From assembly GCA_964537215.1 (NCBI GenBank), contig CAZIBI010000006.1, positions 55,221 to 119,220 on the forward strand: a stretch of 64,000 nucleotides of DNA, given 5' to 3'. This document shows positions 1-64,000 of this stretch, piece by piece. This DNA is from an uncultured Ignavibacteria bacterium (lineage in GTDB: Bacteria; Zixibacteria; MSB-5A5; CAIYYT01). The translations under genes and the position numbers were made by a program. Positions within the stretch are counted from its first letter, which is position 1. Each line of letters begins with the position of its first letter. The notes beneath the pieces were generated by a model. The model searched no databases, was not told where the DNA came from, and saw nothing but the letters and a program-made list of their open reading frames with translations.

Positions 1-23
1 GGGAGAGGGGTAGGGGTGAGGGC
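1..23 (+). repeat. REP-like CCCTCTCCC/GGGAGAGGG element, right half (cut by window start)
   Basis: gggagaggggtaggggtgagggc closely matches the 3' halves of the copies at 25580 and 61283. Confidence 0.75.
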
Positions 24-81
24 GTCGGGGCTAGCGCGCCAAACTCGAATTTGATTACTAACAATACATCTGGAGGAATCT

Positions 82-1413
82 GTGGCAAAACCTGTTGACC
101 GTATGGAACAAATCGTCTCGCTCTGCAAACGGCGCGGTTTCGTCTTCCCATCATCCGAAATCTATGGCGGCCTCGGCTCCTGCTGGGACTACGGCCCCTA
201 CGGCATCGAACTCAAACGCAACCTGAAGGACTTCTGGTGGAAGGCCATGACGCAAAAGCGCGACGACATCGAGGGCGTCGACGCTGCCATTCTCATGCAC
301 CCCAAGGTCTGGGAAACCTCCGGCCACGTCGCCAATTTCACCGACCCGATGGTCGACTGCAAGAAATGCAAAGCTCGTTTTCGCGCCGATCAGATGGACA
401 CCGCGCGCTGCCCGCTGAAACCAAGCAAATCCCCGCTCGAATGCGGCGGCGAACTCACCGAACCGCGCCAGTTCAACCTGATGTTCAAGACCTTCATGGG
501 TCCGGTCGAAGAATCCAGCGCTGTCGTCTATTTGCGCCCCGAGACCGCGCAAGGCATCTATGTCAACTTCCTCAACGTCATGGGTCCGGCACGCCAGAAA
601 CCACCGTTCGGTATCGCGCAAATCGGCAAGGCTTTCCGCAACGAAATCACCCCCGGCAATTTCATCTTCCGCACCCGCGAATTCGAACAGATGGAAATGC
701 AGTTCTTCATCAAACCGTCCGATGACGAACAGTGGTTCGAGTATTGGAAAGCCGAACGCCTCAAATGGTATCTCGAACTCGGCATCCGTCCCGAACGCCT
801 GCGCTATCACGAACATGGCGAGGGCGAACTCGCGCACTACGCCAAAAAAGCGTTCGACATCGAATACGAATTCCCCTTCGGCTGGAAAGAACTCGAAGGC
901 ATCCACAACCGCACCGATTTCGATTTAAGCCGCCACATGGAAGCCACCGGCAAAGACCTTTCCTATTTCGATGACCAGACGCGCGAAAAGTACGTACCCT
1001 ACATCATCGAAACTTCCGCCGGCTGCGACCGCACGCTCTTGGTCTGTCTGGTTGATGCTTATGAAGAAGAAGAAGTCAAAGGCGAAGTCCGTGTCGTGCT
1101 GAAATTCTCTCCGAAGATCGCTCCGATCAAAGCCGCGGTGCTCCCGCTCGTGAAAAAAGACGGCATGCCGGAATTCGCGACCAATCTCTTCCACGACCTC
1201 AAGAAGCACTTCAAGTGCTTCTATGACGACGCCGGCGCCGTTGGCCGCCGCTATCGCCGCATGGATGAAATCGGCACGCCGTATTGCATCACTGTCGATG
1301 GCCAAACTCTGACCGACCAAACCGTGACCATCCGTGACCGCGACACCATGACCCAAGACCGCGTCAACGTCTCGACCTTGGTCGATTGGCTGAAGGGCAA
1401 GATAGAAGGGTAA
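82..1413 (+). CDS. glyQS: Glycine--tRNA ligase (alpha2, eukaryote-like type)
   Basis: Motifs KRRGFVFPSSEIYGG, YLRPETAQGI, FRNEITP, RTREFEQME and ELEGIHNR, plus an anticodon-binding C-terminus. GTG start with GGAGG RBS. Confidence 0.97.
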   Translation: MAKPVDRMEQIVSLCKRRGFVFPSSEIYGGLGSCWDYGPYGIELKRNLKDFWWKAMTQKRDDIEGVDAAILMHPKVWETSGHVANFTDPMVDCKKCKARFRADQMDTARCPLKPSKSPLECGGELTEPRQFNLMFKTFMGPVEESSAVVYLRPETAQGIYVNFLNVMGPARQKPPFGIAQIGKAFRNEITPGNFIFRTREFEQMEMQFFIKPSDDEQWFEYWKAERLKWYLELGIRPERLRYHEHGEGELAHYAKKAFDIEYEFPFGWKELEGIHNRTDFDLSRHMEATGKDLSYFDDQTREKYVPYIIETSAGCDRTLLVCLVDAYEEEEVKGEVRVVLKFSPKIAPIKAAVLPLVKKDGMPEFATNLFHDLKKHFKCFYDDAGAVGRRYRRMDEIGTPYCITVDGQTLTDQTVTIRDRDTMTQDRVNVSTLVDWLKGKIEG

Positions 1414-1424
1414 TCTTCAATTGT

Positions 1425-1450
1425 GTCATCCCGACGAAGGTCGGGATCCA
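1425..1450. repeat. REP-like hairpin GTCATCCCGAC-GAAG-GTCGGGATCCA
   Basis: Stem atcccgac/gtcgggat with a 4-nt loop just after the glyQS stop. May double as a terminator. Confidence 0.6.
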
Positions 1451-1456
1451 GGCTTC

Positions 1457-1479
1457 GTAGGGGCGAGGTTTCCTAGCCC
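1457..1479 (+). repeat. GTAG-type REP hairpin
   Basis: GTAG followed by gggcgagg-ttt-cctagccc, an imperfect stem. Confidence 0.6.
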
Positions 1480-1493
1480 GAAAATGCACAGCC

Positions 1494-1519
1494 TCGTAGG
1501 TCGGGTTTTTCGCTTCAAG
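1494..1519 (+). repeat. Left arm of a split GTAG-type REP hairpin
   Basis: tcgtaggtcgggtttttcgcttcaag is 24/26 identical to the reverse complement of 3563-3588. It ends in cgcttcaag, which is repeated directly at 3561-3569. Confidence 0.75.
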
Positions 1520-3356
1520 TCAGTTTGGTTAACATATCATGAATCCATTTCAGCGTGAGGCTACAAGATTCTCGACTCTCCTCTGAGAATGAATGTTCCC
1601 GGCGATTTATCAGACATTCCTGAATTGACCTTGCAAAGAGGTCCTTCCTGTTCTTTTGTGCGTTCGGATAGCAGCTTTTTTGTATAACCAGACGATCATC
1701 ATCGGTAATGATTCGATCGAGGGTCTTTTTCGCAAGTGACTGTGCAACGTCACCGAGCGTGAAAACGCGGTCATGTAGGATGCTACCGAATACGTCAAGA
1801 TACCTCTTCTTCTGTCTGGCCCCTTCTCTATCTCCATCAAGCAGAATAATGAATGGCTTTCCCCAGGCGAGGTAAATCTTTATGACTGTGTCAAGTGATC
1901 CAGCACCAGTTCCGGGCAAGACTGATGACTCCGGACCCAATCTTTGATTCATCAAGTATTTTAGGACATAGAAATCATTTTTGCCTTCGACCATTACCAG
2001 TCTCGGAACGGGCTCAAGAAGGCTTGGTTGGTAGTCCAGAACATCTAAGATAGGTTGAAAATAAGTAAACTGGTCAGGATGCTTTACGGCAAACTCACGA
2101 TATCTGCTCGTTTGAATCTGCGTTTGTGAGCTGTTGTACGAATCCTCCGGCGCATCATAACTCAAACCTGCATTTCGAACGACATAGGTTCCCTCCAACC
2201 ACTCAGGGTTAATGAGATGATGACTATGCGTAGTATAGATTACGGTACACGTTTTGGCGAGGACGCCTAGACTTTTCAGAAGCTTCTGCTGCGCTGTTTG
2301 GTGGAGGTTAGACGCTGGCTCATCAAACAGAAAGAGAACTCTTTTGGACGATTGATCGTTCCGGTATCTTCTATAATGCGTAAGTAGGAAGAAGACAAAG
2401 AACCATCTAAATCCGAGTGATCTCTCCTTAATCCTATATGATTGATCTGCCTCCTTTATTTTGAATTCAACGTAGAGCTTGGGCTTGCATCCTGCAGGTT
2501 GGTCTTCTGCGTCACAAGCTATTGAAATCTCCTTGTCCTTGATCTCTCGAGAAAATATCCTGTTCCATTCAGCGAATACGACTCTTGACACGTCGCGGGA
2601 CATCTTATTTAGTAGCGCTTCGAGGCTTCTTTTGTCCTGCTTATCTGTACTCGTCGCCCGGTCTAGTAAATGAGTCTTGAAATCCAGTGATTGGTCCACT
2701 GACTTCAATATGTCCTCGAGTACTTGTCTATAGAACTGATGCTTTTTGTCATCAGTACCATAATTCTCAAGGTAGATCTTATCTGGAAAATCGAACAAGA
2801 AATTCTGAAAGTACAATATCTCAGGAATGAGATTTCGAAGTTCACCTGTGAACAGATCAATTTCTTCTTTTGCTAACTGAGAAAGGCTGATCGGGCTCTT
2901 TCTTCGCCCTCGTCTAAAACTCGCATCAATTTGGAATGTGGAACCAGTTTTTAAGTATTTCGAGTTCTTGTACCTGCGAAACTGTTTGATCTTTAGTTCT
3001 TGCCCTAAGGACTCGACGATCAAGCCAAGAGATTTTGTCATTACCTCTTTCATCTTGGCAACGTCAGCAGCATCGAGCAAGAGTTCGACATCGAGCACTA
3101 TGTCATCATTAAAATTGTGCCGCAGGTTTATTGGAATGAGCTCATGTTCATCCTCGATGGTTCTGCCAGGCAACTCTAATAGGTCTAAATCGCCTGCTTT
3201 GAATGAAAAGGCGTTTATCGCGTCTAGAATCGTCGTCTTGCCACTTTCATTAAGCCCAACAAGTGTAAAAACATCTTGAGAGGGAGATCGCCCCAAATCC
3301 ATGGATGCGTATTCAATTCCCTTGAAGTTAGTTATCTCAAATTTCGTATATCGCAT
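1515..3356 (-). CDS. OLD-family ATP-dependent nuclease (ABC/AAA ATPase + TOPRIM), probable anti-phage factor
   Basis: Walker A GLNESGKT, signature-like RSLGFRWF, Walker B LFDEPASNLH, H-loop TTHS, TOPRIM motifs VEGKND and LDGD. GC about 37-45% in hand-counted lines versus about 60% in a glyQS line. Confidence 0.85.
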   Translation of the reverse strand: MRYTKFEITNFKGIEYASMDLGRSPSQDVFTLVGLNESGKTTILDAINAFSFKAGDLDLLELPGRTIEDEHELIPINLRHNFNDDIVLDVELLLDAADVAKMKEVMTKSLGLIVESLGQELKIKQFRRYKNSKYLKTGSTFQIDASFRRGRRKSPISLSQLAKEEIDLFTGELRNLIPEILYFQNFLFDFPDKIYLENYGTDDKKHQFYRQVLEDILKSVDQSLDFKTHLLDRATSTDKQDKRSLEALLNKMSRDVSRVVFAEWNRIFSREIKDKEISIACDAEDQPAGCKPKLYVEFKIKEADQSYRIKERSLGFRWFFVFFLLTHYRRYRNDQSSKRVLFLFDEPASNLHQTAQQKLLKSLGVLAKTCTVIYTTHSHHLINPEWLEGTYVVRNAGLSYDAPEDSYNSSQTQIQTSRYREFAVKHPDQFTYFQPILDVLDYQPSLLEPVPRLVMVEGKNDFYVLKYLMNQRLGPESSVLPGTGAGSLDTVIKIYLAWGKPFIILLDGDREGARQKKRYLDVFGSILHDRVFTLGDVAQSLAKKTLDRIITDDDRLVIQKSCYPNAQKNRKDLFARSIQECLINRREHSFSEESRESCSLTLKWIHDMLTKLT

Positions 3357-3512
3357 GCTCCTCAGACCGCCTTTACGTGAGTTCGTTCAAGAAAATATAA
3401 TAGACCCGTTCGCAATAGCACAAGGAGTTTCGAATTGTAAACTGGCAGATCGCCTCCCCACCATTAAGCCAGCGCAGGACGAAACGCTAAACTCGATAAT
3501 CCTATTTATCAG

Positions 3513-3588
3513 TTCGTAGGTCGTATTCCGAGCGTTTCTGACATTCCCGCATTCGGATTCCGCTTCAAGCGAGAAACCCGACCTACGA
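3513..3588. repeat. GTAG-type REP element with terminal inverted repeat tcgtaggtcg/cgacctacga
   Basis: 10-bp terminal inverted repeat. Contains cgcttcaag and the right arm aaacccgacctacga. Confidence 0.65.
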
Positions 3589-4158
3589 CTTCCGCCCCCG
3601 CATCGCCATCAACGCAAGACTCCCATTGAGCAAAAAAATGTAGGCTGCGAAACTGGTACTCTCAAAGCTGTGGGTTTGAACTGACAGGAGACTAATCCCA
3701 AAACCGATTGCACTGATACCATACCCAATCCAACTCTCGGACTGCGGATGTCGATACGCTTTGATCAGCGTCGGTATCGCTGCGAGAATATCCGCCAGAA
3801 GCGAAAACAGCAGCGCCAAATTCGGATTGTCGGTAATCGCCCAGAGGATGATCCCAATGACGGCCGCCGCCATCAGGTAGTAGTCGCGCGGATCACTTTT
3901 CCAATACGCTTTCTCATTGAAGAACGATGCCGCGACTATCAGCAGCGGCATAAGTCCGGCAACGAACGAAGTCCACGATATGCTCGCAACGCCCTGCGCC
4001 CTTTGCGCTACAAAAATGACCAGCGGGAAAATGCCCCACAACAACCACGTGATGCGGTTTGGTTGGGCTTTGCCGACGATGGTATCGAACAGGTAATACA
4101 ATCCGCCGACCGAGCCGATCACGGCACCGACAATCGCGCAATACTCTGGTAGCATACG
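3583..4158 (-). CDS. Polytopic membrane protein of unknown function (PQ-loop-like pattern)
   Basis: About 6-7 hydrophobic segments, with PNRITWLLW and AAIPTLIKAYRHPQSE motifs. ATG near 4158 preferred over the ORF-track start at 4176. Confidence 0.6.
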   Translation of the reverse strand, partial: RMLPEYCAIVGAVIGSVGGLYYLFDTIVGKAQPNRITWLLWGIFPLVIFVAQRAQGVASISWTSFVAGLMPLLIVAASFFNEKAYWKSDPRDYYLMAAAVIGIILWAITDNPNLALLFSLLADILAAIPTLIKAYRHPQSESWIGYGISAIGFGISLLSVQTHSFESTSFAAYIFLLNGSLALMAMRGRKS

Positions 4159-4249
4159 CCAATCACCGCAAACCAATCTGAAGTGTCAAGAACTTCGTCT
4201 GCGGACCGGGTTTCTATCGAACTTGCCGGACCTCGTCCAGTCGCGCCCC

Positions 4250-4720
4250 TTACTGTGCCCGCAACTTTGCCAACACCTTGCCTTCACCGTTGAACAGTCT
4301 CAACTCGTCGCCGTTGACTTGAAATCTCATCGTTGCGTCAAGTGCATTCAGGAAAACTTGCTCATACGCCGGTTCCGTCAAACAAGCCATCTTGGTCGTC
4401 ACCAGATGCGCAAACACCAAAGTGTCCGCGCTCATCATGTAGATTCCCATCAAACGATTACAGCCGGTACTTCCGGTGACGCTGCTGTCGCTCGCTGCGA
4501 GCACGAATTGCATCGCCTTGCTGCTTGTATCCGGTGCGATAGCTGTTCCCCCGACTTCAAACACGGCCCAGGTTCTGTCGAGAATTGCCCCGCCCGTTTG
4601 TTCGGACTTTTGGCTCTCCAGCGCCGGTGTCTGCTTCTCGCTTGTCTCGCCCTTCTTTTGACATCCAACACCAACAAAGACCAAGACCGCTGCCACCGTG
4701 CCGACAACAATTTGCTTCAT
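4250..4720 (-). CDS. META domain (HslJ-like) lipoprotein
   Basis: Lipobox VGVGC and the META pattern GSTGCNRLMG...TTKMAC. Confidence 0.85.
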   Translation of the reverse strand: MKQIVVGTVAAVLVFVGVGCQKKGETSEKQTPALESQKSEQTGGAILDRTWAVFEVGGTAIAPDTSSKAMQFVLAASDSSVTGSTGCNRLMGIYMMSADTLVFAHLVTTKMACLTEPAYEQVFLNALDATMRFQVNGDELRLFNGEGKVLAKLRAQ

Positions 4721-4829
4721 GCTTTCCCTCCCTGAAGATTCATTTTGTGCTTGAGCCCAATTGACTCACACTTTGAGCCGTAACACAATAGAATACGCAG
4801 AGACTCTAATTGCAAATCAGGAGGAATTA

Positions 4830-5258
4830 ATGATTCGTAAAGCATCCGCCATCTGGAAAGGCGATCTCAAATCCGGCAAGGGCACACTTGCAACTGAAAC
4901 CGGAGTGCTCAAAGACACCCAGTATTCATTCGCTTCGCGCTTCGAAACCGGCACCGGCACCAACCCCGAAGAACTTATCGGTGCGGCACATGCCGGTTGC
5001 TTTTCGATGGCGCTTTCCGGCGGCTTGACAGCGGCGGGATTTGTCCCGGATCAAATCACCACCACCGCCAACGTCCACATTGATAAGGTCGCGACCGGCT
5101 TCAAGGTCACGTTGATCGAACTCTCCACTGAAGCTCGCGTGCCGAATATCGACGACGCCAAATTTCAGGAAATCGCCGCCGGCACCAAAACCGGCTGCCC
5201 GATTTCGCAGGCGCTTGCCGCCACCGAAATCAAACTCACGGCCAAGCTGCTCAAGTAG
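4830..5258 (+). CDS. osmC: OsmC family peroxiredoxin
   Basis: MIRKASAIWKG start, GTNPEELIGAAHAGCFSMAL and the second Cys in GCPIS. RBS GAGGA before ATG 4830. Confidence 0.92.
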   Translation: MIRKASAIWKGDLKSGKGTLATETGVLKDTQYSFASRFETGTGTNPEELIGAAHAGCFSMALSGGLTAAGFVPDQITTTANVHIDKVATGFKVTLIELSTEARVPNIDDAKFQEIAAGTKTGCPISQALAATEIKLTAKLLK

Positions 5259-5278
5259 CAGTCTGCACAAACGATGCT

Positions 5279-5319
5279 GGTCGGGTTTGATTCCTGCTTT
5301 GAGCGCAGCAGACCCGACC
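5279..5319. repeat. REP-like hairpin or terminator after osmC
   Basis: ggtcgggttt...agacccgacc arms resemble those at 1494 and 3563. Confidence 0.5.
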
Positions 5320-5501
5320 TCGCCCCCACTACTCCATATTAATACTTGACATCCTTGACGAATTTCTTAGCTTGAAAACAGCGCGGGGCAGCCGCGACTT
5401 AACAACTACGTCAATCCATACGTCATAGAGGCTTTTCTAACATCTTTCTTCGCTAACGTTTTAGACCAAACTCTATCGAAGTCCACTTATTGGGAGGATG
5501 T

Positions 5502-7001
5502 ATGTCTAAACGTGACCCCAATCGTAGTCACATCCGCGCATTCGCTTCGGCGCGAATAATAGTCGCGCTATTACTTACTACATTTATTTCTGGCATTGCC
5601 CTCGCGGCGCAACCGTCGATTTCGATCGAACGCCCGCGGGACGTGATACAAGGATCCTTCGAGTATGTCGATGTCAAATACGAAGCCAACAGTTCAAGTC
5701 TGCAATTTGCCGGATTTGACCTCTTGATATCTTATGACGCAGCTGCCTTGACCCTGATTGATGCCACACAGGGAAATCTCCTGAACGACTGCGGCTGGCA
5801 GTACTTCACCTACCGCGTCGGCAACGACGCTTGCACGGGCAGTTGTCCTTCCAGCGTTGTTCGCATCGTTGCTCTTGGCGATAGTCCGCAGGTATCCGGG
5901 CAGCAATCGTGCAATCTCGGCGCGTCGTCTGGAAACCTCGCGACCATTAAGTTCCTCGTCACTAATGATGCCAGCTTTGAATGCATAACCGTACCCGTTC
6001 AATTCTATTGGTCCGATTGCGGCGACAATGTATTAAGCAGCGTAACCGGCAATACTCTGTTCGTCGCCGATACTGTATATTACGGATTCGCATCCGACCT
6101 GATTTACCCAGTTCCGAACGGACTGCAAACCAATCAAGGTTGGCCCGAATCCTGTGCTTCCGAGCTGGGAAACAACCAGGCAAATCGCGCTGTCAACTTC
6201 CGCGAGGGCGGTGTCAGCATCGTGTGTCCTGAGCCTATCGACTATCGCGGCGATATCAACCTCAACGCGCTTGCCTATGAAGTCGCCGATGCAATTCTCT
6301 TCTCCGACTACTTTTTCGCTGGACTAGCGGCATTCACGACAGACGTCAACGCCCAGGTCGACGCCACCGACGTCAACGCCAACGGCCTGCCGCTGGAATT
6401 TCGCGACCTAATATATCTCCTCCGAATCATTCTCGGCGACGCTCTGCCGTTCCCCAAGGCTCCCGCGGTCGATACCTTGACGGCTGTCTTTACCCAGAAT
6501 ACTCTTTCTAAATTTGTGCGCGTAGAATCGCCGCACCTGCTGGCTGGCGCAATTCTCGATTTTGACGGCCAAATCACCCCCGACTACTTGCCCGCCGCGC
6601 CCGATAATTTCTTCCAAGAATCGATGAACCTTGCCGGCGGAACCCGGATACTTGTCGCAAGCGGCCAACCGGGCCAGGCTACAAACGGGATCTGGTTCAG
6701 CTATACCGGCGATGCCGCCCTCGTTTCGGTGACGACGACAGATTTCGCGGACTCTCCAATTGACGCCCAGATTGCTTTTGAAACCGCCCCGGCTAACTGC
6801 GGCGACGTCAACAACGATAGACATACCAACATCAGTGACGCAGTCTCCCTGATCAACTACATCTTCGATGTCTTTCCGTCGCAGATCGATCCATACGCCT
6901 CGGATGTTGATTGCGACCGGATGATTTCGATTTCTGATGCGGTCTTACTGGTGAATTACATTTTCGCGGGCGGTACAGCGCCCTGCGCGGCCTGCAACTA
7001 A
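5502..7001 (+). CDS. Secreted cohesin-like + two dockerin-like domain protein
   Basis: Signal peptide. Cohesin-type strand pattern GFDLLISYDAAALTL. Internal dockerin-like pair GDINLN...AD / DVNANG...RDLIYLLR. C-terminal dockerin CGDVNND..ISDAVSLINYIF / DVDCD..ISDAVLLVNYIF. RBS GGAGG before ATG 5502. Confidence 0.8.
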   Translation: MSKRDPNRSHIRAFASARIIVALLLTTFISGIALAAQPSISIERPRDVIQGSFEYVDVKYEANSSSLQFAGFDLLISYDAAALTLIDATQGNLLNDCGWQYFTYRVGNDACTGSCPSSVVRIVALGDSPQVSGQQSCNLGASSGNLATIKFLVTNDASFECITVPVQFYWSDCGDNVLSSVTGNTLFVADTVYYGFASDLIYPVPNGLQTNQGWPESCASELGNNQANRAVNFREGGVSIVCPEPIDYRGDINLNALAYEVADAILFSDYFFAGLAAFTTDVNAQVDATDVNANGLPLEFRDLIYLLRIILGDALPFPKAPAVDTLTAVFTQNTLSKFVRVESPHLLAGAILDFDGQITPDYLPAAPDNFFQESMNLAGGTRILVASGQPGQATNGIWFSYTGDAALVSVTTTDFADSPIDAQIAFETAPANCGDVNNDRHTNISDAVSLINYIFDVFPSQIDPYASDVDCDRMISISDAVLLVNYIFAGGTAPCAACN

Positions 7002-7044
7002 ACATTGTTAGCAGCAACGACTTAACACGATTCGCCGAGGTATC

Positions 7045-7971
7045 ATGCCCAAGCTTTCAATCTCCTGCAGCTGTGTGCACAATTTTCTAATCAGTGCCTT
7101 CGTGTGCACAGTGGTTGTTTGCTCTTTCGCATCGACAACGACGCTTGCTTACGAGCCAAAAGTTTTCATTGAATACGCCGGAAACGCCTCCACCGGTAGC
7201 CGGGAATCTATCAGGGTCTTTTTCGACCCTAACCGTTCTGGATTCAGGGCCGCCGCTTTCGAACTCATGATCAGCTACGATGCGACCGTACTCGAAATCG
7301 ATACTGTGATGCCGGGACAATTGCTTACCAGTTGCCATTGGGATTTCTTCGTCTATCAGACCGGCGCCGCAACCCCTTGCGGCACCGGCTGCCCGGAGGG
7401 GGTTATTCGTATCGTTGGGATGTCTTGGAATCCGCCCTCTTGCTATCTCGGAGATACTGGACCGGGAGCGATCGCCGTCATGAAGTTTACTTTTATCGGC
7501 AACATCGGGAACGGCTGTAAGTCGTTTCCAATTCGTTTTTTCTGGAGCAAGTGTTCAGATAACACTTTTGTTGGGGGCACCGGTTATCCCGTTTATACCG
7601 CTGATAGCGTCTTCTGGAGTGACCAACCCAATCACTATTACCCGATTCCTGCCGGACTCTACACAAACGAAGGAATGCCCCCCTCTTGCTATGTGTCCGA
7701 TCCACATCGCATGATTACCTTCCGCGAGGGCGCAGTAGTGACCGCCTGTCCCCTCCCATCCCCAATCTGCGGAGATACTAATTTTGATCAGGTCATCAAC
7801 ATGGGGGATGCCGTCGCGTTGGTGAATCACATCTTTTTGCATATGCCGCTGCCATGGGGTGCGTCATCTGGTGACATGAACTGCGACTTTGCCAGGACCC
7901 TTGCCGACGTTGTGTATCTGGTCAACTACATCTTCAATAAAGGACCGGCTCCCTGCGCCGGCTGTAAGTGA
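7045..7971 (+). CDS. Secreted cohesin-like + one dockerin domain protein
   Basis: Signal peptide, AFELMISYDATVLEI cohesin pattern, and C-terminal CGDTNFDQVINMGDAVALVNHIF / GDMNCD..LADVVYLVNYIF. Confidence 0.8.
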   Translation: MPKLSISCSCVHNFLISAFVCTVVVCSFASTTTLAYEPKVFIEYAGNASTGSRESIRVFFDPNRSGFRAAAFELMISYDATVLEIDTVMPGQLLTSCHWDFFVYQTGAATPCGTGCPEGVIRIVGMSWNPPSCYLGDTGPGAIAVMKFTFIGNIGNGCKSFPIRFFWSKCSDNTFVGGTGYPVYTADSVFWSDQPNHYYPIPAGLYTNEGMPPSCYVSDPHRMITFREGAVVTACPLPSPICGDTNFDQVINMGDAVALVNHIFLHMPLPWGASSGDMNCDFARTLADVVYLVNYIFNKGPAPCAGCK

Positions 7972-7985
7972 GAATCTGCGCCCTA

Positions 7986-8546
7986 TTAGGGAGCGAGTCG
8001 CATTCCGTTGCTGCTATGATCAATTAACTTTTCCAGCCGCTTCTGCCGCGTCTCTTCCTTCTTCGCGCTCATTACCCAGAAACTCGCGACTCGCTGGTAC
8101 CACGGCGCTTGCGCGCTGAAAAATTCCCACGCCTTTTTGTTCTTGCGCAATATCTTTTCGTAAGCATCATCAAGCTTGCGCGGTTTCTGCTCGTAAGAGT
8201 AATCCCGCCGCTTGCTGGAGCTGCGCTCAAACGCCGTCGCGCCGCAAGGCATCACCAGTCCGAGTTGCTTAAGTTCACCATATCGCTCGATATTGACCTT
8301 GCTCCAATTGCTCGTTGCCCTGCGCGGCGTGAAACGAATCTTGTAACTTGAGCTGTCTATACTTTTGCGCACTCCATCAATCCAACCGAAACACAACGCC
8401 TCATCCACCGATTCCTTCCAACTGATACTCGGCTGTCCCGAGCTGACTTTGTAGAAACCCACCCACAGCTCGTCAACATGGGAATGATTGGCCCTCAGCC
8501 AGCGCCGAAACTCCGCCTGGGTTTTGAAGAACTTGATTTCTGGCAT
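7986..8546 (-). CDS. YdeI/OmpD-associated family protein
   Basis: FRRWLRANH, EALCFGWIDG, RFTPRR..SNWS and C-terminal KKEETRQKRL motifs. Confidence 0.88.
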   Translation of the reverse strand: MPEIKFFKTQAEFRRWLRANHSHVDELWVGFYKVSSGQPSISWKESVDEALCFGWIDGVRKSIDSSSYKIRFTPRRATSNWSKVNIERYGELKQLGLVMPCGATAFERSSSKRRDYSYEQKPRKLDDAYEKILRKNKKAWEFFSAQAPWYQRVASFWVMSAKKEETRQKRLEKLIDHSSNGMRLAP

Positions 8547-8602
8547 TACTCGAACAAGCTCCCAATTTCGAAAGCTCCTGTCAAGTCATCGATACAATAT
8601 TC

Positions 8603-8631
8603 TTGACAATTACTAACTGACTGACTATCAT
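8603..8631 (+). promoter_or_regulatory. Sigma70-type promoter of the third cohesin-dockerin gene
   Basis: TTGACA (8603-8608), 17-nt spacer, TATCAT (8626-8631). Confidence 0.65.
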
Positions 8632-8740
8632 GGTTGAGTAACTCAAGTATTCATCAACTTCTCTTTCATAGGAATCTAACCGCCTCATTCTGCTATCGGA
8701 CAGTTGTCTTCGATTCCTGACTAAAACCAGAGGAGGTTGT

Positions 8741-10237
8741 ATGTCTGTTCCTGTCTTCTTACCGCGCATTCTGACAAATAAGCGCGTCGCCGCATTGGCA
8801 TTGCTCGCCGTTGCTCTCTTATTCTTTCCATCGACTTCGTTCTCCGCTACCACCATTACAATTCCAAGAACGCACAATACGCAGCTCGGTGATACTGTCC
8901 TAATGCCCGTTCAGCTCGATCGCAACGAGCCAGGGCCTGAATTTAGCTCATTCAAGTTACGAATACATTACACCGCATTTCTCGTCGACTTGATCTCTGT
9001 GGAGCCCGGCGATATGCTCTCTGGCTGCGGCTGGGAGCAATTCGAATACCAGCTCGGCTCGCTAAACGCCGACAGCATCGGTACAATCACCATCTCCGCT
9101 GTCGCCAACGTCGCAGGCATTCCCGGCGCGCCCAGCTGCTATCTTGGCCCCGCACTCGGATCAATTGTCAATCTCAAGTTCCATGTCCCCAATGACGAAT
9201 CAAACGAGTGCCAGACTGCATTTGTTAATTTCTATTGGCTCAACTGCAACGATAACGCCTTTGCCACGATAGCCGGTGATTCACTATATGTCGCAGGCGA
9301 CGTCTATGAGTGGGACTGGATACTGCCTGTGCCGGCTGCACTCTCAACTTACGCCGGGCTGCCCAACTCCTGCCTGTCCGGCCCCATCGACGGCAGGACT
9401 CCGCACCGGGCAATTACCTACAAACAAGGATTCATCGACATTACTTGCGGGCCTGATCCCACTGCTCATGGCGACCTCAATTTGAACGGAATCGGATACG
9501 AAATTGCCGATGCGGTTCTTTATGTTGAATACTTTCTGAACGGACCGTCCGTATTTAGCTCCGATCCTATCATTCGCGCCAACCAAATAATCGCCAGCGA
9601 TGCGAACGCTGATGTCGAGACTCTTACCTTCCGCGACTTGACTTATCTCCTGCGTGTGATTGTCGGAGACGCTCTCCCATTTCCCAAACCGTCCGCTTCC
9701 GAGTCTCTTGAAGCAACATTCACGCAAGACTTTGCTGCCAAGACGATCACTGTGACTTTCGCTGGGGACCTCTCCGGAGCATATTTTGAGTTTACCGGCG
9801 ACATTGTTCCAACATTCAATCCGGCGGCCCCTTCGGGCTTTGCACGTTACTATGCATTTGACGGTGTGAAGACGCATGTGATAAGCGTGTCGGAAACTCC
9901 AAACCCGACGCCTGGCCCGCTCTGGTTCTCCTACACAGGCGATGGCGTTCTTTCTTTCGTAGGAACGGCCGACTACCATGACAACCTAATCATTGCCAAC
10001 GTAGTTTATCTGAACCCGCCGTCCGCAGAGTGCGGTGATGTCAACTATGACCAGATGACTAACATCAGCGACGCGGTTTACCTAATCAGCTATATCTTCG
10101 TCGGTGGCCCGCCCCCGGTGGATTTGGCCGACGGCGATGTCGACTGTAATGGCTTAGTGACCGTCTCCGATGCCGTCTTCCTGATCAACTACATCTTCGC
10201 CGGCGGAAGCGCGCCCTGCGCAAACTGCCCGCAATAA
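8741..10237 (+). CDS. Secreted cohesin-like + two dockerin-like domain protein (paralogue of 5502..7001)
   Basis: Same architecture as the first paralogue, with shared GDxNLN...YE(V/I)ADA, FRDL.YLLR.I.GDALPFPK and C-terminal ISDAV dockerin. RBS GGAGG. Confidence 0.82.
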   Translation: MSVPVFLPRILTNKRVAALALLAVALLFFPSTSFSATTITIPRTHNTQLGDTVLMPVQLDRNEPGPEFSSFKLRIHYTAFLVDLISVEPGDMLSGCGWEQFEYQLGSLNADSIGTITISAVANVAGIPGAPSCYLGPALGSIVNLKFHVPNDESNECQTAFVNFYWLNCNDNAFATIAGDSLYVAGDVYEWDWILPVPAALSTYAGLPNSCLSGPIDGRTPHRAITYKQGFIDITCGPDPTAHGDLNLNGIGYEIADAVLYVEYFLNGPSVFSSDPIIRANQIIASDANADVETLTFRDLTYLLRVIVGDALPFPKPSASESLEATFTQDFAAKTITVTFAGDLSGAYFEFTGDIVPTFNPAAPSGFARYYAFDGVKTHVISVSETPNPTPGPLWFSYTGDGVLSFVGTADYHDNLIIANVVYLNPPSAECGDVNYDQMTNISDAVYLISYIFVGGPPPVDLADGDVDCNGLVTVSDAVFLINYIFAGGSAPCANCPQ

Positions 10238-10248
10238 TCTCGCTCGCA

Positions 10249-10282
10249 AATTCAGTCCGGAGGAGATCCTCCGGACTGAATT
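10249..10282. terminator. Perfect 15-bp hairpin after the cohesin-dockerin gene
   Basis: aattcagtccggagg-agat-cctccggactgaatt, 11 nt after the stop. The U-tract is weak. Confidence 0.55.
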
Positions 10283-10462
10283 CGCTTCTTCAACCATCAC
10301 TGACATTTTAGTCACTTCCCGGCAACCCTCTACTGCATTGCAACCGAAGAGCTTATGTTTTTGTGTTGGCATTGTCGATACACTTAGTATATATTTAGTC
10401 AACCTAATCAGAATCTAACATCCTTAACAGTATAGCCCACATTCAATGTGGAGGAGTGCTCT

Positions 10463-12427
10463 ATGCGCCGCATAACTATTGGGGCCGGTCTATTCGCAGC
10501 TATCTTGCTCGTCGCTGTAACTACGGCTTTTGCTGTGGTTCCCAGCAAAGTCTCGGTCCAGGGCCGCTTGACAGATTCGGCCGGCTCTCCCGTGCCCGAC
10601 GGCAGCTACATGATTACTTTCACCTTGTGGGACGCCCCAATTGGCGGCGCAATGGTGGCGAGTGAAATCCAAAACGTGACCGTGACCGACGGTTTGTTTT
10701 CTGCCAACCTTGAATACGACGGCGAAAAGTTCGCCGGCGGCTCGTCGCGCTATCTCCAGTATCAGATTCAGGGTGACCCGCCGATAACCCCGCGCGTTCT
10801 CATGACCTCTTCCCCTTACTCGTTGATTAGCTCTCGAGTCAGCGGCGATATCGAGACCTCCGCGGGCGAGCTAAAACTAAGACGTGGCTCGGTATCGGCG
10901 TCGAATTTTCGTATCGTCGGCGATGACGACGGCGATCTCTTCAACGTGGAAGCAAAACCCGACAGCACCAAAATTAGAATCATTCGTCATTCCTCCGGCG
11001 ACCCGGACTTTGACCTGCTCCGCATTGTTGGCGGATCTTCAAACAGCGGCGGTACACAAGCCGACGGCGCAATGATCGCCATCACCGGCGATCCCGACTT
11101 TGATTTGCTTCGCGTCACTGCCGGCAAAGACAGTGCCAAAATTCGCATCAGCGCCCAAAGCAGCGGCGACCCCGACTTTGACTTATTGCGCATCAGCGGT
11201 GGCGGCGGCCCCAGTTCCGGCGGCGCCGAGATGTCGATGGGCGGCGACCCCGACTTTGATTTGCTGCGCGTCTCCGCGGACAAAGATAGCGCCAAGATTC
11301 GCATCAGCGGCCAGAGCAGCGGCGACCCCGATTTTGACCTCTTGCGTATCGTCGGTGGAGTCGGATCCAGTTCGAGCGGTGCGAGTATGACAATCACCGG
11401 CGATCCCGATTTCGATCTCTTGAGAATCAGCGCCGATGCCGACAGTGCCAAGATCCGCATGAGCGGGCAAATTTCCGGCGACCCGGACTTTGATCTGCTT
11501 CGCATCGTCGGCGGATCGGGATCATCTCATCTCTCCATGCAGAGCGAACCCAGCGGCGCAGCCTCGATTTCGCATGCGATGGATGTCTCATGCGATAACA
11601 ACGGCGCCGATCTTCGGTTGCGTGTCGTTCCGAGTGCGCAAACAGTCGGCACTACGCATATGCACGTCGACGATCATAGCGCGTCATTGAGAGTAGCCAC
11701 TGGCGATGTCACCGGCGATGGCATCGAACTTAGCGCAGACAACACAGGTAAATATCTCGTTGTCGGATCGACCCACTATCTCGACGGGACACGTTCCAGC
11801 GACGACGAGGTCGTCAAGACCTTTAGTTGGAAGCAACTCGGCGGGCCGCCTGTGACCCGGATGCAAATGCGCGCCGATAGCCTCGGTAGTTCAACGATGT
11901 GTCGAGGTCTGCGCGGCTATGACGTAATTTTGTTATCTGACCAAAACGGCGCCAAGATGCAGCTGGAAGACTCCGCTAACAACGTCATGATGGAAATGCT
12001 CGGCGAAGGCCGTCTCGGTGTCGGCAAACCGGCTGATAATGTCAAACGTATTGATGTCCTCGGCGGCGCATTTTGCAACGGCACAAACTGGGTCAACGCG
12101 TCTGATGTCAATTCCAAAGAGAATTTCCGGCCCATCGACGCGCAGGAACTTCTCAATAAGTTGGCCCAGCTCGAGATTACCGAGTGGAACTACCGCGGCG
12201 AGGGCGAAAACGCTCGCCACATCGGTCCGACCGCGCAGGATTTCTACAAGCTATTTGGAATTGGAAATGACGACAAGTCGATATCGACCATTGATCCTGC
12301 CGGCATTTCACTGGTCGCAATCAAAGAGCTGTACAAGAAGAGCAAGGAAGTCGACCAACTCAAGCAGCAAGTCGACGATTTGTCAAAGCAGTTACTCGAG
12401 ATTCGCGAGCAGTTGAAGCACAAGTAA
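10463..12427 (+). CDS. Secreted fibre protein with C-terminal peptidase S74 intramolecular chaperone domain
   Basis: Signal peptide, N-terminal QGRLTD..PVPDG module, internal GDPDFDLLR repeats, C-terminal SDVNSKEN...HIGPTAQDF and a terminal coiled coil. RBS GGAGGAG before ATG 10463. Confidence 0.8.
   Translation: MRRITIGAGLFAAILLVAVTTAFAVVPSKVSVQGRLTDSAGSPVPDGSYMITFTLWDAPIGGAMVASEIQNVTVTDGLFSANLEYDGEKFAGGSSRYLQYQIQGDPPITPRVLMTSSPYSLISSRVSGDIETSAGELKLRRGSVSASNFRIVGDDDGDLFNVEAKPDSTKIRIIRHSSGDPDFDLLRIVGGSSNSGGTQADGAMIAITGDPDFDLLRVTAGKDSAKIRISAQSSGDPDFDLLRISGGGGPSSGGAEMSMGGDPDFDLLRVSADKDSAKIRISGQSSGDPDFDLLRIVGGVGSSSSGASMTITGDPDFDLLRISADADSAKIRMSGQISGDPDFDLLRIVGGSGSSHLSMQSEPSGAASISHAMDVSCDNNGADLRLRVVPSAQTVGTTHMHVDDHSASLRVATGDVTGDGIELSADNTGKYLVVGSTHYLDGTRSSDDEVVKTFSWKQLGGPPVTRMQMRADSLGSSTMCRGLRGYDVILLSDQNGAKMQLEDSANNVMMEMLGEGRLGVGKPADNVKRIDVLGGAFCNGTNWVNASDVNSKENFRPIDAQELLNKLAQLEITEWNYRGEGENARHIGPTAQDFYKLFGIGNDDKSISTIDPAGISLVAIKELYKKSKEVDQLKQQVDDLSKQLLEIREQLKHK
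10919..11554 (+). repeat. Intragenic tandem repeat with 78-nt (26-aa) period; 7 GDPDFDLLR copies plus 1 degenerate
   Basis: Motif starts at 10919 (degenerate), 10997, 11087, 11165, 11243, 11321, 11399 and 11477. Spacing is 78 nt except one of 90 nt. The end coordinate is approximate. Confidence 0.9.
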
Positions 12428-12432
12428 ACGAC

Positions 12433-12462
12433 CCGGCACTTGGTGACACGTTACCAGGTGCC
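12433..12462. terminator. Hairpin between convergent S74 and META genes
   Basis: cggcacttggtgac / gttaccaggtgccg imperfect stem overlapping the META stop. Boundaries approximate. Confidence 0.4.
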
Positions 12463-12993
12463 GTCGTCCGACGCTACAAAACTCGCTACCAGTTCCGCAC
12501 CGGTGGACAATTCGAGCGTGTTTCCGGTAATTGTGTAGTTGGTCACCCGTGCCAACGCCGCGATGATCTCGCTTTCGAGTTCCATCATGCCGTCGCAGTA
12601 CATTCGGGTTGCACCAATCTGTCCGAAGCGAAGTGTACCGTCCTCGATTTCGTAGCTGCTCATGATATTGTTGCAGCCTGTAAATCCGACCAGCCGCCTC
12701 CCTTCCGGAATCATCCGGATACTCATCGGCCGCGCCGCCGGGTCAATCAACAGTGGCTGCCCGTTTACGCCGGTCAGCAGCCACGTCGTCTCCTCTAAAG
12801 CATAGAGCGGTGTAAATCCCTGGCCGCTTTGGCTGGGTTCATACAGCACATCCTCGCCCGTTTCGACCGAATCACTCGCGACTGCAACCGGCTCGCTCGA
12901 ACCCTGCGACACCGTGCGCGTGTAACCGCCGCAACCGCTGATGATCGCCGTCAGCGTCATGTATGCAAACCATCGAATCATCAATTTCATCAT
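12451..12993 (-). CDS. META domain lipoprotein
   Basis: Lipobox ISGC and META pattern GFTGCNNIMSSY...GATRMYC. Confidence 0.85.
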   Translation of the reverse strand: MMKLMIRWFAYMTLTAIISGCGGYTRTVSQGSSEPVAVASDSVETGEDVLYEPSQSGQGFTPLYALEETTWLLTGVNGQPLLIDPAARPMSIRMIPEGRRLVGFTGCNNIMSSYEIEDGTLRFGQIGATRMYCDGMMELESEIIAALARVTNYTITGNTLELSTGAELVASFVASDDGTW

Positions 12994-13142
12994 TTGCCTC
13001 CAGCTACTGTTACATGTAACATACGTCGTCGCTCCTCGACAAGCAAGCGTCGCTGCTAATTGGACACGTCGCTGCGGCTGAAACCTTCGCTGTTGCCGCG
13101 CGTATTAGTAAGCTGTTACATAATTTTTGAAAGGACATTCCC

Positions 13143-14189
13143 ATGCATACAAGCTCCCGGTTTTACCGCCGGACCATTCCGGCCGCCCTATTGCTGTCGC
13201 TCGGCGCTTTTGGTTCTCTGCTGGCGCAGGAAGACACCACCATCACTGCCACCGAGCAGATCACTCTTGACGCGACCGCCATGATGCCGCTCGTCAAATC
13301 CGACTTCGCCAAACAGTTCCTTCTCTCGATGACCGAATTGCCCAAGATCGAAGGCAAACGCTTGGTTTATCGCAACCGCCAAACCCGCGAGGCTATGACT
13401 GCCGCCGAGTTCAAAGCCTCCGGCCTCGATACAACGTCCGGTTTTACGCCGCGCGAATATGGCGAGGATTTCTACTACTTCACCGGCTACGGCACTCCCG
13501 TTGCCGTAGTACGAGCTTACGATCTCATCGGTCAAGCCGGATTCAAATCCGCCGATGGCGCTAAGATCATCGACTTCGGCTTCGGCTCAATCGGCCAACT
13601 GCGTGGACTCGCTTCGCTCGGCGCCGATGTCACCGGCATTGAAGTCGAACCTGCGTTCCGAGCCCTCTACTCCGAGCCCACCGACACCGGTAAAATTGCT
13701 CGCGGCAAGACCGGCGGCAAAGGCGCAGCCGGACATCTCCGCGCGCTCTACGGATTCTTCCCCACCGACTCCTTGATCAACAAACAACTCGGCAGCGGTT
13801 ACGATCTCTTCTTTTCGAAGAATACGCTCAAGAACGGCTACGTTCATCCCGAGCGCGAGGTCGATCCCAAAATGCTCGTACATCTCGGCGTCGATGATTC
13901 AACTTATGTGAAGCGCGTGTATGACCTGCTCAAACCCGGCGGCTTCTTTATGATCTACAACCTGCATCCGAAATACACCGGCCCGGAAGTCGAAAAATAC
14001 ATCCCCTGGTCCGATGGCCGCTCTCCCTTTAAGAAGGACCTATTTGAAAAGATCGGGTTTGAAGTCATCGCGTTCGATGTCGTCGACACGCCGTTCGCCC
14101 ACACAATGGCAAAGGCCCTCGGTTGGGACAAAGACATGGATCTCGAAAACGATTTGTTCGGAATGTACACTCTGGCGCGGAAGAAATAA
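13143..14189 (+). CDS. Signal-peptide-bearing protein with class I SAM-methyltransferase-like motifs
   Basis: IIDFGFGS (motif I), VTGIEVE (motif II), YDLFFSKN and VYDLLKPGGFF. N-terminal Sec-like signal ending SLLA-Q. Confidence 0.6.
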   Translation: MHTSSRFYRRTIPAALLLSLGAFGSLLAQEDTTITATEQITLDATAMMPLVKSDFAKQFLLSMTELPKIEGKRLVYRNRQTREAMTAAEFKASGLDTTSGFTPREYGEDFYYFTGYGTPVAVVRAYDLIGQAGFKSADGAKIIDFGFGSIGQLRGLASLGADVTGIEVEPAFRALYSEPTDTGKIARGKTGGKGAAGHLRALYGFFPTDSLINKQLGSGYDLFFSKNTLKNGYVHPEREVDPKMLVHLGVDDSTYVKRVYDLLKPGGFFMIYNLHPKYTGPEVEKYIPWSDGRSPFKKDLFEKIGFEVIAFDVVDTPFAHTMAKALGWDKDMDLENDLFGMYTLARKK

Positions 14190-14195
14190 GCAGCC

Positions 14196-17069
14196 CTACT
14201 CGACTGACCCGAGATACCGATCCAGCCACGCGAGCGTTTCTTTGATATGCTCCGCCCGCGGCACGGAATGGCCAAGCGGGAAAGTAATGCGCTTCTTGTG
14301 TTCAGCCGGTGTTCCCAGCAAGTCGAACATCGGTTTTTGCGAAGTCTCGACCGGAAAGTAGAAATCGTGTTCGCCGTTGAGCATTAGCGTCGGTTGCGTC
14401 ACTCGCGACACGTAGTTAAGTTGGTCCGCTTCCGGCAACGCGCGCTGGAAAGTCAAACCCGCGACATACAGCACGACGGCTTTGATTCTCTTCTCCACGG
14501 CCGGCATGATCGCGCCCATCGCGCCGCCCCAACTTACTCCGTAATATGCAATCTTGTCCGCATCAATATCCGCGCGCGTTTCGAGATAATCGATCGACCG
14601 CCCGAGATCCTTGCCCCACATCAATACATGGTCGCGGTAGAACGCCGTTTCTTCGGGATAGTCCGATTTTAGGTCGTCGCCGCGCTGGTAAGTGCCTTTG
14701 TAGATCGGCAGCAGCAGTGCCCGTCCACTCTTGAGAATAAAATCGGTGCGCCGCAACTCCATCGAGCCGACTGCCGCCGCGTGAATCGCGAGCGACCCGG
14801 GAAAAAGAACCACCGTCTGCAGCGGCCGGCGACACTTTGGCGGCAAATAAAGATAGGCAATCATCTGCTCGCCGCCGTAAGCTGCGGCAAATCGAATCGT
14901 CTGCCGAATCCCGTAATGCGCCTGTTCTTCGGTTTCGATTACGGCATTCAATGGCGTGCGGTCGTAATGGAACTGACGTAAAAAGAAACTGAAGATTTCA
15001 TCCGAAACGGGCGTCTCCTTTCGGAAATCGCGGAACGGCAGTTCAATACTGCGATGCAAGTTTGCGCTGTTCGGTTCCTCGCCCAGTGTTTTGATGCAGC
15101 GGAATCCATTTGTCCCCGAACGGTCGAACGCCGACTGCGCGTACGCATCCGTAAACGCATACTCAGGATCATTGTAGCCGCCGCCAAGAATAAACCGCTC
15201 GCCGCGTCGGTTGCATTCATTCCACGCCCACTCGCGCACATTGCCGGCCAGATCATGTATACCGAATCTGTTCATGCTCGCCGTTTTTCCGATCGGAAAA
15301 ATTTCCTTACCGCCAAAATTTGCCGCAGGGATTATCGCCGAACTCGCCACCGTAAATGCCGCCCAATTCCAATGGTAAATCGTCGGCAACTGTTTGCCCA
15401 CCCAGGCTGCATAAGCCGCCGCCTCAAACCAGCTAACGCCCGTCACCGGCTTCTCGTCGTCGCCGTGCGGATATTCACCCATCTCCCAACCTGCCGGTCC
15501 CGGTTGTCCGAGCGTGTCGACGAATCGCGCCATCGCGGCGCTGCGATCAAGTTCACCGTCGCTGGTGATAAACGGATTCTGCCAGTACTGAGGATACGTG
15601 TACCCGCCCGCATCGACAAACGCTTTGTACATTCGATTAGTGACCGGATTCCGGTCCATCAAGTATGCCGCCGTCGACTCTGCTCCCAGATGATCCAGCC
15701 CAGGCATGAACAGCGGGAATTTTCCTGCCGGGATACGCTCCATGTCTTCCGGAATTGTGCCCTGCTCACTTAGTTCATAATGCCAAAGCGGCACACTCGG
15801 GTCGGTTGCGCCCAATGATCCGGCTTCGAAGAGCCAAAGCAAGTCGTTCATCGTGCGGTAGCCCGGCGATTCCATCCGCAAATGTGTGACTCCGCGCGGG
15901 TAGCGTAAATCGGTCAATGGTGTCTTGCCTAGATATATTGGCCCGCCTGCCTTGCTGTAATGCTGCACGTACACATCCGCCCCCGGTACACTCGATGTAA
16001 TAGAAATCCGCCGCGCAAACTCCGGCCACAACTGCTCCAATTTTGCATCACACGGATCAAACCTCTCAATCTGCCGTGCCAATTCAAATGCCTGCCACGC
16101 TTCCGGACCTTCATCGAGCGCTTGAATTCTCTCAATCGTCCGCATCAATTCCGGCAATGCTTCGTCGCGAACCCAATTTGAGAGCCGGTTCAGTTCCGCT
16201 CCAAGTTCAGCCACCGTCTGATATCGCCCATCAGGATTCTGCTTCAAGCAGCGTCTGATAACTTTCGCCAGCGGTGCCGGTGCTGCCGCTTCCAAGTCAG
16301 CCGTCTTTTCGGGTCCCGCATGCAAAATGAGACTCATTACTGCCGCACTGCTCGGACCGTCGAACAACCGTCTTCCCGTCGCCATTTCAAACAGCACGCA
16401 GCCAAGCGCGAAAATGTCGGTCCGCGCATCAATCTCTTTGCCTTCTAACTGTTCCGGCGACATGTACTGGATCGTTCCGACAATCGCCCCCAACGTCGTC
16501 AGCGGCATCGCCGCAGTCTTTGACTGATCCGGCAGCACTTGTTTGTCGGTGATCCCGGCCGGACGCGCCAACCCGAAATCCAGAAGCTTGATCCCCGAAT
16601 CGGCAATCATCACATTGCCCGGTTTCAGATCGCGATGAATGATTCCCGCCTCATGGGCGCGTTCCAACGCTTCCGTTATCTCGCGGCCGATTGTCAGCAG
16701 TTGCTTGACGGAAAGCGGCCCACGTGCCAATAGCGCGCCAAGAGTCTCCCCTTCAATGAATTCCAGTACCAGAAAATTAACGCCGTTCTCGACTCCGACA
16801 TCATGAAGCGTGCAAATATTCGGGTGATTGAGCTGTGAAATCGTGCGCGCTTCCCGTTCAAATCGCGCCCGCACATCGCTGGACGCCGACATATGCGACG
16901 GCAACACCTTGATTGCAACATCGCGCCCGAGGCGCGAATCCACAGCGCGATACACTTCGCCCATTCCGCCGGAGCCGATCTTGGCGACAATCTGGTAATG
17001 TCCGAAGGTCGTTCCCGGAGCCAAATGGACAACGCCTTTGCTCGTCTGATCGAATTGTTCTTCGCTCAA
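14196..17069 (-). CDS. Ser/Thr protein kinase fused to PEGA-like, FGE/SUMF1-like and alpha/beta-hydrolase domains
   Basis: Kinase GSGGMGEVY, HRDLKPGN, DFG. FGE-like PVTGVSWFEAAAYA, DLAGNVREW, GFRC. Hydrolase GVSWG, NGEHD, GHS. TTG start. Confidence 0.88.
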   Translation of the reverse strand: MSEEQFDQTSKGVVHLAPGTTFGHYQIVAKIGSGGMGEVYRAVDSRLGRDVAIKVLPSHMSASSDVRARFEREARTISQLNHPNICTLHDVGVENGVNFLVLEFIEGETLGALLARGPLSVKQLLTIGREITEALERAHEAGIIHRDLKPGNVMIADSGIKLLDFGLARPAGITDKQVLPDQSKTAAMPLTTLGAIVGTIQYMSPEQLEGKEIDARTDIFALGCVLFEMATGRRLFDGPSSAAVMSLILHAGPEKTADLEAAAPAPLAKVIRRCLKQNPDGRYQTVAELGAELNRLSNWVRDEALPELMRTIERIQALDEGPEAWQAFELARQIERFDPCDAKLEQLWPEFARRISITSSVPGADVYVQHYSKAGGPIYLGKTPLTDLRYPRGVTHLRMESPGYRTMNDLLWLFEAGSLGATDPSVPLWHYELSEQGTIPEDMERIPAGKFPLFMPGLDHLGAESTAAYLMDRNPVTNRMYKAFVDAGGYTYPQYWQNPFITSDGELDRSAAMARFVDTLGQPGPAGWEMGEYPHGDDEKPVTGVSWFEAAAYAAWVGKQLPTIYHWNWAAFTVASSAIIPAANFGGKEIFPIGKTASMNRFGIHDLAGNVREWAWNECNRRGERFILGGGYNDPEYAFTDAYAQSAFDRSGTNGFRCIKTLGEEPNSANLHRSIELPFRDFRKETPVSDEIFSFFLRQFHYDRTPLNAVIETEEQAHYGIRQTIRFAAAYGGEQMIAYLYLPPKCRRPLQTVVLFPGSLAIHAAAVGSMELRRTDFILKSGRALLLPIYKGTYQRGDDLKSDYPEETAFYRDHVLMWGKDLGRSIDYLETRADIDADKIAYYGVSWGGAMGAIMPAVEKRIKAVVLYVAGLTFQRALPEADQLNYVSRVTQPTLMLNGEHDFYFPVETSQKPMFDLLGTPAEHKKRITFPLGHSVPRAEHIKETLAWLDRYLGSVE

Positions 17070-17364
17070 TCTCTGTTTGCCTCAATTATCGATTTCAAGG
17101 GTTGATTCAATCTATCTTCTGGAATATAACGAAGCCGGCTCAATACAGCAGTAAGAAATTCGCTGAAATACCTAACCTAACATCACCAAATATCAGACAA
17201 TTCTTGGTTGATTTCCTCCAAAATTGCACCGCTCGACAATTAGCTTTTTATTGGATATTGTGGCTCGTCAAAGTATACTTTGCGCGTCCACGACTCAACC
17301 CTAGTTTAGCACTGGTTTCCGCAGTCAATTCGTTGTGACCGCAAGCTATGCATATGGAGCAGCA

Positions 17365-19887
17365 ATGACCGACGAAAGTTCGAACTTAGACTCGACCCGC
17401 GACTCAAGCTCAAAAAACATCGATGGCGACAAAACGGTCTCCTCACAAGGCGCAGCACCGTCGTCGCAATCACTCCGCGGGTTGCCGTCCGAGATCGGCG
17501 GCTACAAAATTATCAGCGTCCTCGGCGAGGGCGGCATGGGCATTGTCTATGAGGCCGAACAACCATCCCCGCGCCGCATGGTCGCCCTCAAGGTCGTTCG
17601 CGGCGTCGAACTTGTCGATGACATGCGTCTCAAAATGTTTGAGCGCGAGGCCGCAACTTTGGCGCGCCTCGATCATCCCAACATCGGTAGGATTTACGAG
17701 TCCGGCCGCACGCAGGATGGCCGCCATTTCTTCGCAATGGAGCTCGTGCGCGGCCCCATTCTCTCCGAATGGCTCTCCAAGCGTCCCCAGACTCTCGACC
17801 GCGCCGAATTGGAAACCCGCCTGCGCTTGTTTAGGCAAATCTGCGACGCCGTCCACTATGCTCATCAACGCGGCGTCATCCATCGCGACCTCAAGCCTTC
17901 GAACTTGATCGTAACTGACACGCCCGCGTCGGGCTCCGATATCACCACTGCCGCCATGATCAAGATTCTCGACTTCGGTTTGGCGCGCATCACCGAGGAA
18001 GACGTTGCCGCCACACAGGTCACCGAGATCGGCGTCATCAAAGGCACTCTCCCCTACATGTCGCCCGAGCAGGCACGCGGTGAAGTCGATTCCATCGACG
18101 TCCGCACCGACGTCTACGCGCTCGGCGTCATTCTGTACGAACTTCTGACGCGGCAGCGCCCTTACAAGGTCGACTCCGGTTCGCTGCTCTCGGCGGTGCG
18201 AATCATTTGCGAAGAAACCCCGCGGCCACTCGCGGAAAACTGGCACGCCACGATGCGTCTTGACCCCGACCTCGCAACCATCACGGCTACCGCGTTGGAA
18301 AAAGACGCCGACCGCCGTTATTCCAGCGCCCAGGCCTTCGGCGATGACGTCGGACGTTTCCTAAGTTCGCAGCCGATCCAGGCCCGGCCGCCGAGTACTG
18401 TATACCTCGTCAAGAAACTCATCGCTCGCCGCAAAGCGCTTTTTGCGACTTTGGCCGCAGCAATGGTTTTGCTCGTTGTCGCCGCAATTGCTTTGAGCGT
18501 GCTCTATGTTCGCTCCGAGGCAAACCTTGTCCGTGCACTCGACGCCGAACAATCAGCGCGCCGTGAGGCCGAAACTGCAAGACGAACTTCCGACTTCCTC
18601 GTCGGTTTGTTCCAAAGCTCCAACCCGGAAATGACCCGCGGCGAAACTGTCACTGCCCGCGAGGTCATCGACGAAGGTGCTGCACGGCTCGACAAAGAAC
18701 TCGCCAACGAACCGCTCATGCAGGCGCGGCTGATGTTCACCATCGCGCAGGTGTACAGGAGTCTTGGACTTTTCGACAAAGCCGCCACACTTGCGGATAA
18801 GTCTCTCTCAATTCGCCGCGCTAATCTTCCCGCTGGTTCGCTGGATATCGCAGGATCGGAACATTTGCGCGCGCAGATTTTGGAGGACCAGGGGAAGAGT
18901 GAAGAGGCAGTCAAAGGTTTTGCCGGCGCACTCGCGCTTTACGAAGCTGCCGGCACGGCCGGCACTGATGGTCTTATCGATGTGTTAGGAAATCTTAGCT
19001 GGCTCCTTGGACAAATTGGCGAACTCCAAGCCGCCGACAGCGCCATCGTTCGCGCGCTTAATCTGGCCACTGCGAAGCAGCCTCCCGATGAATCGCGTAT
19101 TCTTAATTTGCTCAATAATCAGGCGTCGATCGAGATAAACCTCGGTCGGCCCGACAGCGCTCTCGCAATTCTCAAAGTTGCGCTCCCGTTGAATATTAAA
19201 ATGCACGGCGATTCAAGCTATCTCACCGGCCGGGTCTTGACGAATATCAGTGTCGCTCAAAGTTTGATCGGCAATTTTGCCGAAGCAGGCGAGAATGCCG
19301 TCAAGGCGCTCGCAATCTATCGCGGAATCTACGGCGAAGACCATCCCGAAGTTGTGAAGGCGCTGGCGAATGTCGGCATCTATCTCGCCCAACAAGGAAA
19401 ACAGTCGGAAGCCCTGCCTTATTTTGAAAGTGCTGTTGTCGCGCTGACGAAAATCCACGGTGTCAATCACCCTGATGTCGCTTCCGGTTACGTCAACCTG
19501 GGATTTTGCCAATTCGAATCCGGCGACCCCAAGTCCGCGGTCGCTGACCTTAGCAAAGCAGTTGCCATTTACGAGAGCTTGGGTGAAACCGGCAGTTCTT
19601 CGTTTAGCCTCGCCCTTTATGATCTCGCCTTGGCGCGCGCCGCACTCGGAGAATTGGTTGAGGCCAAGTACTTGTTGACGCGCGTGATCGCGATTGACGA
19701 AAAGAACTACGGACCGGAATCCGGCGATGTCGCCGAGGACCTCAAAGCCATGGTCGACGTTCTCCGCAAGATGGGACAGGAAGCTGAAGCAAAAGTTCTC
19801 GAAGCTCGCGTCGATGCCATTAATGCAAAACTCGCTCCCCCATCAACTGCCGAGGCTCCTGCGGACTCGGGGTTGGTCGGCCAGTAA
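17365..19887 (+). CDS. Transmembrane Ser/Thr protein kinase with C-terminal TPR repeats
   Basis: GEGGMGIVY, HRDLKPSN, DFG, GTLPYMSPEQ, one transmembrane helix and multiple TPR-like repeats. ATG 17365 with GGAG RBS. Confidence 0.88.
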   Translation: MTDESSNLDSTRDSSSKNIDGDKTVSSQGAAPSSQSLRGLPSEIGGYKIISVLGEGGMGIVYEAEQPSPRRMVALKVVRGVELVDDMRLKMFEREAATLARLDHPNIGRIYESGRTQDGRHFFAMELVRGPILSEWLSKRPQTLDRAELETRLRLFRQICDAVHYAHQRGVIHRDLKPSNLIVTDTPASGSDITTAAMIKILDFGLARITEEDVAATQVTEIGVIKGTLPYMSPEQARGEVDSIDVRTDVYALGVILYELLTRQRPYKVDSGSLLSAVRIICEETPRPLAENWHATMRLDPDLATITATALEKDADRRYSSAQAFGDDVGRFLSSQPIQARPPSTVYLVKKLIARRKALFATLAAAMVLLVVAAIALSVLYVRSEANLVRALDAEQSARREAETARRTSDFLVGLFQSSNPEMTRGETVTAREVIDEGAARLDKELANEPLMQARLMFTIAQVYRSLGLFDKAATLADKSLSIRRANLPAGSLDIAGSEHLRAQILEDQGKSEEAVKGFAGALALYEAAGTAGTDGLIDVLGNLSWLLGQIGELQAADSAIVRALNLATAKQPPDESRILNLLNNQASIEINLGRPDSALAILKVALPLNIKMHGDSSYLTGRVLTNISVAQSLIGNFAEAGENAVKALAIYRGIYGEDHPEVVKALANVGIYLAQQGKQSEALPYFESAVVALTKIHGVNHPDVASGYVNLGFCQFESGDPKSAVADLSKAVAIYESLGETGSSSFSLALYDLALARAALGELVEAKYLLTRVIAIDEKNYGPESGDVAEDLKAMVDVLRKMGQEAEAKVLEARVDAINAKLAPPSTAEAPADSGLVGQ

Positions 19888-19896
19888 TCTCACCCA

Positions 19897-19945
19897 AAAA
19901 ATGCAGCGGCCGGGTTCGGCTTTTTGCCGCAAACCCGACCGGCTT
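19897..19945. terminator. Probable bidirectional terminator
   Basis: A-tract followed by gccgggtt...aacccgaccggc stem between convergent genes. Confidence 0.45.
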
Positions 19946-19979
19946 ATCGAACAATGCTTGCCGCCTTGTGACGGCAACC

Positions 19980-20540
19980 TTAGAGTTGGAACAGCAGTCC
20001 CAAATTGATCGAATAGAAATCCGATTGTGCGCCGTCCAAGACAGCGTCCGGCAATTCTTTGAACTTGTAATCAAGGAAGACATAGCGGACATCACCGAAA
20101 ATCTTCACATTCGGTGACGCCGGCAGTTCCAGTCCGGCGACCAAATGCCATCCGAACTCCTGGTCGGTATTGTCTTCGATTCCAGCAACATTGTGAACAT
20201 CGCTATAATCAAAGGTCGTATTATACCAGCCGGCGCCGATACCGCCGTAAATCATCGGCAACGGGTAGATTAATCCGGTTGCAGTCACCGGCCAATCCCT
20301 GACCGTCAACGCGCCCGATCCGAATTTCGCCTGACGATAACCAATGTCCCCTTCAAGAGCGAGTGCAGTGCCGAGCTTCAAACGGAGCGTAGCGCCACCG
20401 AGATAGTTGGTGTTGTCGCCGTCGTTGATTCTTTGGATACCGAGATGCGGCCCCACAAAAGCGCCGCCTTGTGCGTGCGCTGTAATCGGCAGCAGGAAAA
20501 TTGCCGCCAACAAGATTGCTGTACTGATTCTTCTAATCAT
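19980..20540 (-). CDS. Small outer-membrane beta-barrel protein (OmpA-transmembrane/porin-like)
   Basis: Signal peptide ending AHA, alternating beta-strand pattern and terminal NLGLLFQL signature. Confidence 0.8.
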   Translation of the reverse strand: MIRRISTAILLAAIFLLPITAHAQGGAFVGPHLGIQRINDGDNTNYLGGATLRLKLGTALALEGDIGYRQAKFGSGALTVRDWPVTATGLIYPLPMIYGGIGAGWYNTTFDYSDVHNVAGIEDNTDQEFGWHLVAGLELPASPNVKIFGDVRYVFLDYKFKELPDAVLDGAQSDFYSINLGLLFQL

Positions 20541-20884
20541 ATCATTCTCCTATTCTTTGGAGTCTGCCTGCGATTGTCCGTTCGCAGGCGAGTACAATTC
20601 TGTCGTCACGATGTGCCGACAAGGTACTTCTTTGATCCGCAACGCGGATCCATAACCCAACGGGTGAATGAAAGGAACTTGTAGTTTCTGACTGGCCAGA
20701 GGCGCTTCCTGTTTGAAATCGCCCTAAGGGAAAGACTACCTCTTACACAATCGTCGCCGGCAAAGGTTTGCTCTATCTGCAGAAAGTCGCGCTGCGCGCA
20801 ATAAATATGGACCTATCTTGTTGCAACTGAAGCGGGTGGGACTAACGATATCGTCGCGATTTTTTTGTGCGATATCCCGAACTC

Positions 20885-23131
20885 TTAGTCGAGACCGATT
20901 TTTTTGAGAAACTCCGGCCAGCGCGGGTCGGAATGCAGCGGATCAAGAAAACGGCTGACCTTTGTCAGCGGTATGCCGGCATCGCGAACTTCGTAGGCTT
21001 TTTCCAGCCATTCGAAGGCTTTGTCCAACTCGCCGCGATATCCATACACGATGGTGACTTGAAACGACCATTGCATACCCTCGGCGATCAACGCCTCCAA
21101 GTGCCGATCCGACTCTGCTTTGTTGCCCAGACCATATTCGATCATCGCCAGCGAGCATAACCGATAACCCGCCACCTTTTCTTTAGCGATAAGATTCTTC
21201 GCCTCCTCAAAGTTCCCTTTCAGAAAAGCAATCCATGACAAGCCGGTATTGATCGTCGCCATGTCCGGACTCATTTCCAAAGCCCGGCTTGTTGCAGCCC
21301 ACGCTTCGTCATCGCGCCGGGCGTAAGTGCAAATTCTTCCCATCTCGCGATGTGCCCACGGATTGAGCGGATCAAGTTCAATTGCTTGCTTGCACAGTTC
21401 GATCGCCCGATCAAAGTTTCCGAATAACATCTCCCAAACTGCCGCACTCGTGACGATTGCACTGTTGTTCGGGGCAAGCTCATGTGCTCTGCGAATGTGT
21501 GGCAGTCCTTCACGCATCTTCAATTCCAAGGCGGCGCAGACAAAACTGACCGCCTCGTGAGCTTCGGCTGACTCTTCATCGAGAGCCAGTGCTTTGTAAG
21601 CTGCTTCGCGCGCCAGAACATATTCATCTTCCCAATTCGTGAAGCCATAAGCAATCCTGGTTCCATAGGTGACACTTAGCCCCGCCCACGCGCGAACTTC
21701 ATTCGGATCGATTTTGATCGCCTTGTTGTACAGCTCAAGGGCTACCGACAAGCTCTCTCTTGTCATCTGTAATTGCGAGTGGTCTGCGCGAAGTATCAAT
21801 GCGTAACATTCCGGATTGATCGTTCGCTTCGTCGTTGATATACCGACTAACTTAACATGCATCGCCTTCGATACGGAACTCGCTATTTCATCCTGAACTG
21901 CAAAGATATCATCGAGCACGCGATCAAACGTCTCCGACCACAGATGAAATCCGTCCGCCACACTGACCAACTGCGCCGTTATCCGTACCCGGTTTCCGGA
22001 TTTTCGCACGCTGCCCTCAAGCAAAGTCCCAACACCCAGTTTTTGCCCGATGCCGCGCAAATCCTCCTGCTTGCCTTTGAATGCAAACGACGATGTCCGC
22101 CCCGTCACCTTCAACTCCGGATTCTTCGCAAGCACGTTGAGAAGTTCTTCTGTGAGTCCGTCGGAAAAGTACTCGTTCTCCGGATCGGCGCTCATATTTG
22201 TAAACGGCAATACTGCAATTGACGGTTTTGCGGCGGTCACCTTCGCCGTCGAAGGTCCATCCGAGCCAGCCAAGCTCTTGCCAAGCGCCCGCAAATCCGC
22301 CGCTAAATCCGCCGCCGATTGGTAGCGTTCGCCCGGCATCTTCGTCAGACACTTCGAGACAATTCGCTGCAACTCTGCTGGCACATCCGCTTTGTAGCGC
22401 GCCAGCGGCTCGGCATCTTCATTGATAATCTTGTTCATTGTGGCAGCGTCGCTGTCCAGCTTAAACGGCGTGCGCCCCGTCAACAACTCGTAGAGTACGA
22501 CGCCGAGCGAAAACAAGTCGGACCGTTGGTCTAGTTCATTCCCTCTCGCTTGTTCCGGCGACATATAAGCAATCGTACCCAGCGTCGATCCGGCTTTCGT
22601 CAGCATTTCGCCGCCCTGAACGCTTGCCAAGCCGAAATCCAAAATCTTCGGTCGCATTTCTTTGTCCAAGATGATATTCGCGGACTTGATGTCGCGATGA
22701 ATGATCCCGACCGCGTGCGCTTTCGCCAAACCCTCGGCAATTTGACCTGTGATCTCAACGATCTTCGCGATCGACGGTGTTCCCTCGCGGCAATAGTGCG
22801 CCACCGTCTTACCGTCGATATACTGCATCGCAAAGAACGGCTGTCCCTGCCATTCGCTGACTTCATGTATCGTCACAATATTCGGATGATCAAGTTGCGC
22901 CGCCGATTGGGCTTCGCGTGTAAACCGCGCCCGCACGTCCGAATCTTGCGCGATCTGCGGCGGCAAGAACTTCAGCGCGACCTTGCGAGTGAGCTTGGTG
23001 TCCTCGGCGAGATAAACTTCCCCCATGCCGCCGGCGCCGATTTTTTCGACAATGCGATAATGCGCCACCATCCTGCCTGATGCAAGATTCGTCGTGCTGA
23101 TGCGAGTCTGATCGGAATTCTGCTCGGTCAA
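20885..23131 (-). CDS. Ser/Thr protein kinase with TolB-like domain and TPR repeats
   Basis: GAGGMGEVY, HRDIKSAN, DFG, SIAVLPFTNMSADPENEYFSDG and TPR C-terminus. TTG at 23131 preferred because it has an AGGA RBS and parallels the N-terminus of the kinase at 17069. Confidence 0.88.
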   Translation of the reverse strand: MTEQNSDQTRISTTNLASGRMVAHYRIVEKIGAGGMGEVYLAEDTKLTRKVALKFLPPQIAQDSDVRARFTREAQSAAQLDHPNIVTIHEVSEWQGQPFFAMQYIDGKTVAHYCREGTPSIAKIVEITGQIAEGLAKAHAVGIIHRDIKSANIILDKEMRPKILDFGLASVQGGEMLTKAGSTLGTIAYMSPEQARGNELDQRSDLFSLGVVLYELLTGRTPFKLDSDAATMNKIINEDAEPLARYKADVPAELQRIVSKCLTKMPGERYQSAADLAADLRALGKSLAGSDGPSTAKVTAAKPSIAVLPFTNMSADPENEYFSDGLTEELLNVLAKNPELKVTGRTSSFAFKGKQEDLRGIGQKLGVGTLLEGSVRKSGNRVRITAQLVSVADGFHLWSETFDRVLDDIFAVQDEIASSVSKAMHVKLVGISTTKRTINPECYALILRADHSQLQMTRESLSVALELYNKAIKIDPNEVRAWAGLSVTYGTRIAYGFTNWEDEYVLAREAAYKALALDEESAEAHEAVSFVCAALELKMREGLPHIRRAHELAPNNSAIVTSAAVWEMLFGNFDRAIELCKQAIELDPLNPWAHREMGRICTYARRDDEAWAATSRALEMSPDMATINTGLSWIAFLKGNFEEAKNLIAKEKVAGYRLCSLAMIEYGLGNKAESDRHLEALIAEGMQWSFQVTIVYGYRGELDKAFEWLEKAYEVRDAGIPLTKVSRFLDPLHSDPRWPEFLKKIGLD

Positions 23132-23256
23132 TTGCGGCTTTCCTGCGAAGTTATAAGACTTAAGCGGTTCATATAATCTATTATACGGGAATAATAACCG
23201 TCTCAAGCACCATCAGCAACTTATTTACTTGAAAAGCGATGTTGAAGAGAAGCCTT

Positions 23257-23318
23257 GTAGGTCGAAACCCCTAATGGCAGACTGTGGCAATCTTGGACCA
23301 ACTTAGTGGGGTTTCGAC
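23257..23318. repeat. GTAG-type REP-like long hairpin
   Basis: gtag-gtcgaaacccc ... ggggtttcgac, an 11-bp inverted repeat. Confidence 0.5.
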
Positions 23319-23393
23319 ATCCCGACCACGCGCAGCCCGCTCATTAGTCGAGTCCTATGGCAGACCATCATAAACTCTGCCAAGCACCGCCCT

Positions 23394-25049
23394 CTACTCC
23401 CTCATCGGAATCTTGATATCCTCATGCTCGCTTGCAAACTTAGTTGCCTCATCATATCCGGCATCCACATGCCGCATCACGCCCGTCCCAGGGTCGTTCG
23501 TCAGCACCCGCTCAAGCCGCTTCGCCATCGCATCCGTCCCATCCGCGACCACAACCATTCCCGCATGAATCGAATACCCGATCCCGACGCCCCCGCCGTG
23601 ATGTATACTCACCCACGACGCGCCGGAGGCCGTATTAAGCATCGCGTTCAGAAGCGGCCAATCCGCGATGCAATCCGAGCCGTCCTTCATCGCTTCCGTC
23701 TCGCGATTCGGCGAGGCCACCGATCCGCAATCAAGGTGATCGCGCCCGATCACAATCGGCGCCGACAGTTTACCCTTCTTCACCAGATCATTAATGATCA
23801 ACCCGAATTTCGCGCGTTCGCCATAGCCCAGCCAGCAAATCCGCGAAGGCAGTCCCTGAAACGCCACGCGCTTGGCCGCCAGATCAATCCAGCGCACCAG
23901 CGCGGCATTGCCCGCAAACTCGCGCTTGATCACTTCGTCCGTTACAGCGATATCCTTTGGATCGCCCGACAACGCCGCCCAGCGGAACGGCCCCTTGCCT
24001 TCGCAAAACAGCGGCCGGATGTACGCCGGCACGAATCCGGGAAACGCAAAGGCGTTCTTCAGTCCGTGCGCCAGCGCCTGTCCGCGCAAATTGTTGCCGT
24101 AGTCAAAAACAATCGCGCCCTTCGTCTGCATATCAATCATCGCCTGCGTGTGAATCACCATCGCATCCTTGGCGCGCTGTATATATTCGTTTGGATTCGA
24201 TTTGCGCAATGCCAGCGCCGCCGCCAGCGTCATGCCGTGCGGCACATAGCCGTTCAGTTCGTCGTGAGCCGAGGTTTGGTCCGTCACGATATCGGGAATA
24301 ACTCCGCGCTTCACCAATTCCGGATGCGTCTCCGCGCAATTGCCGACCAGCCCGGTCGACAGCGGCTGCTTTTTCGCGCAGGCATCTTTGACCCAGGTCA
24401 GTGCTTCGTCCAATGATGACGTCTTCTTATCCAGATATCGCGTTTCAATCCGCCGGTCGATGCGATGCTCATCCACATCCACGCACAGGATCACCGCATT
24501 GTTCATCGTCCCCGCAAGCGGCTGCGCACCGCCCATGCCGCCAACGCCGCCAGTGAGAATGAACTTGCCCGACAAATCACCTTTGAAATGCCTGTCCGCG
24601 CATGCCGCGAATGTCTCGTACGTCCCCTGCAGAATTCCCTGCGTGCCGATATAAATCCACGACCCCGCCGTCATCTGGCCATACATGATTAATCCCAGCT
24701 TTTCCAGTTCGCGAAACTTCTCCCACGAAGCCCAATGCGGCACAATATTCGAGTTCGCGATCAACACGCGCGGCGCATATTCATGCGTGCGAAAAATACC
24801 GACCGGCTTGCCCGACTGCACGAGCAGCGTCTCGTCGTTTTCCAGCGACTTAAGGCTGCGCACGATCGCGTGATAGCAATCCCAGTTGCGCGCGGCCTTG
24901 CCCGAACCGCCGTACACGACGAGATTGGCAGGGTCTTCGGCAACATTTGGATCAAGATTATTATTGAGCATTCGCAGCGCAGCTTCCTGATGCCAGCCCT
25001 TGCATTGCAGGGGCGCTCCGAGACTATTACGAGCAGCAGTTTTTTCCAT
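23394..25049 (-). CDS. hutU: Urocanate hydratase
   Basis: [51 protein letters not shown] and HHGGGVG. ATG 25049 with GGAGG RBS. Confidence 0.97.
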
Positions 25050-25326
25050 CGTTATCCTCCAATTATTCAAATTAGCGCATTGCCGCAAGAGAGTCAAGGA
25101 CGGTAGATACCGACGCAGGAGGAATCAAAACCGCGGGGTTACTTCTTTGGCTCCCGTGCTCGCGATCATTCACATCTGCCGCGCCAAAAGGTGCCATTTT
25201 TTCGTTGCTTCAACTCACTCGATAGTATAATATCAGCATTCAGGCCGATTTGCCAATGTAGGCCTGTCATTCAACAACACTTTACTTACCAGATTTGGAT
25301 TTTTTGAATTCGTTCGGAGGAAACAA

Positions 25327-25533
25327 GTGAATTTGACAGAAAAATTCATCAGCAAGCAGAGCGACCTGCGCGGCGCGGAGCTCAAAGGATTTATGCAGCC
25401 CGGTAACAACAACCAATTGCTGCTGCTTTTCGAAAAAGACGGGCGTCTTATGGCGTTAAATATCACCGAACATCGCAACGGCGATAACTCGGTTGTCGAT
25501 ACAGAGCTTGATTACTACGAGATGCTTAGCTAG
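25327..25533 (+). CDS. Small hypothetical protein (68 aa)
   Basis: GGAGG RBS before GTG. Fills an otherwise empty gap and converges on the next gene. Confidence 0.55.
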   Translation: MNLTEKFISKQSDLRGAELKGFMQPGNNNQLLLLFEKDGRLMALNITEHRNGDNSVVDTELDYYEMLS

Positions 25534-25579
25534 TCAACCTGCTACCGTATCAACTTCTGTAAAATTTGTTTCGCTTCTT

Positions 25580-25615
25580 CCCCTCTCCCTCTGGGAGAGG
25601 GGTTGGGGTGAGGGC
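25580..25615 (+). repeat. REP-like palindrome CCCCTCTCCC-TCT-GGGAGAGGGG with GGGGTGAGGG tail
   Basis: 10-bp stem. Same family as the copies at 1 and 61283. Confidence 0.8.
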
Positions 25616-26145
25616 TACTTCCCCTTCGCCATCCCCAATATCAAACCCAGCGCAATCGACCAAATCGCTGCCAGTCCCACTTGCCATTCGCCCGGCAAAC
25701 TAAACGTCACCGTATGCGCCGGAATCCAAAACCAAAGCAACGTCCATAGCGCCGTGCTCATCCCCTTGAAACTCCACTCGCCCATAATCAGATTATCTTC
25801 GATGCGATGAAAAAACATCATCTGCGGTCCGAAAAACACATTCGTCAGCACTGACACCGCAAACGCCCGACCAATTCCCGTCGCTAAGAACTGCGGCAAC
25901 AGAGCGTGCTCGATCAACGTCGAAGTAAACCCCTTCATGCCGACAAAACCATACTTGATGACTATGCCCAGCAGCGCCCACGCTAATATCTTTAAGGGAA
26001 TCTGCCAATAATGCCCGCAGGGGAGCCCAAATTTCTTGTGCCGGACAGTGTGCGAAAGCGCTTCACCCAATGTCCCCAATATCCCAAACTGAATCGCCGC
26101 GGACAACAGCGGATTCGCCCGCACCCAACTTATGTAAGCTTCCAT
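25615..26145 (-). CDS. Membrane protein, probable Mpv17/PMP22-like family
   Basis: Four to five hydrophobic segments, FFGPQMMFFHR and FWIPAHTVTF motifs. Confidence 0.6.
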   Translation of the reverse strand: MEAYISWVRANPLLSAAIQFGILGTLGEALSHTVRHKKFGLPCGHYWQIPLKILAWALLGIVIKYGFVGMKGFTSTLIEHALLPQFLATGIGRAFAVSVLTNVFFGPQMMFFHRIEDNLIMGEWSFKGMSTALWTLLWFWIPAHTVTFSLPGEWQVGLAAIWSIALGLILGMAKGK

Positions 26146-26255
26146 TAGTTTGTAGGGAAGATCTCCTTATTGGTAGCACTTGAGCATCTGCATTAATCGT
26201 GATGGAGATCTGCCAATACTCTCTTGCTGGTATTGAGAGATTTCATTCCCGCCCC

Positions 26256-28475
26256 CTAAGCCATCACCTTCCCAATACTATCGAAGAACGCATCCTCCAG
26301 CGTCCCCAATTCCACATTAATATCTTCATTGATCTTGACACTGCCTCCGCCGACTGTGCCAATCTGCTCCAACGGCACATTCATCGAAGCCGCCAATTGC
26401 ACCAGGCTGCCCTTGCGGGAGGCGTCTGCGCTTAAGATCACACGCGACTGCGATTCGCCGAAATACAGCGCGTCCTTGCGTAGATCCGACTTCACGCTGA
26501 CTGTCGCACCAATCATCTTCTCGCGATTGCCGATGCACGACTCCGCGACAGCGACCGCGAACCCGCCTTCGGAAATATCATGCGCCGACTTGATCAACCC
26601 GTTGCGAATCGCTTCGAGAATAAACGCCTGCAGCTGTTTTTCGAACGCCATGTCCAGTTCCGGCGCATTGCCGGTAACGAGATTATGATTCATCTTCAGG
26701 TATTCGCTGCCGCCAAGCTCATTCTTCGTCGTTCCGGCGAGGAAAATCAAATCGCCGGCGTCCTTGAAATTATTCGTCGTGATATGCGCCACATCGTCGA
26801 TGATTCCCAGCATTCCGATCGTCGGCGTCGGATACACCGCCCGCTCCGGGTCCTCATTATAGAACGACACATTACCCCCCGTCACCGGCGTATCGAAAAC
26901 CCGGCATGCCTCGCCCATACCCTTCAAACACTCGGCAAACATGTAATACATTTCCGGTTTGTAGGGATTGCCGAAATTCAGGCAATTCGTGATCGCAACC
27001 GGGCGCGCGCCCGAGCAAGCGACATTGCGCGCCGATTCGGCGACTGCAATTTGTCCGCCCAACCGCGGATTGAGATAGCAATACCGCGCGTTGCAATCGG
27101 TCGACATCGCAATCCCCTTCTCCGAATGCCGGATCCGCAACACTGCCGCATCCGAACCCGGACCCACCACAGTATTCGTCCGCACCATCGAATCGTATTG
27201 CTCGAACACCCAGCGCTTCGAGGCGATATTATGCGAGCTCACCAGACGCGTAAGTATTTCCGAATAATTTTTCGGCTGCGGCAACTTGCTGAAATCGTAA
27301 TTCTGCGTCTCATCTAAATAGCCCGGCCGCTTCTGCTCACGCGTATACACCGGCGCGCCGCCGCCGAGCACGAGACACTCCGAAGGAATATCCGCGACCA
27401 CCTTGCCGCCCATCTTCACAACCATATTCTTGCTGTCCGTGACTTGCCCGATTTCGACGCAATTCAAATCCCACTTGTCGAAAATCGCCTTGATCCGGTC
27501 CTCGGTACCCTTCTTGCCGACGACGAGCATCCGCTCTTGCGATTCGGACAGCATGATTTCGTATGCGCTCATCCGCTCTTCGCGCACGGGCACTAGATCG
27601 AGATTGATTTCAATTCCGCTTTCGCCCTTGGCTGACATCTCCGAACTGCAGCAAGTCAATCCTGCGGCGCCCATATCTTGCACGCCGACAATCAGGTCTT
27701 CCTTGATAATTTCCAGCGTCGCCTCGAGCAGCAACTTCTCCGTAAACGGATCGCCGATCTGCACCGATGGCCGCTTCGATTCCGACTTTGATGAAATCTC
27801 TTCCGAGGCAAACGTCGCTCCGTGAATGCCGTCGCGTCCGGTCGAGGATCCCACGATGAATACCGGATTCCCTGCGCCCTTCGCGACTGCCGAGGCCATC
27901 CTGTCTTTCTTGCAAATCCCCACCGCCATCGCATTGATCAATGGGTTCGCATAGTAGCAATCTTCGAAATACACTTCGCCGCCCACGGTCGGCACACCAA
28001 AGGAATTGCCGTAATCGCCGATTCCGCGCACTGCGCCGTTGAACAAGTAGCGCGAACGTGCCTCGGACAACGGCCCAAAGCGAAGCGAATTCAGCGCCGC
28101 AATCGGCCGGGCACCCATGCAGAACACATCGCGCAAAATCCCCCCGACTCCGGTTGCGGCACCTTGATACGGTTCGACCGCCGACGGATGATTGTGCGAC
28201 TCGATCTTGAAAACGACCGCCAAATCGTTGCCGAGATCAACCGCGCCCGCATTTTCTTCGCCGGCTTCGGTCAAAAGCGCCTTGCCCGAGCGCGGCAACG
28301 TCTTGAGCAACGCGATTGAGTTCTTATATGAGCAATGCTCCGACCACATCACCGAGAAAATGCCCAGTTCGGTATATGAGGGCTCGCGTCCCAAAATTTG
28401 CTTGATTTTTTCGTATTCGTCCGGCGTTAAGCCGTGGTGTGCGACTAATTCAGGGGTGATTTTCGGTTCCGCCAT
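26256..28475 (-). CDS. purL: Phosphoribosylformylglycinamidine synthase subunit PurL
   Basis: [46 protein letters not shown] and NCLNFGNP. Confidence 0.97.
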
Positions 28476-28501
28476 CTATCCTCCGTCACGGAAAGAGCGG
28501 A

Positions 28502-28529
28502 ATAATACGACTCTTGGCGCCAAAATCAA
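28502..28529 (-). promoter_or_regulatory. Putative purL promoter
   Basis: Minus-strand TTGATT-N16-TATTAT, the same arrangement as upstream of rpmB. Confidence 0.45.
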
Positions 28530-28597
28530 CGGGATTTGTGGTTTTTATGGGTTTTGGAGGCCGTGGATACGAAATGTCTTGGCAATTCCGAGTAGAC

Positions 28598-28773
28598 AAA
28601 AAAACGCCGGGAGACCCAATTAGCTACTAACCGATTCACGGTTTAGGGCCGTCTCATCCATCCATTGGATAAGGGTTCCTCGATTACTACGGTGCGCACC
28701 TCGCTACCACTTGGGTGCATCTGGTGCCGACCAGGCCGGGGATATCCGGTCTAAATATTTGGGTCTCCCGGTC
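28598..28773 (-). ncRNA. Structured non-coding RNA candidate of ~170 nt (6S-like or unassigned)
   Basis: Perfect 13-bp pairing of its ends (28607-28619 with 28759-28771), internal hairpins, a U7 tract after the 3' arm and a promoter placing +1 at the 5' arm. Confidence 0.6.
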
Positions 28774-28779
28774 GCAATT

Positions 28780-28808
28780 ATTATACGCACACTCAAAACC
28801 CGCGTAAA
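28780..28808 (-). promoter_or_regulatory. Sigma70-type promoter for the ncRNA candidate
   Basis: Minus-strand TTTACG-N17-TATAAT. Confidence 0.65.
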
Positions 28809-28847
28809 GCCCTATTTTTTAGCCTCAAAAAAATTGTCATGAAGGGC

Positions 28848-28875
28848 TTGATTTTCCCTCCGGAATCCGTATTAT
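28848..28875 (+). promoter_or_regulatory. Putative rpmB promoter
   Basis: TTGATT-N16-TATTAT. Confidence 0.45.
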
Positions 28876-28905
28876 AAAAGTCTAAACTTTTCGGAGGTAT
28901 CGAAT

Positions 28906-29118
28906 TTGTCGAGAGCTTGTGATATTTGCGGCAAGGGTCCCCAGTTCGGGCACAATGTTTCCCACGCCCATAACCTGACCAAACGCCGCTTTAACCCGAA
29001 TTTGCGCACGGTCCGCGCCCGTCATCAGGGCAAGGTCACCAATTTGCGCGTCTGTACCCGCTGCATCAAAGCCGGTAAAGTCGTCAAAGTCTACAACGCG
29101 CCACAGTCGAAACCCTAA
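28906..29118 (+). CDS. rpmB: 50S ribosomal protein L28 (Zn-ribbon type)
   Basis: [26 protein letters not shown] and CTRCIK. GGAGG RBS, TTG start. Confidence 0.95.
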
Positions 29119-29318
29119 TCGGTTTCGACTCCGCTGGCTAATTCCAATTTCTCTCACAAGAATTCTGCCACCGCATTCACTTTGTGGGGGCTAATTGTCG
29201 CAGTTCACACTTGCGGGGCATTCGCCCGGGTCTTCGTCACGACTTTCCCGGAAATGAGAAAAAGGCTCCAATCGATAAATGCGCAGGTGCCCCAGCGCTC
29301 GCGCTGGGATCAAGACTG

Positions 29319-30290
29319 CTAGTTCCCCTTTCCGCCTAACACCCTTCGGATCACGTCGGCATACTTGAACTTGTCGCCGGCCTGGTATACCTTGGCATAC
29401 TTCGGCAATAGATCTGCTGAACCGAATTGTTTAAGATCATAGGCTAGATTTGACCGCTCAAGAACCATGCCGTTAAGAAACTGCACTAGGCATTCGTTCG
29501 CAGCAAAAAGCCTCATCCAATCGTAGTTTTCCGATTCCGCCCGTCTCCGAAACTCGCTCATCAATAAGTGAATGCCGACCTCGTGCGAAATGAAATCTTT
29601 GGTCCAGTCTAGCGATTTTCTCGAACAGAAGATGTTCTTGGCGTAACCAACCGAATTGGCATTCGGCCCGCCCTCGATGGCGCTGCTCAAAATTATCGTG
29701 TATCGCTCCGCAGCGAGAGTCTTGCCTGTCAGTTCCTCCCATCTCCCTATGATGTCTTGCCCGTCAAAATAGTCATCTAACTCGCCTGCGACTTCTCTCA
29801 TTTGGCTGCACTCGTGCGGCCAGACCGATTCTTCATAGAGTCCGAAATTACGCTTAACGACTTGACGGTAGTTCTCCAATGTTTCAGCCAGTGGCACAAG
29901 ATTAAGCACAGCTTCAGGCCCGACCGGAAACCACGTATGTTCCAAATGCGCGATTTGCGAAGCATATCGTGAAAAAAACAAGTCAACCGACTTGGTTACG
30001 AGTCCGCCAATGAGCAAATCGAAATATTCAATTAGTTCTTCCTCACTTTGTAACCCAAAGGTAATCGGCATTTTCACTGCCAATTCGCTTAACTCTCCGC
30101 CCTCTCCCGAACCCCAGCTAAGTAGTTGACGGTTCTTCCGCAAAAACTCAATATCAGGCGCTTTAATCGTGCTCTCGTACTTGTCAGCGTAGACACTATC
30201 AAAGCACACCCGCGCACTCGCAAGCAAATGCAGGAGATAGTTCGGTACCAGCGTGACTTCAAAACTTATCGGTTTCACGTGCACACCCAT
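29319..30290 (-). CDS. Hypothetical protein with HExxxH motif (possible zinc metallopeptidase)
   Basis: 323-aa ORF with SHEVGIH and a downstream ANE. Looks somewhat more AT-rich than neighbouring core genes. Confidence 0.55.
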   Translation of the reverse strand: MGVHVKPISFEVTLVPNYLLHLLASARVCFDSVYADKYESTIKAPDIEFLRKNRQLLSWGSGEGGELSELAVKMPITFGLQSEEELIEYFDLLIGGLVTKSVDLFFSRYASQIAHLEHTWFPVGPEAVLNLVPLAETLENYRQVVKRNFGLYEESVWPHECSQMREVAGELDDYFDGQDIIGRWEELTGKTLAAERYTIILSSAIEGGPNANSVGYAKNIFCSRKSLDWTKDFISHEVGIHLLMSEFRRRAESENYDWMRLFAANECLVQFLNGMVLERSNLAYDLKQFGSADLLPKYAKVYQAGDKFKYADVIRRVLGGKGN

Positions 30291-30356
30291 TTCTTCGTAT
30301 ACATCGTAATCTATATTCTATTTGAACTTGGTCTCAATGCAATCAAATTCCCCCCA

Positions 30357-30388
30357 CAAAAAAACCCCGGCTCGTTAAAGCCGGGGTA
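30357..30388 (-). terminator. Intrinsic terminator downstream of ftsZ
   Basis: On the minus strand, accccggct-ttaacg-agccggggt followed by a long T-tract. Confidence 0.75.
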
Positions 30389-30441
30389 AACGTGCGTAAC
30401 CCAAGTTGTCGTGGTAGGGTCGGTTATCTCAACTTGATTTT

Positions 30442-31614
30442 CTATCTCATGCGATTGCGCAAAAACGCCGGAATCTCCAGATCCTCCTGGTCAATCTCTT
30501 CATTGCCGTTCGCAATGAATTCATCGCTCTTGATTTCGCCCTCCGCGGCAACCAGCCGCGGAATCGCCGCGCGCTCCATCGTCTTTTCAAACAAATCGAC
30601 CGGCTCGATCACGCGCTGTTCGACGCGCTCGAAACGCTCGACCATTTCACGCTTGGCCGAACCAAATCCGGTCGCAATCACCGTCACGCGGATTTCGTCT
30701 TCAAGCGCCGGATCAATTACCGCGCCGAAAATGATATTCGCATCCGAACCGGCGGCGTCGTAAATCACCGTCGTCGCTTCGTTGACCTCGTAAAGCGTCA
30801 TGTCCGGCGAACCGGTAACATTCATCAAGAGTCCCTTGGCGCCGGAGATATTGACATCCTCCAACAGGGGCGAATTGATCGCCATCCGCGCCGCATTAGC
30901 AGCCTTGTTCTCGCCGCGGCCATAGCCGGAACCCATCATCGCGTCGCCCATTTCCATCATGACCGTGCGCACGTCGGCGAAATCGCAATTGATCAATCCC
31001 GGAATCGTGATCAGGTCGGAGATGCCGCGCGTCGCGCGCAACAAGACGTCGTCCGCCATCATGAAGGCTTCGGTAAGCTTCGTCGAAGGATCCACAATCT
31101 GCAGAAGTCGCTGGTTTGGAATCACAATCAATGTATCCACGCGCGACTTAAGTTCTTCAATTCCCGCCAGCGCGCGGTTGATGCGTTTGCGCCCTTCAAA
31201 CTCGAACGGCTTGGTCACGATCGCGACCGTCAATGCGCCCATTTCGCGCGCAATCTCCGCCACAGTCGGCGCTGCGCCGGTGCCGGTACCGCCGCCCATG
31301 CCGGCAGTGACAAACACCAAATCTGCGCCTTCGAGCAACTTCGAAAACGTCTCGCGATCTTCCTCGATCGCCTGCTTGCCGACTTCGGGGCGCGCTCCGG
31401 CGCCGAGTCCGCGCGTGAGATTTCTTCCGATCTGCAACTTGTGTTCAGCCTTGGAGAACTCAAGCGCTTGCGAATCGGTGTTGACGGAAACAAATTCCAC
31501 GCCGTTGAGCCGCTGGTCGATCATTCGATTGACCGCATTTCCGCCCGCACCGCCGACGCCGACTACTTTGATCTTCGCGTAGTTGGCGAATTCTGCTGCA
31601 AAATCAAACGTCAT
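30442..31614 (-). CDS. ftsZ: Cell division protein FtsZ
   Basis: [23 protein letters not shown] and C-terminal LEIPAFLR. Confidence 0.98.
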
Positions 31615-31643
31615 ATTCCTACCTCGTCCTTGGGTTTTCCTAC

Positions 31644-32873
31644 CTAAAAGTTGAACAACGAATTGAACACTTTTTCCAGTCTGTTAAAGGCGCGATTAAA
31701 CATCCCTGCTTCCCTGCTGCCCTTGTCAGGATGATCGATGCCGTAACGCACCAGTCCGAACGCCGTCGAGTACATTGGATTGGTCACGATATGCGACATC
31801 CCGCCGAATCCGCGCGGCGTTCCGACTCTCACCGGCAAATCAAACACCTGCTCGGCCAAGACGTCGATTCCGCGCAATAGCGAGCCGCCGCCCGTCAGTA
31901 CGATACCGCCTGCAACCGACTGATAGAAATTCGTCCGCTTCAGTTCCATCAGCACCATCTTGAATATCTCTTCCACGCGCGGCTGAATGATGCTCGACAC
32001 AACTCCAAGCGAAACATCTCGCGGCGGACGCTCGCCAACGCTGGGGATCGAGATCATTTCATCTGTATTGACCAAGCTCATCATGGCGGCGCCGAAATCG
32101 AGTTTGATTTGCTCCGCCGTATCGATCGGCGTGCGCAATCCGATTGCCAGGTCGTTCGTAATATTCCGCCCGCCCAGTCCGATCACCGCCGTATGCCGGA
32201 TCGCCGAATCGGTAAACAGTGCGATATCCGTCGTGCCGCCGCCCAAGTCGATCAACACTGTGCCAAGGTCTTTCTCGTCCTCATGCAACACGCACATCGA
32301 CGATGCCAACGGTTGCAGCACCAAGTCGCGCACTTCGTATCCCGCGCGCTTGATTGATTTATAGATATTCTGCGCCGAGGTCGTCGCTCCCGTGACGATG
32401 TGTACTTCCGCTTCGAGACGCACACCCGACATTCCGGTCGGATCCTTGATCCCGCCCTGGTCGTCGACGATATATTCCTGCGGCAACACGTGAATCACTT
32501 CGCGGTCGCCGGGGATAGCAAATGACTTCGCTGCTTCGATCACGCGATGCACATCATATTCTGAAATCTCATTGTCCGAACGGCTGACGGCAATTACACC
32601 GCGCGAGTTGATGCTCTTGATATGGTCGCCGGCGATGCCCGCATAGACCGTCTTGATCTCGATTCCCGCCATTTCTTCCGCGGAAGTTATCGCGCGCTGA
32701 ATCGAGCCGATTGTTTTCTCAAGATTGACGACTACGCCTTTTTTCAGTCCTTCCGACGGCGCAGTGCCGACACCGATGATTTCGTCATCACCTTCCTGCG
32801 ATCTCCGGCAAATGAGCGCGCAGATCTTGGTTGTGCCGATGTCCAACCCACAGACAACTCTTTCAGATCCCAT
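31644..32873 (-). CDS. ftsA: Cell division protein FtsA
   Basis: [19 protein letters not shown] and VLTGGGS. Confidence 0.97.
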
Positions 32874-33588
32874 TGTTCACCTCTCTATCCTTAGAAACTC
32901 TTGATTTCAGCACAGCGAGTTCGACAAAACGCAGGTCGATATCCAGACCCGGGTTTTTGTTCTTCTCAAGTATTTGCTCAATCCGTTGAACCTTGCGTTC
33001 CACCTCACCCCAACCCAAATGCACGACAATCGAGCCCGGCTCGATGATCAGTTTCAATTCCTTGCCTTCAATGACAATCTCCGACAGCGTGTCATAAGAC
33101 CGCGGATATTTTGCCTTAATCGTTCCGACCAGTGCCACCGCTGCGCGCAGTGAAGCATCATCAATTATGCTGAAGCACACTGGCGTCTTGACATTGACGC
33201 CGCGAATGATCGGCAGATGCAGATTCTGTTCGTTCATGTCCGCCGGCAGAAGCTCGCAGCGATCGGTGATCCCGTACAGCCGGTTGATATAGACATAACT
33301 GACCGGCACCTTTTCCGTCACTTGCACAGAGATCTTGCCATACTGATCTGCTTGAACCGCCGCCGTCGCAACAAAGTTATGCTTCATCGCACTATTAATA
33401 ATCGCCTTCATATCGACGTTAAGTAGATTCTCGCCAACGTTGACCGGCAAATCCGCCGCAGCCAGCTTGTCCGAGCCGGTCACTTCCACATAACTCACTG
33501 TCAGGACCGGGTACTTCGTCATCGCGAATCCGGCGCCCAAGATTAGCAGCGACAGAAAGAACAAATATGTTGCGACGCGTTTGCTCAC
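32863..33588 (-). CDS. ftsQ: Cell division protein FtsQ/DivIB
   Basis: Single N-terminal transmembrane helix, POTRA-like region and DIDLRF motif, between murC and ftsA. Confidence 0.8.
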   Translation of the reverse strand: MSKRVATYLFFLSLLILGAGFAMTKYPVLTVSYVEVTGSDKLAAADLPVNVGENLLNVDMKAIINSAMKHNFVATAAVQADQYGKISVQVTEKVPVSYVYINRLYGITDRCELLPADMNEQNLHLPIIRGVNVKTPVCFSIIDDASLRAAVALVGTIKAKYPRSYDTLSEIVIEGKELKLIIEPGSIVVHLGWGEVERKVQRIEQILEKNKNPGLDIDLRFVELAVLKSRVSKDREVNNGI

Positions 33589-34958
33589 TTACCAATCGCC
33601 TCCAGGACTTTCGGCGCCGTCTTGTAAATGTCACCCGCACCAACGGTAAACACGACATCGCCCGGCTGCGCAAACTTCGCGACTATCGCCGGAATCTGCG
33701 TAACGTCTTCGACATATTGCACGTTTTTGTGTCCGAATCGCGACGAGGCATCGCTGATCATCGCCGAAGTTACACCCTCAATCGGCTTTTCCCGCGCCGG
33801 ATAAATCTTCGCCAGAATTAGCATGTCCGACGTCAACAGCGCCTTGGCAAATTCTTCGTAGAAGTCTTTCGTCCTGCTGAACAAATGCGGCTGGAAAATC
33901 ACGATGATGCGGTTTTTGAACGCAATTCGCGCCGCCTGCAATGTCACATCGATTTCCGTCGGATGATGACCATAGTCGTCGTAAACCTTGATGCCGTTCT
34001 TCTCGCCGATCAAATCAAAGCGGCGATTCACGCCCTTGAAACTCTCCAGCGCTTTCTTAATCGTCGCAAACGGAATATCCGTCTCCAGCGCGACTGAAAT
34101 CGCCGCCAGCGCGTTCTTCACGTTGAACACACCCGGCTTCGGCAGCATGATCTCACCCAGCAATTTGCCGTGATGATAAACATCGAATTTCGTCGTCGTG
34201 CCGGTTTGGTGCACGTTATCTGCCCGCGTATCGGCTTGTCCCTTGAGTCCAAAAGTTCGAATTGGCCGAATCAAATTGGGAATCAAGCTCACCAAGTTCG
34301 ATTCATCGAGATTGAGGTGAATCGTCCCATAAAACGGGACCTTGTTCGCAAACTGTGTAAACGCGACTTTGATCTCGTCCAGATCCTTGTAATAGTCGAG
34401 ATGATCAGCTTCCAGCGTCGTAAATACCGCGATCGAAGGCGTCAGCGTCAGGAACGAGCGGTCATATTCGTCCGCCTCGGCAATCAAAAGCTCGCCCTTA
34501 CCCAACTTGACCGTCGTTTCAAATGAAATCACGCGCCCGCCAACCATGACCGTCGGATCCATGCCCGCCACAACAAAAATGTGTCCAAGCATCGATGTCG
34601 TCGTCGTCTTGCCGTGGGTTCCGGCAACACCGATTCCGAATTTCAATCGCATCAGTTCGCCGAGCATTTCCGCGCGGCGGATGATCGGAATCTTCCGGCG
34701 GCGCGCTTCGATTATCTCCGGATTGTCTTCATGTACCGCCGAAGAAATCACCACGCAGTCCGCGCTGTTGACATTCGCGGTCGCGTGGCCTTCGAAGACT
34801 TTGATGCCGATCGCTTCGAGATGATCTGTCACTTCCGTCTTCGCCAGATCGCTGCCGGTGACAAAGTAATCTTGATTATGCAATACTTCGGCAAGGCCGC
34901 ACATTCCGATGCCGCCGATGCCGACAAAATGCAATTTCTTTATCTTCCCGAACTTCAT
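33585..34958 (-). CDS. murC: UDP-N-acetylmuramate--L-alanine ligase
   Basis: HFVGIGGIGM, GTHGKTTT, EADEYD and DDYGHHPTE. ATGA overlap with murG. Confidence 0.97.
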   Translation of the reverse strand: MKFGKIKKLHFVGIGGIGMCGLAEVLHNQDYFVTGSDLAKTEVTDHLEAIGIKVFEGHATANVNSADCVVISSAVHEDNPEIIEARRRKIPIIRRAEMLGELMRLKFGIGVAGTHGKTTTTSMLGHIFVVAGMDPTVMVGGRVISFETTVKLGKGELLIAEADEYDRSFLTLTPSIAVFTTLEADHLDYYKDLDEIKVAFTQFANKVPFYGTIHLNLDESNLVSLIPNLIRPIRTFGLKGQADTRADNVHQTGTTTKFDVYHHGKLLGEIMLPKPGVFNVKNALAAISVALETDIPFATIKKALESFKGVNRRFDLIGEKNGIKVYDDYGHHPTEIDVTLQAARIAFKNRIIVIFQPHLFSRTKDFYEEFAKALLTSDMLILAKIYPAREKPIEGVTSAMISDASSRFGHKNVQYVEDVTQIPAIVAKFAQPGDVVFTVGAGDIYKTAPKVLEAIGK

Positions 34959-36052
34959 CTCCACCCCATGTATTCGAATATTCGCTGCACGATCGCCTCC
35001 GCCGCACCCTTGCGGCCAAGCGATCCTGACGCCATGCTCATCGCGAGCAATTTCGAGTCATCGTTTATAAGCTGTGTTATCAAACTCACAAGGTTTAAGT
35101 CGCGTAATTGTGAATCTTTTATCAAAATCGCACCGCCAGCTTCGACCAACGTCTCGGCATTCTTGGTTTGGTGATCGTCAGTCGCTTGCGGAAACGGCAC
35201 GACTATCGCCGGTTTGCCCGCGGCAGTGACTTCCGCCAGCGTCAACGCTCCAGCGCGGCAGACAATCAAATCCGCCACCGCGTACGCCGCCGGCATGTCC
35301 TGGATGAACTGCGTCGCCAGTCCGGCATTTCCCGATGCCTGAAATGCTGCGATCGACTTGGGATGATTACCGCATTGCCAAAACAACTGCAGATCTTTCA
35401 ACTTCCCCAGCTCCGGCAGCGAACTTTCGATCTTGCCGTTTATCGAAGCCGCACCCTGCGATCCGCCCAATACCAGCAGAGTCTTCTTGTTCGGATCGAG
35501 GTTGAAATTGGCGTACGCCTCTTCGCGGTCGACCTCGCCGATGCGCGGATTCACCGGATTACCGCTAAGTATGCACTTCTCGCGAAACCCGATTCGCGCC
35601 GCTGCCTGGTCGTAAGCCAGAAAAATCAAATCGGCATAGCGCGCGAGTTTCAATGTCGCGACACCCGCGTATGAATTCTGCTCTTGAATGAACGCTGCTC
35701 TGTTCGTCAACTTGGCTCCCAAAACTGCTGGAAACGACAAATACCCGCCGGTCCCGACGACGAGGTCGGGATTGAATTTGATGATCTTCGCAATCGCTTG
35801 CATGACTCCGACCGCCAGAACCGGCAGGAACATCAGATTACCGACTATGCTTCCGCGCTTGAGTCCGCGCACATTGATCTTGCTCATGGCAAACCCGCGC
35901 GAACCGATTAGCTTCATTTCCAAATCACGGCCCGTAACAAAAAACTTGATCTCGCATTCCGTCCCGCAGCGGCGTTGAAATTCCTGCGCTATCGCAAACG
36001 CGGGAAACAAATGTCCGCCTGTGCCGCCGCCTGCAAACATGATTCGCCTCAA
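34955..36052 (-). CDS. murG: Undecaprenyl-PP-MurNAc-pentapeptide GlcNAc transferase
   Basis: GGGTGGHLFP, GTGGY, QEQN, GGSQGA and RAGA. Confidence 0.97.
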   Translation of the reverse strand: MRRIMFAGGGTGGHLFPAFAIAQEFQRRCGTECEIKFFVTGRDLEMKLIGSRGFAMSKINVRGLKRGSIVGNLMFLPVLAVGVMQAIAKIIKFNPDLVVGTGGYLSFPAVLGAKLTNRAAFIQEQNSYAGVATLKLARYADLIFLAYDQAAARIGFREKCILSGNPVNPRIGEVDREEAYANFNLDPNKKTLLVLGGSQGAASINGKIESSLPELGKLKDLQLFWQCGNHPKSIAAFQASGNAGLATQFIQDMPAAYAVADLIVCRAGALTLAEVTAAGKPAIVVPFPQATDDHQTKNAETLVEAGGAILIKDSQLRDLNLVSLITQLINDDSKLLAMSMASGSLGRKGAAEAIVQRIFEYMGWR

Positions 36053-37170
36053 TTCATCCTCGACCGGAACAACTGCGGCGTCTCAACGGCGTAGCGGCTG
36101 ATATTCAGCAAAATTCCAATCGCCGCGCAGGTGATCAACATCGAAGAGCCGCCATAGCTCAAAAACGGCAGCGGCAAACCGGTCGCCGGTATCATCGCCG
36201 TCGCCACCATCAAATTTGTCATCGCCTGGCAGAACACAACCAGCGTGATGCCGAGCGCCAGATAGAACCCCGGCAAGTCAGGCGAATGAATTGCAATGCG
36301 CACGCCGCGCCATACTAATATTCCAATCAGAATCAACACTACCGTCGCGATGACAAAGCCGCCTTCTTCGGCGAGAGTCGCAAAGATGAAATCCGTGTGC
36401 GGCGCCGGCAGGTAAAACAGTTTCGCGCTGCCGCGTCCCAGTCCCTTTCCGAATAGCCCGCCCGAGCCGATTGCCAATATCGATTGCTTGACCTGATAAC
36501 TCGCCAGCAACGGGTCGGAAACCGATTCGAGGAATGTATCCACGCGTGCGCGCTTATAGCCGATGACATAAACCATCAAGAATGCCACCGAGCCCATACC
36601 GCCGACCAAAATCGCCAACAGCCGTTTGCGCACGCCGGCAATAAACAGCAGTATGAACGTTGCCGCCGCGAGCACTAAGACCGTACCGAGATTCGGCTGC
36701 AATAAGATTAGTCCGAAACCAACTGCGATGACCGGCAGCAGCGGGAACAAGACGGAATTGAATTGCGCAATCTTTTCGCGTTTGGCCGCAAGCATCGCCG
36801 CCAAAAACACGATCAGCGAGAACTTGAATATCTCCGATGGCTGAAATCCGAAAAATCCAAAATTGATCCAGCGTTTCGCGCCGTTGACTTCGCGCGTGAA
36901 TAACACGATCACCAGCAGCACCAGCGATATCCCCAACAGCGGCCAGGCCAGCTTGCAGAGCGCCCGGTAATTGACCTTCATTGCGACAAATAATGTCACC
37001 AAGCTCAATCCCAGCCAGATTAGCTGTCTCTGGAAGAAGAACGTGTCGCTGCCATAGCGCGAACCGGCAAACATTGCCGAAGCCGAATACACCATCACCG
37101 TCCCCAGCAACAACAGCAGGCAAACAACTATGATCAACAACTTGTCAACATCACGTGGACGAGTGTTCAT
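36049..37170 (-). CDS. ftsW: Peptidoglycan glycosyltransferase FtsW (SEDS family)
   Basis: GAKRWI, FQPSE, HTDFIFA and GLPLPFLSYGGSS. Confidence 0.95.
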   Translation of the reverse strand: MNTRPRDVDKLLIIVVCLLLLLGTVMVYSASAMFAGSRYGSDTFFFQRQLIWLGLSLVTLFVAMKVNYRALCKLAWPLLGISLVLLVIVLFTREVNGAKRWINFGFFGFQPSEIFKFSLIVFLAAMLAAKREKIAQFNSVLFPLLPVIAVGFGLILLQPNLGTVLVLAAATFILLFIAGVRKRLLAILVGGMGSVAFLMVYVIGYKRARVDTFLESVSDPLLASYQVKQSILAIGSGGLFGKGLGRGSAKLFYLPAPHTDFIFATLAEEGGFVIATVVLILIGILVWRGVRIAIHSPDLPGFYLALGITLVVFCQAMTNLMVATAMIPATGLPLPFLSYGGSSMLITCAAIGILLNISRYAVETPQLFRSRMN

Positions 37171-38540
37171 GCGCGCCCCTCCTGAAGCGAAAAGACAGCT
37201 TCCCTGAACTTGTCGCCGCGATCCTCAAAATCGCGGAACTGATCAAACGAAGCACACCCCGGCGAGAGCATCACAGCGTCACCGGAAACGGCCTTGAGCG
37301 CCGCAAGGCGCACGGCTGCGAAAATATCCGGCGCCCGTTCGATTGCGACTGCACCCGCAAGTTGTCTCGCGATAATCTCCGTCGCCTCGCCAATCAGGAT
37401 GACCTCGTTCACGCGACCCGCCATTAGCGGCGCGAGTCTCGTGAAATCACCGGCTTTGTCGCGCCCGCCCATGATCAAAATCATTGGTCGGTCAATCGAC
37501 TGCAGCGCCACGTAAACCGAATCCACATTCGTCGCCTTGGAATCGTTGATGTATTTCACACCCTTGATTTCCGCGACCGTTTCGATGCGATGGGGAATGC
37601 CCTTGAACGACTTGAGGCCCTGTGCGATTTCCGCAGGATCGACTCCCAGCGTCAGCGCCATGGCCGCCGCAGCCGCGCAATTGGCGACATTGTGCGGCCC
37701 CGGAATCCCCAATTCATTGGTGCGGCAGATCGTCCCTGATCTGCCTTCCAACGCGAACACCAATTCGCCATCCTTGACGAACACGCCTTCACTGACACTC
37801 TTTGCCGTAGAGAAATAAATGATCTTCGGCGTTCCCCAAAACTTCGCTTGTTGTAGTATTTCATCGTCTGCATTGAGTACAAGATAATCGTCGCCTGTCT
37901 GCGAGTCCGCGATGCGATACTTTGCCTCGGCATAGACCGACATCTCTTTGTAGCGATCGAGATGATCCGGCGTGATGTTCAATATCGTCGCCACTTTCGG
38001 TTTAAAAGTTTCTATCCGCTCCAACTGGAAGCTCGAAACTTCGACCACCGCGTAATCACGATCTGAAAGCGAGACCACATCGCGCGCAAACGGCGAACCA
38101 ATATTCCCCGTGGCGATTGCCTTGCGTCCCGAACCATTCAGCAAATGCGCCATCAGCGCGGTCGTCGTCGACTTGCCGTTTGTTCCGGTAATCGCGACGA
38201 TGCTCGCCGGACAAAGCCAGGATGTTACTTCGATCTCGGAAAACACCGGCAAGTGCCGGCGTTCAATTTCTTGCATGAACGGCGCCGTCGCCGGAATTCC
38301 CGGCGATACTATGAAGAAGTCCACGTCCCGCATCGCGCGTTCGGTGTGTCCGCCGACCTCAAACGAAATCCCCTGCTCTTCCAGCATTCGCACTTCGCTC
38401 GTGACCTTTTCCGCCGGTTTCATTTCCGACACAAAAGGAATACCGCCGTACTTGCGCACAAGCTGGGCGACGGCCGTCCCCGACCGCGCCATACCGAGTA
38501 TGGAAATCCGTTTGTCCTTCACCAGATCAATCCTCATCAT
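37167..38540 (-). CDS. murD: UDP-MurNAc-L-Ala--D-glutamate ligase
   Basis: GMARSG, GTNGKSTT, EVSSFQL, PDHLDRY, NDSKATN and SPGCASFD. Start placed at the ATG overlapping the mraY stop. Confidence 0.95.
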   Translation of the reverse strand: MMRIDLVKDKRISILGMARSGTAVAQLVRKYGGIPFVSEMKPAEKVTSEVRMLEEQGISFEVGGHTERAMRDVDFFIVSPGIPATAPFMQEIERRHLPVFSEIEVTSWLCPASIVAITGTNGKSTTTALMAHLLNGSGRKAIATGNIGSPFARDVVSLSDRDYAVVEVSSFQLERIETFKPKVATILNITPDHLDRYKEMSVYAEAKYRIADSQTGDDYLVLNADDEILQQAKFWGTPKIIYFSTAKSVSEGVFVKDGELVFALEGRSGTICRTNELGIPGPHNVANCAAAAAMALTLGVDPAEIAQGLKSFKGIPHRIETVAEIKGVKYINDSKATNVDSVYVALQSIDRPMILIMGGRDKAGDFTRLAPLMAGRVNEVILIGEATEIIARQLAGAVAIERAPDIFAAVRLAALKAVSGDAVMLSPGCASFDQFRDFEDRGDKFREAVFSLQEGRA

Positions 38541-39628
38541 CACCGTATCTTGAAAGTTGACAGCGTTAAGAGCGCGAGCAACACGCCGACGATCCAAAAT
38601 CGGACCACGACCTTGCTCTCATGCCAACCGCTCAATTCGAAGTGGTGGTGAAGGGGAGCCATTTTGAATATCCGCTTTCCCCGCAATTTGAAAGAAGATA
38701 CCTGTAATATGACTGATAAAGCTTCAGCCACAAAGACTCCCCCTACTATCACCAACAGAATTTCCTTTTTAAGTAAGATTGCCAGCGCGCCCAATATGCC
38801 CCCCAGCGCCAGCGCGCCCGTATCGCCCATGAACACTTGCGCCGGATGCGTGTTATACCACAGGAATCCGAGCCCTGCGCCGATAGCCGCCGCGCAGTAG
38901 ACTGTCAGTTCCCCTGCGCCCGGCAAATAGGCAATGTCCAAATAATTCGAGAAGTCAGTACGACCTGTGATATAAGCCATTCCTGCGAACGCCACGAAAC
39001 AGATCGAGGTCAGCCCGATTGCCAGTCCGTCAAGTCCGTCCGTCAGATTCACCGCATTGGAAGCGCCGGTGATCACGACGATGATGAACGGGATAAACAG
39101 CCAGATCGGGAAATCGAGTATGTAATTCTTGAAGAACGGAATGTCAGTCTTGAGATCGAACAGCGGCGTCGGCGGATAGTAGTACAGCAACAACCCGAAA
39201 ACTACTCCGAGCGCTACCTGCCCGATTAGCTTCTTCCGCCCAACCAGTCCCTTCTTTTGGTGCTTGATCGCTTTCAGGTAATCATCCATGAAACCGATCG
39301 CGCCGAGCCATACCGTGACAATCAGAATGTAAATCACGAATCGATTCGTCAAATCTGCCCACAGCAAAGTCGGAATCACGATCGCCGCCAGTATGATCAG
39401 CCCGCCCATCGTCGGCGTTCCTTCTTTCGCCAGATGCGATTTCGGTCCCTCGGTGCGAATGCTCTCTTTGACCTGGCGGTTCTTCAGCATGCGAATCAGC
39501 GCCGGCCCGAGTATCAAGCTGATGAAGAGCGCCGTCACTGTCGCCGCTGCGCTGCGAAAAGTGATATAGCGGAACAAATTGAAGAAGCTGATATGATCGA
39601 CAAGCGGATAGAGCAATAGATAGAGCAC
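38540..39628 (-). CDS. mraY: Phospho-N-acetylmuramoyl-pentapeptide transferase
   Basis: KEGTPTMGG, GFMDDYLK, NAVNLTDGLDGL, FMGDTG and MAPLHHHFE. Confidence 0.97.
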   Translation of the reverse strand: MLYLLLYPLVDHISFFNLFRYITFRSAAATVTALFISLILGPALIRMLKNRQVKESIRTEGPKSHLAKEGTPTMGGLIILAAIVIPTLLWADLTNRFVIYILIVTVWLGAIGFMDDYLKAIKHQKKGLVGRKKLIGQVALGVVFGLLLYYYPPTPLFDLKTDIPFFKNYILDFPIWLFIPFIIVVITGASNAVNLTDGLDGLAIGLTSICFVAFAGMAYITGRTDFSNYLDIAYLPGAGELTVYCAAAIGAGLGFLWYNTHPAQVFMGDTGALALGGILGALAILLKKEILLVIVGGVFVAEALSVILQVSSFKLRGKRIFKMAPLHHHFELSGWHESKVVVRFWIVGVLLALLTLSTFKIR

Positions 39629-41025
39629 TAATTCTTCCTCCCCATCATTGCTTTGATGCCCTGTTCGACCAACTCGAGCTTAATACCACGCGAAGCTTTC
39701 AATAGCATCAGATCTCCGGCGCGAAGGTAGTGCACTAGCACTTCGACCGCCTCGCTGTGATCTTTCGCAACGATGATTTTGCCTGAATCCATTCCGGCTT
39801 TTATCGCCGCATCTTTTACGACTTCCGAAAACGCGCCAAGCAGCACCAGCATGTCGGTCCGTGCTGCTGCAATCTTTTTACCCAGCTCGGCATGATACTC
39901 CTCCGCCTTCGCGCCGAGCTCCAACATGTCGCCGAATACAACGATGCGTCGGCCGTCTGTCTTCATCGAGGCGATCGTATCCAACGCTCCCTTGGCAGAG
40001 ACCGGATTCGAATTGTATGCGTCATTAATGATCGTCACGCCTTGGTATTCTTCAGTCGTCATGCGGTTGCCGGTCGGAACAAACGACTCGATGCCGCTTT
40101 TGATCTGTGCATACGGAATCTCCATGATCTTCGCAACAGCCAGCGCCGCCAAACAGTTGGAGACATGGTGCATTCCCATCACCGGCATTGTAATGTCGTC
40201 GCCCTGATAAATCAGATGCGCTCGGCCGGCGCCATTCATGCGCACTTCATCAGGATGAATGTCGTTTTCCAGCGCTGTTCCAAACGTCACCTTCTTGACT
40301 TTGTAGCGATACGAACGCGAGCGAATGTTCGGATCGTCCATGTTAAGCACGACCCAGTCGTCGCTGCGATAATTTTGCAGCATCTCAAACTTTGCCTCCG
40401 CAATCGCATCAATCGTCTTCATCGTTTCCAGATGTGCCGGTCCGATGTTCAGGATGACGCGAATATCGGGTGCATACAATTCCACCAGGCGCTTGATCTC
40501 GCCCGGCGTCGACATCGCAAATTCGAACACGGCCGCTTCGCAGTTGCGGTCGAACTCGAAAATTGACAGCGGCACGCCAAACTGATTATTGAGATTTCCG
40601 CGCGTCGAACAGGTGCGGTACTTCAAAGCCAGCAAATTCGCGACCATCGCCTTGGTCGTCGTCTTGCCGTTAGTGCCGGTAATCGCTACTTTCCGCGGGT
40701 TGATGATTTCCAGATAGTGCCGCGCAAGTTGCTGCAATGCATCGAGAGTATCATCCACGGCGATCACGACCGCGTTCGCGATATTGGCAAACTCGCTGTA
40801 GCGCGCCTTGGCAACAACAATCACCGGGCTGCCGGCTTTGGCGGCGTCGCGGGCGAAATCGTGTCCGTCAAACTTTTCACCGGCGATGCACACGAAAATG
40901 TTGCCGGCCTTGTTGGTTCGGCTGTCAATCGAAACGCCGGCAAATTCCGTTTGCAGATTTGCATTCGCATCCACCACGGCATTGCCCAGTGCCGGTAGAT
41001 ATTCTCTGATAACGCCGCTGATCAT
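39628..41025 (-). CDS. murF: UDP-MurNAc-tripeptide--D-Ala-D-Ala ligase
   Basis: SIDSR, GTNGKTTTK, NNQFGVPL, NDAYNSNP and GDMLELG. Confidence 0.95.
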   Translation of the reverse strand: MISGVIREYLPALGNAVVDANANLQTEFAGVSIDSRTNKAGNIFVCIAGEKFDGHDFARDAAKAGSPVIVVAKARYSEFANIANAVVIAVDDTLDALQQLARHYLEIINPRKVAITGTNGKTTTKAMVANLLALKYRTCSTRGNLNNQFGVPLSIFEFDRNCEAAVFEFAMSTPGEIKRLVELYAPDIRVILNIGPAHLETMKTIDAIAEAKFEMLQNYRSDDWVVLNMDDPNIRSRSYRYKVKKVTFGTALENDIHPDEVRMNGAGRAHLIYQGDDITMPVMGMHHVSNCLAALAVAKIMEIPYAQIKSGIESFVPTGNRMTTEEYQGVTIINDAYNSNPVSAKGALDTIASMKTDGRRIVVFGDMLELGAKAEEYHAELGKKIAAARTDMLVLLGAFSEVVKDAAIKAGMDSGKIIVAKDHSEAVEVLVHYLRAGDLMLLKASRGIKLELVEQGIKAMMGRKN

Positions 41026-42494
41026 TCCGACATCCCCTTCAAAGTCTCTTCGATTACTTCGCGGTCATCAAAGTGTATTCTGTTCGTGCCGAGTATCTGA
41101 TAGTTCTCGTGCCCCTTGCCCGCCACGACCAACAGATCGTCTTCTTCACACAACGCCAGTGCAATCTCTATCGCTTTGCGCCGGTCGGGCTCAATGATCG
41201 TCTTCTTGTTCTTATCCAAACCCGGCTTGATATCCTCGATGATCTTCATTGGATCTTCCGTCCGCGGATTGTCCGAGGTCACAATCACGATATCCGCACC
41301 AGTCGAAGCCGCTTCCGCCATCAACGGCCGCTTGCTGCGGTCGCGATCGCCGCCGCAACCGAACAACACGAGTAGCCGGTTCTTGGCAATTTGTCGCGCC
41401 GTTTCCAAAATCTTTCCGAGTGCATCCGGCGTATGTGCATAGTCGATGAGAATCGTGAAATTCTGCCCGGCATTGACTTTCTGCGCGCGTCCATGCACAA
41501 ACGAGCGCATGCCCAGGCCCTTCGCGATTTGCGGCAACTCAATCCCGGCAGCCAGCGCAGTCGCAGCAGCGCAGAGCGCGTTTTCCAGGTTGAATTTTCC
41601 CAGCAATTGCAATTGCACATCCGCATTTCCTTGCGGCGTCACCAGCTTGAATTCTGAACCCGATGTGGACATCTTAATATTTTCCATCCGGACATCGGCG
41701 CGCGAATCGTTGATTGCAAAAGTCAGGCACGAGGACTTCACTCGCGGGTACAGGTACTCGAAATTCGCATCATCGCGATTCAGCACCGCCCACTTGTTCT
41801 TGCCCGCAACCAAATCAAGAATGTGCGCCTTCGCCTCGCGATAAGACTCCAATGTCTTGTGATAGTCAAAATGATCCTGCGTGATATTGCTGATCGCCGC
41901 TACGCGGAATTCCAATTCTTCCACGCGGTACATCGCCAGCGCATGCGAGGACACTTCGGCGGCGGCATAACGCACGCCCTCTTTCACCATGATGTCCAGA
42001 ATGCGCTCAAGTTCGAGAGGACCCGGCGTCGTGTTGACAGCGTTGAACACCTGCCGCGCCGTGTGATAACCCAGCGTGCCAATGACGCCCGCGGGCTTGC
42101 CGCTCTGCTCGAAGATCGATTTCAGCAGCCAGGTAATTGTCGTCTTGCCGTTGGTTCCGGTAACGCCAATGAGATTCAGCTTGCGGCTCGGATGCTCATA
42201 GTACGTCGCGGCAATCTTCGCGATCGCTCGGCGGATATCGCCAACCTTCGCGTAGCACGAAACCCCGACCGGTGCCTCCGCCGGAGCCACAACCGCAATT
42301 GCGCCGCGGCGAACCGCCTCGAAGACATATTTGAGACCGTCATCCGCAAACCCGGGAATTGCTACGAAGACATCGTTTGCGCTTACCAATCTGCTGTCAA
42401 CTTCCACTTTGTTAATCGTCACGTTGGGGTCGCCGGAAATGATGGCATCGTCGAGTTCCGCAACTAATTCACCGAATGTCACCGCCGCCTCCAT
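41022..42494 (-). CDS. murE: UDP-MurNAc-dipeptide--meso-DAP ligase
   Basis: GTNGKTT, DYAHTPDAL, FGCGGDRD, DNPR (a DAP-type motif) and GKGHE. Confidence 0.96.
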   Translation of the reverse strand: MEAAVTFGELVAELDDAIISGDPNVTINKVEVDSRLVSANDVFVAIPGFADDGLKYVFEAVRRGAIAVVAPAEAPVGVSCYAKVGDIRRAIAKIAATYYEHPSRKLNLIGVTGTNGKTTITWLLKSIFEQSGKPAGVIGTLGYHTARQVFNAVNTTPGPLELERILDIMVKEGVRYAAAEVSSHALAMYRVEELEFRVAAISNITQDHFDYHKTLESYREAKAHILDLVAGKNKWAVLNRDDANFEYLYPRVKSSCLTFAINDSRADVRMENIKMSTSGSEFKLVTPQGNADVQLQLLGKFNLENALCAAATALAAGIELPQIAKGLGMRSFVHGRAQKVNAGQNFTILIDYAHTPDALGKILETARQIAKNRLLVLFGCGGDRDRSKRPLMAEAASTGADIVIVTSDNPRTEDPMKIIEDIKPGLDKNKKTIIEPDRRKAIEIALALCEEDDLLVVAGKGHENYQILGTNRIHFDDREVIEETLKGMSE

Positions 42495-42497
42495 ACA

Positions 42498-44576
42498 TCA
42501 ATCCACACTGCAAATCAGCCGCAAACTGCGGGTTGAAGCCAAACTGTCCGGCGCTACTTCGATCACATGCTTGACAAAACCGGAACCCTCAACATCAAAC
42601 TCGTATCCCCATTGCCGCACTTGCGCCACGGCGCTGCGCACCGACATTCCGATCAATTCCGAATACGGTCCGGCGCTGTCCTGCTCGGCGCTCGTGAGTT
42701 GCACGATCAACCGTTCGCCTTCGAGAAGAACGCTCCCCGGCTTCGGCACCTGCCGCGTAATGATATCACCGCTATTCACAAAGCTCACATCGAGCGCGAT
42801 CGTGTCGAGCAATTCTTGCACTGTCGAAAGCGTGTGGCCCTCAAGTTCCGGCACGCGAATTTCGCGCGGCGCTGATTTTGCCTTCTGCGCTGCGAACAAT
42901 TCCGGCTCGGTCAATTTTTCCTTGGTCGAAAGACGCTCGGCGATGCGGCGGAAGATGCGCGCCGAGGTCATTCCCGCGTAGTGAACGGGCTGCGCGTCAT
43001 CGAGCACAATCACACCGACTGCAATCGGAGACTCAGCCGGGAAGTGTCCGGCAAAAGTCGAGATGTAGCTGTTCTGATAGTAGCCGCCGTTTTCAAGATT
43101 CACTTTCTGCGCGGTGCCGGTCTTGCCTGCAAACGTAATCACCTTCGACTTGCTGTACTTGCCCGTGCCGGTATCGACAACTGCTTTCATGAATTGCTTA
43201 AGCTGATCGCAGGTTTCTTTCGAAAGCAAAGTCCGCACTTTCGTCGGCGCGTGTTGCTCGACAATTTCACCGGTCGGCGCGGTAATCTTCCGGATGATAT
43301 AGGGCTGATACAGCGCGCCTTCCGAACAGACCACGCTAAACGCCGAGGCCAACTGCAGCGCCGTCACGCAGACGCCGTGTCCCATCGCCAATTGCGATGT
43401 GAAAAAGTCCGACCACTTGTTCGGTTCGCGCAGGATGCCGGGCATCTCGCCGGGCATGTCGATTCCCGACTTCATCCCGAATCCAAAATATTTGGCGTAT
43501 TTGAACAGCGTCTTATTTCCGAGTTTGCAGGCAACTCTGGCCGTGCCGATGTTGGAGGAAAAGGCAAAAATATCCTTCACCGCCAAGTCGCCCCATTTGT
43601 GGTCGTCATGAATCCACTTTCCCGAGAATTGCGCCTTGCCGCCGCCGCAATTGAAGTGGTCGGTAGGCGTCGAGGAGCCCTCTTCAAGCGCGCCCGCTAT
43701 CGCCACCAGTTTGAATACCGAGCCCGGCTCAAACACATCGGCGATCGCTTCGTTCTTCTGTGATGCAGCGCTCTTCGAATATGGATAGTATGACGCCATC
43801 GCCAGGATCGCTCCGTCGTTGGGCCGCAAGAAAACGGCAATCCCCGATTGCGCCGAAAATGTGTCCACGCCGTTCTTCAGTTCCTGTTCGACAATCGCCT
43901 GCCAATCGAGATCGATCGTCAATTGCACATCGTTGCCGTTGCGCGGATCCACCAGATCCTTGCTCGCAACGCGGTAAATGTTTCCAACCGCATCGCGCTC
44001 GACCCGAGTCTTACCCGGCGCTCCGTTGAGAACGCCGTTAAGCGCAAACTCCAGCCCGGAGATACCCTGATTTTCCGTGTCGACGGTGCCGAGCAAATCG
44101 CGCCCCAACGACTCACGTGGATAGGCGCGCTGCATCTCGCGTTGCGAAAACAAGCCAGGAAGTTTTCGCGCCTCAAGCGCATCCGCCTTCTCGCCGTCGA
44201 TACGCCGGCATAACCACGTGAATTGCTCGACGCGGCTCTTGAGTTTGGCGCGCAATTCATTCCGCCCGACATTCATGTAGGGCGCGACAACGTTGGCGAT
44301 TTCGAGGGCAGCAGCTTCGTTGGGCGGATAAGCGAAGAATGATCGCGTCGCGGTGTTGCTGGCGAGTGTCCGGCCATGATCGTCGAAAATGCGACCACGC
44401 TCAGAGGGTACTTCAACCTCGCCGCGGCTCTGATTGTCGGAGATCGCGCGGTATTGTTCGCCGCGCACAAGCTGGATATTGATCAACCGGCCGACCAGCG
44501 CCATCCAGACCAAGCATACGGCAATGATCAGAGCATAAACGCGGCCGCGCGATATAAAGAATCCTTGTGATGTCAT
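42498..44576 (-). CDS. ftsI: Class B penicillin-binding protein FtsI with C-terminal PASTA-like domains
   Basis: N-terminal transmembrane helix, EPGSVFK (SxxK), SSN (SxN), KTG and PASTA-like VPELEG repeat. Confidence 0.9.
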   Translation of the reverse strand: MTSQGFFISRGRVYALIIAVCLVWMALVGRLINIQLVRGEQYRAISDNQSRGEVEVPSERGRIFDDHGRTLASNTATRSFFAYPPNEAAALEIANVVAPYMNVGRNELRAKLKSRVEQFTWLCRRIDGEKADALEARKLPGLFSQREMQRAYPRESLGRDLLGTVDTENQGISGLEFALNGVLNGAPGKTRVERDAVGNIYRVASKDLVDPRNGNDVQLTIDLDWQAIVEQELKNGVDTFSAQSGIAVFLRPNDGAILAMASYYPYSKSAASQKNEAIADVFEPGSVFKLVAIAGALEEGSSTPTDHFNCGGGKAQFSGKWIHDDHKWGDLAVKDIFAFSSNIGTARVACKLGNKTLFKYAKYFGFGMKSGIDMPGEMPGILREPNKWSDFFTSQLAMGHGVCVTALQLASAFSVVCSEGALYQPYIIRKITAPTGEIVEQHAPTKVRTLLSKETCDQLKQFMKAVVDTGTGKYSKSKVITFAGKTGTAQKVNLENGGYYQNSYISTFAGHFPAESPIAVGVIVLDDAQPVHYAGMTSARIFRRIAERLSTKEKLTEPELFAAQKAKSAPREIRVPELEGHTLSTVQELLDTIALDVSFVNSGDIITRQVPKPGSVLLEGERLIVQLTSAEQDSAGPYSELIGMSVRSAVAQVRQWGYEFDVEGSGFVKHVIEVAPDSLASTRSLRLICSVD

Positions 44577-45091
44577 GCTCCCGCTCTGCCCGACCCCTTG
44601 CTCTTCTTAGTGTTGGTTTTTTTGGTAACGGGTTTGGTTGATTTCGCTTTCGTCGTCGTTTTCGTCGGCGCTTTCTTTTCGATTGAAGCCTTCTTCGTGA
44701 CCGCCGGCTTCGCCGCAGGTTCAGGTTTCGGCGCTTCGATATTCTTCTCAACCGGCGCCGGCTTTTTCTCCGCCGGCACAATCGCCTTCGCAAATTGCGC
44801 CTCGCGCAACGGCATCATGTTCAAATCATTGCGCGCAATCAATTCGATGTTTTCCAGCGACGACAACAATTCGACTTCGAATTGCAGCGCCTGGCATTTT
44901 TCCTTCAGCAGGCGGACGTTCTGTTTGCGATGCGAATACTCCTCGGCAAGCTGCAGCGTATACACCCGCTGCCAGACAAACATGTAGGCGAACATCAGCG
45001 CCAATGCCAGCAGACCCAGCGTCGCCAAGATCCGGCGCCGCCGCTGCTTCCTTTGCTCCTGCATTTGTTCTGTCCAACTTGTTTTCTGCAT
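44573..45091 (-). CDS. ftsL: FtsL-like cell division protein with Lys/Pro/Thr-rich C-terminal tail
   Basis: Basic N-terminus, one transmembrane helix, coiled coil and LENIELIARNDLNM. Canonical position between rsmH and ftsI. ATG 45091 preferred. Confidence 0.7.
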   Translation of the reverse strand: MQKTSWTEQMQEQRKQRRRRILATLGLLALALMFAYMFVWQRVYTLQLAEEYSHRKQNVRLLKEKCQALQFEVELLSSLENIELIARNDLNMMPLREAQFAKAIVPAEKKPAPVEKNIEAPKPEPAAKPAVTKKASIEKKAPTKTTTKAKSTKPVTKKTNTKKSKGSGRAGA

Positions 45092-45139
45092 GATAAATGT
45101 GTGAGGCGGCCGGCAATCCTTGGCCAACCGCCTCACTCC

Positions 45140-46069
45140 TCAAGAGGTCCCCAGCTTCGCAGCCGCACGCAACCTTGCGCTCCGAGAGCGCTGATTTATC
45201 GCAATCTCCGCCTCACTCGCCTTAATCGCCTTGCGCGTCAGACGCTTGAGCAGAGCTTTCCTTCCGCATACACAAACCGGCGCACTGCGCGGACAGATGC
45301 ACGGGTTTTCCTGGGCGACAAAAAACTGCTTCACCGCCCGGTCTTCCAAAGAATGAAAACTGATAAACGCGACCACACCGCCGACACGCAGATAATCCAC
45401 GATCTTCGGCATGACCGTCTGCAATTGACCAAGTTCATCATTGACCCAAATGCGCAGCGCCTGCCAAACCTGCGACAGCGCCTGCTTCGACTTCTCGCGC
45501 TTGACATGCGGCAACACAACTTTCACCAAATCAGCGACCGTCGCCAGCTCGCCCGCATCGCTGGCCGCGACAATCGCCGCTGCAATGCGACGGGGCCGGT
45601 CGATCTCGCCGTATTCGCCCAGAATTTTTGTCAGTTCGTTCACCGATACGCTCTTGAGTCGTTCTGTCAGCGGTACTCCGGAAGTTTCATCAAAGCGCAA
45701 ATCCAGAGCATCGCCTGACGCCTGATGCGCAAATCCCCGTTTTGATTGCTCGAGTTGGATCGAGGACAATCCCAGATCAAACAGCGCAAAATCAATCGCC
45801 CCCTTCTCGGCCACGCCCAGGTGCTTGTCAAAATTCGCGTACGAATCATGCACCAGCCGCAGTTGCTGGTTATACACTCCAAGACGTGTGCGGGTTTGCT
45901 CTAACGCATCAACGTCCCTGTCGAAGCCGATCACTTGCGCTGCCTCTCCCAATAATTTTAGAATTGCTTCAGTATGCCCGCCGCCGCCGACGGTGAAATC
46001 CACTGCCAATCGGGCGCCGGGCGGAATCAAGGACAGTACTTCGTTTAGGAGGACTGGCGCATGGGGCGT
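45140..46069 (-). CDS. rsmH: 16S rRNA m4C1402 methyltransferase RsmH
   Basis: HAPVLLNE, DFTVGGGGH, DLGLSS.QL and ISFHSLEDR. The conserved N-terminal motif lies upstream of the ORF-track TTG (46030), so the start is probably ACG 46069. Confidence 0.93.
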   Translation of the reverse strand, partial: TPHAPVLLNEVLSLIPPGARLAVDFTVGGGGHTEAILKLLGEAAQVIGFDRDVDALEQTRTRLGVYNQQLRLVHDSYANFDKHLGVAEKGAIDFALFDLGLSSIQLEQSKRGFAHQASGDALDLRFDETSGVPLTERLKSVSVNELTKILGEYGEIDRPRRIAAAIVAASDAGELATVADLVKVVLPHVKREKSKQALSQVWQALRIWVNDELGQLQTVMPKIVDYLRVGGVVAFISFHSLEDRAVKQFFVAQENPCICPRSAPVCVCGRKALLKRLTRKAIKASEAEIAINQRSRSARLRAAAKLGTS

Positions 46070-46070
46070 G

Positions 46071-46523
46071 CTATTCTTCGGATCCGAACAGATTCTCGAC
46101 TACCTCTTCCGGAGTCATTGGAAATGACTTCTGATAATCTTTGTAACGCTGTTCGTTCCAGAGCTCGATTTTCTCTCTCACACCCATCACCAGAACTTCC
46201 TTGTCAATTCCCGCAAACTCTAGTAAGTGTTTGGGAATTGTTATTCGTCCTTGCGAGTCCGGTACGCCTTCCGCCGAGTTGGAATAGATATACCGCTTGA
46301 GAAATCGTGCCTGCTTGGAGTCCATGGCCTTCTGTGGGGCCATCTTTTCAGTAACTTTGCGATATTCGGCTTCTGAATACAGATCCAGACCGCCGTCAAC
46401 GTTGCGGATTACGAAAAACTTTTCAGAACCCTGCGCCGCCGCTATCGCACGATACTTCGCGGGAATGGCAATTCGCCCTTTCCCGTCGATAGCGACGATT
46501 TGTTGTCCTGTAAAATCTGGCAA
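46071..46523 (-). CDS. mraZ: Transcriptional regulator MraZ
   Basis: IDGKGRIAIP and DSQGRITIP duplicated SpoVT-AbrB motifs, IELW. First gene of the dcw cluster. Confidence 0.95.
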   Translation of the reverse strand: MPDFTGQQIVAIDGKGRIAIPAKYRAIAAAQGSEKFFVIRNVDGGLDLYSEAEYRKVTEKMAPQKAMDSKQARFLKRYIYSNSAEGVPDSQGRITIPKHLLEFAGIDKEVLVMGVREKIELWNEQRYKDYQKSFPMTPEEVVENLFGSEE

Positions 46524-46542
46524 CGCGACCCTCCGAAGCAGG

Positions 46543-46562
46543 AAATTCCCCTAAATTCCCCT
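46543..46562 (-). promoter_or_regulatory. Probable MraZ operator (10-nt tandem repeat)
   Basis: Exact duplication AGGGGAATTT x2 on the minus strand, between the promoter and the mraZ RBS. Confidence 0.55.
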
Positions 46563-46572
46563 CGACTCGCCA

Positions 46573-46600
46573 AAAGTACGCATTTTTCCCCTCTTGTCAA
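46573..46600 (-). promoter_or_regulatory. dcw cluster promoter
   Basis: Minus-strand TTGACA-N16-TACTTT. Confidence 0.55.
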
Positions 46601-46844
46601 GAATAAAACCCCACATTTCCCGCGAAAATTATTGGTAGTAGCGAACTTCCCACAGGTGTGGGGCTTATGCCATCCTCCAAAAGTCGAGAAGTTGATTCAG
46701 ATTGCGACGATTACCGTTTGTTCACTCTTGCAACACATTAACCTATTGCAAATTAATGCCTTACCGCACCAAGCTTCAGCCCAAGCCATCGGCACGGCTT
46801 TTGCCCTTCTAAGACCGGCAGAAGTTGTTTTTGGGATAGGTAAA

Positions 46845-49202
46845 ATGAAAAAGATCATTCTGATCGCCGTAACAGTTTGTCTCTTAGTGATTTGCAGCGT
46901 TTGGAGCGGAAGCGCAGCCTTGCGTGAGAAAATCTCCGTCAATTCTGCGGACCTGTCCATATCCACCGACTTTGAATCTCAAGCACTTAGAGTCCAATAC
47001 ACTGGCAATCAATCAGTTACGATCAAGAATGGCTTGCCCGCAATTGTCCGCCGCTATGTGGTGGAAAATGGGGAATTCGACTCCGTTTCTGTCGTCCGGG
47101 TGGGGAAGACCCCGATTGCCACAGGAGCCTCGTTAGCCACCGAGCCCGATATCGCCACCTTTGCCGGCGACGCCAATCGCGACGACCAGTTCTATTCGCG
47201 CGAACTGGCGAAAATCAACGCGACCGAAAAACCAGGCACCGTGATCGATCGCGGAATATTCAACGGCGTCGAAATCATCACCGTGCTTATTCAACCGCTC
47301 GAATTCGACGTCAACACTCGCATTTTGAGCCAGTTTTCCGACATCGAATTGGAGCTTCACGGCTCGGCCGATCTTGTGATCACGGAGACTTCTGATGCCG
47401 ATTTGATTCAGTCAAATCAATCCCTTTCAAAGAACGCCTCGCTTTCATCGGCGAGTTCATCAGCGGAATATTTGATTGTCACCGGCGCACAATTCCTCTC
47501 TGCCTTCGATGACCTCATTCGCTGGAAAACCGAAAAAGGCTTGAGCGTCGAAATCGCATCTGTGGGCGATATCGTTTTCCAATTCAGCGGTCGCGATGCC
47601 GCCGAACGTCTTCGCAATTATCTCATAAGCAAATACAACTCGGGCACGCGCTATGTCCTTCTTGCCGGCGATGAGCAAATCATTCCAATTCGTTACGCCT
47701 ATCACGGCAACACTGCGTCAATGCCGACTCTCGACTTGATGAATATCTGCGACTTGTACTATGGCGATGTCAACGGCACTTGGGACGCGGATGGCGACGG
47801 AGTCTACGGCGAGCCCGCGCAGGATCAGCCCGACCTGTATGCCGAACTTCTTGTCGGCCGTTTGCCGTTCCACGAGACCGAACAGTTCACCGCCTACATC
47901 GAAAAACTGATCAAATACGAACAAAATCCCGGCAACGGCAGCTACGAATATCTCAACCGCGCGCTCTTTATTTCCGCCGACCAAATGCGCGATTACCAAA
48001 CCGTCGGTCAGCACGCTTTGCTTGCAGCATCGTATCCGTCTTATGTCACCAGCGATGTCAGCGACGTTGTCGAAGCGCCCACCGGCGATGCTGCCAATCC
48101 GCAAACACCGCTTGCCTCCAGTGCAATCCAAACAATGTCCACCGGCTGGGGCATGATGTCGCTGCTCATTCACGGCGTCAATGACGGCTGGGTCTTGCGC
48201 TCGAACCAATACAATCAGTGGCCGAAGAATTTCCTGTTCACCGCCACCGGAAGCGATGACACTCATGGCTTCCTCCCGAACATCGAATCCAATGGCAAGC
48301 CCGGCGTCATCTACTCGATCGGCTGCGACAATGCTGCCTTCGACATGGACAATCCGCCGTTCTCATCAATCAATCCTTGTGTTGCCGAGTCGTTTCTCGC
48401 CAAAGCAGATGGCGGCGCCGTTTGTTTCGTCGGTTATTCGCGTTGGGGTTGGGTCGCAAGCTCCTGGCGTTTGGAAGAAGCATTCATTGACTATCTTTAC
48501 AATCACAATAACAACGCCGCCGAGGCTGTCAACTATTCTAAGTCGCAGTACACTTATTACCGCGACCTTTGCTACGGCTTGAATTATTTTGGCGATCCGG
48601 AAATGTCAGTCTGGACCCAAGCGCCGTTGCCAACACAAATCAGCGTCGACAAAATCACCCAAGCCGGTGAGATTGCTGTCCATGCAACCGTTTTATCCGG
48701 CGCAGATTTCCTTGCCGGAGCGCTCGTCACCGTCACAAAGAATGATAGCATCATTGCACAAGCCACCAGCGGCGCCGACGGCAGCGTAACTCTTCCAATC
48801 GACTTCAATATCACCGACGAATTTGTCATGACTGCATACATAGCGGGATACGCCGCAGCCATCAAGACCTTGGTGCCGGAAATCAGCCTCGATGCCGACG
48901 ACGAAACCGGTAGCACACTGCCGCAAGAATTCTCGCTGTATCAGAATTTCCCGAATCCCTTTAATCCTGCGACGACGATTCGCTTTGATGTTCCAACCGC
49001 ATCGAATGTCGTCATCGAAATCTTCAACGTGTTGGGGCAGATGATCGCTACAAGTTACGACGGTTTTGTTGGCGCCGGTTCTCATGAAGTTGCATGGAAT
49101 GGCGCCAATGAGGCCGGTCAGTCGGTGAGTTCAGGCGTCTATTTTGCCCGCATGCGCGCAGGCAATTTCACGCAAACAATCAAAATGTCGTTGCTAAAAT
49201 GA
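46845..49202 (+). CDS. Secreted C25 (gingipain-like) cysteine peptidase with C-terminal FlgD/T9SS-like domain
   Basis: Signal peptide MKKIILIA..., EYLIVT, YVLLAGD, DLYYGD, LLVGRLP, catalytic-type IHG and YSIGC, and C-terminal LYQNFPNPFNP...SGVYF. Confidence 0.85.
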   Translation: MKKIILIAVTVCLLVICSVWSGSAALREKISVNSADLSISTDFESQALRVQYTGNQSVTIKNGLPAIVRRYVVENGEFDSVSVVRVGKTPIATGASLATEPDIATFAGDANRDDQFYSRELAKINATEKPGTVIDRGIFNGVEIITVLIQPLEFDVNTRILSQFSDIELELHGSADLVITETSDADLIQSNQSLSKNASLSSASSSAEYLIVTGAQFLSAFDDLIRWKTEKGLSVEIASVGDIVFQFSGRDAAERLRNYLISKYNSGTRYVLLAGDEQIIPIRYAYHGNTASMPTLDLMNICDLYYGDVNGTWDADGDGVYGEPAQDQPDLYAELLVGRLPFHETEQFTAYIEKLIKYEQNPGNGSYEYLNRALFISADQMRDYQTVGQHALLAASYPSYVTSDVSDVVEAPTGDAANPQTPLASSAIQTMSTGWGMMSLLIHGVNDGWVLRSNQYNQWPKNFLFTATGSDDTHGFLPNIESNGKPGVIYSIGCDNAAFDMDNPPFSSINPCVAESFLAKADGGAVCFVGYSRWGWVASSWRLEEAFIDYLYNHNNNAAEAVNYSKSQYTYYRDLCYGLNYFGDPEMSVWTQAPLPTQISVDKITQAGEIAVHATVLSGADFLAGALVTVTKNDSIIAQATSGADGSVTLPIDFNITDEFVMTAYIAGYAAAIKTLVPEISLDADDETGSTLPQEFSLYQNFPNPFNPATTIRFDVPTASNVVIEIFNVLGQMIATSYDGFVGAGSHEVAWNGANEAGQSVSSGVYFARMRAGNFTQTIKMSLLK

Positions 49203-50057
49203 TTGCCGCATCACTTTGCGGTACGTTATTCGCACAACCGCGCCACAGCAGAAAACGAACGCCGCAAATGGACGCAACAAGGTCTTAATCCCCTTCAATT
49301 CGTGCTTCACGAGATAACGATAGAATCCCCGATGTGAATCCTTGATCAGCCACGTTCCTTCTTGTCTGGTCGATCCGCCCACTGCATGCAACGCCTTGGT
49401 ATTCGGGACAAAGATTATTTCAAGTCCTGCATCGATTATCCGTTTGCAGTAATCAACATCCGAAAAAAAGACGAAGAAATCTTCATCCATCGGCCCCAGA
49501 CTCTTCACAATTTCGCTCTTGATCATGAACGCCGATGCCATCGGCTGCTCAATCTTGGACTTTGTGTTGTGGTCAAAGTACTTACTCCGCCACCGACCGA
49601 ATCGCCGGCTCAATGGAAACAGGCGCGATAACCCCAACGACTCATGAACCAGTGTCATGAAGGTCGGCAAATTGCGTACGCTGCTTTGTATCGTGCCGTC
49701 GCTGCTCTGAAGTTGCGGCGCCGCTGCGGCCGTCGATGCTGTAGTTAGTTCAGCAAGCAGGCTCGTCGTGCAATCGTCTGCGAGCACGACGTCCGGGTTT
49801 AGCCAAAACTGATATTCGCCGCTCGAAGCCGCTATCGCCTGATTCATCCCCTTCGTGTAGCCGGAATTTGTCGAATTGAGTATGTACTTCACTCCGGCAA
49901 ATCCCTGCACCAAATCGGCGCAATTCTCCGCCGCGCTGTTGTCGACGACAATAATTTCCCGCTCGAACTCGCCGCTTTGCGCAGCTATCGAATTCAGAAG
50001 TTTGACAATCACATCGCGCGACCGGTACGCTACGATCAGGTACGATACTCTCGTCAT
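49194..50057 (-). CDS. Glycosyltransferase family 2
   Basis: IIVVDNS, NSGYTKGMN, LNPDV and FVFFSDVDYC. ATGA-coupled start at 50057. Confidence 0.88.
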   Translation of the reverse strand: MTRVSYLIVAYRSRDVIVKLLNSIAAQSGEFEREIIVVDNSAAENCADLVQGFAGVKYILNSTNSGYTKGMNQAIAASSGEYQFWLNPDVVLADDCTTSLLAELTTASTAAAAPQLQSSDGTIQSSVRNLPTFMTLVHESLGLSRLFPLSRRFGRWRSKYFDHNTKSKIEQPMASAFMIKSEIVKSLGPMDEDFFVFFSDVDYCKRIIDAGLEIIFVPNTKALHAVGGSTRQEGTWLIKDSHRGFYRYLVKHELKGIKTLLRPFAAFVFCCGAVVRITYRKVMRQSF

Positions 50058-51295
50058 TTCATCATCTCGTCGATTCGTTGCGCGAGGCGCGTGAATTGCA
50101 CTTGCCACTGATATTCGCGCATCATTTCGATGCTGCGCAAACCACGCGACGATTCACTGTTGCCGAGGAATTCTGCCAGCGCGCCGGCAAATTGCTCCGC
50201 TGTATCCACAACAACCACGCCAGGAAATTTGCGCTCTTCGAGAATCGATCGCGCGGCATTTCCTTTCGGCAAGACGGCTATCAACGGCGGCTCCGCCCGT
50301 AGCATCTCCCAAAGCTTCGACGGCACAACGAATGACGTGTCAAACTCGCTACTAAGTCCAATGACATTCACAGCGGTGCGGCGTATCGCCGCGACCGATT
50401 CCTTGTGCGGCAAATATCCACTGCTCGAAAACTTCTGCTCAAGTGAATTGCGATTCAAAATCTTTTTGACGTCCGGCAAATCCAGATATCCCGTGTGACA
50501 GACTCGCAAATCTCTACTTGCATGACGACGCGAATACTCTCCCAGCCAATCGCCGATCTGCTCAAATCCGACCAAGTGATTCAGCGTTCCGTACAACCCG
50601 ATAGTCTGCGGCAGCATCTCCACCGGTTCGTGAAAATCGTCTTCCAAAAACCCGTTTGGCACGAACATCGTCTTCGTAGCCGCGCCGTACTTGCTTGCGA
50701 ATGTCTCCGCTGTCTTCGGCGAAGTCGTCGTCACCAGCATCGCAGCATTGACAATCTGCTTTTGCAGCGCTTCCGCCCTCTGCATCTTCGCATCATCGCC
50801 ATCTGCAAACGGCAGCGACGACCAGACATCGCGCCAGTCTGAAATCCATCTGACGCTTTTTAGATCGGCCGCTTCAATCCCCACCAAATGCGCCGACACC
50901 GGCGGCGATGTCGTTATCACCAGACTCGGTTCGCTAGCGTCAACCAAACTTTTCACCGCTCGCGCCGCCGGCGCCGCAAATCCAACTTTTGAGTCGGGAA
51001 AAAGAGTCGCCGCCGCTGACTGTTGCGTCGATCTTCCCAACATTTTCTTAATCAGCCCAAGCGGCAGGAAACGCGAGAGGCGCGCCGGATCGGTCGACCC
51101 GACTCTGATCACGTTCACCCGTTTGTCGATTTCTGCTTCCATTGAATTGTCGTGAGCCGGATAGGCAATCGGCTTGACTGTAACCACAAACACTTCGTCG
51201 CCGCGCGCAGCGAAGAAATTCGCCAGCGCCAGCGGCCGTGCAGTCCCCGCTAGTCCCAGAGGCGGGAAATAATAGCTAACGATGATGACGCGCAT
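50054..51295 (-). CDS. Glycosyltransferase family 4
   Basis: SYYFPPLG..G..R, TTSPPVSAH, DWRDVW and PSKLWE motifs. Confidence 0.85.
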   Translation of the reverse strand: MRVIIVSYYFPPLGLAGTARPLALANFFAARGDEVFVVTVKPIAYPAHDNSMEAEIDKRVNVIRVGSTDPARLSRFLPLGLIKKMLGRSTQQSAAATLFPDSKVGFAAPAARAVKSLVDASEPSLVITTSPPVSAHLVGIEAADLKSVRWISDWRDVWSSLPFADGDDAKMQRAEALQKQIVNAAMLVTTTSPKTAETFASKYGAATKTMFVPNGFLEDDFHEPVEMLPQTIGLYGTLNHLVGFEQIGDWLGEYSRRHASRDLRVCHTGYLDLPDVKKILNRNSLEQKFSSSGYLPHKESVAAIRRTAVNVIGLSSEFDTSFVVPSKLWEMLRAEPPLIAVLPKGNAARSILEERKFPGVVVVDTAEQFAGALAEFLGNSESSRGLRSIEMMREYQWQVQFTRLAQRIDEMMK

Positions 51296-52355
51296 GTTCC
51301 GCTGCGTAATCGTCAATCAGACGTTTGAAGGTATAGTCCGCCAATTTCATCTGCTGTTCGCGAATTCCTTTTGCCGCCAAAGTCGGCGCATACGCCGAGT
51401 AGGCCTCGTGGCGCGCAGTCAGAGTCTGTCCTAGCTTGATCTTTGCCGCCAACTGTGCCGCATCTGAAATTGAGAAGAAATGCCGCTCATCGTTGAGCCA
51501 TTCGCGATTGCCGGGAATGTCGGTCACGACAGGATACAATTTCTGCGACATCGCCTCCAGCAGCGATACCGAAGACGAATCTGACTTTGCCGTCGACACA
51601 TACACGTCGTGGCTGCGATACAAATTGAAGAGTTGTTCGTCGTTTTGAAAACCGGTGAACGACGTTACGTCGCTGATATCCAGTTCCCCCGCCAATTGCC
51701 GCAGGCTCTCTTCCATTGATCCGCCGCCGGCTACAGTGAGTTGGAGCGCGAACCCTTCATCCTTAAGCAGACGCGCAGCCTTCAGCACCGTCGCGATATC
51801 GTACAGCGGCTCATGCCGCCGCGTACTTAGAATCTTCAGCGGCTTTGATTCAGCCAGCTCGCGCGCCTGTCCGCTTTCGAACCACGATTTGCGCACGCCG
51901 AAGCTCACCACCAGGTGCCGCGCTATCGGAAATATCTTCTTCGTCTCGCCGACCATCATCTGCGAGTCCATCACGACCAAATCCGCGCGTTTCAAAACGT
52001 ACTCGCTCCGTTTGCGCCGCACGAATCCCTTCGCGCCGGTCAAAAGCAAATCCGACCCCCACAACGTCAGTACAAGCGGATGTGCATTAACCGCTGCCGC
52101 CGTGAGTCCATAGGTCGGCAGAAAGTGCGCGTTAATGATATTTGGTTTGAATTCGGCAATCAACTTTTCGACCTGATCCGCCAGCGTCAAATAACGTAGC
52201 GGTCCGCGTTTCCAACTCGGCTTGAGCCGTGTCCCGGCAAAGTCCTCGCGAAAATCGCACGAGGCTGTCATTACTTCCCAACCCATTTTTTCAAATGCCG
52301 CATGCCAGCGCAACAAATGCGGCGCGATCGCCTCGCCGAGAAAAAGAATCCTCAC
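51276..52355 (-). CDS. Glycosyltransferase family 4
   Basis: INAHF, TLWGSD, STRRHEP.Y and SVSLLEAMS. Confidence 0.85.
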   Translation of the reverse strand: MRILFLGEAIAPHLLRWHAAFEKMGWEVMTASCDFREDFAGTRLKPSWKRGPLRYLTLADQVEKLIAEFKPNIINAHFLPTYGLTAAAVNAHPLVLTLWGSDLLLTGAKGFVRRKRSEYVLKRADLVVMDSQMMVGETKKIFPIARHLVVSFGVRKSWFESGQARELAESKPLKILSTRRHEPLYDIATVLKAARLLKDEGFALQLTVAGGGSMEESLRQLAGELDISDVTSFTGFQNDEQLFNLYRSHDVYVSTAKSDSSSVSLLEAMSQKLYPVVTDIPGNREWLNDERHFFSISDAAQLAAKIKLGQTLTARHEAYSAYAPTLAAKGIREQQMKLADYTFKRLIDDYAAEHARHHR

Positions 52356-53278
52356 CGCAGCCTCGTCATGAAATCAATCAGCCGCTTGGCTTGCGAGCGC
52401 CGACAATATTCACGATAAGCTACGTCGCGCGCGCCCCAGCCTTCCTTAAATCGCCGCAGCCCCTTATCCAGCGGCGGCGTAGCGCCCAAATTCAGACGCG
52501 CTATTCCATTTTCTCGAAATTGTGTAGTCATTGTGTCCATCAGGAAGAAATTTGCACCCTGCTCAAGACCGGCCGTAGTCGAAAACCCATCAAAGTAAAA
52601 TGCATCCGTGGCCGTTTCGAAATAGATGTGTATGCACTGAATACCATCCTGATTCGACGCGCCATACACTGACACACCGCTTCCCGACTCACCAGACTTC
52701 GCCAATAAGTATTCGTAGCAAGACAGCGGCATCCGGCGATATTCACCCGTTCGCTTTTGATGGGTTTCCAGTAACGAAACAAACTTGCTATGTGAAGCTG
52801 AATCTAGCCTTGCAAGCACGAAATTGTTTTCCGCCGCCTTGCGAATATTGCGCGTCGTATTCTCCGACATTTCCCCTTGCGTTTTCAGATCGATGATGTG
52901 TGTAGTCAAGTCTGTTCGTATGTAAGCCGCCGGAAAACTCTCATCCACCGCCGATCCAAACGTCACGAAATTCTCCTGCAGATAATTCCTTCGCAGGACC
53001 CCTGCGATCACTTCTTCGCGTTCAACTTCCGTTCCTTGATCGATAAACCCGCCATATCCCCCATACGGCATTGAAAAAAACAGCTTCCCGATGTTCGTAG
53101 TCTTTTCGAATCCAATTGCACGCGCGTCGCCGTAAGCGATACTCAATCCATCCCAGCCCAAGACATCGCGCCACATGGACAGCAGCGCCGGCAACACAAA
53201 TACCGCCGCCGGTCCACTCAACTGAATCTGCGCTGCTTGCCCGGTCGCGTCGATCAGTTGACGAATTACAACTGACAT
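52352..53278 (-). CDS. GNAT/FemAB-like acyltransferase
   Basis: SMPYGGYGG, TRNIRKA and LNLGAT...GLRRFKEGWGA, typical of FemAB/Acetyltransf_6-type proteins. Confidence 0.75.
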   Translation of the reverse strand: MSVVIRQLIDATGQAAQIQLSGPAAVFVLPALLSMWRDVLGWDGLSIAYGDARAIGFEKTTNIGKLFFSMPYGGYGGFIDQGTEVEREEVIAGVLRRNYLQENFVTFGSAVDESFPAAYIRTDLTTHIIDLKTQGEMSENTTRNIRKAAENNFVLARLDSASHSKFVSLLETHQKRTGEYRRMPLSCYEYLLAKSGESGSGVSVYGASNQDGIQCIHIYFETATDAFYFDGFSTTAGLEQGANFFLMDTMTTQFRENGIARLNLGATPPLDKGLRRFKEGWGARDVAYREYCRRSQAKRLIDFMTRLR

Positions 53279-53283
53279 TGATT

Positions 53284-55482
53284 TTATCGCCTGACTACGA
53301 GTATTTTGCCCGTGTGGTGAGAGCCGTCTTCAGCTTTGAGTTCCCAGATGTACACGCCCGATGCTACAAACTCGCCCGCTTGATTTCGCCCGTCCCAACC
53401 TGTATTGACCGTCGTTTCGCGCACCAAATCGAAAGCAACAGTGAAAATCTTGACGTCGCCGCGTAGATCGATTTGAAATTGCAGCACGTCGTCGCTCGCC
53501 GAGCCAATCCGAAATGGATTCGGGTAAGCGTACACGCCAATATCCGACGACTCGTTTCCCGAGCTGTAATCGAGAATGCTCAATCCGCCGCGCGTGAATA
53601 TCAGCAGCTTCTTCTTCGCTTCGTCGTAAACGAGGCTCTCAATTTCGTTGGACACCAGATCGGAATTCGCCGTCGTGAATGCCACCGGCTCGGAGGCACC
53701 CGCGCCAAGCAGCGCCAGTCCTTCCGTTGTTCCCACCCAAAGATTGTTGCGCGTGTCTGCCGCGATTGCCGTAATGTTTGACCCGATCCCGTCTGCGATT
53801 GCCGTCGGGAAAAACAAATCGATGCCCTCATCAAAATACGCCAGTCCCTGATTCGTTCCCACCCACAGCACGTTGTCCCGGTCATACGCCATCGCAGTCA
53901 CGACATCCGAGGGTAAGAATCGATTGCGGCTGAAATACGCCAACTGGTCGTCATTGTGATTTTCCGGATCCAGTCCATAGCGCAAGAACGCTACGCCTTG
54001 ATCGTCGACGCCTACGGCCGCCGTACCGTCGCCTGCCGCAATAACTTGGTTGTTTCCGCTCACCAATCCGTCTTCAGCGTCAAACCAGGTCCAGCTTGAA
54101 TCGACCGGTGTAAACACTACCATCGGTCGGAACGGACTCGCCTGGAAAAGCGAAAACCAGATGCGCCCGGCGCCGTCTTCGTAGACGCTGTTCACGACGC
54201 ACACATTCGGATCCTGTTGAATACCGATCAACGGCGAATTCGAATTTGTGAATTGCTGCGTCGTGCCGTTCGGCAGCAATCGATATGCCCCGCCGCCAAA
54301 AGTTGTCAGCCACAAACTGCCGCTCTTGTCAACCAATGCCGCCAGCCTCTCACTGGAAGAGATATTCCGGTACTCCCACACGTTGTTTTCTAGAATCGAA
54401 ACATCGTTGTCGCGTGCAACAACGAACAACTTGCCATCTGCATCATACCCGCCGCCCACGAGATTATTGCTCGCCGGTCCCGGTGCCGGCATCTTATCGG
54501 CCGTCGTGTTGCTGGTGATCTTGTGCACGCCGTCGGCGTTGGTGCCCAGATACCAACCCTGCGCGTACTCCAGCGAATTCATGCCGGTCAAAAGCGCCTG
54601 CGGGAGTTGGTACACAATCCATTCAAACGGCGACACTCGGAAAATCTGCTTTCCGCCTTCGCCTTGCACCAGCGCATACAACCCTGCCGCCGGCTGATTT
54701 CCAGGCGCAAGATCAAGAATTCGCATCGCAGCAAAACCCTCCACCGGAACCAACGCACCCGCTCCGTCCCATTGGTACAGCCGCTGATCAGTGCCGACAT
54801 ACAGTGTTCCGCCGAAAGTGCCGAAGCAGCTAATCTTGATATCTTCAACGCCGCTCAAACCCAGCTCGATATTTGTCCACTGGCTTGGATCAAGCAGGAA
54901 CTCGTTGTCGACATCCGCGTAAGCGATCCCTTCATTGGTGCCGGCGAAAACTTTGCCGTCGAAAACAACCACGTCGTTGACTTCCGATTCGCTCTGAAAT
55001 ATTCCCAATGTGCGGTAAGTCTCTTTCACTTCGCCGTCATTGCGAACGCGGTCATACTTGATCAACCCGACGTTCGCCGCCACCCACAAAAAATCGCCGC
55101 TGGTGTCGGCGGCATTTAGCGATAAAACACTTCCGTCGCGTGAACGCAGCTGTGTCGAAGAAAACGCACCGTTTGAAAGCAACATCCGGCTCAACATTCC
55201 GTCGCTGGAACCGAAATACGCCTCGTCGCCGCCGGCGGATGCTGCGAAGTTAATCTTGATGCTTCCCAATCCGTCGCTGTTGATGTACGTCTTGACTGAT
55301 CCATCATCCGGATCGATGCGCACCACGCCGCCCGTCGTCGTTGCCCACAAGTACCCGCCAAATGATTCCAGCGATGTGACCTGGTCTTTGTTGGTGTGAT
55401 TTTCCCAAGTGTAAACCTGCGCAAGCGCAGAGCCCGCGAGTACAAAGATAAATATGAAAATGCCGGTCAGTTTTTTAGCCAT
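53284..55482 (-). CDS. PorZ-like secreted beta-propeller protein with C-terminal Ig-like sorting domain
   Basis: Signal peptide, repeated two-component-regulator-propeller motifs (LWATTTGG, LWVGTNQGL, NSDLVSNEI) and C-terminal VYAYPNPF...WDGRN..G..VASGVY. Confidence 0.7.
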   Translation of the reverse strand: MAKKLTGIFIFIFVLAGSALAQVYTWENHTNKDQVTSLESFGGYLWATTTGGVVRIDPDDGSVKTYINSDGLGSIKINFAASAGGDEAYFGSSDGMLSRMLLSNGAFSSTQLRSRDGSVLSLNAADTSGDFLWVAANVGLIKYDRVRNDGEVKETYRTLGIFQSESEVNDVVVFDGKVFAGTNEGIAYADVDNEFLLDPSQWTNIELGLSGVEDIKISCFGTFGGTLYVGTDQRLYQWDGAGALVPVEGFAAMRILDLAPGNQPAAGLYALVQGEGGKQIFRVSPFEWIVYQLPQALLTGMNSLEYAQGWYLGTNADGVHKITSNTTADKMPAPGPASNNLVGGGYDADGKLFVVARDNDVSILENNVWEYRNISSSERLAALVDKSGSLWLTTFGGGAYRLLPNGTTQQFTNSNSPLIGIQQDPNVCVVNSVYEDGAGRIWFSLFQASPFRPMVVFTPVDSSWTWFDAEDGLVSGNNQVIAAGDGTAAVGVDDQGVAFLRYGLDPENHNDDQLAYFSRNRFLPSDVVTAMAYDRDNVLWVGTNQGLAYFDEGIDLFFPTAIADGIGSNITAIAADTRNNLWVGTTEGLALLGAGASEPVAFTTANSDLVSNEIESLVYDEAKKKLLIFTRGGLSILDYSSGNESSDIGVYAYPNPFRIGSASDDVLQFQIDLRGDVKIFTVAFDLVRETTVNTGWDGRNQAGEFVASGVYIWELKAEDGSHHTGKILVVRR

Positions 55483-56983
55483 GGCGTCTCTTCGTAATTG
55501 CTAGAATTATACCCCCGAGAAGCGCCATCGCAAGGCAAATCTTGCCGAGCACGGCGCCCCACAGTTGGTACATCGTCACCCCCATGCGCGGCCCGATCTT
55601 GCCGGTCAAATACGTTCGTCCCCCCAACTGTGTCTTCGCTACGACACGACCGTATGGATCAAAGATTCCGCAGATTCCCGTGTTCGCTGCACGCACGATC
55701 CAGACACGATTCTCCACCGCGCGAAATACCGGGATATAGAAATGTTGATACGGTCCCGCCGTCTCGCCAAACCAATCATCATTGGTTATCACCGCCAAAA
55801 AATCGGCGCCCTTGTTGACCATTTCGCGCACAAATTCCGGATAGACGACCTCGAAACAAATCAACGTCCCAAACTTACGGCCGTGCGACTCAAATTCCAC
55901 GATGCTGTCACCGGGTTGAAAATCAGAAATATCCAGCGCCAGCCGTTCCTTGACGAATTCGCGAAACTTCGCAATCGGCTTGATCTTTTCGGCGTAAGGC
56001 ATATGCTCGCCGAACGGTACCAGGTAGAGTTTGTTGTGCGGTGTTGGCGACATCCCTTCCGGCGTAAAGAAAAACGCCGAATTGTAATATTTCCGCATTC
56101 CCTCCGGCGTCCGCGTCATGTACAATCCGCCGGTCATGATATCGACATTCTCCCGGCGCGCAATTGACTCAATCCATGCAATGTACGGCCGCTCCAAATT
56201 CAAATACATTGGTGCCGCGCTCTCCGGCCAGATCAGAAGCTTCGCCGAATCGGCAGCTTTCGCGCTAAGTTCGTCATAGGCGACAAAGTTGTGATCCGCC
56301 TTGCCGTTCTGCCATTTGTCATTAACCGGAATGTTGCCCTGCAGCGCGGCCACCTCGAAATCCGGCGCTACCGGATGAATCCTCGTCACGCCCCAGATGT
56401 ACGCCCCGCTGTACAGCATGATCGCAGCCACAAACAACGCGCTCGAAAGCACCATGCGCCGAAGATTCGCATAAGCGAAATACAGCACCAGTCCGATGAC
56501 ACAGACAAAAAATGTCACTGTTGCATCGCCGCTGATTTCTGCCAGTTGGACAATGGCGATATTGGAAGCCTGCGTATACGAGATATTCTGCCACGGAAAC
56601 GACACCTGCGACAACGAGCGCAAGTATTCCATTCCAACCCACAATATCGGCAGCGACCATAGCCCGGCGCGTCCGTAGCGCTTCGAACTTTCCGCCGCCA
56701 AACCGCCGATGATTGCATAGTAGAACGAGTGAATCAAAACCAGCAGCACGACACCGACGACGTTGACATACACCACCCAGTACAGCGTCAGTATCGCCGT
56801 GATTACTCCGAATACATAGCCGCTGCGGAAACCCTCTTTGAATCCGAGACCGCGAATTGAGGCGGCGAAAATCGGCACGAAAAAATACGCCAGAAACCAA
56901 AGCGGTGAAGGCTCAAAGGCCAGAGAGAAAAATAGCGCGGAGATGATTAGGACGATGTTTCTTTGGGGGAGCGTAAATCGCAT
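55475..56983 (-). CDS. lnt: Apolipoprotein N-acyltransferase
   Basis: Multi-transmembrane N-terminus, QGN, WPESA, KLYLVPFGE, ICFEVVY and RAANTG. Confidence 0.95.
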   Translation of the reverse strand: MRFTLPQRNIVLIISALFFSLAFEPSPLWFLAYFFVPIFAASIRGLGFKEGFRSGYVFGVITAILTLYWVVYVNVVGVVLLVLIHSFYYAIIGGLAAESSKRYGRAGLWSLPILWVGMEYLRSLSQVSFPWQNISYTQASNIAIVQLAEISGDATVTFFVCVIGLVLYFAYANLRRMVLSSALFVAAIMLYSGAYIWGVTRIHPVAPDFEVAALQGNIPVNDKWQNGKADHNFVAYDELSAKAADSAKLLIWPESAAPMYLNLERPYIAWIESIARRENVDIMTGGLYMTRTPEGMRKYYNSAFFFTPEGMSPTPHNKLYLVPFGEHMPYAEKIKPIAKFREFVKERLALDISDFQPGDSIVEFESHGRKFGTLICFEVVYPEFVREMVNKGADFLAVITNDDWFGETAGPYQHFYIPVFRAVENRVWIVRAANTGICGIFDPYGRVVAKTQLGGRTYLTGKIGPRMGVTMYQLWGAVLGKICLAMALLGGIILAITKRRHG

Positions 56984-57021
56984 TCAGGTTCTATACGGCG
57001 GTGTTCTGCGGGCGCCACTTG

Positions 57022-58059
57022 TCATTTCAACACCACTTCCCGCTTTCCTTTGACAATCTCGCCTACAACAAAGGCTTTGGTCTTTTGCGAATTGAGAATC
57101 CGCAACGCCTCTTCAACATGCTTCTTGCGCAATACGATCATCAGGCCGATGCCCATATTGAACGCCTCGAACATTTCCTTTTCGTCGATCATGCCATTGC
57201 GTTGCATGTAGTCAAACAGCATCGGCACTTTCCAGCACGACAGGTCGATTTCTGCGCGGCAGTTCTTCGGCAACACCCGCACCAGATTCCCGGGAATTCC
57301 CCCGCCGGTGATATGCGCCATGCCGTGAATTTTCACCGCAGCGCGCAGCTTCGACACCGGCTTAAGATAGCAGCGATGCACCGCCATCAACGCCTCCGCG
57401 ACAGTGCACTTGAGTTCCGGAATCCGGTCGCTCGGTTTCAGTTCCAGCGTATCGAAGAATAACTTCCGCGCCAATGAATAGCCGTTCGTGTGCAATCCGC
57501 TTGATTCCAGACCGATAATCATGTCGCCCGGCTTGATCCCGCTGCCGTCGACAATCTCGCTGCGGTCGACTACACCGACGATAAATCCCGCGAGATCATA
57601 TTCGTTGTCCTGGTAGAATCCCGGCATCTCGGCGGTCTCGCCGCCGATCAAGGAACATCCGTTCTGCTTGCAAGCGACCGCCATGCCCGAGATCACATCC
57701 GCTACGACAGCGGGGCTTAGTTTGCCGGTTGCAAAATAATCGAGAAAGTAGAGCGGTCTTGCCCCCATCACCAGAATGTCGTTGACGCAATGATTGACCA
57801 GATCCTGCCCGACGGTGTCGTGCTTGCCGGTCATGAACGCCAACTTCAGTTTCGTGCCGACGCCGTCCGCGGACGACACCAACACCGGGTTCTTCATCCC
57901 CTTGAATCGGCCGTCAAACAATCCGCCGAATCCGCCGATTCCGTTCAGCACCGCCGGCGTGTAGGTTTTTCGCACCAGCTTCTTGATCCGCCCCATCGCG
58001 TCATCGCCTGAAGCGATATCGACGCCCGCATCCTTGTAGGTTAGTCCGGTCGAACTCAC
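57022..58059 (-). CDS. purM: Phosphoribosylformylglycinamidine cyclo-ligase
   Basis: YKDAGVDI, DGVGTK, GGETAEMPG, GLHTNGYSL and HITGGG. Confidence 0.97.
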   Translation of the reverse strand: MSSTGLTYKDAGVDIASGDDAMGRIKKLVRKTYTPAVLNGIGGFGGLFDGRFKGMKNPVLVSSADGVGTKLKLAFMTGKHDTVGQDLVNHCVNDILVMGARPLYFLDYFATGKLSPAVVADVISGMAVACKQNGCSLIGGETAEMPGFYQDNEYDLAGFIVGVVDRSEIVDGSGIKPGDMIIGLESSGLHTNGYSLARKLFFDTLELKPSDRIPELKCTVAEALMAVHRCYLKPVSKLRAAVKIHGMAHITGGGIPGNLVRVLPKNCRAEIDLSCWKVPMLFDYMQRNGMIDEKEMFEAFNMGIGLMIVLRKKHVEEALRILNSQKTKAFVVGEIVKGKREVVLK

Positions 58060-58757
58060 TGCAATTTGTATCCGTTAATATCCAATTCAAACTTCATCTT
58101 CAAGTGCAGCGCCGCGTTGCGGCACATCACCATGCGGCTTAAGAATATCTCAAAGTAGTCCATCACCGAAGCCACTGTATCATCAATCGTGATTTCCAGC
58201 GTGATCGTCTCCCGCTCCGGATCGACCCGCAAGAACGACGACTTCGCCGCATAGTTCACGCGGTCGTGGATGTCCGAGCCGATCTGATCCAAATTCCGCA
58301 CCCGCGAGGAGTGCACATCCGATTTATCCGCCAAAATCACGGCCGCCGCAATATCCGAAACCGGCGGCGACTCGATATCGTCATGGTTTCCAATCGCAGC
58401 CGCAACATCAATCGCTTCCTCGGCCGACATGCCCATATTGTGAAGCAGGGTGTATGCCGCCATCGCTCCGGTCTGCGCATGAAACAGTCGGTTGATGGCG
58501 TTGCCGGTGTCGTGCAAATACGCTGCAATCGCCGCCAATTGGCAAACGCGTTCCGGACGTCCGAGACGTTCCAGCACATTGAAAGCGATCTTTGAGACTA
58601 GTTTGCAGTGGCGCAGTCCGTGTTCGGTATAGCCCTGGCGTCCGAGATAATAATCCGCCTTAACGATCCAGGCCGTGACCTCTTCGTTGTGCATCACTTT
58701 GTCAATTGTCACGAGTCGTTCGTTTGCCGAAACTTTGTCCATCTTTGCGTCCTTCAT
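58056..58757 (-). CDS. HD-domain phosphohydrolase
   Basis: TEHG.RH, YLHDTGN, GNHD and LADKSD. Start could be 58757 or 58742. Confidence 0.85.
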   Translation of the reverse strand: MKDAKMDKVSANERLVTIDKVMHNEEVTAWIVKADYYLGRQGYTEHGLRHCKLVSKIAFNVLERLGRPERVCQLAAIAAYLHDTGNAINRLFHAQTGAMAAYTLLHNMGMSAEEAIDVAAAIGNHDDIESPPVSDIAAAVILADKSDVHSSRVRNLDQIGSDIHDRVNYAAKSSFLRVDPERETITLEITIDDTVASVMDYFEIFLSRMVMCRNAALHLKMKFELDINGYKLQ

Positions 58758-58810
58758 GCGTAGGTGTTGGAAGTTACTGACAACAAGCGAGTTGTCAAGC
58801 ACCAATCTTC

Positions 58811-61210
58811 TTACATCATATCGACAGGATCGACATCAACGATTACATGCACTTTCAGATTCGCCAGCAATTCTTTCGAATTGACGATTTCCCCTACAAT
58901 CGGCGTCACTCGCCGGACACTGCGCGTCTTCAGCAGCAAGTGAAACCGGTACAGTTCCTTGAGCTTTTGTATCGGCGCCGGAACCGGTCCTTGAACGCTG
59001 CAGAGTTTGCCCAATTTTGCCGGCAGCTGCTCCCCGAGCTCAATCGCAGTCTTTTGCGCCAAACTCGCATCCTTTGATTCTACGGCAATCAAGATCAAAT
59101 GCGCAAACGGCGGAAAACGCAATTCTTCGCGGTCGGAGATTTCCGACTCGTAGAATCCTTTGAAATCCTGTTCGGCCGCTAGAACAATCGTCGGATCGGT
59201 CGAATGCAGAGTTTGCAATATCACCTTACCCGGAAAATTCAATCGCCCGGCGCGTCCCGAGGCCTGCGTCAATAGTTGAAATGCCCGCTCGCGCGCGCGA
59301 AAATCCGGCAATTCCAAAGTCGTGTCGGCGGTGATGATCCCCACCAGCGCAACGTCGGGAAAATCAAATCCTTTCGAAATCATCTGCGTCCCGAGCAGCA
59401 CCTTTGCTGCACCCGATTTAAACTTCATGTAAATTTCGCGGAAACTCCCCTGTTTGCGCGTCGAGTCAAGATCCATGCGCAAAACCGGCACCTCCGGCAT
59501 CCGCCGACGCAATTCCTCTTCCATTTTTTCCGTCCCAATCCCGCGATATAAGAACAGATTGCTCTTGCAGCCCGGACATTTGTCCGGATACGATTCCTGG
59601 TGCCCGCACATGTGGCAAAGCATGCGATTGCGCCCCTTGTGATACACTAACGCCACCGCGCAGTTCTTGCACGACAACTTATTTCCGCAACTGTAGCAAT
59701 GCACCGAGGGCGCAAATCCGCGTCGATTAAGCAGCAACATCACTTGTCCGTTTTGTTCAAGCGAATTCTTCATGCCATCAATCAACACATCGCTCAAATA
59801 GCCGCCGCCCTTCTGCTCGAAGGACTTTTTCAGATCGACAATTTCCACCGCCGGCAAACTGCGTCCGTCTACGCGTTCCGGCAACTCCAGCAACGCGTAC
59901 TTGCCCGATTTCGCATTGTAGTAACTCTCTACCGAAGGTGTCGCTGAACCGAGCACAACCGTCGCACCGAGCTTTTGCGCCCGATATACCGCCAGATCGC
60001 GCGCGCTGTAGCGCGGCGCCGGCGAAGCCTGTTTGTAGGCGCCGTCATGTTCCTCGTCGACAACGATTAGTCCCAAATTCGGAAACGGCGTGAAAATCGC
60101 CGACCGCGGCCCGAGCACGATCTGAAGCTTGCCCGACCGCGCCTTGTTCCAGATTTCGTAACGCGAACGCGCAGTCAGCCGCGAGTGAATGAGACCAAGC
60201 GATGCGCCGAATATGTTCTCGAGGCGCAAATAAATCGCCTGTGCCAATCCAATCTCCGGAACCAGCACGATTGCCTGCTTGCCTAACTTGACGGCATGTT
60301 GAATCGCAGCAACATAGACTTCTGTCTTCCCCGAACCGGTTACGCCATGCAGCAAAAACGGTTGAAATTTGCCGCCGCTGATCGCCGCATTCATTGCGGC
60401 AATCGACTCTGCCTGGGCCGCCGTCGGATTGAACTCGCGCGGCGCCTTCGGTTTGACCGGCTCGATGAACGGCGGCTTCTCCGCAATTCGCAGCGCTCCG
60501 GCTGATGCCAGGTCGCGCACTTGCTTCGATGTCAACCGATGCGCCTTGCGCCATTCGGTCAGGTCGGCAATCCCCCACTCTTTCAAGTAAGCCACCGCTG
60601 CGTTCTCGCGTTCGGTTAACTCGACTTCAAGCGCCTCCCCAATAACATGCTCTACCTGGTAGTCCGCTTCCTTCAATCGCGTCGACTGCACATTCCAGTC
60701 GATCTCGATTGCACCGGCTGCCAACAATTCTTCAATCTCCTTGCGTTTGTATGCCTGCAAATGATGCGCGGCAATGATCGCCTTCCCCCGCGACTTCGTC
60801 TGAATAAACGCCGCCAGCGCGTTCCCCTTTGCTGCCATTTCCGCAAGACGCTCGCGCGCGACAATCTGCACGCGCTGCGACAACTGCGAAGTCAACGGTT
60901 GCGGCAGCAGCGCCCTAATCGTCTCACCCAGCGGCGCCAAATAGTAATCCGCCACAAACCTGCACATGGCGAGATCTTCCGGCGAAATCACTGCCTGCAA
61001 ATCGGGAAATGAATCCACCGCCCGTGTTGCACCGGCAAATTCAGCCGCTATGCCTGTCACCACGCCAAGCTGCTTGCGTTTGGCCAGCGGCACAATGACG
61101 CGGCGGCCAAGCAAGTCTTCACTCTGCAAATCGTCGGGAATATGATACGTCAGCGGGCGCTTGATCGATCCAAACAAGCAAACTTCTACGAGCATCCGTG
61201 CCTTTTGCAT
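58811..61210 (-). CDS. priA: Primosomal protein N' (replication restart helicase)
   Basis: GVTGSGKTEVY, VPEIGL, DEEH, SATPS, RRGF, Cys-rich Zn motifs and GTQMISKG. Confidence 0.96.
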   Translation of the reverse strand: MQKARMLVEVCLFGSIKRPLTYHIPDDLQSEDLLGRRVIVPLAKRKQLGVVTGIAAEFAGATRAVDSFPDLQAVISPEDLAMCRFVADYYLAPLGETIRALLPQPLTSQLSQRVQIVARERLAEMAAKGNALAAFIQTKSRGKAIIAAHHLQAYKRKEIEELLAAGAIEIDWNVQSTRLKEADYQVEHVIGEALEVELTERENAAVAYLKEWGIADLTEWRKAHRLTSKQVRDLASAGALRIAEKPPFIEPVKPKAPREFNPTAAQAESIAAMNAAISGGKFQPFLLHGVTGSGKTEVYVAAIQHAVKLGKQAIVLVPEIGLAQAIYLRLENIFGASLGLIHSRLTARSRYEIWNKARSGKLQIVLGPRSAIFTPFPNLGLIVVDEEHDGAYKQASPAPRYSARDLAVYRAQKLGATVVLGSATPSVESYYNAKSGKYALLELPERVDGRSLPAVEIVDLKKSFEQKGGGYLSDVLIDGMKNSLEQNGQVMLLLNRRGFAPSVHCYSCGNKLSCKNCAVALVYHKGRNRMLCHMCGHQESYPDKCPGCKSNLFLYRGIGTEKMEEELRRRMPEVPVLRMDLDSTRKQGSFREIYMKFKSGAAKVLLGTQMISKGFDFPDVALVGIITADTTLELPDFRARERAFQLLTQASGRAGRLNFPGKVILQTLHSTDPTIVLAAEQDFKGFYESEISDREELRFPPFAHLILIAVESKDASLAQKTAIELGEQLPAKLGKLCSVQGPVPAPIQKLKELYRFHLLLKTRSVRRVTPIVGEIVNSKELLANLKVHVIVDVDPVDMM

Positions 61211-61282
61211 ACTAACACAATATACGCAATCCGATTACCTTACTCCAAGACATCATGTTGCCGGCAAATTTACGGATGTTTT

Positions 61283-61316
61283 CCCTCTCCCCCTGGGAGA
61301 GGGTGAGGGTGAGGGC
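61283..61316 (+). repeat. REP-like palindrome CCCTCTCCC-CCT-GGGAGAGGG with GGGTGAGGG tail
   Basis: 9-bp stem. Third copy of the family. Confidence 0.8.
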
Positions 61317-61378
61317 ACCCCCCAAGCAAAAACGGGAGCGCATCGCACTCCCGTTTCTTCGTCATCTATTCAATTCGT

Positions 61379-62650
61379 CTATTTGGCTTCGCACTTCGCC
61401 GCAGCATCCTGCGCTTCAGTCTTCAGACCCTTGCGTGCATAAAGAATGCTCAACTGGCACCAGCAATCTTTGAACTTGTCGTCCGCAGCAACGCACTTCT
61501 TGTACGCCTCAAACGACTCATCCTGCTTTTCCAGGAAATAGGCCGTATTGCCATACCAGTACCAATACAGCGGCTCTTTATCGTTGCCTTCGGCTGCCAT
61601 CTTGAAATCAGCCAGCGCTTTCTCATTGAAGGCCTGGCGATACTTCACTATGGACTCTTTGGCTGCCTTGAGACCCGCATCGTTCGGCTTGAGTTCCAGC
61701 AAACTGTCGAGCTTCGCCGTCGAATCGCGCAGTTCCGGTGCGGATGCATTTCGAACCTGCATCACTCCGCGCTGATATCGAATCTCCGAGTTCGCCGGAT
61801 TGACTTCCAAGATCCGGTCAAGCGTCTTCTCTAACGCAACATTATCGTTCAACTGCTGGTAGGCCATTGCCTGATTAATATAGGCCGCTTCCGCGTTCGC
61901 CTTGTCCAAGTCGCCGAACTCGCCGTAGTAGCGCGCGGCATTGGCGTAGTCCTTTTGCTCGAAGTATGTGTTGGCAAGATCATAAACCATCATCGCATCA
62001 GTCGGATTAAGCTTGTAGCTGCGCTGATAATGCTCAAGCGCCTTGTCGACATTGCCCAGCTTCTTCTCGATCAAAGCCAAATTCGTCCAGACGCCCGGAA
62101 TCGTGTCGTCGATAATCACGCATTCGTTGAAAAGCCCTTCCGCCTTTGTCAGAAGCTGCTTCACGATATCGGCTTGCTTCGTCTTAACCGAATCCACCGT
62201 TTCCGTCTCGATCAACTTCGACACCGAATCGGCATGCCGAATCTGCGACACACCCTGGTCAAAGCCGCGCTTTAGCTCCGCGACCTTGGTGTCATTAATC
62301 TGCTTCGGCATATTGTCTTTTTCGCAGCGTTTCGCCAGTTTCTTATCGGCGTCTTTCGCTTCCTTCGAACAAATAGCGTCGAATTTGCGGAAATGATCCA
62401 TCATCTTCGTATATTCAGCCTTTTCCGCATAAATCAAGCCCATGTAATAATGCGCTTCAAGCGGATCCGGATAATTGTCAATCGCGGTTTGCAGCAGCTC
62501 GATCACGTGATCGTAATCCTTGTTCTTCTGACCGAGATAAATCTTGGACGAGCGAATCAGCGCGTCGTAAGGCAATACTTCCTTCGCCTGTTGCGCATAT
62601 CCGCTGGCCGCAAGGCAAAGCAGCAGTATCCCGACTAATATTCTCTTCAT
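61379..62650 (-). CDS. Secreted tetratricopeptide repeat protein
   Basis: Signal peptide MKRILVG...GYA and several TPR-pattern helices. GGAGG RBS before ATG 62650. Confidence 0.8.
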   Translation of the reverse strand: MKRILVGILLLCLAASGYAQQAKEVLPYDALIRSSKIYLGQKNKDYDHVIELLQTAIDNYPDPLEAHYYMGLIYAEKAEYTKMMDHFRKFDAICSKEAKDADKKLAKRCEKDNMPKQINDTKVAELKRGFDQGVSQIRHADSVSKLIETETVDSVKTKQADIVKQLLTKAEGLFNECVIIDDTIPGVWTNLALIEKKLGNVDKALEHYQRSYKLNPTDAMMVYDLANTYFEQKDYANAARYYGEFGDLDKANAEAAYINQAMAYQQLNDNVALEKTLDRILEVNPANSEIRYQRGVMQVRNASAPELRDSTAKLDSLLELKPNDAGLKAAKESIVKYRQAFNEKALADFKMAAEGNDKEPLYWYWYGNTAYFLEKQDESFEAYKKCVAADDKFKDCWCQLSILYARKGLKTEAQDAAAKCEAK

Positions 62651-62732
62651 TGTATGATCCTCCTCCAAGTGAACTTCGTCACAATCTTCGCAGCGAAGCT
62701 AATCATTCGCACAAACCATGTCAAAGAGTTTG

Positions 62733-64000
62733 TTAGTTGTTGTAACGTATCCGGAACTTGAGTACCGCCTCCTGATCAGCCTTCGCTGGAACCGTAAACT
62801 CAAGTCGTTGAGCCGTTTTCTTGACATACTCGAAATTCGACTCAAGCACCTGCCAGTCGCCGTAAAGTCCATACCGGACCACAACTGTGACATCTTCCGT
62901 CTTCCGATTGCGCAACTTGACCTCGACCGTTTCCTCACGAACCCGGTCGGAAATTCTCCGCGAATCAACAATTGCCGTTTCTGCCACGATGTCGAAGGCA
63001 TTGCCGACGCGTAATTCGACTTCTTCATTCTTTGGCGTATGATCGATCTGATCTTCCCCGACAAACTCCTCCGAACCGTCGCTGTCGAGCTTGGTCATCC
63101 GAATCTTACCTGCCGGAAGTGGCATTCCCAACCCGCCTGCTTCGGTATTCTTGAACGATACCGCCACATTGACATTATTCGAACCCGGCATAGCGTCGTA
63201 ACGATAGAGCTTCTTCACAGCCGTAGCCGCCGGTTCAAACAAACTCACTTGCTTGGTTTCGTTGTCTCCGATGGTTGTTTGTCGTCCAAGAGTGTAAAGG
63301 TGATACTCAAAAAACGACTTTTCCTCAAATCCCTGCATCGCGTCTGCCGCCATCATTTCCTGTGCCCTGCCGCCTTTGGCGTACATCGGCGCCGGCATCA
63401 CGCGATTGATATCACCGGCCACTAACTTGAGTTTGGCATCCTTGTAAGTCTTGCCGGATTGATTGTCGAGCGAAACCCATCCTGACAGTCGCAGATTCTT
63501 GTCATCCTTGTCCAACTGCGCGACATATTCGGCGTGCCAACTGATGTTGCTCGTCAGGTAGCTGATTTCCGCCTCGCGTTTGCCGCTCACGTCGCTGTCA
63601 ATCAACCACTCGAGCGTCGGCGTGACAATCAGCCCTTCCGGTAGTTTCGGCGCGGTGACTGACAACATCTCGAGCGAGTTGATCATCCGCACCGCGCCGT
63701 CGTTAAGCGCCAGCACCATGTATCCCGACGACAGCGACAAAAATCTGCCGCTGACGACATCACCGTTCTTCAACACGATATCAATTGTATTGCCGAGATA
63801 CTTCTGCAGAATTTTGTCGGAGGATACTAAGTCATACTGATAGTTCTGTTCCAGCAACTCGACCTTGTCCGAGCCGCGCATCTTGAAATGCACCGATGTC
63901 GGATCAATCGCAGCCGCAACATCTGTCAGCCGCATACGGTTAGAGCCTTTCTGGAAATCCAGCGTTCGCCCTTCTTTTACCAATGCCAAATTTTGATTGT
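62733..64000 (-). CDS. DUF4139-domain protein (5' end lies beyond the window)
   Basis: NQNLALV, LLEQNYQYDL, SWHAEY, KLVAGD, EYHLY and LPAGKIR. The frame stays open to the window edge. Confidence 0.75.
   Translation of the reverse strand, partial: NQNLALVKEGRTLDFQKGSNRMRLTDVAAAIDPTSVHFKMRGSDKVELLEQNYQYDLVSSDKILQKYLGNTIDIVLKNGDVVSGRFLSLSSGYMVLALNDGAVRMINSLEMLSVTAPKLPEGLIVTPTLEWLIDSDVSGKREAEISYLTSNISWHAEYVAQLDKDDKNLRLSGWVSLDNQSGKTYKDAKLKLVAGDINRVMPAPMYAKGGRAQEMMAADAMQGFEEKSFFEYHLYTLGRQTTIGDNETKQVSLFEPAATAVKKLYRYDAMPGSNNVNVAVSFKNTEAGGLGMPLPAGKIRMTKLDSDGSEEFVGEDQIDHTPKNEEVELRVGNAFDIVAETAIVDSRRISDRVREETVEVKLRNRKTEDVTVVVRYGLYGDWQVLESNFEYVKKTAQRLEFTVPAKADQEAVLKFRIRYNN

What the first reader, a model, noticed from the sequence alone, without database searches (positions are those of the whole stretch)
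1494..3588. Stand-alone OLD nuclease inserted into the loop of a REP hairpin, bounded by a 9-bp direct repeat
Seen: cgcttcaag occurs at 1511-1519 and again at 3561-3569. Removing the intervening DNA and one copy rebuilds a near-perfect 45-nt hairpin, tcgtaggtcgggtttttcgcttcaagcgagaaacccgacctacga. The TGA stop of the OLD gene (1515-1517) lies inside the left copy. The insert is low GC, carries only this gene, and has no transposase, integrase or terminal inverted repeats of its own. Established: OLD-family ATPase-TOPRIM proteins include anti-phage effectors (P2 Old, Gabija GajA), and no GajB-like helicase or retron RT is adjacent here. Inference: a defence gene was delivered as a cassette by REP-targeted or REP-mediated recombination, making REPs possible landing pads for defence genes.
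Basis: partly seen in the sequence, partly recalled or inferred. Interest (0 to 1): 0.7.

Follow-up and report, generated by a model that had tools for sequence, protein, structure and literature searches.

The report
OLD defence gene in variable hotspot
A lone OLD-type ATPase-nuclease gene, probably anti-phage, sits in a gap between two conserved genes that in related bacteria is empty or holds other candidate defence genes. The palindromes around it are local REP-like elements, not the scar of a cassette dropped into one hairpin.

Summary
The reported sequence features are all present: 26-nt inverted arms (24/26), a 9-bp repeat, the OLD stop codon inside the left copy, and low GC. The gene is an intact single-gene OLD-family ATPase-TOPRIM protein.

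The proposed mechanism does not hold.
- The right arm is already a complete GTAG-headed REP hairpin (3553-3588).
- The 9-bp repeat is the palindromic top of that REP read in two inverted copies, not a target duplication.
- The left arm is a truncated second copy sitting at the junction.

The glyQS / membrane-gene spacer is a REP-rich hotspot. Related Zixibacteria-like genomes have it empty (251-272 bp), or carry ORF6N (PDC-S05), FRG (PDC-S15), a PD-T4-6-like kinase, or HNH plus a RAYT transposase with its own REP array.

Identity between the OLD allele and an empty allele is mosaic (99-100% versus 89-93%). This suggests alleles are exchanged by homologous recombination in the flanks.

How OLD first entered is unresolved. 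A break at a REP hairpin apex is plausible but unproven.

It is a new member of known kinds and of moderate interest.

The parts
82..1413 (+). glyQS (glycine-tRNA ligase), the conserved left flank of the hotspot
   Evidence: NF003211 E = 9.7e-200. It is adjacent to the hotspot in relatives L084, L123, L129, L131-133 and L170.
1425..1480 (+). Two native REP-type palindromes just after glyQS: GTCATCCCGACGAAGGTCGGGATCC and TCGTAGGGGCGAGGTTTCCTAGCCCG
   Evidence: Conserved in empty allele L084 and in L123. blastn homology to L084 runs up to window 1480.
1481..1496 (+). Native linker AAAATGCACAGCCTCG, the last sequence shared with relatives on the left side
   Evidence: Shared with L123 (GAAAATTCGCAGACTCG) in alignment A3.
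1494..1519 (+). Left arm, 'REP-L'. It is a truncated REP copy: head TCGTAGGT, stem strand CGGGTTTTTCGCTT, apex C1516, then AAG. The similarity ends 3 nt past the apex. It forms the left junction of the novel DNA.
   Evidence: 24/26 complementary to 3563-3588. 21/24 identical to the reverse complement of the L101 element. It does not fold on its own (-1.6 kcal/mol, z = -0.2).
1511..1519 (+). Left copy of the 9-bp repeat CGCTTCAAG (stem top plus apex of REP-L). It contains the OLD stop codon.
1515..3356 (-). OLD-family gene, 613 aa: N-terminal ABC-type ATPase plus C-terminal TOPRIM
   Evidence: AAA_15 E = 2.4e-26. PADLOC Old model matches residues 325-510. Walker A GLNESGKTT, Walker B LFLFDEPASNLH, and E457 and D507xD509 are invariant in 31 homologues. 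PF20469 scores 21.5 bits on the C-terminal domain. Top full-length Foldseek hits are GajA and TsOLD.
3357..3506 (-). 5' region of OLD (presumed promoter/UTR). It is part of the novel DNA and has no counterpart in relatives.
   Evidence: No significant similarity to the L101 spacer (score 6.0 against a shuffle mean of 7.6). Not aligned by blastn to L084.
3507..3545 (+). Native TATCAGT plus REP1' (TCGTAGGTCGTATTCCGAGCGTTTCTGACATT). It is orthologous to the first REP of the doublet in empty alleles. Its head (3514-3523) is a 10-bp direct repeat of 1494-1503.
   Evidence: Aligns to L084 (score 19 versus 7.5 +/- 1.3, 0 of 1000) and to L129 (27.5 versus 8.9 +/- 1.5, 0 of 1000). Direct repeat D16.
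3553..3588 (-). 'REP-X', a complete GTAG-headed REP. The hairpin is 3553-3581: short strand CGGATTCCGCTT, apex C3566, long strand AAGCGAGAAACCCG. It is followed by the head ACCTACGA. The right arm of the inverted repeat is 3563-3588.
   Evidence: Folds at -7.5 kcal/mol alone. The 81-nt doublet 3510-3590 folds at -18.8 kcal/mol, z = -5.0. Same family and same 2-nt bulge as L101 CGGGTTCCGCGCTGCGCGGAAAACCCGACCTACG. AAGCGAGAAACCCGAC is also present in L129 and GCGAGAAACCCGAC in L170.
3561..3569 (+). Right copy of the 9-bp repeat (stem top plus apex of REP-X)
3583..4155 (-). Conserved 190-aa membrane protein gene, the right flank of the hotspot. Its TAG stop (3583-3585) is the TAG of the REP head GTAG.
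   Evidence: It is called as 190 aa in L001. The variable region begins directly after its stop codon in every allele.

Best explanation
The 2.0-kb segment from about 1497 to 3506 is horizontally acquired DNA. It carries one gene, a class-1-type (single-gene) OLD ATPase-TOPRIM nuclease that most likely acts in anti-phage defence. It occupies a strain-variable hotspot, the spacer between glyQS and a conserved membrane-protein gene. That spacer is built from GTAG-headed REP-like palindromes. In related Zixibacteria-like genomes the spacer is empty or holds different accessory genes, mostly defence candidates.

The two 'hairpin arms' are two inverted copies of one local REP type.
- The right copy (3553-3588) is a complete, native REP that overlaps the stop codon of the membrane gene.
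- The left copy (1494-1519) is cut off 3 nt past its hairpin apex, exactly where the foreign DNA starts.
- The 9-bp 'direct repeat' is the palindromic stem-top and apex of this REP, read on the same strand in both orientations. It is not a target-site duplication.

Inferred steps:
- The original entry was an illegitimate or REP-associated joining event. Most simply, a break occurred at the apex of a pre-existing REP hairpin and was repaired by capture of foreign DNA.
- Once formed, the OLD allele moves between strains by homologous recombination in the flanking genes, not by transposition.
For: Shown:
1. Empty alleles exist in strains with 94-95% identical flanks (L084, L103, L102). They carry a different REP doublet next to the membrane-gene stop, and homology to the window stops at 1480 and resumes at 3578.
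2. Window 3507-3577 is orthologous to spacer DNA of L129 (FRG cargo), L084 and L101, with 0 of 1000 shuffles reaching the score in each case (alignment A2). The left side is native up to about 1496 (A3).
3. The right arm forms its own hairpin with a proximal strand. The 81-nt unit 3510-3590 has the same architecture as the 68-nt REP doublet of the empty alleles. L101 has an intact element of the same family.
4. The hotspot has at least six states:
   - OLD (window, L001, L002);
   - ORF6N, matching PADLOC PDC-S05 at 3.9e-54 (L105/L131);
   - FRG, matching PDC-S15 at 1e-65, plus a 312-aa gene (L129);
   - a 283-aa gene plus a Ser/Thr kinase matching PD-T4-6 at 8e-80 (L132);
   - HNH plus Y1 transposase/RAYT plus a REP array plus a 161-aa gene (L123/L176);
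   - empty (L084, L103, L170).
   An additional, different flank in L088 is uncharacterised.
5. In L131 the ORF6N gene is bracketed by four REP-head remnants (CCGACnTAC) within 700 nt.
6. Identity between the window and L084 is mosaic. It is 98.7-100% over 4178-4777, but 89-96% over the membrane gene next to the spacer and about 91% over 901-1200 of glyQS. This is as expected if the spacer was exchanged together with adjoining flank DNA.
7. No transposase, integrase, tRNA or terminal inverted repeats of the insert were found, and no RAYT lies in the 64-kb window.
8. OLD identity rests. The homologues examined are single genes in unrelated contexts.
Against: - The two arms are 24/26 identical. 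That is closer than REP copies of this type are between strains, so a recent common origin linked to the insertion event cannot be excluded.
- The exact arm sequence was found nowhere else in the window or, above chance, in GTDB genomes or JGI metagenomes. The element is therefore not shown to be a dispersed, multi-copy REP. Only looser relatives were seen, at 5279-5319, at 23255-23318 and in L101, L129 and L170.
- The junction lying exactly at a hairpin apex hints at a hairpin-specific process that I could not identify.
- No empty allele from a very close strain (over 99% flanks) was available, so the immediate pre-insertion state is unknown.
- Defence function is inferred from family membership and context only.
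Confidence: 0.6

Rival explanations
1. First reader's model. A gene cassette (1520-3560) was inserted into the loop of a single 45-nt REP hairpin by a REP-targeting enzyme acting in trans, duplicating 9 bp of the loop.
For: The rebuilt hairpin is nearly perfect (-23.1 kcal/mol, z = -9.1) and the arms are 24/26 complementary. REP-targeting insertion sequences are known, for example ISPpu9 (PMC8450116). L101 shows that intact double-headed hairpins of this family exist at this locus.
Against: 3507-3560 lies inside the supposed insert but is orthologous to native spacer in relatives. The right arm already has a partner strand with the family-typical bulge. The 9-mer is the palindromic apex, so it is expected without any duplication, and it is not significant on its own. 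The intact family element in L101 lies at a different place in the spacer, upstream of the doublet, not at the position of the window's right arm. No empty allele has the rebuilt hairpin. The OLD stop codon would have to be supplied by the target.
Confidence: 0.05
2. REPIN-with-cargo. The unit 1494-3588, two inverted REPs in the head-out arrangement that also flanks RAYT genes, is or was a non-autonomous element. It would be mobilised as single-stranded DNA by a RAYT (Y1 transposase) encoded elsewhere, carrying OLD as passenger.
For: The arms have GTAG/CTAC heads at the outer ends, as in REPINs (PMC3116915, PMC3337134; GTAG role in PMC3479197). A RAYT flanked by inverted REPs sits in the same spacer in L123/L176. 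There is no target duplication outside the arms, which is expected for this transposase class.
Against: The left REP is truncated and cannot fold. The right REP overlaps the stop codon of a conserved gene and is native. The RAYT in L123 is associated with a different REP (GGGTGCCCCACCGCTTGCGGTGGG). No RAYT lies in the window. The exact OLD protein occurs only in this context, and the next homologue is 51% identical. Known REPIN spacers are tens of bases, not 2 kb.
Confidence: 0.1
3. OLD arrived together with REP-L as a 'gene plus its 3' REP' module from another place in the same or a closely related genome. Recombination between REP heads would have brought it in; note the 10-bp direct repeat TCGTAGGTCG at 1494 and 3514.
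For: The novel segment begins exactly with a REP head and ends 8 nt before another head in the same orientation. In L131 the ORF6N cargo is likewise bracketed by direct head remnants.
Against: OLD is low-GC (0.434) whereas REP-L resembles host REPs. A simple Campbell-type crossover in the head would make TATCAGT donor DNA, yet it is native (L084, L129). No other genomic copy is known.
Confidence: 0.15

Closest known systems
Class 1 OLD family nucleases (P2 Old, Thermus scotoductus OLD PDB 6P74, Vibrio cholerae OLD, E. coli YbjD)
   Same: It is a single gene with an N-terminal ABC ATPase with Walker A/B motifs and a C-terminal TOPRIM with a conserved Glu and DxD. It has no helicase, RT or AriB partner. 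The class definition is in PMC10568477. Defence by class 1 members is reported in PMC12392090 and PMC13261556. A profile of the family hits 6p74 (1.7e-8), and Foldseek's best full-length matches are GajA and TsOLD.
   Different: It is very divergent in sequence. There is no PDB hit by single-sequence search. PF20469 scores just below its cut-off (21.5 versus 23.2 bits). The PADLOC Old model covers only residues 325-510. It is about 610 aa, belongs to a large, mostly unnamed environmental clade (3390 hits at E <= 1e-10 among the candidates scored), is not found in phage records, and has no tested activity.
Core-gene-flanked defence hotspots (P. aeruginosa cDHS1/2, PMC10250203; E. coli hotspots, PMC10121019)
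   Same: A fixed position between conserved genes holds different defence cargo in different genomes. [quoted passage not shown]
   Different: It is much smaller, with one or two genes and 0.25-3.3 kb. It lies in an uncultured FCB-group lineage. The spacer is made of REP-type palindromes and in one relative houses a RAYT.
REP / BIME / REPIN elements and RAYT transposases
   Same: A GTAG head precedes an imperfect hairpin. Inverted doublets occur (3510-3590 in the window, 68 nt in L084). RAYT genes are flanked by such elements (PMC3479197; PMC3116915), and a RAYT is present at the same locus in L123.
   Different: High copy number and dispersal are not shown for this element. The OLD-flanking pair is 2 kb apart and one member is truncated. 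The local RAYT belongs to another REP type.
REP-targeting insertion sequences (ISPpu9; from my own knowledge IS1397, ISPa11, IS621)
   Same: Foreign DNA lies within a REP cluster, with one junction at a hairpin apex.
   Different: There is no transposase, no terminal repeats of the insert and no genuine target duplication.

Membership tests
OLD family nuclease | N-terminal ABC-type ATPase with Walker A and Walker B motifs | tested here: met
   PF13175 AAA_15 E = 2.4e-26 over residues 1-382. GLNESGKTT and LFLFDEPASNLH are invariant in 31 homologues.
OLD family nuclease | C-terminal TOPRIM domain with catalytic Glu and DxD | tested here: met
   E457 (EGKND) and D507xD509 (LLDxDxEG) are invariant. 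PF20469 E = 3.4e-4 at 21.5 bits, just under the 23.2 cut-off. The AF2 model (pLDDT 84) has GajA and TsOLD as its best full-length Foldseek hits.
OLD family, class 1 | Single gene with no UvrD-like helicase, retron RT/ncRNA or AriB-type partner next to it | tested here: met
   The neighbours are glyQS and a conserved membrane gene. No Rfam RNA was found. Homologues P0062, P0002 and P0046 are also alone, in unrelated contexts. Definition from PMC10568477.
OLD family, class 1 | ATP-dependent nuclease activity and phage protection | not testable with these tools
   Needs expression, phage challenge and nuclease/ATPase assays.
REP / REPIN | Short imperfect palindrome with a conserved GTAG tetranucleotide at its foot | tested here: met
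   TCGTAGGT precedes the hairpin at 3553-3588. REP1' lies at 3514-3545. Doublets fold at -18.8 (window) and -25.8 kcal/mol (L084). GTAG role from PMC3479197.
REP / REPIN | Many dispersed copies in intergenic regions of the same genome | tested here: inconclusive
   There is no further copy of the arm in 64 kb. Hits in genome and metagenome collections are at chance level. Looser GGTCGGGTTT palindromes occur at 5279-5319 and 23255-23318. The rest of the genome was not available.
REP / REPIN | Cognate RAYT (Y1 transposase) in the genome, flanked by the same REPs | tested here: inconclusive
   None in the window (tblastn). A RAYT (PF01797, 7.2e-9) sits at the orthologous spacer in L123/L176, but with a different REP sequence.
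Transposon / IS-type insertion | Target-site duplication flanking the insert that is single-copy in the empty site | tested here: not met
   The 9-mer is the REP apex. The segment between the supposed duplication copies includes native DNA. Empty alleles lack the rebuilt site.
Transposon / IS-type insertion | Transposase or integrase and terminal inverted repeats of the element | tested here: not met
   OLD is the only real ORF. The insert ends share no repeats.
Core-gene-flanked defence hotspot | Same flanking conserved genes with alternative cargo, or none, across related genomes | tested here: met
   At least six states of the glyQS / membrane-gene spacer, with gaps from 251 to 3315 bp.
Core-gene-flanked defence hotspot | Cargo enriched in defence genes | tested here: met
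   OLD. PDC-S05 at 3.9e-54 and PDC-S15 at 1e-65. PD-T4-6-like kinase at 8e-80. HNH. Caveats: the PDC systems are candidates only, and a kinase-domain match may be generic.

The most novel reading that the evidence does not exclude
REP arrays act as true landing pads. A hairpin- or GTAG-head-directed process captures or moves single-gene defence cassettes at REP apices or heads. The process could be a RAYT working in trans, or nuclease cleavage of extruded REP hairpins followed by end-joining. The OLD unit bounded by two inverted REP copies would be one product, and the REP-head-bracketed ORF6N gene in L131 another. This would be a transposase-free route of defence-gene acquisition in this clade.
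Probability: 0.12. Interest if true: 0.75.

Novelty: new member of a known kind. Interest (0 to 1): 0.35.

Why it matters
- It identifies a compact hotspot between a tRNA-synthetase gene and a conserved membrane gene in an uncultured phylum, carrying defence and defence-candidate genes. This gives independent 'guilt by location' support to the PADLOC candidates PDC-S05 and PDC-S15.
- It points to a large, uncharacterised branch of single-gene OLD proteins.
- It gives a worked example of why inverted copies of a palindromic repeat mimic a target-site duplication.
- If the REP link proved mechanistic, it would offer a testable, transposase-free route for defence-gene gain. At present that link is only an association.

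Tried and rejected
1. **Search for the arm as a dispersed REP.** I scanned the window, GTDB genomes and JGI metagenomes.
   - Only chance-level hits appeared. One was in msrA coding sequence.
2. **Search for the intact 45-mer in any allele.** It was not found.
3. **Modified hairpin model.** The idea was that window 3400-3513 holds the degraded right half of a REP palindrome like the L101 element.
   - Alignment score was 6.0, below the shuffle mean of 7.6, so this is not supported.
4. **Inversion between the arms as the origin of the arrangement.** I rejected this because the REP1'-REP-X order is colinear with L129 and L170.
5. **Campbell-type crossover in the 10-bp head repeat.** This is inconsistent with TATCAGT being native.
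6. **First glyQS-based locus scan.** Close relatives (95-97% GlyRS) appeared only through the membrane-protein query.
7. **Promoter and terminator consensus scan.** It was uninformative.
8. **Single-sequence PDB search.** It found nothing. The profile search was needed.
9. **Phage and plasmid collections.** There was no phage match, and plasmid matches were only about 25% identical.
Full report
**Observation**

- The arms 1494-1519 and 3563-3588 are 26 nt and 92% complementary. They form the strongest inverted repeat in the whole window.
- CGCTTCAAG occurs at 1511-1519 and 3561-3569.
- The ORF 1515..3356(-) encodes 613 aa, and its TGA stop lies in the left copy.
- The ORF has GC 0.434, against 0.53-0.56 in the flanking genes.
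- The rebuilt 45-mer folds at -23.1 kcal/mol, z = -9.

Two qualifications apply. The 9-mer alone is not significant: it has 3 copies against 1.05 expected, and 9 of 100 shuffles do as well. There is also a third partial copy, TCGTAGGTCG at 3514-3523.

**The gene**

The protein is an OLD-family ATPase-TOPRIM.
- AAA_15 matches residues 1-382 at E = 2.4e-26, and the PADLOC Old model matches 325-510.
- In an alignment with 30 homologues, Walker A (GLNESGKTT), Walker B (LFLFDEPASNLH), the TOPRIM Glu (E457 in EGKND) and DxD (D507, D509) are invariant.
- The isolated C-terminal domain hits PF20469 at 21.5 bits, just under the cut-off.
- A profile of the family reaches TsOLD 6p74 at 1.7e-8.
- The AF2 model has pLDDT 84, and its best full-length Foldseek matches are GajA and TsOLD.
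- The family is large, with 3390 hits at E <= 1e-10 among the candidates scored. Members are about 610 aa and come from many phyla, but the nearest relative is only 48-51% identical.
- Three homologues inspected are single genes in unrelated contexts. One lies next to GmrSD, one among housekeeping genes, and one in an integrase-bearing island.
- No helicase, RT, ncRNA or tRNA is nearby in the window.

By the published context-based definition (PMC10568477) it is class 1. Function is inferred, not shown.

**Empty and alternative alleles**

Exact-protein look-ups of the neighbouring META-domain gene and of relatives of the 190-aa membrane gene recovered the same locus from other strains and species.
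- L001 and L002 are 100% identical to the window and carry OLD.
- L084, L087, L103 and L102 have flanks 94-95% identical but lack OLD.
  - glyQS and the membrane gene are 245-290 bp apart there.
  - Homology to the window stops at 1480 and resumes at 3578.
- The spacer in these strains is built of GTAG-headed palindromes. It ends in a 68-nt inverted REP doublet, TCGTAGGTCCGAACCCCTGTGGTTCGGAC...CGGAACCGCGGGGGTTCCGACCTACGA (-25.8 kcal/mol). The last bases of that doublet supply the TAG stop of the membrane gene.

Other genomes have other contents at the same place:
- L105/L131: an ORF6N gene matching PADLOC PDC-S05 at 3.9e-54.
- L129: an FRG gene matching PDC-S15 at 1e-65, plus a 312-aa gene.
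- L132: a 283-aa gene plus a Ser/Thr kinase matching PD-T4-6 at 8e-80.
- L133: the same 283-aa gene plus a 143-aa gene.
- L123/L176: an HNH gene, a Y1 transposase (RAYT-like, PF01797) flanked by inverted GGGTGCCCCACCGCTTGCGGTGGG REPs with a five-copy REP array, and a 161-aa gene.
- L170: empty, 251 bp.
- L088: yet another flank.

The site is therefore a recurrent hotspot for accessory genes, mostly defence candidates.

**Why the hairpin-insertion model fails**

1. The right arm is not an orphan half.
   - On its own strand, CGGATTCCGCTT (3554-3565) pairs with AAGCGAGAAACCCG (3567-3580) and is followed by the head ACCTACGA.
   - L101 has an intact element of the same type, CGGGTTCCGCG-CTG-CGCGGAAAACCCG-ACCTACG, with the same 2-nt length difference between its strands.
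   - L129 contains AAGCGAGAAACCCGAC and L170 contains GCGAGAAACCCGAC.
2. Window 3507-3577 lies inside the proposed insert but aligns to the native spacers of relatives.
   - Against L129: score 27.5 versus shuffles 8.9 +/- 1.5, 0 of 1000.
   - Against L084: score 19.0 versus 7.5 +/- 1.3.
   - Against L101: score 16.5 versus 7.6 +/- 1.2 (A2).
   - The 81-nt unit 3510-3590 folds like the 68-nt doublet of the empty alleles, with outer head-head stem and two inner hairpins.
3. The 9-mer CGC-TT-C-AAG is the stem top and apex of this palindrome. Any two inverted copies read alike on one strand there, and only the single apex base distinguishes 'direct' from 'inverted'.
4. No allele shows the rebuilt 45-mer.

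On the left, native sequence runs to about 1496, because GAAAATkCrCAGmCTCG is shared with L123 (A3). The novel DNA is therefore about 1497-3506. It comprises REP-L, OLD and 150 nt of OLD upstream sequence.

**What the left arm is**

REP-L (1494-1519) consists of head, one stem strand, the apex and 3 nt. After that the similarity stops and the OLD 3' end begins. The last 5 nt of the ORF, including the stop codon, overlap it.
- It cannot fold alone.
- It is 24/26 identical to the reverse complement of the right REP, and 21/24 to that of the L101 element.

I read it as a second copy of the local REP type, truncated at the junction with foreign DNA. Whether it was already there, which would fit a break at the hairpin apex, or came with OLD, cannot be decided.
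- My attempt to find the lost half in 3400-3513 was negative.
- The heads at 1494 and 3514 form a 10-bp direct repeat that nearly brackets the novel DNA.
- In L131 the ORF6N gene is bracketed by four head remnants in 700 nt, against roughly 0.2 expected from the motif's density in the window.

An association between REP heads and cargo boundaries is real. A mechanism is not shown.

**Is it a REP in the strict sense?**

Form: yes, a GTAG head precedes an imperfect hairpin (PMC3479197). Copy number: not shown.
- The exact arm occurs only here in 64 kb.
- Scans of GTDB genomes and JGI metagenomes gave 1, 17 and 2 hits, all at chance level.
- Looser relatives with GGTCGGGTTT...AAACCCGACC stems lie after the OsmC gene (5279-5319, conserved in L084) and at 23255-23318.
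- No RAYT is in the window.

**Spread**

Identity between the window and L084 is mosaic.
- It is 98.7-100% across the META gene (4178-4777).
- It is 89-96% across the membrane gene next to the spacer.
- It is 99% at 151-300 but about 91% at 901-1200 of glyQS.

This is what exchange of the spacer by homologous recombination in the flanking genes would leave. [quoted passage not shown]

**Verdict**

The cassette-in-a-hairpin-loop model with a 9-bp duplication is not supported. The broader idea that REP clusters mark a landing zone for defence genes is supported only as an association.

This is a new member of known kinds: a class-1-type OLD in a core-gene-flanked hotspot. The small, REP-built, RAYT-visited hotspot in an uncultured lineage is the most interesting by-product.

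Noticed in passing
window 3583-4155 (-): The 190-aa membrane protein has no Pfam family, yet it is 70-80% identical across very distant phyla: Zixibacteria, Holophagae/Geothrix, Chloroflexia, Actinomycetota, and about 60% in Saccharibacteria. That is unusually high conservation, or frequent transfer, for a small unnamed membrane protein. One source calls a relative 'PQ loop repeat-containing'.
   Followed up: partly
L123 5240-5480 and 5547-6260 (same in L122/L176): A RAYT-like Y1 transposase (HUH motif HVH) is flanked by inverted GGGTGCCCCACCGCTTGCGGTGGG REPs. A five-copy tandem array of about 59 nt has one REP in each unit. An HNH endonuclease gene is also bounded by the same REP.
   Followed up: partly
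window 5279-5319: The hairpin GGTCGGGTTTG-19 nt-CAGACCCGACC lies directly after the OsmC gene and is conserved in L084. It has the same stem core as the OLD-flanking arms but lacks the TCGTA head. It is probably a terminator or REP relative.
   Followed up: partly
window 23255-23318: A GTAG-headed palindrome, TTGTAGGTCGAAACCCC-36 nt-GGGGTTTCGAC, lies in an intergenic gap between convergent ORFs. It resembles the REP type of the empty alleles.
   Followed up: no
window 10959-11517: Three to four tandem 156-nt coding repeats (63-78% identity), plus Dockerin-type repeats at 6837-10199. This suggests large secreted repeat proteins next to the locus (Dockerin_1 in L101).
   Followed up: no
window 34588-42170: Four paralogous P-loop segments spaced 1.5-3.6 kb apart look like Mur ligase genes of a cell-wall (dcw) cluster.
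   Followed up: no
L088 1796-1889: Another allele of the hotspot. An unrelated ORF starts right after the membrane-gene stop, but the contig is too short to identify it.
   Followed up: no
L129 2435-3373, L132/L133 283-aa gene, L123 4645-5130: Several hotspot cargo genes (312 aa, 283 aa, 161 aa) have no Pfam or PADLOC match. Their location makes them candidates for unknown defence or accessory functions.
   Followed up: partly
window 1494-1513 versus L083 7810-7829: The arm matches 22 nt of an msrA coding region (AKNPTYEAV) in a Thiobacillus MAG. The number of hits equals the chance expectation, so I treat it as coincidence.
   Followed up: yes
They surfaced only through the membrane-protein query.
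   Followed up: yes

Follow-up and report, generated by a model that had tools for sequence, protein, structure and literature searches.

The window, that is, the whole 64-kb stretch of DNA analyzed here, contains the three paralogous open reading frames reported by the first-pass annotation, all of them on the + strand. We refer to their products as pA, pB and pC. In pA and pC, an N-terminal cohesin is followed by an internal dockerin-like module (DocM), a beta-sandwich domain (X) and a C-terminal dockerin (DocC), while pB has the same architecture minus DocM and the adjoining X. The dockerin counts given previously (two in pA and pC and one in pB) were thus seen again, with the internal copy being atypical. 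The features of the locus are listed below with the evidence for each.

5502..7001, + strand: pA gene, 499 aa, with signal peptide, cohesin, DocM, X and DocC (ORF; Pfam, family HMMs, AlphaFold2, Foldseek)
5502..5606, + strand: pA signal-peptide-like N-terminus, residues 1-35, cleavage motif ALA/AQ (hydropathy, charge, cleavage motif)
5613..6236, + strand: pA cohesin, residues 38-245 (Foldseek cohesin matches; Pfam 21.0 bits, subthreshold)
6243..6461, + strand: pA DocM, residues 248-320, loops D251..D263 and D290..D302 (DocC HMM E = 3.5e-7; 5m2o_B, TM 0.74)
6462..6791, + strand: pA X, beta-sandwich of ~110 aa, residues 321-430 (seven strands, pLDDT ~90; family HMM E = 3e-41)
6795..6998, + strand: pA DocC, residues 432-499, four Cys, ending in APCAAC (Pfam Dockerin_1 37.6 bits; 2mte dockerin, TM 0.79)
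7045..7971, + strand: pB gene, 308 aa, with signal peptide, cohesin and DocC, without DocM and X (ORF, family HMMs)
7162..7749, + strand: pB cohesin, residues 40-235 (family cohesin HMM E = 8e-65; Pfam 12.2 bits)
7768..7968, + strand: pB DocC, residues 242-308 (family DocC HMM E = 5e-30; Pfam 17.1 bits; calcium loops intact)
8603-8631: promoter-like site of the pC gene
8741..10237, + strand: pC gene, 498 aa, with signal peptide, cohesin, DocM, X and DocC (ORF, family HMMs)
8855..9451, + strand: pC cohesin, residues 39-237 (family HMM E = 1.6e-65; Pfam 19.5 bits)
9467..9688, + strand: pC DocM, residues 243-316 (DocM HMM E = 1.7e-33; DocC HMM E = 1.3e-5)
9695..10015, + strand: pC X, residues 319-425 (family HMM E = 4e-32)
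10028..10234, + strand: pC DocC, residues 430-498 (Pfam Dockerin_1 31.6 bits; family HMM E = 2e-32)

The start of pA was placed at the ATG at 5502, which gives the MSKR N-terminus common to orthologues. All three N-termini begin with charged residues, continue with a hydrophobic core of 15 residues and show cleavage motifs of small residues around position 35; in the AlphaFold2 model of pA, residues 8 to 35 form a lone helix, and by hydropathy none of the three proteins has a membrane-like segment beyond the N-terminal one. No catalytic domain, lipobox or CBM was found in them, with Pfam and NCBIfam yielding only cohesin and dockerin. The type A T9SS sorting domain Por_Secre_tail (PF18962) was also absent, both in Pfam at E <= 1 and with a sorting-domain HMM derived from the family, which in the window matched only a PorU-like and a PorZ-like ORF (see below). 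Most likely, the three products are modular proteins without a catalytic domain that are exported by the Sec route. The first-pass annotation had described them as secreted, enzyme-free chains that carry both cohesin and dockerins; the signal-peptide-like N-termini point to secretion, and the rest is backed by Pfam, NCBIfam, the family HMMs and the models. Its remark that they lack an anchor is literally true, although DocC occupies the exact position of the T9SS anchor in most relatives.

Searches with PF00963 (cohesin) and PF00404 (dockerin), both suggested in that annotation, were only partly successful. The cohesin profile matched all three N-terminal domains, but none above its gathering score of 24.1 bits; some members of the same family exceed this score (precomputed Pfam column). 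The fold itself was recovered by structure prediction. The best 44 PDB matches of the full-length AlphaFold2 model of pA (pLDDT 87.1, pTM 0.51) in Foldseek were all cohesins, with type I representatives at TM(target) 0.70 to 0.80 and a probability of 1.00, and the non-cellulosomal Archaeoglobus fulgidus cohesin 2xdh was among the structural matches. A second model, covering residues 36 to 322 (pLDDT 92.8, pTM 0.76), again had only cohesins among its best 30 matches (TM <=0.82). These predicted models of pA have the nine-stranded jelly roll of cohesins, and the domains of pB and pC were recovered by the family HMM with E values of ~1e-65. The pA cohesin is ~60 residues longer than canonical ones and contains eight cysteines, in four pairs in total, of which 97-137, 111-115 and 161-242 co-vary, while Cys 173 and Cys 218 are invariant. 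Judging by the models of pA and the family HMM, the N-terminal domain of the three proteins is a diverged, disulfide-rich, type-I-like cohesin, putatively dockerin binding. A cohesin fold is by itself no proof of dockerin binding, and the insertions of ~60 residues could hide the usual binding face, the 8-3-6-5 sheet; both observations speak against a connector role.

For the C-terminal module, the Pfam dockerin profile (gathering score of 22.9 bits) was passed by pA and pC, while that of pB fell below it and was recovered by the family HMM, with both D-x-N/D-x-D...D calcium loops kept. DocC consists of a duplicated 22-residue segment in which 12-residue EF-hand-like loops are each followed by a helix (444-455 and 477-489 in the pA model). 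The calcium-loop residues of pA are D435/N437/D439/D446 and D468/D470/D472/D479, a pattern repeated in pB and pC, and the two repeats are symmetric in the family alignment. DocC was shown in this way to be a bona fide type-I-like dockerin.

The internal module is a different case. No Pfam match was obtained for DocM in pA or pC; the DocC HMM matches it over its entire length in both proteins, and the family profile matched PDB dockerins over this region weakly (E = 0.03 to 0.12). The modeled DocM of pA has three helices and superposes on the solved dockerin 5m2o_B with an rmsd of 2.2 Å, and residues D251, N253, D263, N292 and D302 are invariant across the family. In both loops, the acidic residue stands at position 13 rather than 12, and the two helices of the module are asymmetric. 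DocM thus appears to be a homologous but atypical, diverged dockerin. It differs from DocC in loop length (13 versus 12 residues), symmetry (asymmetric versus symmetric) and conservation (near-invariant versus variable), and the AB2 reading of the first-pass annotation, which presupposes two equivalent free dockerins in pA and pC, is weakened, the two modules being of different classes. DocM is found nearly always directly behind the cohesin, after a linker of ~8 residues, and never apart from X, whereas DocC is interchangeable with the T9SS sorting domain. The sole interdomain signal among the top 100 co-varying pairs links N283, in the interhelix linker of DocM, to I49 and S52 in the beta1-beta2 loop of the cohesin, a weak signal made up of two pairs (~300 effective sequences). 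Since it joins the DocM linker to a cohesin loop, it suggests packing in cis rather than binding at the face. DocM and X also co-vary weakly (pairs 300-348, 300-417 and 304-349). The co-variation of the cohesin loop with the DocM linker and the constant arrangement are consistent with DocM as a fixed, in-cis part of a Coh-DocM-X cassette.

On sequence comparison, with the GlyRS being up to 85% identical to matches named Zixibacteria, the host was shown to be a Zixibacterium and the DNA to belong to a candidate-division Zixibacteria chromosome. Two further genes of the window bear on secretion.

46500..49202, + strand: PorU-like C25 peptidase with a T9SS sorting domain (Pfam Peptidase_C25, FlgD_ig, Por_Secre_tail; sorting-domain HMM E = 4e-29)
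53284..55482, - strand: PorZ-like T9SS component (Pfam PorZ_N_b_propeller, Reg_prop)

The PorU-like peptidase and its sorting domain show that a type IX secretion system is encoded by the host, and both genes support the diderm envelope that had been proposed. A scan of the 64-kb window with the family HMMs revealed neither a T9SS-anchored cassette protein nor DocC-tagged cargo, and for this reason the partners of pA, pB and pC are deduced from related genomes. This absence from the window weighs against the connector reading given below.

The Coh-DocM-X family comprises at least 1,602 clusters (50% identity) at E <= 1e-3, or 704 at E <= 1e-30, and some of its proteins hold two to six cassette units. 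At least 473 loci were found in GTDB representative genomes, mostly of Zixibacteria, plus Calditrichota and GN15. In a set of 81 loci, the cassette ends in a T9SS sorting domain in 71 of ~97 cassette-bearing ORFs; the same loci contain 19 architectures with cassette plus DocC and 40 ORFs with DocC only. The T9SS-ended cassettes lie at the cell-proximal end of surface proteins, which range from 850 to more than 3,400 residues; the giant, adhesin-like ones bear He_PIG and cadherin-like domains. DocC cargo in related genomes includes peptidases of families C1, C10, M12, M28 and S8 and propellers of the LVIVD, FG-GAP and PQQ types. Ten DocC cargo proteins sampled from related loci were peptidases, beta-propellers and beta-helix proteins, with no cellulases among them. 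DocC-ended cassette proteins are encoded in the same assembly as T9SS-ended ones, both in CAZLBP01 and in QQUK01. A recurrent operon in related loci places the gene of a small DocC protein beside two genes for T9SS-anchored cassette proteins; in others, giant T9SS proteins have a canonical Pfam cohesin right before the sorting domain, followed by two small DocC genes. Judged from these architectures, pA, pB and pC represent a dockerin-ended branch of a T9SS surface-protein family that is very large and belongs to the FCB group.

We hold with moderate confidence that pA, pB and pC are putative plug-in connectors, similar to adaptor scaffoldins, of a non-cellulosomal surface network, docked onto anchored cohesins. 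The position of DocC, where relatives carry the T9SS anchor, makes it the likely non-covalent anchor. After export, DocC would plug the proteins non-covalently onto the cohesin of a T9SS-anchored member or of another paralogue, and their own cohesin would then provide a place where DocC-tagged cargo could dock in turn. Their role would therefore be that of a monovalent adaptor or extender. DocM-X would most likely be a fixed structural or oligomerization part of the cassette rather than an additional free valence on a par with DocC. All three proteins are non-catalytic and combine at least one cohesin with a dockerin, as adaptor scaffoldins do, with partner binding putative; neither dockerin-bearing glycoside hydrolases nor a CBM-bearing scaffoldin, the hallmarks of a cellulosome, were found among pA to pC and the ten sampled cargo proteins. 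The first-pass annotation had proposed a modular, non-cellulosomal envelope system recruiting partners in a diderm. Its non-cellulosomal and diderm nature is backed by the T9SS-bearing Zixibacterium host, the absence of CBM in the three proteins and the sampled cargo without cellulases, and recruitment of partners is plausible given relatives with DocC-tagged peptidases and propellers and with cohesins on T9SS-anchored proteins.

It is also conceivable, if unlikely, that the Coh-DocM-X cassette packs within the chain into a rigid stalk or spacer with no free valence, its cohesin-like domain being structural or binding a non-dockerin ligand, and that pA to pC are merely DocC-tagged cargo on other cohesins, such as the canonical ones beside T9SS sorting domains. 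Separate canonical cohesins are indeed present in these lineages, and the cassette is the cell-proximal portion of giant proteins with adhesin-like domains. In the model, the linker between cohesin and DocM is short and of fair confidence (pLDDT 71 to 84), and the higher pTM of the Coh-DocM construct compared to the full-length protein is consistent with the joint movement of both domains, although a value of 0.76 is ambiguous, ~0.68 being expected for a floating DocM and ~0.9 for a rigid one. The co-variation of the beta1-beta2 loop with the DocM linker points the same way, within the limits of its two pairs. Against a mere stalk, pB keeps the cohesin without DocM-X, so that the cohesin is retained by itself, and the calcium ligands of DocM do not vary within the family, which is also the case in functional dockerins.

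The polymerization first envisaged, in which pA and pC would be AB2 monomers and pB an AB monomer, with the cohesin of each binding DocM and/or DocC of other copies to give a calcium-dependent branched mesh or coat, seems to us quite improbable. T9SS cargo can form surface layers elsewhere, as in Tannerella TfsA/TfsB. pA and pC each contain one cohesin and two modules of dockerin fold, natural proteins with two to six tandem Coh-DocM units exist, and the cohesin strands and DocM are both strongly conserved family-wide, as would be the case for a conserved homotypic pair. In addition, recognition of a protein's own cohesin by its dockerin, leading to autoaggregation, is documented in Amy4 of the Ruminococcus bromii amylosome (PMC4611034). 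The mesh is weakened, however, by the differences between DocM and DocC and by the apparent fixation of DocM in the cassette, inseparable from X and nearly always right behind the cohesin, with the I49/S52-N283 co-variation setting its linker on the cohesin end. In classical systems, moreover, a dockerin as a rule does not recognize the cohesin on its own chain. In a third alternative, T9SS cargo being known to fold before translocation, while still in the periplasm, DocC-tagged proteins such as pA to pC and the peptidases, which have predicted Sec signals without a sorting domain, might there bind the cohesin of a sorting-domain-bearing member (the presumed partners being T9SS cargo) and exit as passengers, a purely inferential and very improbable route for which the literature searched held no T9SS precedent.

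Returning to the connector reading, the closest parallels are the adaptor scaffoldins of Ruminococcus flavefaciens (ScaA), Acetivibrio cellulolyticus and Clostridium clariflavum, non-catalytic proteins with cohesin(s) and a C-terminal dockerin (PMC4959524, PMC3821032) that bridge an anchored cohesin to dockerin-tagged cargo. pA, pB and pC are likewise non-catalytic and predicted to be secreted, with a cohesin and a C-terminal dockerin, but they have one cohesin only and no CBM, belong to a diderm Zixibacterium and, in pA and pC, insert an atypical dockerin and a beta-sandwich between the two. Their presumed anchors are T9SS cargo instead of SLH or sortase proteins, and their presumed cargo peptidases and propellers instead of CAZymes. 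For Candidatus Stygibacter (Cloacimonadota), a cohesin scaffoldin anchored through T9SS has been proposed, in silico only, together with S8 and C25 peptidases that carry a dockerin at their C-terminus (PMC8542988). That system shares with ours the FCB superphylum, a non-cellulolytic context and, in relatives of our host, T9SS-anchored cohesins and dockerin-tagged peptidases, but it relies on a single scaffoldin of 3,755 aa with tandem cohesins and CBMs, whereas here there are hundreds of Coh-DocM-X proteins, with a subclass (pA, pB and pC) in which a dockerin is swapped in for the sorting domain. Amy4, with cohesin and dockerin on a single chain, is the best experimental precedent for self-assembly; compared to pA and pC, it is a GH13 enzyme of a Gram-positive with one dockerin and no DocM-X. 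Enzyme-free proteins of ANME archaea, which combine a single dockerin with as many as five cohesins, are proposed cell-surface organizers (PMC9012536) and, like the archaeal A. fulgidus 2xdh, place cohesin and dockerin outside a cellulolytic context, but in an S-layer envelope instead of an outer membrane with T9SS, and they lack the Coh-DocM-X cassette. Finally, the pairing of an asymmetric dockerin with an adjacent beta-sandwich recalls the type II/III XDoc dyads by arrangement, in reversed order, DocM preceding X.

The combination of cohesin and dockerin on one protein is therefore not new per se, given the adaptor scaffoldins, the self-binding Amy4 and the ANME proteins, and the type of system is already known from Amy4, Cloacimonadota and ANME. 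The Coh-DocM-X family and the architecture of pA, pB and pC appear to be undescribed. In their host, these proteins would act as monovalent adaptor scaffoldins or extenders in a protease-rich, non-cellulosomal surface network.

Three neighbouring genes in the window, named pA, pB and pC here, encode predicted secreted, enzyme-free proteins that each join a cohesin to one or more dockerins. All three ORFs lie where the first-pass annotation had put them, on the forward strand:

5502-7001, + strand: pA, ORF of 499 aa
7045-7971, + strand: pB, ORF of 308 aa
8741-10237, + strand: pC, ORF of 498 aa

The paralogues pB and pC share 38 to 41% identity with pA, and pB corresponds to pA or pC minus an internal block of ~190 residues. 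A gene for an OmdA/YdeI-like protein sits between pB and pC on the opposite strand. Within the 64-kb window, family HMMs located cohesin, dockerin and associated modules in these three ORFs only. Chance ORFs were rejected because matches to orthologues reach E = 1e-195. Pseudogenes were rejected too, since all three reading frames are intact and an 18-member sequence cluster has a 99%-identical copy as its representative. Promoter and terminator scans gave results no better than shuffled sequence.

An N-terminal cohesin-like domain had been proposed for each protein, together with two dockerin-like modules in two of them and one in the third, and both proposals were borne out. At the C terminus, Dockerin_1 exceeded the Pfam gathering cut-off of 22.9 bits in pA (37.6) and pC (31.6) and scored below it in pB (17.1). 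Pfam Cohesin fell below its own cut-off of 24.1 bits in all three (pA, 21.0; pB, 12.2; pC, 19.5), and NCBIfam assigned no family to any of them. The cohesin question was settled by structural matches. The AlphaFold2 model of pA (121 homologues as input, mean pLDDT of 87.1) consists of an N-terminal helix (residues 8 to 35), a beta-sandwich (39 to 240), three helices (261 to 311), a second beta-sandwich (326 to 427) and three further helices (444 to 489). All 44 Foldseek matches of this model in the PDB with E <= 0.001 were cohesins, with TM(target) of 0.70 to 0.80 to type I cohesins, and the non-cellulosomal Archaeoglobus fulgidus cohesin 2xdh was among the model's matches; the same search also matched the dockerin 2mte (TM of 0.79). 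A second model, of pA residues 36 to 322 (pLDDT of 92.8), matched cohesins only, with TM up to 0.82, and its helical part superposed on dockerin 5m2o_B with a TM of 0.74 and an rmsd of 2.2 A. Family-specific HMMs confirmed that all modules present in pA, pB and pC are homologous, and the HMM of the C-terminal dockerin recognised the internal one over its full length (E = 3.5e-7 and 1.3e-5).

Judged by their sequences, the C-terminal, type-I-like dockerin (DocC) and the internal one (DocM) are unlike modules. DocC has canonical 12-residue loops (e.g., D435-x-N-x-D...D446 in pA), two nearly identical helices ("ISDAVxLINYIF") and four conserved cysteines, in a motif that opens with CGD, carries DVDCD in loop 2 and closes with APCxxC. 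In DocM each loop has its acidic ligand shifted by one residue towards the C terminus (D251...D263 and D290...D302), and the two helices are unlike each other. No other part of the family is as conserved as DocM, in which D251, N253, D263, N292 and D302 do not vary across 121 sequences. It starts ~8 residues after the last cysteine of the cohesin and is nearly always followed by a beta-sandwich, here termed X; we refer to the unit Coh-DocM-X as the cassette.

All three proteins are acidic and have a charged N terminus, a 15-residue hydrophobic core and small-residue cleavage motifs at about residue 35, and no membrane-like segment was found in them beyond that core. Mean-field DCA of 353 cassette units (effective number of ~303, 397 columns) recovered disulfides and strand pairings. 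The cohesin cysteine pairs 161-242, 97-137 and 111-115 co-vary strongly (DCA ranks 2, 20 and 21), and Cys 173 and Cys 218 are invariant, which together predict four disulfides; we infer from these that the proteins are extracytoplasmic. Neither a sorting domain of the type IX secretion system (T9SS), which is the C-terminal anchor Por_Secre_tail, nor a lipobox, SLH or sortase motif was found in pA, pB or pC. T9SS cargo and lipoproteins were therefore rejected as descriptions of them, the sorting domain and the lipobox being absent. The GlyRS at the start of the window reaches 85% identity with proteins whose names refer to "candidate division Zixibacteria," and the window also holds a division and cell-wall (dcw) gene cluster and two further relevant genes:

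46500-49202, + strand: PorU-like C25 peptidase, itself bearing a T9SS sorting domain
53284-55482, - strand: PorZ-like beta-propeller protein

The last two are core parts of the T9SS attachment complex. On this gene content, the host is a diderm with type IX secretion.

Full-length homologues of pA (~500 aa) are a minority of its matches. Most homologues, from Zixibacteria and Calditrichota, are ~850 aa long and combine a T9SS sorting domain with He_PIG or FlgD-Ig domains. In an exhaustive HMMER search Coh-DocM matched 1,602 clusters (50% identity), 704 of them at E <= 1e-30, and as many as six copies of the cassette are present in some of the proteins. At least 473 loci of the family were located in GTDB representative genomes.

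Architectures of ORFs in 81 loci fetched from related genomes
Coh-DocM-X-sorting domain (850 to >3,400 aa): 70 ORFs
Coh-DocM-X-DocC: 15 ORFs
Coh-Coh-DocM-X-DocC: 3 ORFs
Larger mixed forms: 2 ORFs
DocC only: 40 ORFs

Nearly all hits to a profile of the DocC alignment were fragments of 57 to 126 aa, uninformative as to cargo, which was instead taken from the fetched loci. The 10 DocC-only proteins scanned against Pfam included peptidases (C10, C1, M12, M28 and S8) as well as LVIVD, FG-GAP and PQQ propellers. The assemblies CAZLBP01 and QQUK01 each encode both DocC-ended and T9SS-ended cassette proteins. A conserved operon recurs in seven loci of Zixibacteria-like genomes (L022, L038, L047, L052, L060, L066 and L077; at positions of ~7 to 17 kb in each). 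Its first gene encodes a small DocC protein (~370 to 410 aa, no other Pfam domain), the next two encode Coh-DocM-X-sorting-domain proteins, and the last gene encodes a sorting-domain protein of ~850 to 950 aa with a weak internal dockerin match. A second, simpler cohesin-dockerin gene pairing is present in the same lineages (L050, 3010-9992; L074, 6490-14010). In giant T9SS proteins of 1,819 and 1,998 aa, one with beta-helix/NosD repeats, the sorting domain is directly preceded by a canonical Pfam cohesin, and two small DocC genes (proteins of ~240 to 260 aa) follow each of them.

Among relatives, OsmC, OmdA, META, kinase and urocanase genes are kept as neighbours of the locus, and the number of cassette genes at the syntenic position varies (one each in L082 and L083, at least three in L001, from GCA_964267595.1). 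The GlyRS of the L001 genome is 96.4% identical to that of the window, and its positional orthologues of pA and pC show only 51% and 71 to 73% identity, respectively. The C-terminal half of pA (DocM-X-DocC, 6243-6998) is 77% identical to a separate, cohesin-less protein of 287 aa (L001, 10001-10864), whereas for its cohesin half the identity to the positional orthologue is just ~51%; pA is mosaic in this sense, which suggests module exchange between paralogues. From these comparisons of identity and copy number, the genes are fast-evolving, mosaic and copy-number-variable, as exposed surface proteins tend to be. In L001 (18001-19490) two overlapping ORFs, of 305 and 193 aa, stand in place of an intact pC orthologue, reflecting a frameshift or pseudogene or else an assembly error.

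Other features of the surroundings are recorded here. Directly downstream of pC (10448-12427, + strand) lies a gene for a 659-aa signal-peptide protein in which 156-bp tandem repeats encode "GDPDFDLLR(I/V)" units. The protein has a C-terminal Peptidase_S74 intramolecular-chaperone domain (E = 3.5e-11) and a coiled-coil tail, its N terminus faintly matches the Bdellovibrio mosaic adhesive trimer family, and its overall make-up resembles that of a self-cleaving trimeric fibre or adhesin. META-domain lipoprotein-like genes (12451-12993 and 4250-4720, both - strand) flank the cluster and are paired with OmdA in relatives too. A 612-aa AAA_15 ATPase (1515-3356, - strand), with best matches to PADLOC AriA (E = 4e-28) and Old, sits in the lowest-GC stretch of the window (0.458 at 2001-4000) and is a candidate defence-gene insertion; the same interval of L001 holds other genes, including those for a DocM-X-DocC and an LVIVD-DocC protein. 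Three large Ser/Thr protein kinase genes follow one another at 14196-23206, one fused to PEGA, FGE-sulfatase-like and alpha/beta-hydrolase domains and two to TPR arrays.

Judged by domain architecture and by the neighbouring genes, the most likely reading is that pA, pB and pC follow the logic of adaptor scaffoldins in a protease-rich, non-cellulosomal, T9SS-anchored system. DocC would plug them non-covalently onto cohesins of T9SS-anchored family members, the candidate partners coming from related genomes rather than from the 64 kb, and their own cohesins would then extend the docking capacity. This model is the simplest because DocC sits in the very place of the T9SS anchor and because secreted enzymes are tagged with dockerins of its class.

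Cohesin strands and DocM are both very highly conserved and tandem [Coh-DocM-X]n proteins exist, which would also suit a homotypic head-to-tail interaction, with the cohesin of each chain binding DocM of the following one. Polymerisation of this kind might cross-link T9SS-anchored proteins of Zixibacteria and relatives into a coat, with pA, pB and pC as soluble extender, brancher or capping units that recruit DocC-tagged peptidases; we think this unlikely, but if true, the coat would be a self-assembling, S-layer-like "LEGO" envelope of cohesin-dockerin pairs in a diderm. It comes close to the first-pass annotation, in which one cohesin and two dockerins per chain could build a branched, self-assembling mesh, but differs in its anchoring via T9SS. 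The chains of cohesin and dockerin are real by HMMs and model, yet the equal dockerin valences were weakened: DocM is of a distinct class, extremely conserved and tied in cis beside the cohesin, all of which argues against a second free valence equal to DocC, and the mesh itself now seems improbable. The DCA argues the same way: in its top 100 the only two inter-domain pairs join N283, in the linker between the DocM helices, to I49 and S52 of the cohesin beta1-beta2 loop, at the C-terminal end of the cohesin and off its canonical binding sheet; this co-variation is suggestive but not decisive. The pTM values (0.51 for full-length pA, 0.76 for Coh-DocM) are compatible with the cohesin and DocM moving together, if ambiguous. 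A cellulosome was rejected, as no CAZyme was found among the 10 DocC cargo proteins scanned and no CBM in pA, pB or pC.

Gram-positive bacteria classically build their cellulosomes from cohesin-dockerin pairs, which have also found wide use in synthetic biology. Chains with both a cohesin and a dockerin have precedents in adaptor scaffoldins, which are enzyme-free (PMC4959524), in Ruminococcus bromii Amy4, where the cohesin and the dockerin of one protein bind each other (PMC4611034), and in non-cellulosomal proteins of ANME archaea, which combine a single dockerin with as many as five cohesins (PMC9012536). A cohesin scaffoldin anchored by T9SS, together with peptidases that bear dockerins, was proposed for Cloacimonadota (PMC8542988). 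In the searchable literature we found no description of the Coh-DocM-X cassette or its wide spread in Zixibacteria and relatives, of a dockerin with 13-residue loops or of the swap of a sorting domain for a dockerin, and nothing relevant on dockerins in Zixibacteria or Latescibacteria.

In a whole candidate phylum of diderms, hundreds of T9SS surface proteins carry at their base a cohesin and an atypical dockerin in cis, with matching C-terminal dockerins on peptidases, rather than cellulases, in the lineages of the family and a covalent T9SS anchor that is exchangeable for a dockerin. If the predicted pairings hold, they would define a second, structurally distinct dockerin class (13-residue loops, beta-sandwich partner), offer new orthogonal, disulfide-stabilised cohesin-dockerin pairs for protein engineering, and represent a new way in which uncultured bacteria of sediment and groundwater anchor their extracellular proteolysis.
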